Source: Octopus sinensis (lineage: Eukaryota). Taken from it: 64,000 nucleotides of DNA. The notes below the pieces were generated by a model. It saw only the letters and a program-made list of their open reading frames with translations. It ran no database searches and had not been told where the DNA came from. Location of the stretch: the NCBI RefSeq assembly GCF_006345805.1, contig NC_043001.1:83638001-83702000 (forward strand), written 5' to 3'. Positions 1-64,000 of the stretch are shown here, piece by piece (position 1 is the first letter of the stretch; every line of letters begins with the position of its first letter). Both the position numbers and the translations under genes were made by a program.

Positions 1-1001
1 AAGAGCTAAAGTCTTAATTTTATCCACCGTACCACACCAAGATAACAGAGAAAAACACAGTATGCGAGGAAATCAGAAAAGGATTAAAACATTTAACAGC
101 ACAAATAAAAATATTATGCAATCAAGGACATCTATATATATATATATTAGTGTTTGTGGTTGAATAAGACGTAAAAACATTCTTAGTATAGTGTTATATC
201 GCGGATTTTTCTGGCTAATATATGTAAATTTATATCACAGACTCCTCAGAATATCATGCGTTTCTGCAGCTGATAAGTATTTATATTTTTTTAGATTTAA
301 ATTATTTCTGTGGGAGGTTTTGGAATGAACATCTGCGATAGTCGAAGGATTACTGTGTATATATAGATATATAAATACAGTAAGCTTCTTTCACTTTCTG
401 CCTAAATCCAGTTGCAAGTCTAGTACCAAAGTCAAAGACACTTCCTCACAGTGCAGCACAGTGAGACTGAACTCAGAACCATGTGCTTGGGAAGCAAACT
501 TCTTACCATGCAGCCATACCTGCACCTCTGTCATGTAGTTGACAAATGAGTAGAGAATGTTTAGGGTTCTGACAGCCTTCATATTTAACCTTTCTAGAGA
601 TGGTGCTAAGAGCAAAACAACACCCACTAACTACGCTCTTTAAATGGTTGTCAATAGGAAAGACATCAAGCCATAAAACTCAGGCCAAGTGACATGCACA
701 AGCACCAGTCTATGGGAGCAGATGACTGGAACTGCAACAACCTGTTCAAAACAGGCTAGCGTAAATAGGAGATATAAAATGATTTGGTGTTAGGAAGAGC
801 ATCTAGCTGTAGAAACCATACCAAAAGCAGACATTGGAGCTTGTTGGAGCCCTGCGGCTTGCCAGTTACCACCAAACTGTCCAACTCATGCCAGCATGGA
901 AAAGTGGAAAATGAATGTTAAATGATTATAATGACGTAATGTATACAAACTCACACATATATACACACATAAATTTATATATACTCATATGTGTATATCA
1001 T

Positions 1002-1032
<31 letters not shown>

Positions 1033-1456
1033 AACGATTAATGTCTGTTGCCCATGCTGGCATGGGTTAGATGGTTTAACCAGGGCTGACAAGCTGATGT
1101 TCTGCACCAGACTCCAGTCTGATTTGACATGGTCTCTATGGCTGGAGGCACATCCTAACACCAACCACTTTACAGAGTACACTAGGTGTTTTTATGTGCC
1201 ACCAGCACAGGAGCCAGTTACGTGACACCAGTATCTGCCATGACTACAATATATATATATATATATATATAAATTAGAAAAAAAAACACCTTTTATCAAT
1301 ACAAAATGAACAATTAAATTACACCATCTAGGAAATTACTTATAATAGAAATATTAAATATAAAATAACAATAATATACCGATGATTAAGTAATGTGCAA
1401 AATAATAAATAAAACGTTATATATTTGGTAGAATAACATTTTCTACCTTGACTTTT

Positions 1457-1487
<31 letters not shown>

Positions 1488-1604
1488 ATATACATACAAA
1501 CACACACACACACATATATACATATACATACAAACGTACATAATTTATATATCAACTCACGTGTTCATTTTCAACTTACTACACACACACACACACACAC
1601 ACAC

Positions 1605-3701
1605 ATGGTAGTGTCGGCTATAGCCTAATCACCCGTATAGTTAATCAGGTGATACACAAAGGAGTCATACCCAATGACTGGTGTAGCAGCATAATAGTCA
1701 ACTGCTACAAAGGTAAAGGTGACGCCCTAGATACAAATAACTACAGAGGTATCAAGCTGTTGGATCAGGTGATGAAGGTTACGGAGAGGGTCATAGCCCA
1801 ACTAATTAGAGAGAGAGTTAGTTTAGATGAGATGCAGTTTGGGTTTGTGCCAGGGAAAAGTACCACTGATGCTATATTCCTGGTAAGGCAGCTGCAGGAG
1901 AATACCTAGCCAAAGATAAGCCCCTGTACCTGGCTTTTGTTGACATGGAGAAAGCCTTCGACAGGGTCCCCCGATCACTTATCTGGTGGTCAATGAGGAA
2001 ACTAGGGATAGATGAATGGTTAGTGAGAGCTGTGCGGGCCATGTATAGGGACGCTGCTAGTAAGGTGAGGGTTGGCAACGACAACAGTGAAGATTCCGGT
2101 AGAGGTAGGGGTCCACCAAGGCTCAGTCCTCAGCCCCTCCTATTATCATAGTCCTCCAGGCAATAACGGAGGATTCAAGACAGGATGCCCTTGGGAGCTC
2201 CTCTATGCTGATGACTTGCTCTAATTGCTGAGTCGCTATCAGAACTGGAGGAGAAGTTTCAGGTGTGGAAACAAGGATTAGAATTGAAGGGCCTTAGAGT
2301 CAATCTAGCTAAAACCAAAGTCGTAATCAGTAGGAAGGTAGACAAATCACAAACGCCTTCAGGTAGATGGCCCTGCTCGATCTGTAGAAAAGGTGTAGGT
2401 AGAAATTCTAGAAGATGTACCAAGTGTAAGCTATGGACACATAAGAGGTGCAGCAATGTCAAAGGAAGGCTAACTAGGAAGATGGTTTTTGTATGTGGCA
2501 GATGCTCAGGAACAATAAACACTGAACATGCTCTGAGACCAACTTCCGTCACTTTCCAGGGAGAAAAACTAGAAATAGTTGATAGTTTCCGTTACCTAGG
2601 TGACCAAGTCAGCAGCGGGGGCAGGTGTGCTGAAAGTGTAACTGCTAGAGTAAGAATAGCTTGGGCAAAGTTCAGAGAGCTCTTACCTCTGCTGGTGACA
2701 AAAGGCCTCTCGCACAGAGTAAAAGGCAGACTGTATGATGCGTATGTACGAACAGCCATGCTACATGGCAGTGAAACATGGGCCGTGACTGCTGAGGATA
2801 TGCGTAAGCTCGCAAGAAATGAAGCCAGTATGCCCCGATGGATGTGTAATGTCAGTACTCATACTCGGCAGAGTGTAAGTACCTTGAGAGAAAAGCTGGA
2901 CCTAAGAAGCATCAGTTGTGGTGTGCAAGAGAGACGTTTGCGCTGGTATGGTCATGTGGCGAGAATGGATGAAGATAGTTGTGTGAAAAAGTCCCACACC
3001 CTAGCGGTTGAGGGAACCTGCGGAAGAGGCAGACCCAGGAAAACCTGGGACGAGGTGGTGAAGCACGACCTTCGAACTTTAGGTCTCACTGAGGAAATGA
3101 CTAGAGACCGAGACCTCTGGAAGTGTGCTGTGCGCGAGAAGACCCGGCAGGACAAGTGAGTCCATAACCCGTGGCCTTCTACATGGGATGGAGCCAGCCT
3201 ACGTATGCATACCTTCCCTTCTTGGGACACAAAGCTCTACTTGTGAAGACCTGTTGAGGCAAGTGAGGATCAGAATCGAAATCAATCAATGGAAATTGCA
3301 GATGTGTTACCAGTGCCGGTGGCATGTAAGAGAACCATCCGTTTGCGACCGTTGCCAGCGCCGCCCTGACTGGCCTCGTGCCGGTGGCACGTAAAAAGCA
3401 CCATCCATTCGTGTCCGTTGCCAGCCTCGCCTGGCCCCCGTGCTGGTGGCACATAAAAAGCACCATCCGTTCGTGGCCATTTGCCAGCTCTGTCTGGCAC
3501 CTGTGCGGGTGGCACGTAAAAAGCACCCACTACACTCACGGAGTGGTTGGCATTAGGAAGGGCATCCAGCCGTAGAAACACTGCCAGATCTGACTGGGCC
3601 TGATGAAGCCTTCTGGCTTCACAGACCCCAGTTGAACCGTCCAACCCATGCTAGCATGGAAAACGGATGCTAAACGATGATGATGATGATGATGATGATG
3701 A
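1605..3701 (+). mobile_element. 5'-truncated RTE-clade LINE (frameshifted RT, 3'UTR, (GAT)n tail)
   Basis: Consecutive ORF pieces give RT motifs: KGKGDALDTNNYRGIKLL, QFGFVPGKSTTDAIF, DMEKAFDRV, GVHQGSVLSPLLF (~2109), YADD (2204-2215), FRYLG, LHGSETW, RRLRWYGHV and GRGRPRKTW. Stop at 3159. The 3'UTR has tandem hairpin units and a (GAT)n tail. Inserted in a (CA)n tract. Confidence 0.95.
1649..3159 (+). pseudogene. RTE ORF2 reverse transcriptase remnant with C4HC3 finger; several frameshifts
   Basis: ORFs 1649-1909, 1945-2151 and 2263-3159 are successive parts of one RT in different frames. Confidence 0.9.
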
Positions 3702-3761
3702 CACAAACATACACACATGCGTTTATAAACTATACATAAGTAATAAGTATATATATATCTA

Positions 3762-4070
3762 TATGGAAAAAAAAGTCAAGGTAGAAAATGCAAATATAAT
3801 TTTATAAAAAACATTTCAATACTGGTTTCAGTTATTGAGACTTTTTCAATGACCTTGAACCCACAAGAGTAAACAAGAGAGACAGAGACAGGCAGAAACA
3901 AGGAAAATGCCCTTTGTATTCGAATACTATGCAAATATTCTTTTAATTCTTCCAAAATTTAATTGTTTTCCATACTTACAGTTGAAAAAGTCTCAATGAC
4001 TGAAATCAGCACTAAAATGGTTTTTATAAAATTATTTCAGTATTTTCTACCTTGACTTTTTTCCATATAT
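3762..4070. repeat. Inverted pair of Penelope-tail-like segments; a related copy lies at ~1425-1580
   Basis: 3762-3850 is the approximate reverse complement of 3981-4070. It contains the degenerate HHR-like string TTGAAAA-AGTC-tcaat-GACT-GAAA. Confidence 0.5.
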
Positions 4071-4584
4071 ATCAACTCATGTGTTCCTTTCCAACCTTCT
4101 ACATATATATATATATATATACACATATATACATACAAACACACACACACACACATATATATACATATACATACAAACACATATTTATATAGATACAAAC
4201 ATATAGTTCAAATTTACATAAAACAAGACATACATACAAACATATATACATACTTACAAACACATGCACACACACACACATATATATTATTTCACACACA
4301 CACAAACATACACATAGGTATTAGATGACTTATACTGATAAAATTAATTATTCGTTTGCAGAGATTCAAAGCATCTGTCATTGGACACACTATCAAAGAT
4401 AGAAGCTGAGGAACAATAACAGTCATAAAGGGGGCCTCTAGGTCAGAGGTTTCAAAACTACAGTAAATTTACTCCCCTTTTTCCTGGAGTGCAAGGGATG
4501 ATATCAATCTAGGGAGTAAATTTGATGATTTACAATTTCTAAAGTTCGTCCCAATTGTAATTAAAAAAAAAAATCAAAACATGA

Positions 4585-4939
4585 GCATGATTTCAATTGC
4601 CAGATCCCTGGTCTGGTGGTACGTAAAAAGCACTATCCGACTCGTGGCTGATGCCAGCGCCGCCTCGACTGGCTTCCGTGCCGGTGGCACGTAAAATACA
4701 CCAATCCGACCGTAGCCGTTTCCAGCCTCACCTGGCACCTGTGCAGGTGGCACGTAAAAAGCACCCACTACACTCATGGAGTGGTTGGCGTTAGGAAGGG
4801 CATCCAGCTGTAGAAACATTGCCAGATAAGACTGGAGCCTGGTGCAGCCTTCTGGCTTCCCAGATCCCCGGTCGAACCATCCAACCCATGCTAGCATGGA
4901 GAACGGACGTTAAATGATGATGATGATGATGATGATGAT
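4585..4939 (+). mobile_element. RTE 3'-UTR fragment or RTE-tail SINE with (GAT)n tail
   Basis: Matches 3290-3700 (GTGCCGGTGGCACGTAAAAAGCACC units, GGAAGGGCATCCAGC, GAT tail). Further copies at ~7770-8200 (+), 780-930 (+), 998-1240 (-) and 16060-16240 (-). Confidence 0.85.
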
Positions 4940-6707
4940 TTACCTTCCTGCCATACAAAACTAATCAAATTTTATCAGTAAACAACTAAATGTATAATAT
5001 AAACTTTTAATGAGTTGCAAATAATATTGATTTCAAATTCTGACACAAGGCCAGCAAATTTGAGGAGGGGTTAAGTTGTTTTCATTGACCCCCCCCCCAC
5101 AAAGGATGAACTTGAACTCAGAATGTGTAGATGGACAAAATACCACTAAGTATCTTGCCCAGCATGCTAACGAGTCTGTCAGCTTGCTGCCTTACAAATG
5201 AATAATATTAACATTTGCATATGTTTGATTAGGTTTAATTAGATGAGAAAAATTTAAAAAATAGGAAAATAAAAATTAAAATAAGAAATAAGTGGAAATT
5301 TTACCAGTGAGTGTGTTACATTATAAGGCACAAAAAGAAAATGACTCTCCCTAGGCACAACAGAATATGCTTCAACACACGAACTCATATGAAGAATCTT
5401 GCAAACCAAATCCAAAAACAAAACGAGATGAGAAAAATATATATAATTATTTCAATATATATGTAAGTATCAAGGTAAGATATATGGACTTTCTGGTTTA
5501 ATTAAATAAGGTGTATAAAAAAAAAAACAATTTCAATATTTATGCTACATGTTAAGTTATAGGAATTTTAATCCATAATTTCTATAGTCTCCAGCTTGCA
5601 TATCTACCACAAAGATATATATATAATGTAATAACAGTGCCTGCAAGACTGCTTTAAGATACACGGCATATTTTAAAAATGTGACTGTTCAAGTATCATA
5701 ATAGCATGAAACTATTAGTAGCCCTTTCTGTTGTGCATTTAATTTGATACATGCATGTATGTGCATTTGTATATTGTAGGTGCTTGGCATTGAGAAATTT
5801 TGGCAAAGGTTCACAAAATTGTTTTCTTTGTCTCCAAAATACCAATTTGACCATGGCACAGTTGCCCTAAAACTATTTTTTTCCTATTCCTGATCCCTCT
5901 ACCAGATGGATCAGAGTTAACTAGGGATCAGTAGAATACAAACAAAGACACACATACCCACAGGCACATACACTGTATGTATGTATGTGTGTATGTATGT
6001 ATGTGTGTGTGTATTACTGTTGCTTTCGATGAAAGACCTGCTGGATCAGAGCCGACCTGGGGTTAAACAACAACAACAACCAGCAACAGATTTATCTTAG
6101 CCAAAAAAGGAATCATCAACGTGGTCCCTCAATCGGTTGGAAATAGCAGCCAAATCATTAATGAAATGCCTTCGATACAAAGACCTGATGGACACTGCTG
6201 GAAAGCTTCTAAAAGACGAAGTGGTCACGTTTGGAACTCCACAAAAAAAAAGAAAAATTTAAAAAACGGGTAATTTCGCGAGAGACCACGAATGTGTAAA
6301 AATCAGACGAGTTATTTTCAATTTGGAAAATATTTCAGAACTTAAAATTCTGTTAACACCTACAATGTGACAGAGTGCGCACGTGTGCGTGTGTCTGTGT
6401 GTACACGCGCACGCGGATTGGCATTCCTAACGAATAGAGTCGGAAATTAACTAACGAGTCAAAAGCCGCAATTTTTTCGGATATGTATATTTTAAGCATC
6501 ATAGATTATGAATCTGGAAACTAATTCATTTTAAATGAAGTATATGTATGTGGTGGTGGTGTTGGGGGTGTTGGGGATACCTCAGCCTTCGCTTCTTTCA
6601 CGTAATTTTTCCGTTTTGAATTCTCGAGAATAAAAAAAAAAATTTTTTATAGATTTACATTAGGCATATATTTGAAGATTCATACTCTGATGTTTAAAGC
6701 ATAAATC

Positions 6708-6923
6708 GGTGCTACTTAAGAAGAGCGGTCCCGGTGCGCGCACTCGCGCAAGCTGGTCGATCCTTACTTTGTGTTTTTGTGTTTTATTTACTTTGATTTA
6801 AAAAATTATTTATTTTGTCTTTTATTTACTTTGCTAGGTAGTCGTTGTAGGATCGACTAGTCACGACTAGCTAGCGCGGATGCGCGAGTGCGCGCACCGG
6901 GACCACTCTTCTTAAGTAGTACC
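6708..6923. mobile_element. Merlin-like MITE
   Basis: ~43-bp TIRs (GGTGCTACTTAAGAAGAGCGGTCCCGGTGCGCGCACTCGCGCA) with GG...CC termini. Exact 8-bp TSD CATAAATC at 6700-6707 and 6924-6931. Confidence 0.8.
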
Positions 6924-7769
6924 CATAAATCTGTAAAACAATTTTGAAGAGTAAGTGAAAATTGAAAAATTAAAGAAAAGCAGAGATAGATCATCTACGA
7001 TGATTAAGATAGACACAACAAAAGAAATTACAGTTTTTCGCACGCTCTAATCAATAGGAACAGTGCGCGCGCGCGTGTGTGTGTGTGTGTGTGTGAGTGC
7101 GCACCGTGAGAGAAAGCGAAGGACAGGGGGGGGGGAAGCGGAGGAAGTTACAGTTGAGAACACTGATAAGCAAAACTGCGGCCAGCAAGATTTTCTGACT
7201 GGTAAGTCTAACGAAAATTTACCTTGAATTTTTTTAGTAGTGCGGACCGCCCGATGATGAACCAAGTCTCATGCGATTGATTGTTCACGCCTGGTTTAGA
7301 ACGAAGTTGAAAATGTTTTGCCAACAAACACAATGTCAAATCCGTTAAATACTGAAAGTGAAGGACTCCAGAGATATCCAGTCACACGCACAACACAAAC
7401 ACACATAAGCACACGCACGCACACACACCAGTTAGTCAGCACCACAGAAGGTAACTCTGTATACCTAAGTTATACCGTGTCGACGGTTCTATACAGGAAA
7501 ATCATTGTGTCCCAAGATTAGACGTCGTAAACAAAATGAAATAATAAATTTTACGGTAATCCTTCGGTATTGGTACACAGCATCATTCACCCGCACAACC
7601 TTTCCTGATTACATAAACAGGCTAGTCGGAAAATTGGGGGAATGACGCCGTCTCCTCATACCGACACTCTGCAGGCCAATACCGAAAGACCGCCAATTTT
7701 TGTGGATCAAAATAACTTTTCCTCCCTCCATTTCCCCCTTAGTATATCTAGTAATTTTATTAATAGTAG

Positions 7770-8200
7770 CCGATGCCAGTGCCGCCTGAATGGCTCGCGT
7801 GCTGGTGGCACGCAATAAGCACCATTCATGCGTGGGTCGTTGCCAGTGCCGCCTGACTGGCTCCCTGTGCGGGTGACACGTAAAAAGCACCATCCGAATG
7901 TGGTCGATGCCAGTGCCCCACCCCCAAACCCGACTGGCTCCCATGTCGGTAGCACATAAAAAGCACCATCCGAACGTGGCTCATACTAGTGCTATCAGAC
8001 TGGCCCCTGTGCCGGTGGCACGTAAAAAGCACCCACTACACTCTCGGAGTGGTTGGCATCAAAAAAAGTCATCCAGCTGTAGAAACATTGCCAGATTGGA
8101 GCTGGAGCCTGGTGCAGCCTCCTGGCTTGTCAGTCCCAAGTAAAACAGTCCAACCCATGCTAGCATGGAAATCGGACATTAAACGATGATGATGATGATG
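7770..8200 (+). mobile_element. RTE 3'-UTR fragment or RTE-tail SINE
   Basis: Four hairpin units, the conserved 3' end and a (GAT)n tail. Confidence 0.85.
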
Positions 8201-8392
8201 AATGACAGTATGATGGCTATTAAGAAGCTTACTTCACAACTAGATGGTTTTGAATCCACTCCTATGACATTTTGGGTCAAAAGTCTTTAACCATAGCCCT
8301 GAGTTGACCAAATTCCTTGTGAGCGAATATCGTAGACGGAGCCTGTTTGGAAGCCTAGCCATCTAAGAAGTCAATGGAGTGGGTATATTAAT

Positions 8393-8670
8393 CGAAGTGT
8401 ACAGTATTATATACTTATTATGGCCAATGCTACCAATTGGCCTTGCACTAGAGCTTCAATAGAGTGTTAGATAAAAACCTGATTATGTAACCCTGTGCTC
8501 TTCTGAGACTGCAGTTATGGAATATGATATTTCATTCCATAACTGCCATATCTGAAGAGTGCAGGTTTACATATTTGGGCTGTTATCTAACACTCTGTTG
8601 AACCCCTAGTGCAAAATCAAAATCAATTGGTAAGATTGGCCATAATGAATGTATAATAGTGTACACTCCA
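8393..8670. mobile_element. Old MITE with long imperfect TIRs
   Basis: TTATGGCCAAT..CCAATTG..TGCACTAG..TTCAATAGAGTGTTAGATAA is mirrored at 8583-8670. Confidence 0.6.
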
Positions 8671-8904
8671 ATTAATATATATATATAAATGGAAGACGGA
8701 CGTTAAACGATGATGATGATATGTGTGTGTGTGTGTGTGTGTGGTCAGATGAGGTCAGTTTTGGTACGGTTCTTACAGCTGGATATCCTTCTGAACACAA
8801 ACCACTTTACAGTGTGGACTGGGTGCTTTTAAGTGGCACCTGCACTGACAGGGTCACCAAGTACTTGGAAGACAAAAAAAAAGAAAATGGTGTGCATGTG
8901 GCAG

Positions 8905-9240
8905 GAGTGGCCGTGTTATATGTAGCTTGCTTACCAACCACATGGTTCTGGGTTCTGTCCCACTGCATGGCAACTTGAGCGTCTTCTATAGCCTCGGGTT
9001 GACCAAAGCCTTGTGAGCAGATTTGGTAACCAGAAACTGAAAGAAGCCCATTGTCCACCCACCATCACTTAACAATTGATGTTGGTCTGTTTACATCCCT
9101 GAAACTTAGTGGTTCAGCAAAAAAAAGACCAATAGAATAAGTACTAGGCTTACAAAGAATAAGTTCTGGGGTTGATTTACTTGACTAAAGGTGATGCTCC
9201 AGCATGGCCACAGTCAAATGACTGAAACTAATAAAAGAAT
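8905..9240 (+). mobile_element. tRNA-derived SINE family A (diverged copy)
   Basis: Similar to 34666-35121. Another copy at 9570-9965. Confidence 0.75.
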
Positions 9241-9698
9241 GTGTTTGTGTTTGTCCCCATACCACTTAACAACTAGTGTTGGTTTGTTTACATCCACTAA
9301 CATAACGACTGGTCAAAAATAAACAATACAGTGAGCACCAACATAGTCACAGTCTAATAACTGAAACACACAGAAAAAAAAATCAATATCGATTGATATT
9401 TTCCATGCAGGAATAAGTACACTGGTACTTTGCATGGTGAGACTGGAGGGCTAAGTGTACTATTGGTCTTTGCTTTGTATTTGTGTCTTTCTTTTTTGCT
9501 CATAGATATTGGTTTTTCTTGTTCCTTTTTTCTTATATTTTCTTAATTGATACTTTACACTAGTCCAGTCTCATGGTTCCAGGTTCATTCCACTGCATGG
9601 CACCTTGGGCAAGTGTCTTCTACTATAGCCTTGGGCCGACTAAAGCCTTGTGAGTGGATTTGGTAGACAGAAACTGAAAGAAGCCCATTGTATATATG

Positions 9699-9739
<41 letters not shown>

Positions 9740-11219
9740 TTGTGTTTGTCCCCCAACATTGCTTGACAACCAATGCTGGTGTGTTTATATCCCTGTAACT
9801 AAGCAGTTTGGCAAAAGAGACCGATAGAATAAGTACTAGGCTTACAAAGAATAAGTCCTGGAGTTGATTTGCTCGACTAAAGACTGAGACAAGTAAAAGA
9901 GAGAGAGTTGATTTGTTCAACTAAACCCTCAAAATTGTGCCCCAGCATGACTGAAACAAGTAAAAAGACAAAATATATCGACATAGAAAAAGGAGATGAT
10001 CAATTATTGTCCTAGCCTGACCATGACAACTTTGATATAGAAATAGTTACAAGTGGATACATATTCATTTTCACTATAACCACTGGGCCCATACTTTATT
10101 GTCTCTGATATGACGCTAATAGTGACTAAAATTTTATTTATACGTACTGGCAAGGCTACTTTATAAATGAAAAAAAAAATAGGTAGCGCAGAGGTGATGC
10201 ATATTCTACGCGCATACAAAGATAAAATAAAATTTAATGTAATAAATATATTCTCAGATGAATTCATATTTCAACAAAATGACATCAAGGGTTATTTCCC
10301 CTGCTTATCATTTATGCATATGTAAGAAAGAAAAAAAAAACATTTTGATTCACCTGTCTGCCAGTTTTGAAGATAATCAAACCAAAATTTAATTAGTTTG
10401 AGCTACTCACCCAATGAGTATTTCTGCCAAATTTGCTGAAAATCTGTTCAGCTATTTTCCAGTAATTTTGCAAACACACAGACAAAGAAGACAAAGATGA
10501 ACAATTACAATAACCCTGCTTCGCTTATGTGCACAGGGTTAATTAGCTTTTCATGAACTTTTGCTCCTTAGTTTTCAATGAGCTATAAGCAAAGCAAAAC
10601 ATATTTTATTGGACTAATGATTATGTATTAAATATTTGTTAATAATTTCTCCTTTTCATCTCTAGAGACCACAATGGTTTCAATATCTTCTGAGTGTATC
10701 AATTCCCTTCACTGGTGTGAGCAGTTTAATATTACCAAAGAATGTCAATGTAATTTTGGCCCATACACATCTTTCATTTTTTTCAGTCCTTAGACTGTGG
10801 CCATACTGGAGCACCACCTTGAAGAATTTCAGTTGAATGAATTGACCCCAATACTTCTTTATTTTTTTTTTTTCAGCCTGGTACTAATTCTATCAGTCTC
10901 TTTTGCCAAATTGTTAAGTTACAGTGACATAAACACACTAACACCAGTTGTCAGGCAGTGGCAGGGGACAAACACAAAGACATGCACACACACACATATA
11001 TACATGACAAGCTTCTTTCAGTTTCCATCTACAAAATTCACTCACAAGGCTTTGGTTGGCCTGAGGAGTCTATAGAAGACATCTGCCCAAGGTGCCACAC
11101 AGTGGAATTGAACCTGTAACCATGTGGCTGGAAGTAAACTCCTTTCCACACAATCATGATATATACTTCTTCCCTCCTACATCCATGAAAGTGCTAAAAC
11201 AGGGTACAGTTGAACAATT

Positions 11220-11598
11220 ACTCTTTTGCTTGTTTCAGTCATTTGACTGTGGCCATGCTGGAGCACCGCCTTTAGTTGAGCGAATCGACCCCAGGACTTA
11301 TTCTATCGGTCTCATTTGCTGAACTGCTAGGTTACAGGGACGTAAACACACCAGCATCAGTTGTCAAGCGATGTTGGAAGACAAACACAGACACACAAAC
11401 ATATACACACATGTACATATATATACATATATACGACAGGCTTCTTTCAGTTTCCATCTACCAAATCCACTCACAAGGCTTTGGTCGACCTGAGGCTATA
11501 GCAGAAGACACTTGCCCAAGGTTCCACACAGTGGGACTGAACCCGGAACCATGCACTTGGTAAGCAAGCTACTTACTACACAGCCACTCCTGCACCTA
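11220..11598 (-). mobile_element. tRNA-derived SINE family A
   Basis: Reverse complement of the family A consensus. An adjacent copy lies at 10780-11150. Confidence 0.85.
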
Positions 11599-11675
11599 TA
11601 ATTTAATTTTTTTAATCTTTTACTTGTATCATTGGACTGCAGTCAGGCTGGGGTGCCACCCTGAATGGCTTAGTT

Positions 11676-11927
11676 CAGTGGTTCCCAAACTTTTTCAGAC
11701 TGCTGCCCCCCTTGATACCTAGTGCCCCCACCTTCAACTAACCATCACAAACATAGACCTCTTTCTGAAGCAAATTCAAAGCAACTGTATATGACAAATA
11801 AAACTTAACCTAATGAATTCATTATTTTGTTGTTTTTACATGAATCACTACCCCATTATCACCCCATGCCCCCTGGGAACTTTCTCCCGCCTCAGGTAGG
11901 CAATACCACCCACTTTAGGAACCACTG
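11676..11927. mobile_element. hAT (Charlie-like) MITE inserted in a SINE A relic
   Basis: TIRs CAGTGGTTCCCAAA / TTTAGGAACCACTG. 8-bp TSD GCTTAGTT/GCTCAGTT. Confidence 0.8.
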
Positions 11928-12559
11928 GCTCAGTTGAACAAATCAATGCCAGTACTTATTTCTTTAAAAGCCTAGTACTTTTGCTGAACCATTAAGCTAC
12001 AGGAACGTAAACAAACCAACACCACTTCTCAAATTGTGATTAGGACAAATACAAACACACACATACAATGGGTTTCCACACAGTTTCAGTCAAATTTCCT
12101 CACAAGGCATTTGTTTACCCTCGGCTATAATAGAAGGTATTTGTTCAAGGTGCCATGCACTGAAACTAAACTTGGGGTTGATGTAATTGACTTACCCCTA
12201 CCCCAAAATTGCTGGCTTTGTGCCAAAATTTGAAGTCAATATTTGTAGTTAAAATGGTTTAGATATTAGTACAGGCATGGCTGTATGGTAATAAGCTTGC
12301 TTCTCAACCACATGGTTCTGGGTTCTGCCCCACAGCACCTTGAGCAAGTGTCTTCTACTATAGCCTTGGGCCAGCCAAAGACTTGTGAGTGGATTTGGTA
12401 GACAGAAACTGAAAGAAGCCCATCATATATACATATATATATATACAGTGGTTGGACAAAATAATGGAAACACCTAGCATGATAGCATCACAATTTTGAA
12501 ATATCCATAAAACTGTCAAAAGCTTGTTTATTTTTATGTCTTTTTAATTTATTATTATC

Positions 12560-13620
12560 ACACATCCATCAGAGCATACTGGCTTCATTTCTTGCGAGCT
12601 TACGCATATTCTCAGCAGTCACGAAACATGGGCTGTGACTGCTGAGGATATGCGTAAGCTCGCAAGAAATGAAGCCAGTATGCTCCAATGGATGTGTAAT
12701 GTCAGTATTCATACTCGACAGAGTGTAAGTACCTTGAGAGAAAAGCTGGACCTAAGAAGCATAAGATGTGGTGTGCAAGAGAGACGTTTGCGATGGTATG
12801 GACATGTGACGAGAATGGATGAAGATAGTTGTGTGAAAAAGTGCCACACCCTAGCGGTTGAGGGAACCTGTGGAAGAGGCAGACCCAGGAAAACCTGGGA
12901 CGAGGTGGTGAAGCACGACCTTCGAACTTTAGGTCTCACTGAGGAAATGACTAGAGACCGAGACCTCTGGAAGTGTGCTGTGCGTGAGAAGACCCGGCGG
13001 GACAAGTGAGACCATAACCAGTGGCCTTCTACATGGGATGTAGCCAGCCCACTTGTGCATACCTTCCCTTCTTGGGACACAAAACTCTACTTGTGAAGAC
13101 CTGTTGAGGCAAGTGAGAATCAGAATCAAATCAGAATCGAAATCGATCAATGGAAATTGCAGCTGAGTTGCCAGTGCCGGTGGCACGTAAGAGAACCATC
13201 TGAACGTGGCCGTTGCCAGCACCGCCCTGACTGGCCTCATGCCAGTGGCACGTAAAAAGCACCATCCATTTGTGGCCGTTGCCAGCGCCGCCCCGACTGG
13301 CCTTGTGCTGGTGGCATGTAAAAAGCACCAACCGTTTGTGGCCATTGCCAGCCTCGCCTGGCCCCCGTGCCAGTGGCACATAAAAAGCACCATCCGATCG
13401 TGGCTGTTTGCCAGACTTGTCTGGCACCTATGCCGGTGGCACGTAAAAAGCACCCACTACACTCATGGAGTGGTTGGCGTTAGGAAGGGCGTCCAGCCGT
13501 AGAAACATTGCCAGATCAAACTGGGCCTGGTGCAGCCTTCTGGCTTCCCAGACCCCAGTTGAACCGTCCAACCCATGTTAGCATGGAAAGTGGACGCTAA
13601 ACGATGATGATGATGATGAT
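12560..13620 (+). mobile_element. 5'-truncated RTE LINE with 5' inverted duplication
   Basis: ORF 12635-13009 is nearly identical to the C-terminus of 2263-3159. 12560-12621 is the reverse complement of ~12635-12696. (GAT)n tail. Confidence 0.92.
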
Positions 13621-14110
13621 CATCATCATCATTGCCGTTTAACATCTGCTTTCCATGCTAGCATGGGTTGGATGATTTGACTGAGGACTGGCGAACAAGA
13701 TGGCTGCACCAGGCTCCAATCTTGATCTGGCAGAGTTTCTACAGCTGGATGCCCTTCCTAACACCAACCACTCTGAGAGTGTTAGTGGGTGCTTTTACGT
13801 GCCACTGGCATGAGGGCCAGTCAGGCAGTACTGGCAAAGGCTATGCTCAAATGGTGTTTTTTTATGTGCCAGCTGCACAGGAGCCAGTCCAGTGGCACTG
13901 GCAATGACCTCGCTCGACTGTTTTTTCACGTGCCACCAGCACAAGTGCCAGTAAGGCGACGCTGGTAACAATCACACTCGAATGGTGCTTTTTACGTGCC
14001 ACTGGCAGGGAAGCCAATTTGCTGCTCTGGCAATGATCACACTCAGATGGTGCTCTTAGCGTTCCACTAGCACGGATGCCAGTCATCGAATTTGATTTTG
14101 ATTTCACTTG
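13621..14110 (-). mobile_element. RTE 3'-UTR fragment joined tail-to-tail with the preceding RTE
   Basis: (CAT)n directly follows (GAT)n, then the reverse-complement 3' end with five hairpin units. Confidence 0.85.
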
Positions 14111-14196
14111 CTTGTCAGTGTTGCTTAATATGTTTTGCTAAAATTGCTGTTTCTTTCCAGATATCATCAGAAAAAGAGAATTAAAATTCATTAAAA

Positions 14197-15221
14197 TGAC
14201 AGATCTATTGGACTTTCAAAGAGGTTAAATTGTTGGTTCTTGTATGGCAGGTGCTAACGTAACAAAAACAGCTGAAATGTTTGGTGCATCAAGAAGTACT
14301 GACTGGAAAGTAATGACAACCTTTGAGAAAGAGAGAAAAACTTCCAGAAGAAAACCAAACTTTCAGATAGGGACTGTCAGACACTTAAGCAGACTGTTAG
14401 AAAGGATCACAAAAGTAAAGCTCCCAAAATTACTGCAGAGCTTAATGACCACCTCGAGAACCCTGTTTCCATAAAAACTGTTCACCAGGAGCTGCACACA
14501 GACGGATTTCATGGGAGGGCTGCAATCAGAAAACCACTACTTTCAAAAGGGAAGGTATGCACATTGTAAAGCGTTTAGAGTGGAGTAAAAACCTACAGAA
14601 TTGGTCCCTAGAGCAGTGGAAGAATGCTATTTTCTTAGATGAGTCATCCTTTACCTTATTACTGACCACTGGCCGAGCATATATGTAAGACAGCCAAAAG
14701 AAGCATTTGACCCAGACTGCCTTCTTCCAACTGTTAAACATGGAGTAGGATCTGTGATGATTTGGGTGGGGGGGGGTATATCTTGGAAATCCACCGACCC
14801 AATGGTTTCCCTTCATGGAAGAATTAATAGTCAAGACTGTTTGAGCATTTTATCTGATCAAATTCATCCTATGGTTGCAGAACTGTTTCCAGAGGGAAAC
14901 GCAATCTTTCAGGATGATAATGCACCAATTCACACAGCTAAAGCTGTTACTGAATCGCACGAAGAACATTCTCATGAAATTGAAAATCTTATCTGGTCAC
15001 CACAGTCCCCAGATCCCAATATTATTGAATATTTATGGTGCATTTTAGAAAAACAAGTAAGGAGTCGATATCCTCCACCATCATCACTACAAGAGCTGGA
15101 AACTATTTCAGCTGAAGAACGAACAAAAATTCCTTTGGAAACAATTCAAACTTTGTATGAGTCCATACCTCGTAGAATTCAAGCTGTAATTACTGCCAAA
15201 GGTGGTCCTACTCCATATTAA
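14197..15221 (+). pseudogene. Tc1-like transposase pseudogene (DD36E spacing)
   Basis: MTDLLDFQRG*IVG..AGANVTKTA (HTH start), FLDES (~14632), VMIW.G, FQDDNAPIH, WSPQSPDPNIIE and AVITAKGGPTPY*. Contains stops and frameshifts. Confidence 0.9.
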
Positions 15222-15365
15222 AATAAATTTGTTTGAAATTTTAAGGTGTTTCCATTATTTTGTCCAACCCCTGTATATATATACGGTGACCAGTGAATAG
15301 ATTTCACTGTAAATATATATATTTGCAAAGGCTTGGCAGGTATCTCAACTAGCAGGACTTACTAC

Positions 15366-15411
15366 TCTGGACTGATGACGGGCAAGACCCAGAAATATGC
15401 ATGTCTTCAGG
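15366..15411 (+). ncRNA. Type I hammerhead ribozyme motif with long extended stem I (15318-15459)
   Basis: TCTGGA-CTGATGA-cGGG caaga CCCa-GAAA-TATGCATG-TC^TTCAGG. Stem I is 6 bp with 2 GU pairs, helix III is near-palindromic, and the site is GUC. There is a C.A mismatch at the base of stem II. Confidence 0.75.
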
Positions 15412-15578
15412 TTGCTAGTCCTAGCTGGTGGGAGTGCTTGCCTCCCCTTCGCAAATATAAGGACACAGGAAATGTGTCAAAGCCGACAGGAAGCATCGAT
15501 GCTTCCTAGGGCTAAATAGCGGTGGTGTAATTCCCTTTATGGGACTGTCACATTATGTCGATAGTATACAACCACTCA

Positions 15579-15629
<51 letters not shown>

Positions 15630-16599
15630 TACAAACACATAGTTGAGAAGCTTCTTAACCACATAATCATGCCTGATAAAGCATTTTCTCCTTCCTTCTC
15701 CACTTCACAAATCCTAACAAATTCCTACGTCTATTGAATCCAGCTACAAACCCATGACAGTAATTTATTATGGAATCACTATTTACTGTCATCATTATAT
15801 CTCATAATTCTCTAAGTCCCTTTAGACTCTTGTATTTCAGATTCTTCTTCCTACTTCATATTGCTTTTGCAAAGCATGATCAGAACTTATTTTTATTAAG
15901 CTATAATGCCAAGAGTATTGCTTCTTTACTGCAATATAGCTAAAAAAAATGTGAGCACTATGTTCAAATTTACAAGCAGCATCTAGTCAATAACATCATG
16001 CAGAAGTCTGTGTGTTGGTTTTTCTTCGTTTATGTTCTTACAGAGTCCTTCCTCCCTTTCATCATCATCACTCAATGTCTGTTTACCATGTTTGCATGGG
16101 TTGTGTGGTTTGACAGGAGCTGGCTAGGCAGAAGGCTGCACCAGGCTTCACTGTCCATTTTGATATGGTTTTTATGGCTGGATGCCCTTCCTAACACCAA
16201 CCACCTTATAGAGTGGACTCAGTGCCTATTACATGGCATGTGGGAAATAGTGGGGCTGCCACTGGGTGTTGCTTTCATTGCACTAACATTGGTGCATTGT
16301 TGTTTTAATGAATCCACAAAGGTCCTCAGGACAAGGAGCCTTTAGGATATTGTACCAAGGAAGTGGCCTTTGTGTCAGGTCGTTGCGAAGCTACTTTGGA
16401 TTCTCGAGGTTAAAATATGCTACAGTGACAGGAACAGGTGTCATGACATAGAGGAAGTAAATGGGAACCCCAGCAGAAAAATGAGAAAGGATAGTAAAGA
16501 TGAGGTGTCAGAGTAAAAGAAGGTCGATAAGAAAGTAGAGACAGAGACAGACTCGATGATAGCTGGGTGTGTAGATTTGTGATCATGACATACCTACTG

Positions 16600-17312
16600 C
16601 CCGCATCAACTTTGTTTCCTCATAACGTTCGTAAAACATGTTATTTTTAAATGAAATTGCCTGCAAATACACATCAGATGGTGCAGATTACGATTATATC
16701 GTAATTTGATGCGAACAATTTTTTCCGGGCGTAGGAGAGAAGTTTCGGAAAATTCCCACGAGTCGGCATTGTTTCTTTATAACTTTCAGAAAAATGGATA
16801 TTTTTTAACGAAATTTTCTACAAATTCCTTTCAGAATGTTTCGACTACGATTACGTCGGAATTTAATAAGAAGACAAAAAATGGTGAGCACGCACACATA
16901 CATACTGATCAACACATCGCAATTTCTTTCGAATTTCAAGTTTCTTTCGCATTGTAAATATATAATAAGAGTGAAGCGTGTCACTATGTTTGTGCACGTG
17001 CCCACAGTTTTTTCTTTCTTTTTTTTTTTTTTCCACATAATATTCTGATATAATCGAAATCAAGACATTCAGAAAGGTATTTGTAGGAAATTTGAAAATA
17101 TATTCATTTTCCTGGAAGTTAAGGAAACAAAACCGAATCTTGTAAATTTTCCGAAACTACTCTCCTCACCTCCGGAAAAAAAAAACAAAACAAACCCACA
17201 CCAAATTCCGATATAATTTGAATATACACCATCTAAAGCGCATTTGTAGAAAATTTCATTTTAAAAAATCCATTTTCTGAAAGTTATGAGGAAACTAAAT
17301 CAAAGTGGTGAG
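16600..17312. mobile_element. Foldback-type non-autonomous DNA element
   Basis: TTTCCTCATAAC...GTTATGAGGAAA mirrored ends. Internal modules are shared with 29.5-31.0 kb. Confidence 0.55.
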
Positions 17313-17501
17313 CACAATTGTGTAGGTATGCCGCGATCACAATAAGCGGCTTCTACTGTATGTATGTAAATATGTAGGAATGCATGTATGTTTATGTGAG
17401 TTCGTTTATATGTCAATGTTCGTTCGACTGACTCGTGGCCAACAACAGCAACGTGCATTCTTCATTTACAATGTCAACACGCGAAAACATTACCTTTTAA
17501 A

Positions 17502-17532
<31 letters not shown>

Positions 17533-19036
17533 CATTGTGTACAGTGCTCACTTGGATGATTACGACGTTCGTTGGATTTCTCTCGCGTGGGACAAATTAC
17601 CAGCGCAAAATTTGAAAATTTTGAATCAGATCGTCAAATACAGGTGTTCGAACATTTTGCTTCCCGGCCGTTAATCCTTTAATACGCGAAATGAGTCGGT
17701 GTTGTCAGCGTAACCTTTTACGACGGTGACATAGCATGGCCGCAGTCCTTAATGTAAAACGTAACTGTGCGGAAGTAAGTCTTATGGACGATACAACCGA
17801 GGCTAGAAACTGATACATAAGATACAAGCTTGAAGTGCTATGAGTGGGAGCGAACCCAGTACCCTGTGACTGCAAAGCAAACTTTTCATCTACCCAACCA
17901 TGCCTGCATCCAACATACATGCATGCGCGTGCGTGTATGCGAGTGTGTGTGCACGTGTGCTAGTGTGTGCGAATGTTCGTATGAAGCCTCAACGTGGTTG
18001 TTCAACCTGTCAGCTAGAAATAGTACCAAATTCTCCCTTAAGCTGCATTCTAACATCTTAAAATAAGCATAAAAGTAAAAGAGGGAACATGGAATAAAAT
18101 TGTCCAAGGGGTGGAATTTTGGAATAACGAACCTTCGAAGTTGCATACCTCATGGGCAAGGAAAAAGATAGTTTTATTGCTTTATTATTACCGTTAATCC
18201 TTTATCGATATTCCGAATTCAGATAACGGAAATAAACGATCACACAAAAAGTTATTTTACATTCTCGCTTTTTCCACATACTGTTGTACTCTTATCGTAT
18301 CCCATGAGGTACAGGACATCGAAGGACCGATAATCAAAATTCTCCGCCGTCCGAAGTGGCACCAGTGGGACGGTTGTTACTGGAAAACCTTTGCTCATGG
18401 GATCTTACTCATGCCTAATCAACATACGCACATTGGTAAAACATGTGTACATAATGCATTTAAAAAATTTATATATATAAAAAAAAATTACGTGTATTTT
18501 GCGTTGGTGTTGTGTATCCCCCAGGCCAGTCTGACTAAACAGACATAATAAAGGCGTTCGTCCCATGACAATCCCGCCTATGCATTGAAGATTGGATAGT
18601 TTTTTTTAAAGATGTTTAAAGGGTCAGTTGTGAGAGATTTGGCTGCTATTTCTAACAGACTGAGTGACCACATAAAGGTTTTCATATTATTGTCAGTCAC
18701 TAACCAAGATCAAAGGTATGCCAACCGTGACTCACGTCGTTTGTTTAGACAAAGGTATGCCAACCGTGACTCACGTCGTTTGTTTGGACAACATTAGTCT
18801 ATCTTTTCATTCATTATTTTATTAACACAATAAAGTAATCTGAGGGAAATTTAGCTGCAGTCTCTAACAGATTGAATAACCATGGAGAAGGCCCATTCAT
18901 TGTGGTTTAGCGTAGATTATACCTGATCGAAGGCGATCCAGCCATGACCATTCTGTCTTTTGCTAACATGCAGGAAATTCAGGACCACCGTCCAACGTGA
19001 ATGATAACGAAAGATAGATGGGTATAACTAGAAACA

Positions 19037-19392
19037 GGTGCCCCGCTCCGATTTGTTTCCCCATAACTTACTGAAGAATGGATAGTTGTTAAAGAAATTT
19101 TGAAGAAATACATTTTCGAGGATGTAGATTATATTGATAAAAATTGAGAAGAAATGTTGAAGAGTTTCAGATGTTTCTCCTTTCACTTCCGTCCTGATGT
19201 TTTTACCACCAAATTTCGTAACTTTTAACATTTTCATCCACCTTTTTTTATATTTTCTTCAGATTTATATGTTTGAAACATCAGCATAATTGTAATCTAC
19301 ATCCTCGAAAACGGATTTTAGCAAAATTTCACTTAAAAAAAAAACGCATTTGAAAAGATATTATGAAAAGCAAAAGTCGGGATTGGGGCACT
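19037..19392. mobile_element. MITE
   Basis: Imperfect TIRs GTGCCCCGCTCCGATTT / AAGTCGGGATTGGGGCAC. Confidence 0.5.
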
Positions 19393-19439
19393 AATCTGTA
19401 GATATGCCCTTAGAAATGTATATATTGATCGTAGTATGA

Positions 19440-19900
19440 AAAGGAGAGAGAGAGAGAGAGAGAGGAAATCAATAGGATGTAGTCAAGAGTAAAGCGAGAG
19501 AAGAAAGGTACAAGGCGAGAGAGAGAAGAAAGAGGAGGGGAGAGAGAGATGCAGTGATATAGTGATATAAAGAAGATAGTAGTAGTAGAGAGAACGATAC
19601 ACTACAACGAGGGTAGTAGTAATAGTAGTAGTCGTCGTAGCGAGAAAACGATAGTGATATAAACAGTAGTAGTAGTAGCAGCAGCGGCAACGAGGGAGAG
19701 AGAGAAAGAGAGACGTAGTGATACAGAGAAGGTAGTAGTAGTGGTGGTGGTAGTAGTAGAAAAGAGATAGATGGATAAAGACGTAGAGAGAGAGAGCGAG
19801 AAAAAGAGAAAGAAGAGACAGGAGTAAAATCGGGATAGAGAGAGGATAGTAGCAGTGCAGAGGGAAAGAAAGATAGAGAGAGGGAAGAATTCCCGAAAGA
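19440..19900. repeat. (GA)n/(GTA)n purine-rich low-complexity tract
   Basis: Direct inspection. Confidence 0.8.
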
Positions 19901-22584
19901 ATGAGTAAAGAGAAACTAAGACTACAAAGAAAGGAAAGTAATCCTTACCAGCAGAAACATGGTGAAATGCTTTGCCACAGACTCAGGCAAAGTCTCAAGT
20001 TGTGGTTTCGTTATTATCCATGTTATGATATACCAACGGTTGAGCCAGACAGAGAAAGAAGCGCTGTATCTAAACTATATATATACGTAACTGATTATAT
20101 GTATATATATATATATCTGTTTATAGACAGATATCAACTAAGTGTGTATATCAATACATCCATATATCGCTTGCAACTTTCAATACTACGACAACGCATG
20201 CCACACGTTACTCGCATGGCTTATCACGGAAATGAACGGAAACAGACGGAAATCTAACGAAAACTGTCGGAAAGAAATATGAAGAAAAAAAATAATAAAT
20301 ACTGTGTGTTTATTTATTGTTCATTTAATATTGATGAGGACAATGATGGTGATGATGATTGATGGAGGTGGGCGTAGCGAAGAAAGAGGAAGTGGAGGTT
20401 TTTTTTATGGTAATAGTCAGAGTGAAGGCTGAGAAGGTATGGTAGTGGTGTTAGGGTGGGGATAATGAAGACGGAGAATTTAGGAAAGATGGCAATGATA
20501 GCGGAGGAGAAGGCGATGGAAGTGAAGGAGGACAGGGATGAGGATGAAAGGAGAAAAAGATGATGGGTGTAGAAATAGCGTGTCTGGAGCGAAAGTATGA
20601 TGGCGGTGGGGAGATTGACGGAATGAGGATAGATATGTGGAGAGAGAGAGGCAGCGATAACGGGATGAAGAGGAGATGGTGATGATGAAGATGGTGATGC
20701 CAAAAGTAAAGATGTTGGTGGAGCTGAGGAGTAAGGGTTTGTCAAATAAATGGCGCGCTCCAAGGTGAAAACGTGATGATGGTATGAGGTGGATATGTAG
20801 AAGGAATGGTAATAGTGACAAAAAGAAATGGGGGTGCAATAACGGAATGTGGGGTGGCATAAATGTTTTATTTTGCCCGAGGGAGAAGGGACGTGCCCAT
20901 AGCCTTCTACGGCTATTGTTGAGGTGAAGACTAAGAGCAGTTAGACAAAATTATTCGAGGTGGATAAGGTTTATTCCAGCTCAGTTTCAACCCTTCAAGG
21001 TCAGTCTCTGATCCCGCCAGTCTTTTTCTCTCGCTTCCATGAAAGTGATGGAAACAGTTGTGAACGATCATTTTAACTGATCGTTTTGCATATCTTTTTT
21101 CCCCCCTCAGTGACCGTCAATATACAGATTTATTGGTGCAGCCAGATCAATGTCTGGGGACCAGACACTTATATGCCAAAACAATATTGTTGCTCTTGAC
21201 ATCATGAAAACCTTTGAACGTGGCCGGGACGAGGATCTCATAAGATGTCGGTTTATAAGATCCATTCGTTATTCGTTCTTGGGTTTGAAGTTTCAAACAG
21301 TTTACTTCATTACAGCAGAAGTTAATAGAGTTGTCCCGGATCCAAATTGTTATTGTTGCGTAGCACTAAGCCATCTTCGGTCAAATAGACGTTACATCAG
21401 TGGTTCTGAATCATATTTCTTTTTATCTATGAACCCCTTTGATTACTATTTAATTCTGGTAGATCCCCATAACCATTCGTTGTTTTAAAAACTAATTTTA
21501 TAGATACTTCTTTCAAAATTTCTATTTTGCTATTCATTCGTCAACTTGTCTAAACTGAATTATGAACATGTTAGAGAAAGAGACCAAACTATCTCTTGCA
21601 AAACATTACTGTGGATCCCAATCTATTTTGCTAGCGCTGATCCTCCAAAATTTCATATGGACACCGGTTGAGAATGACTGCCATATAGCATGGACTATAT
21701 CAGTCGGCAAATTGTACGAGTTCCACATATCTAGTGCTCCAGATTTACTACGCCCTCGCGTAGCTTGTGGACCGCTTTGTACACTCCGAGACGAAATAAG
21801 CACAAGAGCTGCTGTGTGATAGTACGGATAACTTTTATCCTCTACCTGTTTCATTCATAGAGCTGCGGTCACGTTGAGGCACTGCCTTGAAAGGGTTTTA
21901 GTCGAACATCACCTAGAATACTTACGGGGAGATAAACAAACCGATGCCGGTTGTTAAGCGGTGGAAGTACACACACACACACATAAATTCACAAACACAC
22001 ATACGCACACACAACAGGCTTTCGCAGTTTCCGTCTACCAAATTCACTCACATGGCTTTGGTCAGCCTGGGACAGTATCAGAAGATATCTGCCCGAGGTG
22101 CTGTGCGGTGGGACCGAACCCGAAACGACTTGGTTGCAAAACGAGCTTCTTAACCAAACAGCCACACTGCGATATGCTGTACTCTCTATAGTCCAATATA
22201 TTTTCTGTATAACAGTTGTGCCTGTTTAATCCTGATTGAGAACAAACCTATGATCAAATATATTCCGGCTGTGCGCAACCCGTTGTTTTAAAGATATCTA
22301 GAACTGCATTATTTAATATTTTAACTTACATATTTGTAAGGTACGATTTGATTTGAGGGAGATTTTGCTGTTATTTGTAGCTTCGCAAGTAGAGGCTCTA
22401 AGTGGGACTCTAGCAGAAGACAATCTCAGTCAGAGAGTGACAGTTATGTTCGTCTGCACGTATTAGTGGTACGCAACCCAGCATGGTGATGAAAGCCGAT
22501 AAAGTTATACATGCTGGAGCTGAGTATGTGTGGAAGAAGGAAAGTGTTGCGTCCTATCAAATTTGTTTGAAGCTGGATGAGAGC

Positions 22585-22866
22585 GGAGGCGCAATGGCCC
22601 AGTGGTTAGGGCAGCGGACTCGCAGTCGGAGGATCGCGGTTTCAATTCCTAGACCGGGCGTTGTGTGTGTGTTTATTGAGCAAAAACACCTAAAAGTTCC
22701 ACGAGGCTCCAGCAAGGGGTGATGGCGACCTCTATTGTATTCTTTCGTCACAACTTTCTCTCACTCTCTCTTCCTGTTTCTTGAGTAACGCTGCGATAAA
22801 CTGGCGTCCCGTCCACAAAAACCGGGAAACCAGGCCCATGAGTCTGGCTAGGCTTCAAAAGGGCGA
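22585..22866 (+). mobile_element. tRNA-derived SINE family C
   Basis: A box TGGCCCAGTGG and B-box-like GTTTCAATTCC. Copies at 26080-26320 (-), 26758-27005 (+), 28083-28262 (+), 28276-28528 (-), 44650-44956 (-) and 48160-48460 (-). Confidence 0.85.
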
Positions 22867-23466
22867 CGTTTATTGTTTTATATGGATGTGAGCGGTAAGC
22901 AGGGTTCGAGTGATCGGACGTGCTTCGAGCATGCGCCTATGTATTATGAAGGATAACTTCAGAAAGGGCATTTGCCTTATTGGCCAGGGTAAATGTAATT
23001 GTGTAGGATTTCTACGAGCAGCTTTCCCCATTTGTAGAATTTCTCTTTGAATAGTTCTTTTTTAAGTTCTACCTTTTTTTAAACTCACTTTTTATGCAAT
23101 CCTACACTGTATCGTCCTGTACCGTCCTCGATATTTTTGCTATCCCTTGGGTTTAATAGGGAAAACTGGTGCTTCGGCAGTCTTGACATTCTGAGTTATC
23201 TTTGACCACTGTGTCCAATCCTTCATCCCCAGAATATCTACCCTCTGGAACCTCCTCGTGTCTTTCCTACAGGTGTTGAGCTGTAATAGGCTAAACGTAG
23301 CATTAACAGCATCAATATCACTAAGGTCGGATTGCCTGCAAGTATCACGAGTTCAGCCTCCTTCTTCTAGTCACAGAATATAAAACACATTCATTATTAC
23401 GCACACAACACACTACAACAGGAAACGAGGATGTGGATGGGGGTCCTTACGTGGCCACTCGACATT

Positions 23467-23837
23467 ACTCTTTTACTCTTTTACTTGTTTCAGTCATTTG
23501 ACTGCGGCCATGCTGGAGCACCGCCTTTAGTCGAGCAAATCGACCCCGGGACTTATTCTTTGTAAGCCCAGTACTTATTCTATCGGTCTCTTTTGCCGAA
23601 CCGCTAAGTGACGGTTAGAGGGACAAACACAGACACACAAACATATACATACACATACATATATATATACATATATACGACAGGCTTCTTTCAGTTTCCG
23701 TCTACCAAATCCACTCACAAGGCTTTGGTCGGCCCGAGGCTATAGCAGAAGACATTTACCCAAGATGCCACGCAGTGGGACTGAACCCAGAACCATGTGG
23801 CTGGTTAGCAAGCTACTTACCACACAGCCACTCCTGC
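23467..23837 (-). mobile_element. tRNA-derived SINE family A
   Basis: Near-full copy with the (AAAAGAGT)n-like tail. Confidence 0.88.
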
Positions 23838-24371
23838 GACATGCTAGAAATAACAGCTAAATCTCTCTCAACTACTAGTTACCGTCGTATAAAAAGTAAG
23901 ATATATTGGGTAATGTACAATAGTTCTAGATACATTAAAACCCACTTGCTCCCGACCCGTCAAAAAAAAAAAAAATCGGGATAGTTAAAATTGGAATATA
24001 TGCAGACATAATGTGTAACAACACTGTTTTACACACATTTTACAGCAGAGTTGCACTACTAGTTCTATAAACAGAAATACATTGAAAATAATCTCACTTA
24101 GCAGCACTAAGATTATCACATTTTATTACAAGGTTATTAATATGAAACATAACTACTGCCATGGGGCGCTCCATACGAATAATCGCTGCGCGGCAGCATG
24201 TCTTCAGTTGTATTGAACATGGCAAGTCTGAAACAATTGACCAGTGGATCGAACCCAACCACTGCAAGGAAATCCTAAATCTGGTGTGGCAACTTGCTAA
24301 TTGAATGGAGTTTCGAAGTAATCCCCCTCCCCCCTCTCTGTCGATGTATATATATATATAATATATATATA

Positions 24372-24409
<38 letters not shown>

Positions 24410-24413
<4 letters not shown>

Positions 24414-24580
24414 AGAGTTTAGGAAAAAAAGACGAAGACAGGTAGTGTACAAAACAAACAGATGTATTAGTATAACGCTCAGGATAGAAAAAGTCTTTTA
24501 CGTTTCGAGCCTACGCTCTTCTACAGAAAGGGACACAGAAAAAACAAAGAGAGAAAAAAATGTGTGTAGTGGCTAACGAT
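24410..24580 (-). mobile_element. Penelope-like terminal fragment with degenerate minimal HHR (24495-24530)
   Basis: Minus strand CTTT-CTGTAGA-A-GAGC gtag GCTC-GAAA-CGTA^AAAG. Homologous to 36750-36900 (+). Confidence 0.55.
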
Positions 24581-24599
24581 ATATATATATCGTGACGTA

Positions 24600-24830
24600 T
24601 ATTTGCCATTTCAATATGGCTACCCCTAAGGGTGGATGCTACTGTAGTTTTTAGCCCCAGGAGGACACACTCCTCCAGCTGGCCATAGACACACTTTCTG
24701 TGCCCTGTCAGTATTTGCAAAGGGAAGTCATCCTTCCCGTCTTCAACTTATGATACACACGGACTCGAGTTTCGAGGTATTGACCTCTCGTCAGCGTGTG
24801 ACAATCATAGTTGTCGGCGAGAATTAGATT
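24600..24830 (-). mobile_element. Non-coding HHR-bearing element (retrozyme/Penelope-LTR-like)
   Basis: HHR plus downstream hairpins homologous to 15420-15550 and 62050-62220. Bounded by TA-rich microsatellites. Confidence 0.7.
24756..24800 (-). ncRNA. Canonical type I hammerhead ribozyme
   Basis: Minus strand CACACG-CTGACGA-GAGG tcaata CCTC-GAAA-CTCGAG-TC^CGTGTG. Perfect 6-bp stem I and 4-bp stem II, full core, and a GUC site (cut between 24762 and 24761). Stem I extends through a small internal loop (CAACTATGAT/ATCATAAGTTG). Confidence 0.9.
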
Positions 24831-24832
24831 TC

Positions 24833-24866
<34 letters not shown>

Positions 24867-24959
24867 CCGATTATTTCTATGTCCCCGCGCATGAGACAAC
24901 CTTAAGACATTTATTAGATGGCCGTTGACTCTCATTCATTCATTCATTCATACATACAT

Positions 24960-25024
<65 letters not shown>

Positions 25025-26701
25025 TACATACATAGGTGCAAGTGCGGCTGTGTGGTAAGAAACTTGGTTCCAAAACACATGGTCCTGGGTTCAGTCCCAC
25101 TGAGCGGTAACTTGGCATGTACCCGATCGCGCGGTTAAACCATTGGGAGTGAAGGATTCCTAGCCTTTGTTAGGGCATCCTTCTAGGAGAAGGTAACTCT
25201 GGTAACTGGGATAACTCCGACATAAAACCTGCGGCTCAGTGGTTACCGACGATGTTGACTTATTCTTCTTTTCGGATTATGGCTGCTGTTGCTTAGTGAT
25301 AGAGATTGACTCAGTGCACAGCCTTTCCTCACTTTAAAAAAAATCTTCTTGCACAGGCATTGCACGATAACAACATTGATTAAGCTTCGTGCAATGGCCA
25401 TACTCGATAACGAGGGGGCAGCCACCATGTATGTATGTATGTATGTATGTATGTATGTATGTATGTATGTATGTATGTATGTATGTATGTATGTGTGTGT
25501 GTGTGTGTGTGTGCGTATGTAGTGGCTTAGTAGTTAGGGAGTATTCAGCTCGCGATCGTAGGGTCGTAAGTTCGATTCCCGGCGGCGCGTTGTGTCCTTG
25601 AGCATGACACTTTATTTTACGCTGGCAAAACATTAGCAGTACCTGTATTGCAAAGAACCAACATTGTCAGATTCTGTGTCATGCGAATCTCCCCAAGAGC
25701 TACGTTAAGTGTCTTTGGGGTGCTCAGCACGTTAATTTCACGAGCAGGTTGTTCCGTTGATGGGACCAACTGGAACCCTTGTCACAACCAGTGGGGTGTC
25801 AGGGAATCTATCTATCTATATAACTACAAACGTGCTGTTGGGGATTTCCCCCCTTCTTTGGATGTTTCCTTTACCGATGAAGGGTGATGCTCGAAACGTC
25901 AAAAACACTTTCTTTTTACTGAACGTCAAACTAATACGTACCATGTACAGTCTTCTTCTTGTTTGCTATTTTCAATGTTCGTTTATTCCTTTTGACTATG
26001 TGTGTGTGTGTGTGAAGGCGCATGGCCTAGTAGTTAGGGTGTTGAACTTTGATCTAAATAAATGAAAAAAAAATGTTCCTTCTCGAGCCATGCCAGGCTC
26101 ATAAGGGACGGTTTCCCGGTTTCAGTGGCGTAGAAATTCCCCACATGGACGGGACGCCGGTTCGTCGCAGGATTACTCATTTTTGCCAGCTGAGTGGACT
26201 GGAGCAACGTGAAATGAAGTGTTTTGCTCAAGAACACACCGCATCGCCCGGTCCAAGAATCGAAACCACAACCTTACGATCATGAGTTCAACACCCTAAC
26301 CACTAAGCTACGCGCCTCCACACTATTGATCTAGCAGTCGTAATTTCAATTCCTAGACCGCGTGGTGTATTGTGTTCTTGAGCAAAATACTTCATCTTAC
26401 GTTGTTCAGCGATCACTTCGACGCCTGACCTTCGAAACGTGGAGTAGATGAAACAAAGGCGACTGAAGAAGGGGAATTTTCCTTGTTTTGTATGTCCTGT
26501 ACTCTATTTTTTCGTTGTTTAAGAAAAATGTCCATTCCCTTGGTTTTGTGTTTATGTTTTCGTTTCTCATTGTGTTCGACATTTTTTTGGTGTCCTGTAC
26601 CCATATATGCATGTATATATTCATGTAGAGGTAGGTACGTACATATATGTGTGTATATATGCATATATTTTATTTATTTATTAATTTATATATATGTATA
26701 C

Positions 26702-26756
<55 letters not shown>

Positions 26757-27006
26757 TGGAGGCGCAATGGCCCACTGGTTTGAGCAGCGGACTCGCGGTC
26801 GTAGGATCGTGGTTTCGATTCCCACGAGGCTCTGGCAGGGGGTGGTGATGATCCCTGCTGTACTCTTTCGCCACAACTTTCTCTCACTCTTTCTTCTGTT
26901 GGCCTGCTCGCTTAGCCAGCGGGGTGGCGTCATTTGAAGGCTAAACAATGCGAAGCGCATTGTGACCAGCGATGTGTAGCAACATCTGATAGCCCGGTCG
27001 ATCATG

Positions 27007-27067
<61 letters not shown>

Positions 27068-29509
27068 GATAGATAGATACCAAAAGAGGAACGCAGTAAA
27101 GTACGACACGCAACCAGAAGTGAATTCCATATTGTACTCCAGTATTCAGAGTAGTACCACGTTGGGCAAGACTTTGCCCCCCCCCCCCCCCCATCACCCA
27201 TTTTAAAAACTTTCTTTTTTTTTTTTTCAACACAAATACGAATCTACCAAAAAACTGGCAAAAATCGACATTTCTAAATTAACACCCCCACCCCAATTTC
27301 CTTCATTTAAAACTTTCTTCAGAATTTTTTTTTTCTCAAAATATGCGGAAAAATATGGAGATTATGATTCTGAAAAAAAATTTCTAAAATTTTTGTAAAA
27401 TATTTTTTAACAATTTTTTCTTTTCGAAATATGCAGAAAAAATACGGACATCAGGATTCGGACAAAAATTTCAAAACATTTCTGTACTTACGGCTAGGGT
27501 TTTATGGTTAGGGTTAGGGTTTTAGGGTTAGTATTGTGGAAAAAAGTCAAAATTGAAGAAGTTGCGAGGAAACGGGGGTGGGAATTTTTGACAATTTTTC
27601 GGAACCACCGTATCCGAAAACGGATTTTTGGCAAAAAAAAAGAAAATTTTTAATAAACAAATTTGTGAGAAATGGAGTGGAAGGGACGGGTGGAAGTCTT
27701 TCCATGGGCAACAACCTCAGGATAGGCTGTTGTGCGGAATATGAGCCAAAAAATAGAAGAAATAATAATAAAAACAAGAAAACTTATGAAGTATCTAAAG
27801 CTTTATGGTGGATAACCGTGTTTCAATAAAGTTGTGTTTGTGTGTGTATATGAAATGTGTTAGTGTTTGTCTTACGCAAGAGTAATTCGGGGTGGGAATA
27901 CAACATTTCTGAAAAAGTGCCACGGACATCCGTGTGTAACAGCAAACGTGTAAGAATGTATAGTATATGATTTGCATGTGTTATTCTTTTATTATATTAT
28001 GCATTTCAGCCATGTTACTGTAGTAATGCAGGCGCACCAGGTTTATATATATATCATTTATTTATTATTTAATTAAATGCGACGCAGAAAGTAATGGCGA
28101 ACTTGTGCTGACTCTTTTGCCAAAACTTTCTCTAACTCTTTCCTCCTGCATCTTGCAGCTCACCTGCGACGGACCGGCGTCCCGTCTAGGTGGAGAACCT
28201 ATACGCCAGGAAAACCGGGAAACCGGCCCTTATGAGCCAGGCGTGGCTCGAGAAGGAACGAATGATATATATGGTTTCCTTGGCGTATAGGTTCCCCACC
28301 TGGACGGGAAGCAGGTCCGTTGCAGGTGAGCTGCAAGATGCAAGAGGAAAGAGTGAGAGAAAGTTGTGGCGAAAAAGTCAGCAGAAGTTCGTCATTACCT
28401 TCTACCGGAGCAGCGTGGAGCTTAGGTCTTTTCGCTCATAAACACACACATCGTCCGGTCTGAGATTCGAACCCGCGATCCCTCGACCGCGAGTCCGCGC
28501 TGCTCTAACCACTTGGCCATGTGCCTCCACATACACACACACACACACACATATTGCTTCCTGGGAGTGACACAAGTTCAAAATATGCCCGGCCACTTAT
28601 AATAAAGCACTCAAAGATAAGTTTGAATCTGCGTATGTATAGCAAAGCAAATAACAGAAAGTTTGAGTGAAGTTGACGCTAAAGAACGGAAATAAGTTAT
28701 AGAATGTGTGTGCGTATATATGTATATATGTATGTATGAATGAATGTTTACGACACTCACACGAACGCATATACAACCCTCCACACACACACACACATAT
28801 ATATATACAGAGAGAGAGAGAGAGAGAGAGAAAGGGACAAACATACGCACCCATACACATGTTCACACACACATTCCCACTCCGTCTATGTACACATACC
28901 AACACACACACACACACACACGCACATCCATTCACACAGCCTTCAGACTGCCTCTCAGACACCCTTCAAGCTGCCCCTACTCACTATTGACCATCCCATC
29001 TACGCATACGTGCAAAAACACATACACACTATCACAACCACCCATATGCACACCTGCCACCATAGTTGCTGAGCTCTCACTACGACATTAACAAACACAC
29101 ACAGACCACTCACACAAACACATGTAAACAGTTGATACAACACACACACACACACAGAGTTACTGCTACACACACACACGGTATCACACACACATGCAAC
29201 CACCATCACACGCACACACGCAGTTACTGCCATACGCACACACGCTACCATACACACACGCAATCACACACACATACCACCACATACACACAGATACCAA
29301 CCATTCTTCACTCTCTTGTCTCAGAAAGCCCTTTCTTTTTGTTCAACTACTTCCGGTTATTTCATAAATGTAACTACACGTGGACTGTTGGCGATTCACC
29401 CCCTCTTTCTTCCTTTTCGTTTGGACTCTCCTATGTCTCCTGTTTCCGAAGAAGAGCTTGGCACGAAACGTAAAACAACCACTCTTTCTTTTCCCTCTGA
29501 GTGTCTCAG

Positions 29510-31037
29510 CCGGAATTTAAAAAAAAAAAATAGTGCAATGGGTGTAAAAAAAATGCGTAGGAAACGAATATGAAAACAAAAATGCGCGGAAAGCAACGGT
29601 GGGTGTGGGAAGAGGACATTGGAAAATTCACAAGATCCGAGTTTTCCTTCATAACTTTTAGGAAAATGGGTTTTTTTAATGAAATTTTATATAAATACTT
29701 TCCAAAAGGCATAGATTATAATTATAAAGAAATTTGTGGGGAAAATCTTTTCCGAAGGGGTGGGAAGAGGACTTCGGAAAATTCACAAGATCCGAGTTTT
29801 TTGCCCATAACTTTGAGGAAAATAAATATTTAAAAATGAAATTGTATATAAATACCTTTCAAACGACATGCATTATGGATGTCTAATGTGCCGTAAACCC
29901 CTTATTTTTTGTTCGGAAAAAAAAAGCGCGCGGGGTGGGGGGATTATTGGAAAATATTGTTTTTTTTTCGATGAATGAATTACGGTGCCATAAAACACTT
30001 TTTTCTTTTTGTCCGCAAAATGGGGGCAGCTTCTGTCTTTAAAATTTCGTGAAATTTTTACAAGTGCGCCTTTACCATAATTAGGAATCCGAAGAAACTT
30101 TTTCAAAAAATGCGTTTTTGGAGGTGAGGTGCGAAACTGCATTAGCCCCCCCCCCTATTTTACCCATATTTTAAGATAGCATTTTGCAGAAATACGTTTT
30201 CTAGAGTGTGGATTACATTTGACTGAAAATTCAAACAAGTTTGAAAAGAATAATTAGTGAAAATGCTGAAGTGATAAAAATTAGTGGTAACGAAATCTGG
30301 ACAAGAGAGACAAAGGATGATACAAAATCCTTATAAAAGCTACGTCAGTGTTTGCGTGTGTATGAAACAAGTAAAAGTATAATATTAAAACAAAATATCT
30401 TTTATATACTTCTTAAAAATCACTGGATATATTGATTGCAGATTGTGGCATATTCGGTCACCGTAATTCATTCCGGTTCTTACCTCCCCACTTTTTTCCG
30501 AACAAAAATAAGGGTTTAGTGGCACATTAAGCATCTGTGATGCATGCCGTTTGAAAGGTATACATATACAATATCATTAAAAGATATCCATTTTCCCTAA
30601 AGTTGCGAGGAAAAAAATCGGATCTTGTGAATTTTCCAAAAGTCCTCTCCCCACCCACAAATTTCTCTATAACCGTAATGTATGCCGTTTGAAAGGTAGT
30701 TATATAAAATTTCATTAAAAAAAAAATCCATTTCCCTAACAGTTATGAGGAAAAAACTCGGATCTTGTGAATTTTCCGAAGTCCTCTCCCCACCCCATCG
30801 GGAAAAGATTTTCCCCATAAATTTCTTTATAATCATATTCTATGTCGTTTGAAAGGTATTCATATAAAATTTCACTAAAAAAGATCCCCATTTTCCGAGG
30901 GAAAAACTCGGATCATGTGAATTTTCCGAAGTCCTCTCCCCCAGCCCCGTTGCTTTCTATGCATTTTTGTTTTCATATTCGTCTTCTATACATTTTTTTT
31001 ACACCCGTTGCACTATTTGTTTTATTTCATTTCCGGG
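29510..31037. mobile_element. Large foldback element with ~450-550-bp modular inverted arms
   Basis: 29510-29930 mirrors 30480-31037. The arms are built of repeated GGAAAATTCACAAGATCCGAG...GAAATTTTATATAAATAC modules. Related pieces at 35230-35740. Confidence 0.7.
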
Positions 31038-31088
31038 AAATATTGTAAACATTAACCCGTCTCATTAAATCTTAGCATGCACTTCGTA

Positions 31089-31596
31089 CCGTAAATCTTC
31101 GAGTATAATCCGCATTTTTCCCCAAAATTTAAAGGTCAAAATCCCTAGTGCATACTATATACGAGGTTAAAAATGAAAAATATTTTCTAAGCAATATCAG
31201 AGTCTCTATTTGCTGTCCGGCAATGTTTATTCAGACGCATTTTGTGATGTCGGGCGCAAAAATACCTTAAGCTAAGCCTGAAAGCAATGAAGTCATAAAA
31301 TAATCACCCATAACTTGTTGTAAGCAACATTTATTAAAATAAAAAGTATTCAGAACACAGAATAACAACATGTAACAAAAACAATTTGAAAACATATTCA
31401 CATTCCCATATAACAGTTAAGAACATCACCATTATTGTATTACGCATGCGCAGAAGTTTTTGTTCGACTAGGTGTTGCTGGCTTCATTACGCACGACTCA
31501 AGTTAGAGAAGGGGTGCGTCTTATACACAAGGTTTAGATTTTTCAGATGTACAACCCCCTAAAATTCCCCTGCGTATTATACTCGAGGATTTACGG
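31089..31596. mobile_element. Pogo/Tigger-like MITE
   Basis: TIRs CCGTAAATCTTCGAGTATAAT / ATTATACTCGAGGATTTACGG with TA on both sides. Confidence 0.8.
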
Positions 31597-32063
31597 TACT
31601 CGCGTTGTTTTTTTCCTCCTCTTTTTTTTTTTAAATTACGTTTTTGGATTTGGTTTGCAAGATTCTTTATGTGAATTCGTGTGTTGAAGCATATTCTGTT
31701 GTGTCTGGGAGAGTCATTCTTTTTTAATGCCTTATGATTTAACACACTCACCAGTAAAATTTCCACTTATTTACTTATTTATTTTCCTACAATTTTCGTT
31801 GCGTCTTGCAAACTTCTCAACAGTTGTTGACTCTGTCCGTTCGTTATTCAAGCTGCGCTCTTTTTGTTTGTTTGTGCGCATGTGTGTGGGTCAGCGTGTG
31901 TGTGCATACACATGTGTGTATGTATGCTTGTATGCATATATATATGCATGCATTCAAATGTGTGTATGCATGTGTGTATGTGCGTATGTATATATAATAT
32001 GTATGTGTATACGTTGGTATGTTTGTATTCTGCATATTCATGTGTTTGTGTGCCTCTGTCTCC

Positions 32064-32098
<35 letters not shown>

Positions 32099-32413
32099 GG
32101 TTTTTGTGACTATGTACTGTGTCTGTATATATGGTTGTATATCAGTGGACATGTGTCTCCATATGTGTCCTTGTGTGAAGTGTGTGTGTATATGGTCATG
32201 TGTTTCAGTCTTCATTTGCGTATGTGTGCTTGTCTGTTCATATTACCTATGTACCTATCTGTCTGTATGTCTATCTGTTTACTTTCATATCCATTTGCCT
32301 ACATACATGTGCATATACATATACACACACATACATACATCCACATAACAGCCCACTAACTAGTCTACATGTACATAAATATAAACTGTGGGTATGGGGG
32401 GTATGATTACCTA

Positions 32414-32836
32414 CTACGTATATTTCCTTTTTAGTACTTGGGATGTTTCATTTATGAGGACGTACTCCTGTATTTGTCTGAGGGTTGGGTCCTTTGGATG
32501 CTTAGATAAAACGCGGATGTCAAGTTGACCCAGGTTACCTCCATGTTGGTCCTTGGCGTATTGGTAGAGTATGGTGGACTGTTTTTCGTTGTCATATTCT
32601 CTTAAATGTTCATTTAGTCTTTCCACAATGCTCCTAGATGTCTCTCCTATGTGTGTCATGTTCATGTCTTTATAAGCACCTTCTATGCATCTTATGTTGT
32701 ATACTACATTACTTGTTCTACAGTTAATGCCAGGGCTAATCCTACATACCATGCAGTTATCATTGATGCATATGGTATTCTCAAAGGGGTGCGTCCTACA
32801 TAGTTGTGATCTGATGGATTTCCCTGGCTTATGCAT
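32414..32836 (-). pseudogene. Penelope-like element GIY-YIG endonuclease fragment
   Basis: C..NCMVC...NCRTSNVVYNIRC....HIGETSRSIVERLNEH...R.IQE..LI matches the PLE pattern VVY..C..YIGET.R.L..R..EH with an upstream Cys linker. Confidence 0.85.
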
Positions 32837-32971
32837 CTGAACGAAACGTTAGTCGAGTATATGGTGTTGTTACTCAGGCACTTAGTTATGAGTCCACCGT
32901 ATCCAATAGCGGAAACAGCTGTAAGCTAATAAGGTTCATAAGATAATTGTTTATTCCTTTGTCATCTACTA

Positions 32972-33000
<29 letters not shown>

Positions 33001-33002
<2 letters not shown>

Positions 33003-33220
33003 TTCTTTACTACCCACAAGGGGCTAAACACAGAGAGGACAAACAAGGACAGACAAATGGATTAAGTCGATTACATCGATCCCAGTGCGTAACTGGTACT
33101 TAATTTATCGACCCTGAAAGGATGAAAGGCAAAGTCGACCTCGGCAGAATTTGAACTCAGAACGTAACGGTAGACGAAATACCGCTATGCATTTCGCCCG
33201 ACGCGCTAACGTTTCTGCCA
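33001..33220 (-). mobile_element. tRNA-derived SINE family B
   Basis: Consensus GGCGAGCTGGCAGAAACGTTAGC..GAGTTCAAATTC..GCCTTTCATCCTTTCGGGGTCGATAAA. Copies at 38190-38575, 39445-39637, 41640-41868, 43548-43773, 47345-47531, 51450-51615, 60000-60575, 60799-61230 and 63470-63680. Confidence 0.88.
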
Positions 33221-33940
33221 CTGTTGTTGTGGACGGGTCCTCACTTTACAGGCTTCCATGGCCTTTCTTGCCGCTTGAATGCTGGTCGCTTCGCTTGTCA
33301 TACGGAGTTGAACCTGATACTCAAGAGAATCTTGGCTCGGGTAAACATCCCCTCCATCTTGGAACCATCTGGATTGTCCAGATGTGATGGGAAGAGACCT
33401 GACGGCCTCACCTTGTGCCTCTGATCGCAAGGCAGATGCCTTTTCTGGGACGTAACAGTTAGTGACTCCTTTGCTTCTTTGCACATCCTGGATGCTGCGG
33501 TCAGGGCGAGATCCACAGCTTCTGCGGCCGAGCGGAACAAAATCCTGAAATACCGCGATCGGCCAACTACATCTTCCATCCTGCGGGGTTCGAGACGTTT
33601 GGTGGGGTCGGACCACTAACTGCGAGATTCCTGCCTTCACTGGCAACTCGCTTGGCTGTTCCAGCGCATCAGCCTAGCCATCATACGCAGAAACGCTGTA
33701 AGCGTGCTGGCATGCCCCAATCGCCATTAGAGAGGTTTCCCAGCGCCCCAACTTTTCAACATAAGGTGGTGAATTATTCTGTGTTTTTCTTTTTTCTCGT
33801 TTTTCTTTTCTCTTTTTTCTTTTTAATTCTTTCAATTGCGTTCTCTGTTATGTCTAATTTTCTAGTTTAATTTTGTAAAACGGTAAACACTGTGAAGATT
33901 TTCGACCTAGTTTGCAGATTGTCATCAGTTTAATAAATCT
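33221..33940 (+). mobile_element. 3' fragment of an RLE-type non-LTR retrotransposon (CRE-like)
   Basis: [71 protein letters not shown] has the RH/RPD/WD-T/E..K..KY layout of a restriction-like endonuclease. Confidence 0.8.
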
Positions 33941-34665
33941 TACTTACAAAGTGTATCAGTCATTTGACTGCGGCCATTCTGGAGCACTGCCTTTAGTCGA
34001 ACAAATCGACCCCAGGACTTATTCTATGTAAGCTTAGTATTTATTCTATCAGTCTCTTTTGCCGAACCGCTAAGTTACGGGGACGTAAACACATCAACTT
34101 CGGTTGTCAAGCGATGGTGGGAAGACAAAAACAGACACATACACACACACACACATATATATATATATGTATACGACGGGCTTCTTGCAGTTTCCATCTA
34201 CCAAATCCACTCACAAGGCTTTGGTCGGCCCGACATTATAGAAGACACTTGCCCAAGGAGCCACGCAGTGAGACTGAACTATGCACACAGCCACGCCTGC
34301 GCCTATAGCAGAATACTCTTGCTCAAGGAGCCACGCAGAGAGACCGAACTCGGAACCATATGGTTAGGAAGCAACCATCTTACCATACATCCACGCCTGT
34401 CGTAACGTGGTCCAACTGCGTGCCTGGAATAAGGCAAGTGCTGAGAGAGAGGGCACGGCATATATTTATATTTAATGTAATTGCTCTTTTTGCTTTCTTT
34501 TGAAATTTTCTATTTCAGTGCAAACTCCCCTATGGCCCCGATCATGCTGCGTCACCATTTTTTCACATATAAATTGTGCCTATTATAATTTTTACGTATT
34601 TGTAAACGAACCTCTAAAACAATGGTAGAAATAAGTTGCTTTTTTTTTCTTTTTTTTTTGTAAAA

Positions 34666-34855
34666 GGCGTAGGAGTGGCTGTGTGGTAAGTAGCTTGTTT
34701 ACCAACCACATGGTTCCGGGTTCAGTCCCACTGCGTGGCACCTTGGGCAAGTGTCTTCTACTATAGCCTCGGGCCGACCAAAGCCTTGTGAGTGGATTTG
34801 GTAGACGGAAACTGAAAGAAGCCCATCGTATATATGTATATATATATATATATGT

Positions 34856-34908
<53 letters not shown>

Positions 34909-35121
34909 TGTGTCTGTGTTTGTCCCCCTAGCATTGCTTGACAACCGATGCTGGTGTGTTTATGTCCCTGTTACTTAGCGGTTCGGCAAAAGAGACCGAT
35001 AGAATAAGTACTGGGCTTACAAAAGAATAAGTCCCGGGGTCGAGTTGCTCGATTAAAGGCAGTGCTCCAGCATGGCCGCAGTCAAATGACTGAAACAAGT
35101 AAAAGAGTAAAGAGTAAAAGA
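34666..35121 (+). mobile_element. Full-length tRNA-derived SINE family A with internal (TA)n(TG)n
   Basis: A box TGGCTGTGTGG, B box GTTCAGTCC, CCTTGGGCAAGT and tail (AAAGAGT)n. Many copies in the window, e.g. 33955-34400, 39865-40030 and 55570-55950. Confidence 0.9.
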
Positions 35122-35828
35122 GAGAGCTGAATTTTATTTTAACAAGAAAATTTCGGAGTATTACTGACCAATCTAGTGGAAAGTTTGGCGTGAAAAAAGC
35201 ATGATTGGGTGTGTGTCACAAACACGGTGGTGGTGGTGGTGGGGGGGGGGGGTGGACTCGGATAATTCACACGATCCAGTAACTCGGGTCAAACACTGGA
35301 GTTTAAAGGTCAAGGTCTGAATTTTCGGAGTCCTCTCCTTCCGCCCCCACCCCGTTCGCCAGCGTGCAGTTTTTTTTTTTTTTCATTTTCGTTTACTACA
35401 TGTTGTTTTATACCTATTACACTATTTTTTTTTCTCATTTTTGTGACTGGATGTCGAAGTAGGGTTACTGGATCGTGTCTATTATCCGAGTCCGCACCCC
35501 CAACACACATCACAAGAATTGAAAAAAAAAATAGTGTACTAGGTGTAAAATAATATTCAGTAAACGAATATGAAGAAAAAAAATTTCGCCGACGGACGAG
35601 GAAATGGTGAGAGGACTTGGAACATTCCCGATGTGAATTTTCCGAGTCCTCTCCCCGCCCCCGTTCGCCAGCGCGCATTTTTTTCCATATTCGTTTACTA
35701 CATTTTGTTGTACACCCATTGCACTATTTTCTTTCTTTTTTTGCTTCGGTCAAACACTTTAGTTTGACCGAATTTTTGTGTGCATTGTTGCTTATTTTTG
35801 TCGTATGAATCATAAGAATGTTTCTGAA

Positions 35829-36256
35829 CAGCGCTGGATTAACCATTAAGCAAAATAAGCACGTGCTTAGGGAATCAAGGGAAGGAGGGGGGGTCACCAC
35901 AGAAATGGTAAATGGCTTACGGCACAAAAGAAATCACTTTAAACCTGTTTAAAATAATATTCGGGATGCCTTCATCTCTACTAAGTATAGAATGCAGATG
36001 TGTTACTTAAGAATAATTTTGAGGATCTGATCAAAGACTTTGCAATTCAAAGAAGTAGGAAGAAAATTTCAAATATAAATAAAGTAGAAGTATACAAATA
36101 TAAACATTATTTTCCCCTGTAACTGTTTAGTTTCGTTTTGAAAAATAATTTATTTTATGGTTTGCTATTGATTATATTTTGAATTACACAATCTTTTATG
36201 AGGGCACCAAACTCTTTTAAGTGCTTAGGGCCTCGATGGGTCTTTATCCGGCCCTG
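35829..36256. mobile_element. hAT-like non-autonomous element
   Basis: Ends CAGCGCTGGATTA / TATCCGGCCCTG with subterminal GTGCTTAGGG motifs. No clear TSD. Confidence 0.6.
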
Positions 36257-36610
36257 GCCGAGAAGGAACCCAAACAGAAACATACGCTAGAGAATTTCAA
36301 GTTCATAATTCTGCTGTACACGCGTGAAAATTTTGGCAAAGGTACTCGCTAAACAGGAGGAAAGAGGGAAGCAGGGCTGGTCCTTTTGATGCCATTGATT
36401 GCCATGGTAACATCGGATCAGTAGGGTTCTTCGATTGTTCCTAGGCCAATATCCTATTCTTTTATGGGGGCACAAAAGTCTCTAAATGCTCAGCGCTTCA
36501 GTGTCTGAATGTGTGTATGATTATATCACATCGTTTCAGATTTTTGTGATTGTTGTTAATATTTTTCAGTGTGGTGGTGTTGTCTTTTTTTTCTAGATGG
36601 GTAGATAGAG

Positions 36611-36693
<83 letters not shown>

Positions 36694-36699
36694 CATACA

Positions 36700-36731
<32 letters not shown>

Positions 36732-36777
36732 CATACATACATACATGTATTTTCTCTCCCTATTTATTTCTATGTTC

Positions 36778-36813
36778 CTTTCTGCTGAAGAGCGTAGGCT
36801 CGAAACGTAAAAA
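36778..36813 (+). ncRNA. Degenerate minimal HHR-like motif in a Penelope-like terminal fragment
   Basis: CTTT-CTGCTGA-A-GAGC gtag GCTC-GAAA-CGTA^AAAG. The core deviates from CUGANGA at one position. Confidence 0.45.
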
Positions 36814-36902
36814 GACTTTTTCGCTTCCCGAGCGTTAAACTAATACATCTGTTCGTTGTTTACACACACGTCGTCTTTTTTTTTGTAAATTCTCACTATA
36901 TA

Positions 36903-36938
<36 letters not shown>

Positions 36939-36944
36939 TGTATG

Positions 36945-36999
<55 letters not shown>

Positions 37000-37767
37000 G
37001 TATATGTGTATATGAACACAATAATTCAACAACAACAACAATACCGCGTCTGCCAAAGTACCAGTTACGACCTGAGAAAGTGAAAGTAGTACGTTATAGC
37101 GAAAGATCACCCAGGGCTAACCTATCTAATCTATCCTTTCCGTTTTTTTATATTCACACAGGAGTTGGATAAAATAATGGAAACACCTAGCATCATAATT
37201 TTGAAATAAGCTTGTTTATTTTTATGTTTTTTTTATATCTATTATTAGTGTTGCTTAATATGAAAGTTGTCTCGTCTGTGAATATACTGTCTTCTCTTTC
37301 ATTTTTTTCTTTCTTTTATTTTATTTGTTAGGTACTGTATTATATTTATAAGTTCATCTCTATAGATTTTCTATAGAGTTCGGAGCCAGCACTGAAAGTT
37401 ACGTTTCGTATATGAATAAGCCTATGTACATAATGGAAGATAGTAAAAGTAGGTGATGAGTGTATATGCACATTTCAAGAGTTATTGCTCTTTCATCAGC
37501 ACCACATCCAACTCATCAACTATTTACGAACACATTGCTTAAATACCCACAAAATTTAGCGATGTAACACAATAGGAGAGACCAACAGACATATCAAGCA
37601 CATTCCTGGCAACTGGTATGAAAATATTAATTGCTAGCAAAGACACAGTATTTTGCTCTGCAACCATAATATACTACCAAGTAGATGAAAGAATTACAAG
37701 TCAATATCGTGCCTTACTTTTGTGTTAGCAGTGCATTATTTTCATTTTAAAGTTTATTTCTTTAGAA

Positions 37768-38143
37768 CAGCGCTTCTTAAACTACGGGTCGCGACCCCAA
37801 ATGGGTCGAAATGCTGGGAGCGCGAAAATTAAATTCAAACACTTGAATTTCAGTTTATATGTTATTTCACAAATGCACAATATTTAACGTGATGCGCCCA
37901 CGCAAGCGCTGCGGCAATAAAACGCGCGTGCGGCGCCGTTGCGACCAGTGCTGTGACAACGTGTGTATTTTTCAGTGTAGTTGGTTGTGTTCATTTCAAT
38001 AAGTGTATAGATAACAATACATATTTTATTCGATTGGTTTATGTATTTATTTGTATGTTTTATTTCATATTAAATATTTGGGGTCGTGAAAAGTCTTGTG
38101 ATGAAAAATGGGGTTATGAATGAAAAAAATTTAAGAAGCGCTG
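37768..38143. mobile_element. hAT (Charlie-like) MITE
   Basis: TIRs CAGCGCTTCTTAAA / TTTAAGAAGCGCTG. Exact 8-bp TSD CTTTAGAA. Confidence 0.88.
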
Positions 38144-38884
38144 CTTTAGAAGATGAAAAGCTGACTGCTACTTCTAGTAGATTGGTTCCAAATTTTGGCA
38201 CAAGGCCAACAAGTTCGGGGGATGGGTAAGCCAAATGCATCAACCCCAGTGTTCAACTGGTATATATTTTAATCGACCTTGAAATGATGAAAGGAAAAGT
38301 CGACCTCGGCAGGTCTAGAACTCAGAACGTAAAGACGAACGAAATACCTATTTCTTTACTACCCACAAGGGGCTAAACACAGAGAGGACAAACAAGGACA
38401 GACAAACGGATTAAGTCGATTATATCGACCCCAGTGCGTAACTGGTACTTAATTTATCGACCCCGAAAGGATGAAAGGCAAAATCGACCTCGGCGGAATT
38501 TGAACTCAGAATGTAGCGGCAGACGAAATATCGCTAAACATTTCGCCCGGCGCGCTAACGATTCTGCCAGCTCGACAAACGAAATACCGTTATGCATTTT
38601 GCTCGGCGTTTGTCCTCTCTGTGTTTAGCCCCTTGTGGTTAGTAAAGAAATAGGTTCTCTCGTTTCGTAAGTGATGTTGGTGGGGATGAAAAATGAATTG
38701 CAAGAAGGAAAAGGAAATATAAGTCGTGAGACGGGGTGGAAAGAGAGGAAATGGGAAAGTAATATTGTATATGAGAGGGATGGGATCAGCGATAGAACGA
38801 CATGAAAGAGACGGAAGGGGAGCAGTACAGAACGTCCATAAATTACCTTTAGAAGTGGTAAATTTCAGACAAAAAAAAACAAAT

Positions 38885-39301
38885 GGCGATCTTTCGTCTC
38901 TAGTAGACCTTTCCGTCGATTTCCGTAAAAATTTTTTTTTTTTGCATATGGGCTTGCGGGAACTTTTGAAGTAATGAGAGCGAAAGAGACTAAGAGAAAG
39001 CGATTGAATGACGAGGAAGTTCTTTTGAAGTTACCGTGCATGGGAGCATTGATGTATATGTGTGTGTGTGTGTTTGATGAGGTGTGGGAGACAGACAGTA
39101 TGTTGTGTAAGTGAAGTGCTTCTGTTAGTATGTGTGAAGAGACAGAGTAATGTGTGAAAGAAAGAGATAACTGAAATTTTTTACTCGGTGTATGTGTATA
39201 TGTATGTATATTACTTCAAAAGTTCCTGCAAGCCCATATGTAAAAAAAAAAAAATTTTTACGGAAATCGACGGAAAGGTCTACTAGAGACGAAAGATCGC
39301 C
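38885..39301. mobile_element. Merlin-like MITE, long copy
   Basis: ~90-bp TIRs starting GGCGATCTTTCGTCTCTAGTAGACC. Same family as 42287-42571. No TSD seen. Confidence 0.75.
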
Positions 39302-39813
39302 TAAAGTTTTGTAAGAAATATTAGAACGTTTCCACGTGGGTTCCATTGGTTGCATGCAACACATCTATTTCTACGATAAATTGTGGAAGTAGTAAAGATA
39401 ACTATATGAACAGCCGGTGTATAGGTATATACGTTAGTCCGCACAAACGTTAGCACGCAGGGTGAAATGCTTTACGGCATTTCGTCTGCTTTTAAATTCT
39501 GAGTTCAAATCTGTCGAGGTCGACTTTACCTTCCATACTATCTAGGTCGATAAATTAAGTACCAGTTGCATATTACGTTAATCTAGTCGACTGGCCCCTT
39601 CCCCCAAAATTTCGGGCCTTGTGCCTAGAGTAGAAAAGCCCGTATATAAGCTGAAAGATAGATGCGAGAGAGAAAGAGAAAGTGTAAATGAATGAATGAA
39701 GAGAAGGCGACTCAAGGTTTTGTGACTTCGTCTACACTTGAGTGAAGGTACACACGACTACATGTGGGTGTGTGAGTTTGGTAGAGCCAATAAATAAATG
39801 AACTTAAATATCA

Positions 39814-39866
<53 letters not shown>

Positions 39867-40027
39867 TCTTTTACTTGTTTCAGTCATTTGACTGTGGAGC
39901 ACCGACTTTAGTCGAGCAAATCGACCCCAGGACTTATTCTTCGTAAGCCTAGTACTTATTCTATCGGACTTTTTTGCCGAACCGCTAAGTTACGAGGACG
40001 TAAACACACCACCATCTGTTGTCAACA

Positions 40028-40074
<47 letters not shown>

Positions 40075-40869
40075 TCTCACACTCACATAGACTAATCGAA
40101 AACCAAAAATGATAAACCAACGAAAGTCAAAGGAACACACACACACGTGGATTGTATGAAGTTTGGCGCTCAGTATAAGAGAGGGAGAAAAAAGAGTGAG
40201 CCACGTGTACATCTTTCTGACATTGGTTGTTTTGTTATTTTTAATTTTCGGTTCGCCTATTATCGCACGCTCACACGCATTTTCGACGTCCTTCCGATGA
40301 AGATCTGGCGAACGTAATTCCTGGATTGAATCTTTTATTTACAATGGCTTAAAGTTTGATATTTTTTTACCCAGTCAGAAAACAGCATTTGGAAGCTGTC
40401 ATTTTGTGTGTGACTGCACGTGTTGTGAATTGTAAACAAATGAAATAATGGCGAAATTTTTATTTCCCGCACGAATATATAACCCCCCATAACTGTTTTT
40501 GTAATTTTAGTAAACTTTTTTACTAAGTCGTCCAGAAATATGCAAGATCTCCGGCTTCGCAATGACGTGGATGCAGTGCTGGATTAACCATAAAGCAAAT
40601 TAAAAACATGCTTGGGGCATCAAGGGAAAGGGCATCAAAAGGACCAGCCCTGCTTCCCTCTTTCCTCCTGTTTAGCGAGTACCTTTGCCAAAATTTTCAC
40701 GCGTGTACAGCAGAATTATGAACTTGAAATTCTCTAGCGTATGTTTCTGTTTGGGTTCCTTTTCGGCCAGGGCCGGATAAAGACCTATCGAGGCCCTAAG
40801 CACTTAAAAGAGTTTGGTGCCCCCATAAAAGATTTCTATTCGACATACGGGAATTTATACGATTATGCA

Positions 40870-41443
40870 AAAAAAAAAAAAAAAAGGTCGTGATTTAAGG
40901 CTTATTTAGCTGTTATTTTTAGCACATATCATGACCACATCATACATCGCATTTTAAGCATTTAATAAACCAAAAGTGAATTCATGAAATTCTAGCCAAT
41001 GACATGGTAGTCCCTATGTGGTCGCTAATTTGCTAGAACTAGCAGCTAAATTTCAGTCGAACCATACCCTACTAATTAAAAAAAAAAAAAAGTGCGTGAT
41101 TTAAGGCCTATTTAGCTGTTATTTTTAGCACATATCATGACCACATCATACATCGCATTTTAAGCATTTAATAAACCAAAAGTGAATTCATGAAATTCTA
41201 GCCAATGACATGGTAGTCCCTATGTGGTCGCTAATTTGCTAGAACTAGCAGTTAAATTTCAGTCGGACCATACCCTACTAATTAAAAAAAAAATAGTGCG
41301 TGATTTAAGGCCTATTTAGCTGTTATTTTTAGCACATCTCACGATCACATCTTACTTCGAATTTTAAGCATTTAATAAACCAAAAGTGAATTCATGGCAG
41401 CTAAATTTCACTGGGACCATACCCTACAAATTAAAAAAAAAAA
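40870..41443 (+). repeat. Tandem triplication of a ~207-bp unit (third copy internally deleted)
   Basis: (A)n-GTGATTTAAGGC..CCATACCCTAC repeats at ~40870, ~41078 and ~41284. Confidence 0.85.
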
Positions 41444-42286
41444 GTACTACACATTTGACAGTGTAGCTCTAAGTATACAAAGGAAATGGTTACGGTTGGA
41501 TCACCATCGATCACAGGTTTGAATGGATCCAACAACATGAAATCTTTCGAGGTAAACGACCTGCGGTGCACTTTTTTCTTTAACTTGTTTCATTCACTGG
41601 CCAGACGCGGGCAACTGCCTTGAAGAGTTTAGTCCAGCCGGCGAGGTGGTAGAAACGTTAGCACGCCGGGCGAAATGCGTAGCCGTATTTCGTCCGCCGT
41701 TACGTTCTGAGTTCAAATTCCGCCGAGGTCGACTTTGCCTTTCATCTTTTCGGGGTCGATAAATTAAGTACCAGTTACGCACTGGAGTCGATGTAATCGA
41801 CTTAATCCGTTTGTCTGTCCTTGTTTGTCCCCTCTGTGTTTAGCCCCTTGTGCGTAGTAAAGAAATAGGTTCTCAACCGGGACCCATACGACTCTTGGGG
41901 TCCATATATTTTGTCGTTAAAATTTATTTAAGATAAATTGGCGCTTTCTCCTCACCCCTATAGACACCATTTTTGCAGTGTTCCTTCCCGCCAATTATTA
42001 AATATTACTTAATTTTTTTTTCTTTAAATTTGCTCGGTCTCTATTATTGCTAATTATTCTCAGATGACCACCCCACCATCACTCACTTCGTAGATCTGTA
42101 ATTAAAAATATTTTGGCTGCGATGATCCCATGCTTTGTTCATATCTAAGGCTTCTTAATCCAGTGTATCAACACTTTTTAAAGACGGTGTATTGTGATTT
42201 CTATCAAGTCAAACCAGCAAGCAAAAGGTGAAAGCTATTAAAGTCAATAGCATCGACCCCAGTACTCAGCTAGCACTTCATTTTTA

Positions 42287-42571
42287 GGCAATCTTTCGTC
42301 TCTAGTAGACCTTTCCGTCGATTTCCGTAAAAAACATTTTTTTTTTACATATGGGCTTGCGGGAACTTTTGAAGTTCACACACACACACACATGTACATC
42401 AATGCTTCCCATGCAGGGTAACTTCAAAAGAACTTCCCTCGTCATACAATCGCTTTCTCTTAGTCTCTTTCGCTCTCATTACTTCAAAAGTTCCCGCAAG
42501 CCCATATGTAAAAAAAAAAAATGTTTTTTACGGAAATCGACGGAAAGGTCTACTAGAGACGAAAGATCGCC
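42287..42571. mobile_element. Merlin-like MITE, short copy, inserted in a SINE B relic
   Basis: Same TIRs as 38885-39301. Exact 8-bp TSD CATTTTTA. Confidence 0.85.
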
Positions 42572-43280
42572 CATTTTTATCGATCCACTAAAAGATGAAA
42601 TATACAGTTGACCTCTGCTGTATTTGAACTCGGTACGTACAAATGGAAGAAGATCGGCCGATTATATCAACACCGGTGCTCAACTGGTACTTATTTCACC
42701 GCCCTTCGGAAAGATGGAGGGCAAAAACGACTTGAATGGAATTTGAACTCAGAACGTTAAAGAGCCGGAAGAAATTCGTTTAGCATTTTGTCCCACACTC
42801 TTAACAATGCTGTTATGTAATAGGGCAGGTAAGTCTTAAGTTTGCACCTACCTCGAGGTAACGAATGGGTGTATATCAGTGTCCTTCCTGTTTGCGTGTG
42901 TCTTCTGAATAAATGTGAAAGACGCGGTAAGGGTATTGTTGTTGGCGATGCCTTCCATTGTTAAGCACATCTTAATGGATGTATCTGATGATTGGTGCAG
43001 GCAATTTGTGTATGTATGTGCTTATGTAAGTATGTAAGTGAGATGTGAGTCAGAGGATGAACTATTGTGTGTGTATGCATCAGCTTATGCTCGCGCGGTC
43101 ACATAATTACGTATACATGTTTATGTCAGCATGCTGTGTGTGTATGTGTGTGTTCACAGCTGGTAATCCGAGTCTGCTATTGCAGTTTAAATACAAAAGT
43201 ATTGCTCATTTATGCAACATTATATTTGCATGAGTGCATTAATATACATGCACATACACTCGTATCTATCTATCTCTCGT

Positions 43281-43336
<56 letters not shown>

Positions 43337-44014
43337 CCTACCTACCTACCTACCTACCTACCTACCTGCCTGCCTGCATCCATCAATTTGTATGTGTCTG
43401 TCTGTCTATCAGCATCTCCCTGTCTGCTTGTTTGTCTGCTTCTATCTGTCTGTCAGTCAGGCTGCTTCTCTCTCTCTCTCTGTCTTTCTGTCTGTATCCA
43501 TTTGTCCGTCTGTCCCTCTGTCTATGTGTCTGCATCTATCTATCTGTTTCTTTACTACCCACAAGGGGCTAAACACAGAGGGGACAAACAAGGACAGACA
43601 AACAGATTAAGTCGATTACATCGACTCCAGTGCGTAACTGGTACTTAATTTATCGACTCCGAAAGGATGAAAGGCAAAGTCGACCTCGGCGGAATTTGAA
43701 CTCAGAACGTAAAGGCAGACGAAATACGGCCACGCATTTCGCCCGGCGTGCTAACGGTTCTGCCAGCTCGCCGCCTGTCTGCATCTATCTATCTCTGTCG
43801 GTCTGTTTGTTCGCATCTGTCTACGAATATATATTTAGACACACACTCACTCACTCACTCACTTACTTACAAGAGTTAGCTTGCATACAAGCACGATTTT
43901 GAGACTTTTCACTTGTTCTCAAAAACTACTTTGAACGTCGTTTGTTTCAGTTTTCGTGTTATATTCTTATCATTAACCTAGTTCTTGAGTATCGAATTTC
44001 TTTGCGTATGTTCC

Positions 44015-44106
<92 letters not shown>

Positions 44107-44432
44107 CACACATAACACGCACGCATATATCTACCTTAGCTCTATGCACATAGATCATATATGATATATATATATATGCAAATACATTTTGTGTGTGTGA
44201 GTGTGTGAGAGAGGGAATATACATGTTTTTTTTTTTTTCTTACTTGTTTCAGTCATTTGACTGCGGCCATGCTGGGGCACCGCCTTGAAGGATTTTAGTC
44301 GAGCAAACCGACCCCAAGACTTATTTTTTTAAAGCCTTGTACTTATTTTGTCGATCTCTTTCACTAATTTACAGGGACATAAACACACCCACACCGGTTG
44401 TCAAGCACAGATACATAAAAAAACACACACAT

Positions 44433-44463
<31 letters not shown>

Positions 44464-45314
44464 CGACGTTGGTGTTGCCTTGGCGGAGGTTTGCCCTCTC
44501 TAAGTGCTCTTGTTTTTATATACGACCAAGTTTATTTATATTTCAAAAGTTTTCTCTGACTTTTCTTTAATAGCAAAGTCTTTGATCAGAAACTCACTTC
44601 GAAATTATATTTCCAATCATATAAACCACTTTGAATATCATTTTTTTTATGCGCCCTTTTCAAGCCTAGCCAGGCTCATGGGTTCGGTTTCCCGGTTTCT
44701 GTGGCGTACGTGCCCCCCCCCCCCAGCTGGTCGAGACGCCAGTCCATCGCAGCGTTACCCAAGAAACAGGAAGAAAGAGTGAGAGAAAGTTGTGGCAAAA
44801 GCGTATAACAGGGGGTCGCCACCATCCCCTGCTAGAGCCTCGTGGAGCTTTTAGGTGTTTTCGCTCAATAAACACACAATGCCCGGTCTGGGAATCGAAA
44901 CCGCGATCCTCCGACCACGAGTCCTCTGCCCTAACCACTGGGCCACTGGGCCTCCACAGAATATTATTTTAGCAACTTTAAAGTGACTTTTAGAGCCACA
45001 AACCATTTACCATTTCTGTAGTGGCCCTTTCCCTTGATGCCCCAAGCATGTTTTTAATTTGCTTATGGTTAATCCAGCACTGCATCCACGTCATTGCGAA
45101 GCCGGAGATCTTGCATATTTCTGGACGACTTAGCTTTGTAGATGAGAGCGTTAGTTTATTTTGCTATTTTCGACTTCAAATTTCAGCACGAGCATTGCTG
45201 ACAGTCATCGTCTTTAACATCTAGGATAAAATAGTTTATCAGTGTCGGTCATATTCAGGGATGTTTGGCCTCGTAACTGACACGAACTGATTAGATTTTG
45301 AGATCGATCCGGTA

Positions 45315-45548
45315 CTCTCTTTTACTCTCTTTTACATGTTTCAGTCATTTGACTGCGGCCATGCTGGAGCACCACCTTTAGTCGAGCAAATCGACCCCGG
45401 GACTTATTCTTTGTAAGCCCAGTACTTATTCTATCGGTCTCTTTTGCCGAACCGCTAAGTGTCGGGGACGTAAACACACCAGCATCGGTTGTCAAGGAAT
45501 GCTAGAGGGACAAACACAGACACACAAACATATACACACACACATACA

Positions 45549-45614
<66 letters not shown>

Positions 45615-45784
45615 TATATATATACGACAGGCTTCTTTCAGTTTCCGTCTACCAAATCCACTCACAAGGCTTTGGTCGGCCCGAGGCTATAGTAGAAGAC
45701 ACTTGCCCAAGATGCCACGCAGTGGGACTGAACCCGGAACCATGTGGTTGGTTAGCAAGCTACTTACCACACAGCCACTCCTGC
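45315..45784 (-). mobile_element. Full-length SINE family A
   Basis: Reverse complement of 34666-35121. Confidence 0.9.
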
Positions 45785-46591
45785 GGATTTTTCCTATTTT
45801 TTTTTTGTTTTTTTTTACTTAATTTTTGAGAGCAGTCGGGTTCATTTTTAGTATTCCCATTTGTGAGAGCAGTCGAGTTTATTTTAGATGTTCTCGTTTT
45901 AAAAATCATTTCCAGCGAATCGTTGAGACGACGTTGGTGTTGCCCCTTGGCGGAGGTTTGCGCTCTCTGAGTTCTCTAGTTTTTATATATGACCAAGTTT
46001 ATTTATATGCATATGTGTGTGTATGTATGTGTATATGTGTGTGTATGCATGCGTGTATGTATGTGTGTGATTATGCCTGCGTGCATGTATGCATGCATGT
46101 GTGTGTGAGTATGCATGCGCATACAAGAACATGTATGCGTGCGTGTATGAATGTATGTAAGCATGCATACGTATACGCATGTATTTATATGTATGTCTGC
46201 ATGCATGTTTATATGTGTGTGTGTGTGTGTGTGTGTGCATATATATATGTGTTTGCGTTATGTGTGTGAATTCGATTCCTGGAAAAATATCATTGGGAAA
46301 CTTCTAGAAATGACTCATGACCGTACTTGTCTCTCTATATAGAAGGAAATAGAACCTTCCCAACTTACAAATGGATGACCATGATCTAAAATGTGTAAAG
46401 TCTTTTCCCTAGTTGGATAAAATAATTAATATAAGTGCTTCTGTAGATGATGAGTTCGTTAATGATTTATCCAAACTGTCTCTTTTCATAAACTACAGCA
46501 CAGTGTCTATCTGAAGAGAAAAATTGACGTGGATCGAACTGCAGTTCTTTCTATCTTGCTTTACGTATCTGAAAATTGGCTTCCTTATAAA

Positions 46592-47103
46592 TCTATATAT
46601 ATAAAACTGTAGTTGTGTGAGTGTCTGTCCCCTTCGATTTAGATTCCTAACTACTCCCACATTCTGCGGTGCAGTTTAACCAAATTCAGGTATCTTATAG
46701 TCGTTATTCATATCGACCCCGTCTGGCTATTAGCGCGCGTCTACGATGAGTCTACGATTTTAAAAATAATTTAACATCATTTTTTATTCCATTTTAATGC
46801 ATAATTTTTCGTGTGTCGATGGCGGCGGAGTTGGCGTCCACACTCACATCTGCACCTGTTTGCTTCTCCCCCTTCTTCCCTCCTCGTGAAGCTGTGGGGA
46901 AGGGAGTGTAAGGAAATCAACGTCGTAAAGCGTTGTCAAGGAGACCAGCGTTCTTTTAGAACAACGACTTCATGGCTTGAAGACACCAAAACAGAAATGG
47001 CTAAGAAAGCCCGAATTGGCATCTATAAGGGAAGTAACTCTCTAAAAATGCTTATATAGTTATTTCCCTTACAAACCCGAGCAACGCCGGGCGATACTGC
47101 TAG
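46592..47103 (+). mobile_element. Non-autonomous Helitron-like element
   Basis: Starts TCTATATATATAAAA, has the subterminal hairpin CCCGAGCAACGCCGGG, ends CTAG, and lies between A and T. Confidence 0.8.
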
Positions 47104-47565
47104 TCCCATATAAAACAAATACATACCGTTCTCTAACATTGCCTGCGTATCATCTGGGGGTACATAAGGAAGGAGAAAGTCTGGGCATACGAAACGTTTT
47201 GGCTTAGCCATTTTGACCCCGCCTATATGGTGTCGTTGATTCGATGGTGACTTATTTGATTTCATAATGTTTCATTTTAACGTTTCTTTAGTTCTCTTTA
47301 CGTATATTTCTCTTCATGTGTATGGGGAAAGAGTAAGAGCTCATGCGTAGCCGTATTTCGTCTGCCGTTACGTTCTGAGTTCAAATTCCGCCGAGGTCGA
47401 TTTTGCCTTTCATCATTTCGGGGTCGATAATTAAGTACCAGTTACGCACTGGGATCGATATAATCGACTTAATTCGTTTGTCTGTCCTTGTTTGTCCCCT
47501 CTGTGTTTAGCCCCTTGTGGGTAGTAAAGAAACATAATAAATTGTAATACTTGTCTGTCTGTCTG

Positions 47566-47611
<46 letters not shown>

Positions 47612-48978
47612 TATCTGTATGTATATATTTCCGCACATGTTTGCCTCCAGAGCCCCAAAGTACTGTCGCCAAGACAGATTCACAATCCAGTCAACCATGA
47701 CAAATCGCCAGCATCCAAAACAGCCGCGCCCACTCGTCTTAATCCATAGTCCGTTTTTATTATTAAAAAACCCCCGGAAATCTCCAGTCTCAATTCAGAT
47801 GGATTAGTCACGTAATTCGGATAGGTGAGGACTGCTTACCTAAGGTTTCTCAATACCGTTTTACTTCATGTTGGTCGATAGTACACGAAATGTTGGCAGA
47901 CTTCTCTAACGATAGAAAGATAAACAAAGATCGACTTTATTTTATTGGAGGTCTAGCCATAACGTCATTGAGAAGAAAAGCGCAGGGTTGAAAATTATGG
48001 AGGAAACTGTATTGCTATGGCTTAACAGATTTTGAATCCTAAGGGTTAGAAAATTTAATAATAAACAGGGGAATCGCAGTGCGATTTGTAAAGTCCGTAG
48101 ATTTTGTTTGTAAATTTAAAGCTACTACAATATCTCACTATAGATATATCATTTTTTTTTGCGCCCTTTTCAAGCCTAGCCAGGCTCATGGTCCCGGTTT
48201 CCTGGTTTCTGTGGCGCATGTGTTTCCTCCAGCTGGACGGGATGCCAGTCCATCGTAGCATTACTCAAGAAACAGGAAGAAAGAGTGAGAGAAAGTTGGG
48301 GCGAAAGAATACAACAGGGGTCGCCAGCACCCCCTGCCGGAGCCACGTGGAACTTTAGGTGTTTTCGCTCAATAAACATACAGAACGCCCGGTCTGGGAA
48401 TCGAAACCGCGATCCTCCGACCGCGAGTCCGATGTCCTAACCACTGGGCCATTGCGCCTCTCACTGTAGATACAAGCCGCTAAATATTACATTAAGCCTC
48501 ATACATCGAAATCGGTGGAAATGTCCCTTCATGAATGTATGTATGCAAATATGTATGTGTATGTGAACGTATGTGTGTGTATATATATATGCATATATGT
48601 GTATGCATGCATGTGTGTACATATGCATGCGTCTATGCATGCTTGTGTGTGCACGCATTTGTGTATATGTGTGCGTATGCATGCGTGTATGTATGCGTGT
48701 GATTATGTCTGCGTGCATGTATGCACGCATGTGTGTGTGTGTATGCACGTGCATACAAGAACATGTATGCGTGTTCTTGTATGCATGCGTGTATGAATGT
48801 ATGCGAGTGTGTGTAAATGTATGTATGCATACATGTATGTATATGTATGTCTACATGCATATTTATGTGTGTGTGTGCGCGCATGTATATGTGCGTGAAT
48901 TCGATTCCAGGAAAAATATCGGAAAACTTCTAGAAATGACTGACTGAATGTATTAGTTTTTTTTTTACCTCTTGTTTA

Positions 48979-49367
48979 TCTCTCTCTATATAAACGGCAG
49001 TTTGTCTGTGTGTGTGTCTGTGTGTCTGTTTGGTTGTACCCTCACCCTGACCACGGCTTTCAACCGATTCTGATGAAACTTGACACACACATAGCCCAAT
49101 GTCATAATTCAAAACTAACGCAGCGAAAATTTTGAAAAGTTCCCCCAGTTCTGAAAAAAAACGATAAATTCGACATGGGGTCGAGAATCAGAAACACAAA
49201 CCACAGACTGTCTAGGGGACGCAACTCGACCTTTTTTAACTCTCAAAAAAAATTTACCATCATTTTTTTTCCCATTTTTTTTGCTATTTTTTTGGCTATA
49301 ACTCTCTAAAAATGCTTATAGTTTTTTTCCCTTACAAACCTGAGCAAACGCCGGGCGATACTGCTAG
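48979..49367 (+). mobile_element. Non-autonomous Helitron-like element
   Basis: A^TCTCTCTCTATATAAA ... hairpin ... CTAG^T. The last ~65 bp are shared with 46592-47103. Confidence 0.8.
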
Positions 49368-50756
49368 TATTGACTAAAACGTAGTTTTTCTGTCTCTCAT
49401 ATGTGTAAATGTACGTATATATGAGTGTATGCGCATACGTATAGAAGTATATATGTGTGTATGTGCATACATATGCATGTATATATAGGTACGTACGAAT
49501 GCACGAATGCATGTGTGTGTGTATAAATATTTTTCGTTGTTTTTGTGTTTATGTTTTCGTTTCTCATTGTGTTCGACGTTTTTTTGGTGTCCTGTACCCA
49601 TATATGCATGTATATATACATGTTGAGGTAGGTACGTACATATATGTATGTATATATGCATATGTTTTATTTATTAATTTATATATATATAATATATATA
49701 TATTATATATATAATATATATTAATATATAATATATATATATATATATAATATATATATTTGAGTGATGTTTCTGTCCGTTACATTTTTATGTTCGTTAA
49801 CTCCTCCTTGACAACGAAACTCAAACCGGAAACTCCCCTAATCCCAGGGAATGTCCTAAGGAAATCTTTTTTTTAAAGGCCACCTAATTGGGACCCCCCC
49901 CCCATTTTTACTGCATTTTAAACTAAATACATGGCAATGGCGACCAAATCGACTCAATGAAAATGAATTTCATACCATGAACTCCCAGGGCGAATCGTAA
50001 GGAGGTTCAATTTCTGAAGGGACACTTAAATGGGGCCCCGTTGACCCCCTATTTTTACTGCATTTACCTCGCTCGTACGCTTATTGATTAAACTATGATC
50101 AGCATCAGTGCTTAGCACATTTGCAGAAATAAACTTAGGCAATCTAAATACCATCATGTAAGTTCAAATCGAGATAAAGAGTCATAACAGGTACGTTTCA
50201 AGTGTGGTAGTGTGGATATTTATATTTCGTAGTTTATGAAACTTATGTCTAGGTGGGAAACTAATCTTCCTGTTCCGGTTACAGTATCCCTCTAAAGATT
50301 TGTAATAGAAGATAGAATGAGATTGAGATGAAATGGATCCTATTCATTTTATCTCAATCTCATTTTTTTTTTCAGAAATGGTGGAGTGATGGAAAAATTA
50401 TGATAGCTATGATAGTCATACATTTTACTCGCTTAGTACGAATGGAGGTTCAAGTTAAAAAAATATTAAGTGAATTAATTACTACAATGAGTTTGGAAGC
50501 ACATATAACTCCGTGAAAGTATCGCAAATTTTCATCGTGAGAATAAAAAAACAAAAAAACATGGAAAATGTAACCCGAAGGCCTCAAAGGTGGTCTGAAT
50601 GGAGCTTGAAGGGCGGCTTCAAGTCTTGTATTTATATATGTACTTGTGTGTGTGTATCGTATAATAATATATGTAGATGTATATTAAAGTATATGTCTGT
50701 GTATTTGTAACTGTATGCGTGTTCATATATGTATAATATATGTGTATATAAATGTA

Positions 50757-50945
50757 CGTTACAGTTCTATATTTAAGAGATGAGGAATTATTTACATTAT
50801 TTAAATTATTTATATTTGACGGATATTTGTCCGCATCTTGCTTTTTGTGTTAACACTACGTTTCGGCTCATATATCCTCCAGCCTTCATCAGGTGTTTTG
50901 GGGAAATTTCGAGCCTGAGTTCTCATTCCTAAGTTACTTTTTCGA

Positions 50946-50978
<33 letters not shown>

Positions 50979-51392
50979 CATTATATTATTCAGGTCGCTG
51001 CCTGGAATCGACTCGAAATCTTGGGGTTAGTAGCCCGCGCTCTTAACCACTACGCCATATGCTCGTGGTTAAGAGCGCGGGCTACTAACCCCAAGATCCG
51101 AGTTCGATTCCAGGCAGTGACATGACCTGAATAATAATAATAATAATGATAATAATAATAATGATAATGATGATGATAATAATAATGATAATAATAATAA
51201 TAATAATAAAAATAATAATAATAATGATGATGATGATGATGATGATGATGACATCGAAAAATACCTTGGGAATGAGAACCCAGGTTCGAAATTTCCCCAA
51301 GACTCCTGATGAAGGCTGCAGGGTATATCAGCCGAAACGTTGTGTTAGCAACAAACCAGACGAGGACAAATATCCGTCAAATGTAAATGATG
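50757..51392 (-). mobile_element. tRNA-headed, HHR-tailed SINE with inverted duplication
   Basis: A full unit on the minus strand (51064 to 50757) lies head-to-head with a truncated plus copy (51065-51392). Candidate TSD TATAAATGTA at 50747-50756 and 51393-51402. Confidence 0.75.
50852..50897 (-). ncRNA. Minimal hammerhead motif (no stable helix III)
   Basis: AACAC-CTGATGA-A-GGCT..AGCC-GAAA-CGTA^GTGTT. Mirror copy at 51301-51346 (+). Confidence 0.65.
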
Positions 51393-51644
51393 TATAAATG
51401 TATGAGTGCATATATCTAAGTATAATCCCTTCCACTGGAAGCACAAATTGGGAGAAGGAATTAAGTCGATTACATCGACCCCAGTGTGTATCTGGTACTT
51501 ATTTAATCGACCCCGAAAGGATGAAAGGCAATGTTGACCTCGGCAGAATTTTAACTCAGAACGTAGCAGTAGACGCAATACCGCTAAGCATTTCGCCTGG
51601 CGGCTAACGATTCTGCTTGCTCGAAGCCTCATATCTCTAAGTAT

Positions 51645-51658
51645 AATATATGTCTATG

Positions 51659-51728
<70 letters not shown>

Positions 51729-51758
51729 TAATGTATATATATATTATATTATGTATAT

Positions 51759-51800
<42 letters not shown>

Positions 51801-52010
51801 TATATGGAATATATATATATATGTATAATATATATATATATAAGTATATATATACTATATATTATATATATATGTATATATATAATATATATAATGTATA
51901 GATATATATTATATATATATATATATTATATTATATAATATATATTATATGTATATATATATATATAATATATTATATTATATATATATATATATTATAT
52001 ATATTGTATA
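51645..52010. repeat. Long degenerate (TA)n tract
   Basis: Direct inspection. Confidence 0.9.
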
Positions 52011-52249
52011 GATTTACTTACAGCCACGTATATATGTGTGTTTGTTTGTGTGTGTGTGGTGTGTGTATGTGTGTGTGTGTTGAGTGTGTGTGTGTGTGAA
52101 TCAAGCACCATTTCTATTTTATTATCTGCCTACACTATGTCCTTCACTCCTCCAGTGATAAAAAGTAAAGAAAATAGAAGAAAAAAATACTCGACCTCAC
52201 TTTGACAAAACTCTTCCTTCCTCCTCCCCACTCACCCTACTACAACTAT

Positions 52250-52860
52250 AACAGGCTGACAATATCACTGTTTGCAGACGCTGTCTCAGAAATTAACACT
52301 CTTCTTACATGACCTTGGAAAAAAACATCTGGAGATATTGGTTTTTATGTCAAATCAAGAGTGCTCACAAAGCACAATTACGTAAGAAAACCTAAAATTT
52401 GTAGACCCTTTCGCATATTGAGGGAACAACATCGCATCAACAGAAAAAAAATCGTCTCTTAAAAGTTTGAGCTTCCCTGATTAGCCACCGTGTCATCTTG
52501 CAGTCGACGCTATCAAATAATCTTAAAAGAAGTTTCTTCCGTGACACTGTTGAATCGGTCCTCTTGTATGGGTCCTCTGTTTAGATACTCACCAAATGTC
52601 TGAAGGGCAAATTTGATGGTGCTTACTCACACTCGTGTGTTACAGGCTGTTCGTGTGCTACAGGCTGAAAATCTGGAAAAGACATCTAGCTAAACAAAAT
52701 ACGGTACGGCAATCTTCTAGCTATAATTCATGTCACATGAGAGAGAGGGGGGAGGGGAAACATGCGTTCTGCAGAACATTGTCAAAGAGATAAGTAAAAA
52801 CTCATTTGTAATACACTATTATGGGCACACTTAAATCAGCAGTCCGGGAGGCCAATAAGA
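52250..52860 (+). mobile_element. Highly degenerate RTE-like RT fragment
   Basis: FFRDTVESVLLYGSSV*ILTKCLKGKFDGAY at ~52535-52626. Confidence 0.6.
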
Positions 52861-53650
52861 AAAGCTCAAACTTTCACACACATACACACAAATATAAACA
52901 GTTTTGTGCAAATATGGGTACAGGATCGTGATAGATGGCGTGATGAAGTCAGGCAACTCCGAGCAAGTTCGACCTGACATGAATAAAGTGTCGGACAGGA
53001 TGGCCATAATTGTCGATACAGAAACAACCAAACCAAGAATCACAGTGAATACTGTGTACTTAGGTGGACACTTAAAGGAAGGAAAAAAAAAAAAGATTTT
53101 AGGGGCGTTTTGAGCTTAAACACTTCTTCAGAATAAAGAACGAGAGAAAGAGATAGAGAAAAAATGTTTTTAATCAATGCATTTATGCACTTATGTCTAG
53201 GAATTGTATTTCTTTGGAAGTGACTTGGTCCAAGGACTTGTGTTGAAACTGCATTTTAATCACAAATTCATTTTAATCACATAACGCCATGTTAAAACAT
53301 GGTCTGGTGTGGACTAAGGCGTCTCTTTATTCACCTTGTTTTCATTGTTTTTTTTCTGTTCTTTTCTCTTGTTCTGTTATTCTGAAGAAACGTTTAATCT
53401 CGAAACGTCAGACAACTCTATTTAGTTTTGACCATCAACTCAATGACTATACTCTGTGTTTTTGGTGTTGTTATTGCCACGTCGTCCATTTTGTACCCAC
53501 GCAAACACATTCTATGTTTCTGAAGACGACCTTAAACTCGAAATGTCAAATGCACTTCTTTCTCGATCTGCCGCCGACTGTCAATCTTACGACGACATTT
53601 TGTGAGCGATAAATGTATAAAATTTGAGGATATGACAAAGAACCACTTAC

Positions 53651-53764
53651 TGTTTGCTTCCATTTTCTCGTTGTTTTTCAATCCAGTTTGATCTTGCGGT
53701 GGGAGTTTGTCAGAAATCGTGTAAATATCTGTTAGAACGACTCCATTGTTCTGTTTTAGTTTTC
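53651..53764 (-). CDS. Candidate isolated coding exon (phase 1-1, 114 nt), product unknown
   Basis: ttttattttgttgcag|GA AAA CTA...GCA AAC A|gtaagt. Open frame KLKQNNGVVLTDIYTISDKLPPQDQTGLKNNEKMEAN. No recognisable homology. Confidence 0.3.
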
Positions 53765-54526
53765 CTGCAACAAAATAAAAAGATTTCAGAATCAAAATAA
53801 TTCCTTTTCGAGAAACGAAAACACACACTCACACACACACACACACTAAATAATATTAGAAAATTCTTAGCACATGATAAAAAAATATTTTTGCTGAAAA
53901 TGGGGTAAAAACAAACATAAGAGTTGGAATTCAGGGAAGGTCTTAGACATCATCAATACGAGAAAGAACAAAATATCGATTGGAGAGAGAGGAAAGTAAG
54001 TGCTGAAAGACAAATGTACTGGAGAAATGAGGGGAAGAAGAAAATTTGACGTCGATACAAATAAAAGCAAATTGTTGAAATTGTATTGTGAAGCAATATA
54101 TGTCCTTCCATTGTTACGGTCTTATTCTAGTGACGGTAGTGTTTACTAGTTCTGTGACAAGTACTTTTGGAACTGTCTGCCTTTCTCTGAAGTACCTAGT
54201 TATGTAACACTGATGTCTAGTGGTCAACGAATGTTTCTTCTGCGTCGGTTACAATAAATTTGATCAATTGAAATTAAATAAATTTACTCTGTGTATGGTA
54301 GTGATGGTGACGATGGTAGACCTTCGTCGTTCGACGATAAGTATTCAGTTGTTCGATCAACGAAGTTATCTGCTCTTGAATTAATGAGTCAACAGTCGAG
54401 TACTCGACAGACGCGTGTAATCCTTAACGTAATTCTCAGGCAGAATCAAAATACACAGCATGTATGTGAGACAGGGCTGTACTTTTTTGAATTACAGGTA
54501 CAATCAACTTGACAGGATTGTATACA

Positions 54527-54939
54527 TTATTTACATTATTTACATTCGACGGATATTTGTCCTCATCTTGTTTGTTGTTAACACAACGTTTCGGCTGATA
54601 TACCATCCAGCCTTCTTCAGGTGTCTTGAGGAAATTTCGAACCTTGGGGAAATTTTGAACGGGTATATGGCGTAGTGGTTAAGAGCGCGGGCTACGAACC
54701 CCAAGATTCCGAGTTCGATTCCAAGCAGTGTCCTGAACAACAATAATAATTATAATAATAATAACATCGAAGAATACCTTAGGAATGAGAACCCAGGTTC
54801 GAAATTTCCCCAAGACACCTGAAGAAGGCTGGAGGATATATCAGCTGAAACGTTGTGTTAACAACAAACAAGATGAGGACAAATATCCATCGAATGTAAA
54901 TGACGTACATAATTCCTCATCTCTTAAATATAGAACTCT
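54527..54939 (+). mobile_element. tRNA-headed, HHR-tailed SINE with 5' inverted duplication and 13-bp TSD
   Basis: TSD AGGATTGTATACA at 54514-54526 and 54940-54952. Inverted 3' module 54527-54643, tRNA-Arg(ACG)-like head 54661-54730, (AAT)n linker, then the 3' module to 54939. Confidence 0.85.
54580..54625 (-). ncRNA. Minimal hammerhead motif
   Basis: GACAC-CTGAAGA-A-GGCTG..CAGCC-GAAA-CGTT^GTGTT. Sense copy at 54814-54859 (+). Confidence 0.7.
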
Positions 54940-55538
54940 AGGATTGTATACAGTTTCCGTCAGCCTAATTTCACTCACAAAATATGGGGTGATCGAGGCT
55001 ATAAAAAATTTGTTTAAGATGCCATGCTGTGGAATCGAATGCAGACCACATGGTTGCGATGCGAAAGTTTTAACCATTCAGCCATATGCACTTATACCCC
55101 ATTCAACATCCCATCGCTAATACTCTACATTCCACACAACATGTCTTTACTGTTACAAGTGTACCCACGCATACTCTTACTACAAACTTTAAACCAGGAA
55201 CGTTCTCTATGAATAGACAAGGTAGGCAGTCCTATTCTGAGAAAAAGCTATAAATTAGTTGCAAACAACCTGTGGCCCGCGTGTCTTGCTGCATGGTACA
55301 CTTAACGAATAATTAACTTGTATTTTTTTGTGGCAGTACTGTCCGCCTGATGATGAACCGTGCCTCATGCGATCCACTTCTCGGAAAAGGTCGCCCATGC
55401 CTGCTATAAATGTACATTATTAAATGTAAAAAGTAGATAATTCTTAATATATTTTTAATGAAGTTTTATGGATATTTATTTATTCTTTTCAATCATTAAC
55501 GGCGGTGTATCAGCATGGCCGCTGCTCTGAGCTGAAAC

Positions 55539-55575
<37 letters not shown>

Positions 55576-56359
55576 CTGCAGCCATGCTGGAGCACCGCCT
55601 TTTGGAGTTTTAGTCGAAAAAATCGACCCCAGGGCCTATTTTCTTTTAAAACCGATTACTTATTCTATCAGTCTCTTTTCCTCAACCGGTAAGTTACTGA
55701 GGCATAAACACACCAACATCGGTTGCTAAGCGACGATGGTGGTGGTAGGGGACAAACACAGACACAAAGACACACACACACACACACATACACACACACA
55801 CACACATACACACACACATATATACGACGGGCTTCTTTCAGCCTCTGTCTTCCAAATCCACTCACGTGGCTTTGGTCAGCCTGAGTCTATAGTAGAAGAC
55901 ACTTTCCCAAGGTGCCACGCGGTGGGACTGAACCCAGAGCTACGTAGTTGGGAAGCCAGCTTCTTTATTTCATTATATTGGCCATAAGGCTTTACACAGA
56001 GAAAGGAAGCTGCGGGCTGGACGTAGACATAATGTTATATGAAATGAAAATGATGATTAATGGGGAGAAAAACGACGCTCGCCGATCGATTTTTCCCGAG
56101 AACATTGATCTCTTGTATATTATTCATGAGGCAACAAGCTTCTTACCACACAGCCACGCCTGCACATATATTATGCAAATTTTGAGGTAATATAGGTACA
56201 ATTTCCATGCTACTTTCAACTACATAATATTTACGAACTCGTTAAAACACGTACTTTGGGTGCAGCTCTAAAATGCGCCAATGTTGTGTGAACAGGTCAA
56301 AATGATTGCTTTCTTTTCTATAGTGTCATTACAACTCACCACAGAGTAAAGAGGAACGC

Positions 56360-56391
<32 letters not shown>

Positions 56392-57054
56392 ATATATATA
56401 TAATATATATATATATATAGTATATATATATATATATATATATATCAACATCATGTGCCTTGTGTGATAGACGTTTTAACTCATGTTACAGACGTTTTAA
56501 CTCATGTGAGTGTGTATCAAATAGTAAAACCGAGCCATCTCTCGCAGTCACCGGATAACATGTAATACGCTTTGTTTTAGGTGATTATATTGTCGCATAT
56601 AAACCCCCTCTCGGCCCACTTACCATTGAGCCAGCAGAACATTTAGGATGTGAGAGCTACATGGAGAGAGAGAGAGGGAGAGAATGCTGCACCAGCAGTC
56701 GGCTGGTGTTCATATTTAGCTGAGTAGTCTGGAGCAACATGAGATAAAGGGCCTTGCTCAAGGGTACAAGACTGTACGCGCTCCAGGAATTGAACCTACG
56801 ACTGTAACCACTAAGCTACGCAGTTATGACAAATATATGCGCACACACACATACGCATATGCATGCATACATACAGGCATACGCACAGACATTAATATAA
56901 TGAAAATAAACAAATACAACTGTAGTAATGAATACAAATGTGTATAACTTCATGTCGTATTATTATATATATATATATATATATAAATATTAGGGAATAA
57001 ATCCAAATTTACAGGGAAAAATCAGATTTAGGATTGAATCCATTTTATAGTAAA

Positions 57055-57237
57055 ATATTATATTATATTAAATTAGAGACAAAACCACTATTATGCAAAT
57101 CAAACAAAGAAAGACTTAAGCCAATACATAAAATAATTTATATAATTAAATTTAATTATATAAATTATTTTATGTATTGGCTTAAGTCTTTCTTTGTTTG
57201 ATTTGCATAATAGTGGTTTTGTCTCTAATTTAATATA

Positions 57238-57246
<9 letters not shown>
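57055..57246. repeat. Perfect spacer-less AT-rich palindrome (2 x 96 bp)
   Basis: Symmetry centre between 57150 and 57151. The arms read as exact reverse complements. Confidence 0.9.
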
Positions 57247-57303
<57 letters not shown>

Positions 57304-57969
57304 CTATATATATTATATATATATTATCGATCGCATATAATGTATGTGTTTTGTTTGTTCGCCGGATACGCTGCAGAACAGCGTTCGCGGGATGACTCCT
57401 TCGTAACGCTGATCCGACGAAAAACAAAACACATACATTGGGTGTGTGCGATCGATAATGTTTTTCTTTTTGTGAATTGAGACAAAATATGATTAGGATT
57501 TCAACTTACTCTGTTCATCTCAATTAATATAAGACAGCTAATGTTCAAAAAAGTATGCAATTATATTGCTATTACCCAAATTAAAACGCTATTTATTTCC
57601 TCTTTCTTTTGAATCCTTTTAAATTTGTTCCTTTGTCTTACATTGTCTCATATTATCCTCATTTTGACTGCCTAGGGATGTAAATACATCGTGACCTAAT
57701 TAAGGTTCATTTTTTTTCTACTACTAAAAGTACAAAATAATCTGTTCCTTTAATATCTTAAAAGGTCATTTTCAGTTTAAATGATACTAGAACTATAATC
57801 ATATCGTGTTTAAATACAAACTCTACTGTCATATGCCCTAAGGTTTTATAACCCTTCACCTAGAATATACTTTAAGAAGGATTATATAATACTTGAATCC
57901 TTTGGTCTGAAAGAATAGTTTTTTTTTTTTGTTTTTTGTTTTTGTTTTAGTAGCTATATAGCAAAAGAG

Positions 57970-58478
57970 ATTGAAATTGTCTGGAGGGCGAAACGGCAAG
58001 GACTTGAAGACAAGCATTTTCATTTTCGGCCAAGCCCACATCATTTCTTTCTTTAAAATTCATTTGAAAAGAAATGTGAGGAATGAGAAGGATGTGCTGT
58101 CCTCCTCCTCCATTCAGTAAATTTGTTGGAAGGTAGGTGAATGTGGCCAGGATGGCCTGATTGAGTAGGTACTCTAAGCTGGCGCCTGTAGGCTGGGTAC
58201 GGAGAAGGGGAGCACTTGCCAAGATATTCCTGGCGAATAGGGTGGATTGGGGTCTGTGGGATTCCTTGTTTGCTCCTGACTGGCGTTTTGCTCCTATTGA
58301 GGAATTTGACTGTTGGAATTTTAAAAAATTGTTATCGTTTATATTTTATCATTTTTACGTTTTCTATTTCAATTTCCAGTGTCCTTTGTCTGTGTATTGT
58401 CCCAAATGGTGTTTACGGCCCTTGTGACCAGTAAAGAGATTATTATTATTATTATTATTATATTATTATTATTATTAT
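57970..58478 (+). mobile_element. Degenerate 3' end of a Tx1/L1-like LINE with (ATT)n tail
   Basis: FFKIHLKRNVRNEKDVLSS...FVGR*VNVARM followed by a T-rich UTR and (ATT)n. Family assignment is from pattern recall only. Confidence 0.45.
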
Positions 58479-58572
58479 TCAGTAGTCTTGTTTTTATCAC
58501 GTGTTTTCACTGCCCTACCGAGCGCAGATCTGTGTGCTTTGGGTACATGCTGTGGTTTGTTGTGGTGCTCTT

Positions 58573-58603
<31 letters not shown>

Positions 58604-61600
58604 TTATTATTATTATTATTATTATTATCATCTTCAGAGAAGTATATATAGTTTGCATGAAGCATTGTCTGACAGAGATAATAGTCTTTAATTTTCTTTT
58701 AAAGCCAAAACATGGAGAGTTCTAAGAATTAATACAAGTCAATGTTTGCACTTAGCCACACAGTTCAATGTAACTGGCATTGTTTCGGCTTAAAAACAAT
58801 TTTAAACAATTATCATCATCAGTATTATTATTATTATTATCATCATCATTATTATTATTCAGCTCCGCATATAGATCAGACACTACAAATGCAGTATGAA
58901 TGATCTCCATCCACATTACAGTACTTAACAATAATGATACAACGTGAAGGACATATGGCCTTTACAACAAAAACAACAACAACAACAACAACACCAATGC
59001 AACACCAACATCATATTGTTAATAACATTAGCCACTTCAGCAACAAATATCCGTTGAACAGCTACTGCAGCAGCAACATCAAAAGGAAGAAAACCCTCCA
59101 GTGTCATTATATCTCGAATCAAAGATAAATAAAAGAATCCTTATCGTAGTCAGAAAGGTCCTTGTTTAGTACTTAACTGACCTAGTTTGGTGAAACTGTT
59201 GAAGCGCACTGATCTCTAATTGTCCTGATCATTTTGATTACATCTTAATGTGTCTGTGTGTGTACTTGTCTAACACAGATCTGGATTTGGAGGTCGGTCA
59301 GAAACAGTCAGAGTATTACAGGTTGTGTTACTATTTTTGCCAACAAATAAAATTCTGTTTTCTGAAATTATTTCTGTATCTAAGTCAGCAGCTGTTTTAT
59401 ATATTTACATTTATCCATGGGTAAATATAATCCAAACCCGTATCTATAAGCTTGTCGTTTACCTACGTCAGGAAGTCTTTTAAATTCAGTTTTTGCAACA
59501 AACTCTGGAAGAGCTCAACTGGTATAGATACAAGCTACAGCTTTCGTTTGGTTAGATCTACACCAGCCAGTAATCCTAAGAGCACTGACTATATAAACAG
59601 ATTTCCCTACTAGTAAAGCATAACAGGCATACCTATTGGTTTGGATCAACCTCAGTTAGAGAGTTCGCTGTCGTAAAGAACATTTTTATGGTTTCAATCT
59701 GGAAGCTTGGACTGCGCCTTGCCAATCAATCCAACATGCCTGTCGGAAAGCTTTATTAGGGTCTGTTTTTTTTTTTTATGTAGAGAGTAGCATTACTGTT
59801 CCAGACGTCGGAGCAATAATTCTATTGTGACTCTCAATTCAGCTTTGTAGAGGGTCAGCAGTGGTTCGGGGATGAAATATTTCCAAGCTTTGAGGCGTGG
59901 CTCTTTCTATGTTGTGGATGTGAGATCGCCAAGGGAGATTAGTAATCATAATGGCTTTGAGAGTTTTGTGTGCATGTTGGCCAATACTCATTTCAAATTT
60001 TGGCACAAGGCCAGCAAGTTTAAAGAAGGGAACGAGTCGATTACATCGACCCCAGTACTTAACTGGTACTTATTTTATCGACCCCGAAAGGATGAAAGGC
60101 AAAGCTGACTTCGGTAGCATTTGAACTCAGAACGTAAAAACGGACGAAATGCCACTAAGCATTTCGCCTGGCGCACTAACGTTTCTTATTTCTTTATTGC
60201 CCACAAGGGGCTACACACAGATTGGACCAACAAGGACAGCCAAAGGGATTAAGTCGATTACATCGACTCCAGTGCGTAACTGGTACTTATTTAATCGATT
60301 CCGAAAGGATGAAAGACTAAGTCGACCTTGGTGGAATTTGAACTCAGAACGTAGCAGCAGACGAAATACCTATTTCTTTACTACCCACTAGGGGCTAAAC
60401 ACAGAGGGGACAACAAAGGACAGACAAACGGATTAAGTTGATTATATCGACCCCAGTGCGTAACTGGTACTTAATTTATCGACCCTGAAAGGATGAAAGG
60501 CAAAGTCGACCTCGGCGGAATTTGAACTCAGAACGTAACGGCAGACGAAATACCGCTAAGCAGTTCGCCCGGCTTACTCTTCCGAGTTCTTTTACAGGGC
60601 TTAGAAAAAATGAAGAACCGCTGCAGTGTTTGAATCTGAGAGGGGGATGTTGAATAAAATCATAAAGGAGCTCCTGGCTCCATTGATTGGAATCCGTCAG
60701 AGTACCGTGTCTAGGGTTTTAATATGAGAGGAGGAAACTAACCGGCCGTCCTGCAGGTCGGGGATTACCATTGTGGTCTCAATGGATGATGTAAGCAAGG
60801 CGGCAAGCTGGCAGAAACGTTAGCACGCCAGGTGAAATGCTTAGCGGTAGTTCGTCTGTCTTTATGTTTTGAGTTCAAATTCCACCGAGGTCGACTTTGC
60901 CTTTCATCCTTTCAGGGTCGATAAATCAAGTACCAGTTACGCACTGGGATCGATGTAATCGACTAAATCCCTTTGTCTGTCATTGTTTGTCCCCTCTATG
61001 TTTAGCCTCTTGTGGGCAATAAAGAAATAAGAAACGTTAGCACGCCGGGTGAAATGCTTAGCAGTAGTTCGTCTGCCGCAACGTTCTGAGTTCAAATTCC
61101 GCCGAGATCGACTTTGCTTTTCATCCTTTCGGGGGTCGATAAATTAAGTACCAGTTGCGTACTGGTGTCGATCTAATCGACTGGCTCCCGCTCTCCCCAA
61201 ATTTCGGGCCTTGTGCCTAGAGTAGAAAAGAATGGGTGACGTAAGCGGGGTTGACTCAATTTGGCTTGTAGTCGAGCCACAAACCAGATCTCGGGGCCTC
61301 GTTAGGACAGATAATGGTTGTGTAAAGTGACCTGTTTCTTTAATGCACCTCGTTGAACAAATATGCCGTCTTTCTGAAGATCTGTTGATTATTTTCTTTG
61401 CTATCTTTAGTTATTATCTTTCGTTTATTTTCCCAACAAGTACATCCTGTTTATGCTTAGGCATACATATACAGTTGTATTATGTGTGTATTGATGTATA
61501 TGTGAATATCTGTGCATATACACACAAATCTGTATGCATTTATATTTACATAGAAGCACAGCAAAATTGCTCTGTACCGAATGAACTGTTTTACTGATTA

Positions 61601-61764
61601 ACTTAAAAAAAATATATAAAAACTACTACTCGGCTATTGAAAAGAACACGATCGTTAAATAACTAATCTCTCTGTTGAAAAAAGTAATTATACAATTAAT
61701 ATATATTTCCTGATTGTGTGGTCATCAGAGCTTACATAAAGATGCAAAACAATGATAATTTTAT

Positions 61765-62220
61765 AATAAATCTCTGAACGAGATATAAACAGTAACCGCT
61801 CGACAACGTAAGGTGTACTAGCCATCTGAATGTGGCTAGCCACTGGGGGTGGGGTGTTACTGATGCTTTTAGCCCCAGGCGATCAACGTCACCAGATGGA
61901 CTTTAGACACTATCTCAGTGCCCTTGTGTTATTTGCAAAGGGAGGTCATCCTCCCTCGAAGACCTAAGTACTACATACGGACTATAGTTTCAAGGTAATT
62001 GCCTCTCGTCAACGCATGGTGAGAGGCAATTACCTTGAAACTATAGTCCGTATGTAGTACTTAGTTCTTCGAGGGAGGATGACCTCCCTTTGCAAATAAC
62101 ACAAGGGCACTGAGATAGTGTCTAAAGTCCATCTGGTGACGTTGATCGCCTGGGGCTAAAAGCATCAGTAACACCCCACCCCCAGTGGCTAGCCACATTC
62201 AGATGGCTAGTACACCTTAC
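61765..62220 (-). mobile_element. HHR-bearing non-coding element as a 200-bp near-perfect inverted repeat with candidate TSD
   Basis: Arms 61808-62007 and 62021-62220 with 1 mismatch seen and a 13-nt spacer. Flanking direct repeat (AC)AATGATAATTTTAT at 61749-61764 and 62219-62234. Homologous to 24600-24830. Confidence 0.8.
61974..62018 (-). ncRNA. Type I hammerhead motif, UUGACGA core variant
   Basis: CATGCG-TTGACGA-GAGG caatta CCTT-GAAA-CTATAG-TC^CGTATG. Confidence 0.75.
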
Positions 62221-62269
62221 AATGATAATTTTATTTTCTCCAATCATTCGCAAACAAGGAATGAATAGG

Positions 62270-62714
62270 ATATACTCTTTTACTCTTTTACTTGTTTCAG
62301 TCATTTGACTGTAGCCATGCTGGAGCACCGCCTTTAGTCGAGCAAATCGACCTCAGGACTTATTCTTTGTAAGCCTAGTACTTATTCTATCGGTCTCTTA
62401 TGCCGAACCACTAAGTGACGGGGACGTAAACACACCAGCATTGCTTGTCAAGCGATGTTGGTGGAACAAACACAGACACACAAACACACACACATACATA
62501 CATACATACATACATACATACATACATACATACATACATGCATGCATATATACGACGAGCTTCTTTCAGTTTCCGTCTACCAAGTCCACTCAAGGCTTTG
62601 GTCGGTCTGAGGCTATTGTAAAAGATACTTGCCCAAGGTGCCACGCAGGGGGACTGAACCCTGAACCATGTAGTTCGTAAGCAAGTTACTTACCACACAG
62701 CCACTCCTACGCCT
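62270..62714 (-). mobile_element. Full-length SINE family A
   Basis: Reverse complement of the family A consensus. Confidence 0.88.
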
Positions 62715-62871
62715 ATATGTACAGGATTACTTTAAAATTAGTTTTTGTGAGCCTAGGCAAGGCTACCAGGAGCTCAGGCATTGGGAGCCAAGCTGGTCCG
62801 GGGAAATAAAGTTTTTGAATTTCTATACTCCCAATCGTAATATTCGTTGTGTGAAACAAATATTTTTTAAG

Positions 62872-63248
62872 CAAGCAGTATAGCCCAGCTTTGCTCGGGC
62901 TTGTTTTCTTTTCCACCCTTTAGAATTGGAATTTTTGAAAAGTAAAAATTTTGCATTATGTAATTTGTTATTCTCTTTAAGTGAACATTTTTCTGGTTGA
63001 AATACACAGAAAAATGACGACACAGCAGTCAAAAAATCGTAAAAAATAGGATGTTCATAGAAAAAAAAGCACCTTTTTGATGTAAATAATTTTTGGTGTT
63101 AACATGGTACGGAAGGAAGAACAAACCTTCTTCTATCATACTCTCAATTTTGGTCAACTTGCGCTGCAGGGTCTTGGAGGAGATAGTGTTAGTTGAAAGG
63201 TACTAAACTTGCCATACACAGACAACTTCAGTTTTATATAGAGAGAGA
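62872..63248 (-). mobile_element. Non-autonomous Helitron-like element
   Basis: Minus strand starts A^TCTCTCTCTATATAAAACTG and ends with the hairpin GCCCGAGCAAAGCTGGGC-TATACTG-CTTG (degenerate CTAG). Confidence 0.65.
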
Positions 63249-64000
63249 TCAAGGGAAGACATTACCCTTTTTCTTTCCCATGAGACATATCGAAGGACAG
63301 TTGTTCCAAAATTCTGCCGACATACTATTGCTTCTTTGTTTTATTAATTATACTTGTGCGTTTTGTATTTCCTAGCATACAATTCGAATACTCAAAACAA
63401 AATTTACAGCAGAAAAAAAAGGTAGGTCGACTTATACACCAAGACGAATTTGGAGAGCCAAATAATGGTTTCAAATTTTGACACAAAGGCCAGCAGGTTT
63501 GGAGGAGGGGCTAAGTCAATTAAATCGATCCCAGTGTTCAATTGGTACTTATTTTATCAACCCCCGAAAGGATTAAAGGCAAAGACGACTCCGGCGAAAT
63601 TTGAACTCAGAACATAAAGACGGGTAAAATGTCGCTAGGCGTTTTGCCCGGCGTGCTAACAATTCTATTAGCTCGCTGCCTGTGGAGAATCAAATATTAC
63701 ATGTGAAATTCAACAGAATTTAGAAAGATAGTGACTATTTTTGGATGTTTACACTAAATATTACATTGACTTGTGTTTCAGAAAACACGGTAACACAGTT
63801 ATGAATATGAATAACGCGTCCCCTTATATTTCTTAGCAAACCCTATTTCTTTCTACCTCTTAAGCTAAGAACAACCGTAGATGGCAGCAACGGCGGTCAC
63901 CAGTCAAATTTCTTATTATAGTTTTTTTTTTTTAAACCTTACAATGTTACGGAGATGTACTTGCATAGCAAGTGATTTGATCTGAGATCGTGTGCTGGAA

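Follow-up and report, generated by a model that had tools for sequence, protein, structure and literature searches.

A maintained RNA fold downstream of a hammerhead ribozyme in Octopus sinensis, probably the conserved 3′-terminal region of a high-copy Penelope-like element family

The window, a 64,000-nucleotide stretch of the Octopus sinensis genome (NC_043001.1, positions 83,638,001 to 83,702,000, forward strand), contains hammerhead ribozymes that are followed by a chain of hairpins and A-rich motifs for which the ribozyme itself does not account. An earlier note, made from the letters alone, described this chain as a domain of about 110 nt with covarying hairpins and suggested that it might be an element for recognition or priming by a reverse transcriptase (RT), or else an unrecognized RNA motif. 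The question raised by this locus is what the domain belongs to, whether its fold is maintained by selection and which function such a fold could serve.

The three hairpins and both A-rich motifs were found where they had been placed in all three copies, here called c15, c24 and c62. In c15, on the forward strand, single-copy folds place hairpin P1 at 15430–15446, and the sequence together with the folds delimits the conserved linker TTYGCAAATA (in this copy TTCGCAAATA) at 15448–15457. Hairpin P2 (15462–15478) is followed by P3 (15481–15516), which consists of a lower AGCC/GGCT stem, an internal loop, an upper covarying stem (15488–15507) and an unpaired AAA; the GGGCTAAA motif after hairpin 3 occupies 15509–15516. 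The corresponding part, with the same hairpins and motifs, lies at 24738–24650 on the reverse strand in c24 and at 62073–62160 on the forward strand in the right arm of c62, with an inverted twin in the left arm. The extent originally given to the domain proved to be too short, as it continues to about 15570 and takes in two more hairpins, the fourth weak and the fifth strong. P4 (15532–15544) has 3–4 bp and shifts in register between copies, and the terminal hairpin P5 (15544–15575) carries a Y-RTTNW-R loop at +146 from the predicted cut, followed by TATAC and an AC-rich end near 15575 that is uncertain. The chain of hairpins described in the earlier note does exist and extends further than stated there, and its spacing relative to the cut is closely kept among the copies: P1 starts at +24/25, GCAAATA lies at +44/46, P2 starts at +56/57, GGGCTAAA lies at +104/105 and the P5 loop at +146/149.

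Each copy folded alone yields P1, P2 and the two-part P3, with z values for P1–P3 of −2.5, −3.1 and −2.9. In the single-copy folds of all three copies GGGCU forms the 3′ strand of the lower P3 stem, and therefore only the AAA that follows it is unpaired; the block that had been taken to follow hairpin 3 is thus partly inside it. On the 5′ strand facing the invariant GGCU, variation is limited to what wobble pairing allows. The YGC of the linker may also pair with 15519–15522 (probability 0.56 in c15) to close a three-way junction; c15 and c62 form this UUYGC–GCRR helix in their best folds, whereas in c24 it is broken or shifted, and it is treated as a possibility only. Pairing of the GGG of GGGCUAAA with a downstream CCC was discarded, not being the single-copy optimum in c15 or c24 and appearing as an alternative in c62 only. 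Pairing of the 5′ end of the cut product with the 3′ end of the copy occurs in the folds, and was rejected because shuffled sequences equal it in 361, 198 and 388 of 2000 cases. No open frame through the domain is common to all three copies, and a coding constraint across it was rejected on that ground.

With c24 and c62 as its only input and an automatically derived structure, a covariance model recovered the held-out c15 with 39 bits (E = 1.2e-8), the runner-up in the 64 kb scoring 9.3 bits, so that c15 is a true distant relative; a sequence-only model from the same two copies gave it 25 bits (E = 9e-7). By blastn only c24 and c62 are linked, and c15 to neither, and the pairwise domain identities of the three subfamilies are 61%, 65% and 73%. 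Strong model matches in the window are confined to four places, namely c15, c24 and the two arms of c62. Since these arms are identical at 199 of 200 positions and count as one event, the window represents three independent insertions. The A-rich motifs had been called conserved, which holds for the c62 family, where no listed variant reaches 4%, but less so for the c15 family, where variants stand at 10–30% (in run X1, 15452 C>T 19%, 15456 T>C 28% and 15515 A>T 11%).

Maintenance of the fold was assessed against two null models. When one copy was mutated at random to the distance of another (n = 2000, six directed comparisons), the summed hairpin energy was −17 to −21 kcal/mol, compared with −40 to −46 kcal/mol observed, and the observed value was matched in 0–2 of 2000 runs in all six directions. 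A stricter letter-redraw null, in which the differing positions are kept and only their letters are redrawn (n = 2000), did as well in 5–87 of 2000 draws for all hairpins summed. Taken singly, P3 passes this null in three of the six comparisons (3, 12 and 16 of 2000) and P5 passes it in the c15–c62 pair (3 and 19 of 2000); P3 does not beat it with c62 as target (908 and 943 of 2000) or from c62 to c24 (168 of 2000), nor do P1 (118–1401) and P2 (427–817). Changes on both sides affect 10 of 33 pairs, against a shuffle mean of 4.0 (0/500) and at most 2 when slid, and 89% of the paired cells are occupied by pairs, both values coming from an alignment fitted to the c24 structure and hence leaning towards structure. 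On a plain MAFFT alignment, RNAalifold gives a different pairing for the GGG block, a covariation term of −0.2 and both-side changes in only four of 29 pairs.

Hairpins 1 and 2 contribute one or two double changes each, and two more double changes, in phase, occur in loose-end lines of public contigs (61880 with 61891, and 61911 with 61917). Among the best 40 of 74 rows for the c15 family, six of the seven variants at paired positions keep the pair, and variants are not depleted at paired sites (these sites make up 46 of the 84 positions and hold seven of the 16 variants). For the c62 family, three of eight variants at paired positions keep the pair alone, three fall within two double changes and two break it. 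The opposite strand folds about equally well (z of −3.2, −2.4 and −0.7), and c62 alone has a z of −2.1, or −0.2 if P1 is clipped. The description of the hairpins as covarying is borne out for hairpin 3, and extends to the newly found hairpin 5, but not for hairpins 1 and 2, which are conserved mainly as sequence. From the two nulls, the double changes and the pair-keeping variants, it follows that the fold is maintained; the covariation is solid but below R-scape grade, three subfamilies being too few for significance at that level.

The boundaries of the copies reveal what kind of unit carries the domain. The c24 copy (24589–24835, reverse strand; domain 24738–24605) has a tail-less end near 24589 in (TA)n. 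The c62 locus consists of head-to-head inverted arms flanked by 16-bp direct repeats. Its left arm (61808–62020, reverse strand) has a complete hammerhead core (62012–61980, with C3 = U) and the full domain, and its right arm (62021–62220, forward strand) is 5′-truncated inside the hammerhead and tail-less. The repeats are an AT-rich target-site duplication (61749–61764, forward strand, with the second copy at 62219–62234), and a 43-nt tail is present at one end only (61765–61807, reverse strand), with a 5-bp hairpin bearing a C[GTTCA]G loop. No target duplication is discernible at c15. The tail is family sequence, as the summed depth in the contigs of public runs falls from 664,135 to 155 across 61755–61764, with a sharp edge at 61763–61765, and loose ends beyond its edge are AT-rich with agreement near 0.5; it is common to the c24 subfamily, one loose-end line joining c24 sequence to the same tail. 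Tail-less ends lie 170–172 nt after the cut in c62, about 173 nt in c24 and about 170 nt (uncertain) in c15, which is 18–21 nt past the P5 loop, and the tailed end lies at about +215. In c62 a C[RTTCA]G loop is found on P5 as well as on the tail hairpin; a hairpin of this type arises in 1.7% of shuffled tails, a modest, after-the-fact signal, and the loop-to-end distances are unequal (18 nt for P5 and 9 nt for the tail hairpin). The start of the tail (61797–61813, reverse strand) matches the 5′ half of the hammerhead (62002–62018, reverse strand) at 13 of 17 positions, as was noticed after the fact (7/2000 shuffles), and the tail could be what is left of a former, now degraded repeat unit.

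In the public contigs nine of the 13 joints listed on c15 are strand inversions; none of these 13 (the last 36 bases being skipped as repeat), nor the one listed on c62, is head-to-tail, although contigs show presence and not absence. Summed contig depth falls 20-fold (c15) and sixfold (c62) towards the hammerhead, to which subfamily divergence also contributes. At the domain it reaches 1.2 million, compared with tens for single contigs; this is not a copy number, which we infer to be in the thousands to tens of thousands for the family. A listing of data sets that contain the sequence named no RNA set. Family sequence occurs in contigs of the presumed RNA runs X14 and X17 (61735–62020), which speaks for presence only and not for level or ends; in X17 most contigs continue into unrelated sequence (share 0.83), as in read-through or DNA carry-over.

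The hammerhead near the 3′ end, the inverted 5′-truncated copy beside a direct copy (the c62 arms and the inverted joints on c15), the optional tail at one end (43 nt, against about 30–40 bp) and the 16-bp target duplication in AT-rich DNA at c62, together with the (TA)n insertion at c24, are traits of EN+ Penelope-like elements (PLEs). Indeed, inverted pLTRs accompanied by a tail and a target duplication have been described for rotifer Penelope (PMC3846280) and for EN+ PLEs (PMC8557442). All three loci are single or inverted and form no tandem units with hammerheads of the retrozyme kind, and no circular joint is listed in the contigs of the two runs presumed to be RNA. The A and B boxes or tRNA-like head of a Schistosoma-type SINE/Pol III hammerhead repeat are absent, and comparison by eye with five of six new consensus ends gave no likeness to Hydra-clade 3′ ends; a resemblance of the P5 loop to the Hydra-2_Amil tail hairpin was dropped once other Hydra ends had been compared. 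No coding PLE could be linked to the domain, a search with the tail peptide, itself weak, giving no match. Taken together, the domain is probably the conserved 3′-terminal region of a high-copy PLE family.

Other element fragments lie in the same window. A 144-aa frame at 32414–32848 (reverse strand) resembles, by eye, the GIY-YIG endonuclease of PLEs, cysteine linker included, and has 862 relatives at E values up to 0.001, some of which carry it C-terminally in proteins of about 1000 aa. Neither the frame nor six of its 150 listed relatives have a Pfam match, a word-index protein search and viral contigs gave no match to it, and it is not followed by the hairpin domain. Directly upstream of c15, a Tc1/mariner transposase fragment (14643–15283; Pfam DDE_3) ends in a TA run, and two fragments at 1544–3159 and 12548–13009 resemble an RTE-type LINE reverse transcriptase.

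The hammerheads themselves are of type I with a palindromic stem III in c15 (15367–15410, forward strand; core 15372–15405, predicted cut after 15405), in c24 (24800–24756, reverse strand; core 24794–24762) and in c62 (core 62012–61980, reverse strand). The Rfam model RF00163 scores c24 at 32.2 bits (E = 2e-6), short of its gathering score of 34, and does not report c15; the hammerheads of c15 and c62 were identified by reading the sequence. The ribozyme core is kept at all three loci, and the summed contig depth shows no step or rise just downstream of the cut in c15 or c62, which together argue that the templates are uncut or rejoined. Seven minimal hammerhead-like cores of other repeat families are present at 36785, 51306, 53382, 53520 and 54819 (forward strand) and at 54620 and 50892 (reverse strand), four of them sharing one family sequence; none has the motif pair or the domain, the single match to the first motif being a T-run.

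In c15 the hammerhead sits within an imperfect palindrome (15311–15458, about 55 nt per arm) that is present in the family according to public contigs, the 5′ arm (15311–15371, forward strand) being predicted to pair with 15406–15458. The predicted duplex has an energy of −55.8 kcal/mol (0/1000 shuffles), and in c24 the upstream sequence competes with P1 more weakly (10/1000 shuffles). The predicted probability of P1 in c15 is 0.0 in uncut and 0.77 in cut RNA, so the palindrome is expected to hide both P1 and GCAAAUA in uncut c15 RNA, which weakens the case that both must be exposed. Selection on the palindrome at the RNA level gave no clear signal (seven G–U against four A–C), and palindromes at pLTR 5′ ends are known and have been explained by self-priming (PMC3846280). 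Upstream of the palindrome (15284–15310), a 7-bp hairpin at 15291–15309 is covered by family contigs at a depth of 20,000–40,000.

On balance, the chain seems likely to be a folded RNA platform that the PLE RT binds and from which it starts copying, a reading that draws on analogy with Poseidon PAc. That element depends on the RNA between +20 and +172 of its ORF, within which the hammerhead cuts at +26. Its RT has two internal start sites, one of them at +111–118 inside an AC-rich stem-loop; the sequence that separates the two constitutes the tail, and the RNA serves as template chiefly in its uncut form (PMC11167929). Poseidon PAc is the sole PLE tested in vitro, its binding motif having been mapped by truncation only (PMC11167929). 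The earlier suggestion of RT recognition or priming finds a counterpart here, in that the octopus domain occupies the slot between hammerhead and insertion ends, as does the needed RNA of Poseidon PAc, and the role remains putative. As to priming, the hairpin nearest to the copy ends is P5, which had been omitted, and P1–P3 lie 60–145 nt upstream of the first end.

In the proposed scheme the PLE RT-endonuclease protein would bind P1–P3 and the A-rich linkers as a docking site and would nick AT-rich or (TA)n DNA. Two cDNA starts are envisaged, one immediately 3′ of P5, which would produce tail-less ends (about +170), and one immediately 3′ of the hairpin in the tail, which would produce the end at about +215; P5 and the tail hairpin would act as marks for them. 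The RT would then copy back through the hammerhead, usually dropping off early, and its product would often fold back to yield head-to-head pairs. Selection is proposed to act on master copies, since an RNA that lost the fold would no longer be copied. An uncut template fits badly with the predicted burial of P1 and GCAAAUA in uncut c15 RNA. A variant to which we attach a modest chance would have a three-way junction (P2, P3 and UUYGC–GCRR) with its A-rich joiners dock the RT, and twin Y[RUUNA]R hairpins (P5 and tail) place both starts. If this variant is true, the domain would be a PLE counterpart of the telomerase RNA activating domain and would explain why PLE tails exist.

Several other explanations compete with that of an RT platform. 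The fixed spacing of the helices relative to the cut, and the competition of upstream sequence with P1, strong in c15 (0/1000) and weaker in c24 (10/1000), would also be expected if the fold served the life of the RNA itself, by helping or controlling the hammerhead, protecting the 5′-hydroxyl cut product or shaping a retrozyme-type circular RNA; animal retrozymes are PLE-derived and form structured circles (bioRxiv 10.64898/2026.07.22.740005; PMC7229834). We consider this rather unlikely, given three loci that are single or inverted and not tandem, no head-to-tail joint among those listed, a depth without a rise just downstream of the cut, and 5′ palindromes of pLTRs that self-priming explains (PMC3846280), with G–U not clearly above A–C. 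It is very improbable that the hairpins are inherited fossils or chance folds under no current selection. Such a view could appeal to the small number of subfamilies (three), to windows and registers chosen after the folds had been seen and to the low z of c62 (−2.1 or −0.2), but it is opposed by the neutral null, equalled in 0–2 of 2000 runs in each direction, and by in-phase double changes in independent contigs.

Two further alternatives place the signal in DNA or in translation. Newt satellite 2 has an octamer-type promoter, and in the octopus family the conserved letters might act at the DNA level as an internal pLTR promoter or enhancer, made of the octamer-like TTGCAAAT and a second box, with the hairpins secondary. 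In its favour, conservation of P1 and P2 lies in the letters and not in covariation, TTGCAAAT departs from the octamer at a single position in c24 and c62, and Penelope pLTRs hold an internal promoter and a tissue-control sequence downstream of the start site (PMC2377424). On the other side, P3 and P5 stay paired while their sequence changes, the octamer-like site has two mismatches in c15 and varies in its family, and neither a tRNA nor a conserved Pol III box, A or B, is present, which leaves a promoter improbable. The domain could instead be the 5′ UTR of the next tandem element and regulate translation, with an ATG within P5 as the start codon of the PLE protein. Located in the 3′ arm, this ATG begins a 20-codon frame that runs to the end of the c62 tail (61825–61766, reverse strand) and has the same place in c24, and in rotifer Penelope the pLTR forms the first 12 codons, which the tail extends to 22 (PMC3846280); yet c15 has no ATG in the matching frame, none occurs in the loose ends of its family and no protein with the tail peptide was found in a weak search, so that control of translation appears decidedly improbable.

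The supposition that the domain is an unrecognized RNA motif has held up in the sources consulted. Rfam, the check that had been suggested, returned no family at E below 1 on P2–P5, the hammerhead being the only credible match, and no description of the domain was found in the literature, Repbase, Dfam and most subscription papers lying outside the search. Pattern scans of viral contigs gave 0 and 0 loci, and none of the seven matches in metagenomes (six loci) and GTDB (one locus) fits the model; the six that were inspected have no hammerhead, and all seven are treated as chance and not as relatives. No copy outside the host group was found in these viral, metagenome and prokaryote collections. 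In string searches of a Naiad, Chlamys and Hydra consensus file, where line breaks may hide matches, the motifs occurred only in coding-looking sequence. The family may already be catalogued as a repeat; what is new is an RNA fold under selection that closes an element of familiar type, probably a PLE.

The PLE-type repeat class makes up 6.83% of the Octopus vulgaris genome (PMC13282606), and a model of the domain can aid its annotation. Since PLE RTs, the sister group of TERT (PMC8557442), are the closest relatives of the telomerase RT, their reading of folded RNA bears on the origin of telomerase RNA. How PLE RTs pick their RNA and start at two internal sites is a question for which a domain with mapped helices is a ready substrate, offering natural compensatory variants and two known ends.

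In telomerase RNA CR4/5 and in the R2 3′ UTR core, the RT binds a small branched RNA that is separate from the site where templating begins, and the octopus domain resembles these in role only, with no claim as to sequence or structure. With the pLTR of EN+ PLEs it shares a terminal unit of about 200 nt, a type I hammerhead, head-to-head arms, a target duplication, a one-end tail (30–40 nt there and 43 nt in octopus c62), AT-rich or (TA)n targets and palindromic 5′ junctions, and differs in the multi-hairpin domain between hammerhead and tail, which does not figure in the accessible parts of the descriptions (PMC3846280, PMC8557442). Hydra-clade PLEs, which include an Octopus member, likewise have a canonical hammerhead, an ACTC/GAGT-type stem III and (TA)n targets, but in most of them a central base of stem III is unpaired, unlike what is found here, and the five consensus ends compared by eye contain neither of the A-rich motifs; Hydra-1_Obim differs in its hammerhead and ends about 30 nt after the cut (PMC8557442). 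Animal non-LTR retrozymes are similar in their type I hammerhead with palindromic stem III, absence of protein, likely PLE origin and common solo monomers, whereas the head-to-tail tandems and circular RNA that define them (PMC7229834; bioRxiv 10.64898/2026.07.22.740005) were not seen here. In Poseidon PAc the region is coding and the first start lies 85–92 nt after the cut, whereas in octopus it is non-coding with the first end at about 170 nt, and by eye the start-site RNA given in the accessible text has no motifs in common with the octopus domain. What the two have in common is the arrangement, namely a needed RNA downstream of the hammerhead, two starts that bound a tail, an AC-rich start and an uncut template.

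Follow-up and report, generated by a model that had tools for sequence, protein, structure and literature searches.

The closest described counterparts of the octopus element are the metazoan non-LTR retrozymes, known as ~350-390-nt repeats in Mytilus and 330/350-nt repeats in the axolotl (Cervera & de la Peña 2020, PMC7229834). As that report presents them, they share with the octopus element a type I hammerhead ribozyme (HHR) in each ~350-nt unit, copies both in tandem and alone, a GC content below 50% and the lack of ORFs and LTRs, together with duplications longer than 4 bp, a short palindromic helix III, a highly self-paired predicted circle and Penelope-like elements (PLEs) in the genome. 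The likeness is one of architecture and size, not of compared sequences, and while circles and cleavage were shown for mussel and axolotl, the octopus families are known here from sequence alone. Vertebrate non-LTR retrozymes (Li, Clavereau, Pollet, bioRxiv 10.64898/2026.07.22.740005; a sample of 31 vertebrates, 3 insects and 1 anthozoan) are likewise outlined as tandem type I HHR units riding on PLEs, with a mixture of monomers, dimers and multimers; those families were tied to pLTRs by homology, whereas no pLTR homologue was found here and the link to PLEs comes from insertion anatomy. The retrozyme class is already known, its PLE link having been proposed in 2014 and 2020 and backed by homology in the 2026 preprint. 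A search of main texts, among them a paper on Octopus repeats, gave no report of retrozymes in cephalopods; these families may already be listed in supplementary material to PMC7229834 or to the 2026 preprint.

Two further systems bear on the comparison. The EN+ PLEs PAc Poseidon (PMC11167929), Adineta Penelope (PMC3846280) and Neptune/Naiad (PMC8557442) are described with two internal reverse-transcription starts that leave a tail, inverted 5' copies, partial tandems, A/T-rich or (TA)n targets and an HHR in the repeat, all of which recur in the octopus families; unlike those elements, the octopus unit has no RT/EN ORF, and its tail is ~43-50 nt long versus 30-40 nt. An RT + GIY-YIG ORF between pLTRs, the feature of an autonomous EN+ PLE, was not found in it. 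Plant LTR retrozymes (PMC4918200) are also non-autonomous HHR retroelements with a circular RNA, which for the octopus element is proposed; they are characterized by a type III HHR, LTRs, PBS/PPT, 4-bp duplications and a Gypsy partner, while the octopus element has a type I HHR, a tandem layout and 12-16-bp duplications. Neither a type III HHR nor LTRs nor a 4-bp duplication was detected in it, and it belongs neither with the autonomous PLEs nor with the plant LTR retrozymes.

We analyzed a window of 64 kb (the whole 64,000-nt stretch from Octopus sinensis), for which a preliminary description had proposed a single ~250-nt structured family with an intact type I HHR and two divergent homologues. 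A descriptor scan, written without use of the earlier coordinates, returned exactly three type I HHRs, 24756-24800 (-), 15366-15411 (+) and 61974-62018 (-), in the very places proposed before, while 100 shuffles (block-wise, dinucleotide) averaged 0.04 matches, with a maximum of 1. The stem I arms, GUC site and helix III words also agreed for all three, and the predicted cuts fall after 24762 (-), 15405 (+) and 61980 (-), the first being the cut previously placed at 24762/24761. Intactness could be upheld for the 24.7k motif, the only one of the window's three with a fully canonical core, and not for those at 15.4k and 62k, whose cores deviate. The HHR at 24756-24800 (-) has a 6-bp stem I, a 4-5-bp stem II and a helix III consisting of A-U and C-G pairs closed by a palindromic loop. 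In a Rfam scan of the window, the covariance-model check suggested earlier, none of the 99 matches at E<=1 was to a Hammerhead family, so the HHR call rests on the descriptor; the Rfam matches to miRNAs and snoRNAs were discarded, all being under their gathering scores and the alignments shown being microsatellites.

The three motifs represent three families (family 1 at 24.7k, family 2 at 15.4k, family 3 at 62k). In family 3, with 189 pattern matches, U3 stands opposite G8 (U3 in 100/100 and G8 in 99/100 of the matches listed), a core that is presumably weaker than the canonical pair; nothing usable was found in the literature on the effect of C3U. In the family-2 HHR, C stands opposite A where stem II starts and G10.1-C11.1 is absent; its helix III in the window, TATGCATG, is a less common variant of the palindrome CATGCATG (2 vs 14 matches). 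At core positions 3-8, families 1 and 2 have C-G, family 3 has U·G and a further family, family 5, has U-A, this last covariation being known from PLE HHRs (PMC4209133). Dimeric HHRs that pair through a palindromic helix III have been described in the same paper; for the family-1 HHR the predicted co-fold of such a dimer reaches -38.3 kcal/mol vs -17.5 kcal/mol for a single copy.

The repeating unit of family 1 is 352 nt long, not ~250 nt. The 244-bp window copy, 24589-24832 (-), comprises unit positions 282-352 followed by 1-173, counted from the HHR cut, and lies between AT-rich microsatellites, with an (AT)n target tract adjoining its 3' end (24579-24588) and a (TA)n/(CATA)n tract adjoining its 5' end (24833-24866); it is therefore a 5'-truncated copy, with two substitutions relative to the reference unit of locus L013. 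That locus holds four head-to-tail HHRs at 352-bp spacing, one example of the ~352-bp arrays that the suggested search for tandem copies brought to light. The best 40 of 2015 genomic candidates for 24590-24830 are 98-100% identical, and the exact 45-nt HHR occurs 587 times genome-wide (reversed control, 0). Among 100 exact matches listed, 41 have a same-strand neighbor at 340-360 bp, 24 of 27 same-strand neighbor spacings are 344-356 bp, 12 of 14 opposite-strand neighbors are arranged head-to-head, and the matches form 59 clusters, 35 of them single, spread along two chromosomes. A systematic sample of 400 kb (40 x 10 kb) of the 2.72-Gb genome contained one fragment of the superfamily, which points to a total of thousands of copies, with a wide error, and rules out a total near 100,000; at one fragment per 400 kb, the three copies in the 64-kb window, itself microsatellite- and repeat-rich, are above average.

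As had been stated, coding capacity is lacking: no ORF of at least 120 aa overlaps 24589-24832. With a GC content of 43%, a type I HHR in each unit, a unit length in the range of ~150-450 bp, loci with two or more HHR units in succession and PLEs in the same genome, the element displays all the sequence-level features of the metazoan class, and its assignment as a non-LTR retrozyme appears well supported. More than half of the unit's words are present in 20 sequencing runs under eight organism codes, none of them on record as RNA. Contigs from four of these runs, all under one code and guessed by us to be RNA, cover parts of the unit, a different repeat in the flank being about equally deep; strand, ends and circles are not readable from contigs.

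The three window copies do not form one family, as had been assumed, but three, each with near-identical copies elsewhere and with units only 49-64% identical in pairwise comparison. Family 2, represented by a 5'-truncated copy at 15282-15577 (+) containing the HHR 15366-15411, has a 353-nt unit and is older, its best copies being 90-96% identical; family 3 has a tandem period of 344-355 nt and copies 98-100% identical. Family 5 and a subfamily of family 1 were met in the flanks of retrieved loci; family-5 copies at L156:5540-5900 (-) and L064:1200-1495 (+) have a U3-A8 core and a rod of different sequence that still pairs, as judged from sequence and per-sequence folds.

The window stretch folds better than most shuffles (z -3.31; 1/200 as good), the full 352-nt unit more clearly so (z -6.47; 0/100), and the predictions for six stretches folded individually have z values from -3.95 to -9.17. 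The predicted fold is common to all families: a long rod with internal loops extends stem I, followed by hairpins P1 and P2 and by a multibranch domain that includes the first 3' end. One strand of the rod comes from upstream of the HHR and the other from downstream of the cut, and their predicted pairing would place the two cut ends next to each other. In the window copy, 24801-24832 (-) would be a remnant of the 5' strand of the rod, whose outer part was lost to truncation, and 24710-24755 (-) the 3' strand, which in the full unit would pair upstream of the HHR. Hairpin P1 (24687-24705, -) was predicted independently in the same columns for 5/5 family representatives, the interrupted hairpin P2 (24652-24685, -) shows changes on both sides in 5/6 pairs of its inner helix, and a small predicted hairpin (helix 7; 24605-24620, -) precedes the first 3'-end register. 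In a structure-blind MAFFT alignment of 11 sequences, 12/37 named pairs were changed on both sides, a value reached by 0/500 shuffles, a count that comes from only four or five lineages and from a structure drawn from the same sequences and is less strong than it seems; the number of further pair types did not exceed that of shuffles (438/500). RNAalifold failed to recover stem I and the rod from this alignment, in which the region around helix III is misaligned, and per-sequence folds were used instead. The compensatory base changes between families agree with the earlier remark that the sequences diverge while pairing is kept.

Other HHR-like motifs occur in the window and at the retrieved loci. 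A common repeat directly downstream of the family-1 copy, 24406-24580 (-), found again at 36738-36901 (+), contains a minimal-HHR-like motif in which U replaces the core A6, position 7 varies freely, a bulged A precedes stem II and helix III has two bases; motifs of this type gave 3 strict pattern matches in the 400-kb sample. Another repeat holds a minimal HHR (cut site 50857, -) whose core is canonical and whose helix III has two bases, and an HHR-like motif with a non-palindromic helix III (cut site 37463, -) is probably degenerate. A different HHR family, with a ~50-nt stem II and a palindromic helix III, was seen at L013 (cut 284, -), L152 (cut 7544, -), L193 (cut 9348, +), L023 and L159, adjoining (AT)n in L013 and L152; L148 and L159 (~5850-7000) hold two more long-stem-II types, one of which forms an inverted pair, where a region next to a PLE is duplicated. 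Elsewhere in the window, the sequence just upstream of the family-2 copy (14643-15221, +) is presumably a Tc1/mariner-like transposase fragment, and 1544-3159 and 12548-13009 (+) we take to be RTE-like LINE reverse-transcriptase fragments.

The insertions of these families have a characteristic anatomy. In a de-duplicated set of 66 family-1 arms from 60 loci, the 5' ends are scattered, with variable truncation, and the 3' ends fall in two registers, with 39 arms ending at unit 168-175, 20 at 214-223 and 7 elsewhere. There are thus two fixed 3' ends, a 'short' one at unit 170-173 and a 'long' one at 216-220, ~46 nt apart; identical ends were found at the loci of a second genomic query that excluded both of them. 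Ten A/T bases follow 55/66 family-1 arms. The window copy stops at the short end (24589-24592, -), which we infer to be the first internal reverse-transcription start.

Head-to-head insertions combine the two ends in a nearly strict manner. Short+long pairs make up 17/20 cases in family 1, 10/11 in family 3 and 4/8 in family 2; where both ends are classifiable the figures are 17/17, 10/10 and 4/5, or 31/32 in total, a count that leaves out cases with an end outside both registers (3/20 in family 1, 1/11 in family 3, 3/8 in family 2). The one short+short case is in family 2, and no long+long insertion was found among the cases examined in families 1, 2 and 3. Two of the family-1 cases left out reach 216 and 219 across small deletions. 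In L015 (family 1) and L058 (family 3) exceptional head-to-head ends lie at unit 277-281, perhaps a third start site. The family-3 insertion in the window illustrates the arrangement: an arm with the HHR 61974-62018 and a long 3' end at unit 217 (61763-62020, -) meets an inverted arm of 200 nt, 100% complementary, with a short 3' end at unit 172 (62021-62220, +) and only the 3' half of the HHR, the whole being bounded by 16-nt target-site duplications at 61749-61764 (+) and 62219-62234 (+).

Flanking words of at least 9 nt are shared at 15/23 family-3 insertions, 14 of them of 12-16 nt, vs 20/506 control pairs, and flanking duplications were found at 10/25 family-2 insertions; those of family 1 are not resolvable because the targets are (AT)n. 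Family 3 targets A/T-rich unique DNA. In 5/25 family-2 copies (window 15578-15615, L032, L034, L042, L044) a (CT)n run precedes the (AT)n, perhaps because a short template word was copied several times over as reverse transcription began. At L013:1140-1160, TATATAT replaces unit letters 171-177 in one internal array unit, as if target sequence had been left at the priming site or a second insertion had followed the first.

This anatomy agrees with what is described for PLEs. Inverted 5' copies and a tail at one end are reported PLE marks (PMC8557442, PMC3846280), and in vitro a purified PLE was seen to nick A/T-rich DNA on both strands, to extend both and to start reverse transcription at two internal RNA sites whose spacing equals the genomic 30-40-nt 'tail' (PMC11167929). 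All features of PLE-type mobilization were found in the octopus families, namely two internal reverse-transcription starts with a tail, inverted 5' copies, 5' truncation and an A/T-rich target. Given this close match, PLE enzymes are the likely mobilizers, and insertion of the unit by such enzymes acting in trans is, on the anatomy of the junctions, highly probable. In the in vitro reactions of PAc the start site was equal on both strands (PMC11167929), whereas octopus insertions pair a short with a long end; this short+long rule, the two 3' registers and the (AT)n targeting are octopus features that the Results and Discussion of PMC7229834 do not describe.

Candidate partners exist in the same genome, where intact RT + GIY-YIG ORFs of 775-781 aa were found, the copies of one family being 98-99% identical. 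Two PLE families have minimal HHRs in their 3' UTRs, and both of the PLE 3' ends examined stop in (AT)n. Young PLEs at L146:674-4374, L149, L151 and L152 have two overlapping ORFs, the first of up to 479 aa stop-to-stop and the second the 775-781-aa RT + GIY-YIG ORF; published descriptions of canonical EN+ PLEs give a single ORF. The 3' UTR of L146 has a degenerate U3-A8 HHR, intact in the L150/L151 subfamily, and repeated words that we take to be CCAAT- and CRE-like. In the window, 32414-32848 (-) is a GIY-YIG fragment of an old PLE-like family (6271 candidates); it has no Pfam match itself, and a 78%-identical relative passes PF01541.

Apparent junctions between PLEs and retrozyme copies were inspected individually. 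The single tblastn match among 110 loci, at L045, was rejected: the PLE fragment there is broken, lies ~80 nt away from the 5' end and shares no duplication with the copy. At L021 a PLE 3' end with HHR lies between retrozyme arms, and we did not accept it as proof of co-packaging, as the flank is also duplicated in inverted order (L021:200-2030; PLE 3' ends, family-1 arms and ~190 bp of flank). L152 and L084, considered as chimeras, proved to be separate retrozyme insertions near PLEs, and at L152, L156 and L084 such separate insertions are the only unit-like sequence that nhmmer (31 GIY-YIG loci) or blastn (20 loci) met at the sampled PLE loci, a minority of those in the genome. No pLTR in this sample shares sequence with the unit, a point against the main reading.

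Two alternatives would dispense with a retrozyme passenger altogether. If the copies were solo or tandem pseudo-LTRs shed by an unsampled coding PLE with an identical pLTR, the case that the preliminary description had named as contradicting it, their anatomy would equal that of PLE ends, as it does, and there is precedent in Xenopus, where 24/57 retrozyme families are reported to match known repeats and 21/22 of the matches are PLEs (bioRxiv 10.64898/2026.07.22.740005). The sampling leaves some room for such an element, with 39 family-1 insertions examined of several hundred and 150 of 5029 GIY-YIG candidates scored. Against this, tblastn with five PLE proteins found no PLE coding sequence joined to a retrozyme copy in 110 loci, the only match being the one rejected above; no same-strand HHR pair lies 2-7 kb apart outside arrays among the 100 exact matches listed; and copies that are long enough always run on into a closed 352-nt unit. 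The sampled loci thus held no sign of solo pLTRs of a coding PLE, and we consider this origin improbable, although an ancestral pLTR origin would still be compatible with our main reading. Spread at the DNA level as a minisatellite, through unequal crossover, extrachromosomal DNA circles or a Helitron-like rolling circle with the HHR as a passive relic, has in its favor that unequal crossover too makes arrays of uniform units; yet the 3' ends are fixed and strand-polar, the extent of 5' truncation varies, head-to-head inversions have a single tail and the duplications measure 12-16 bp, all of which point to target-primed reverse transcription, and 35/59 clusters among the matches listed are single HHRs dispersed along two chromosomes. 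Such a spread is already largely refuted and most improbable. With tandem ~352-nt units, no joined PLE coding sequence in the 110 loci and compensatory changes between families, the earlier proposal of a non-autonomous HHR retroelement family with a conserved predicted structure stands.

Which RNA is copied is a separate matter. Across 38 family-1 loci, discordance at polymorphic sites was 8/517 within insertions vs 7093/22421 between them. Among private variants, 8 were present in every covering pass (6 of these in both arms), 7 in some passes and 58 in one, so that haplotypes are not completely uniform; those in all passes of both arms come from L116, L125, L030 and L024. In the loci examined, copies continue past the HHR cut to a length of as much as ~4.8 units, and the cut is crossed by 32/40 head-to-head arms, a share inflated by arm queries that mostly span or lie upstream of the cut, with a stop within 10 nt in 2/40. 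A pile-up of 5' ends at the cut, expected of a cleaved linear template, was not seen (2/40, 1/22, 0/16). As copying crosses the cut site with few stops there, a cleaved linear monomer is not the usual template. A circular RNA, the model already proposed in PMC4209133 and PMC7229834, seems to us the probable template, since it accounts simply for haplotypes and crossing and regenerates arrays that truncation would shorten.

The same PLE passenger could instead be copied from a linear multimer that a tandem array yields on transcription and that stays uncleaved, or from a linear RNA re-primed by template jumps, the HHR being dispensable for insertion or acting elsewhere. Crossing of the cut site is equally expected in that case, and a uniform source array would equally yield uniform daughters, which weakens the haplotype evidence for a circle; a few arrays, such as L106 (2/5 passes) and L003, carry variants in some units only. 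In vitro, HHR mutants of a PLE inserted as well as the wild type and unprocessed RNA was the main substrate (PMC11167929), and 8/9 Xenopus retrozyme dimers are reported not to cleave. Family 2 lacks G10.1-C11.1. Family 3 spread recently, at 98-100% identity, with a U3·G8 core, which suggests that strong HHR cleavage may be dispensable for spread. Truncation, though, should shorten linear-templated arrays in each generation, yet 41/100 of the HHRs listed lie in tandems; in the four loci named above, private variants are present in all passes of the two arms; and the HHR, with a rod joining the cut ends, is kept in four families, of which the three measured are 49-64% identical. Overall we regard an uncleaved multimer as the less likely template.

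Taken together, the window copy is best read as a 5'-truncated member of a young 352-nt non-LTR retrozyme, whose RNA was likely cut, circularized and inserted into A/T-rich DNA by a Penelope-type enzyme in trans, a reading that we hold with reasonable though not high confidence. In the circular-template scheme, arrays of 352-nt units would be transcribed and cleaved to unit length by the HHR, probably as a dimer through the palindromic helix III; the rod of the predicted fold would pair both sides of the cut, and a host ligase would join the ends. A GIY-YIG endonuclease would nick both target strands, reverse transcription would be primed internally at two fixed sites, one per strand, and the circular RNA would be copied in rolling-circle fashion. 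As a tentative extension, which we judge possible without holding it the likelier case, an asymmetric PLE dimer might carry out rolling-circle target-primed reverse transcription of one circular 352-nt RNA onto both strands, its subunits starting at 170-173 and 216-220, with the RNA recognized by its fold alone, without sequence shared with any PLE, and with one family, and not its sister, targeting (AT)n by wobble pairing. With two G·T wobbles, the word AUGUGU at unit 172-177 could pair with the nicked (AT)n strand, which would set the first start; the start site of the PLE examined in vitro had no homology to the target (PMC11167929). A literature search on rolling-circle target-primed copying in PLEs listed a single review.

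The families described here are very young, and their junctions can be read base by base. They present a retrozyme that bears the two-start 'tail' signature of PLEs, a near-strict pairing of short and long arms and one haplotype per insertion. The asymmetric rolling-circle reading, if true, would explain the origin of the partial tandems, tails and inverted ends of PLEs with a 352-nt substrate. Intact PLE ORFs are present in the same genome, which makes the circle model directly testable in the published in vitro TPRT assay, and the young copies provide a clear record of how retrozymes and PLEs insert.
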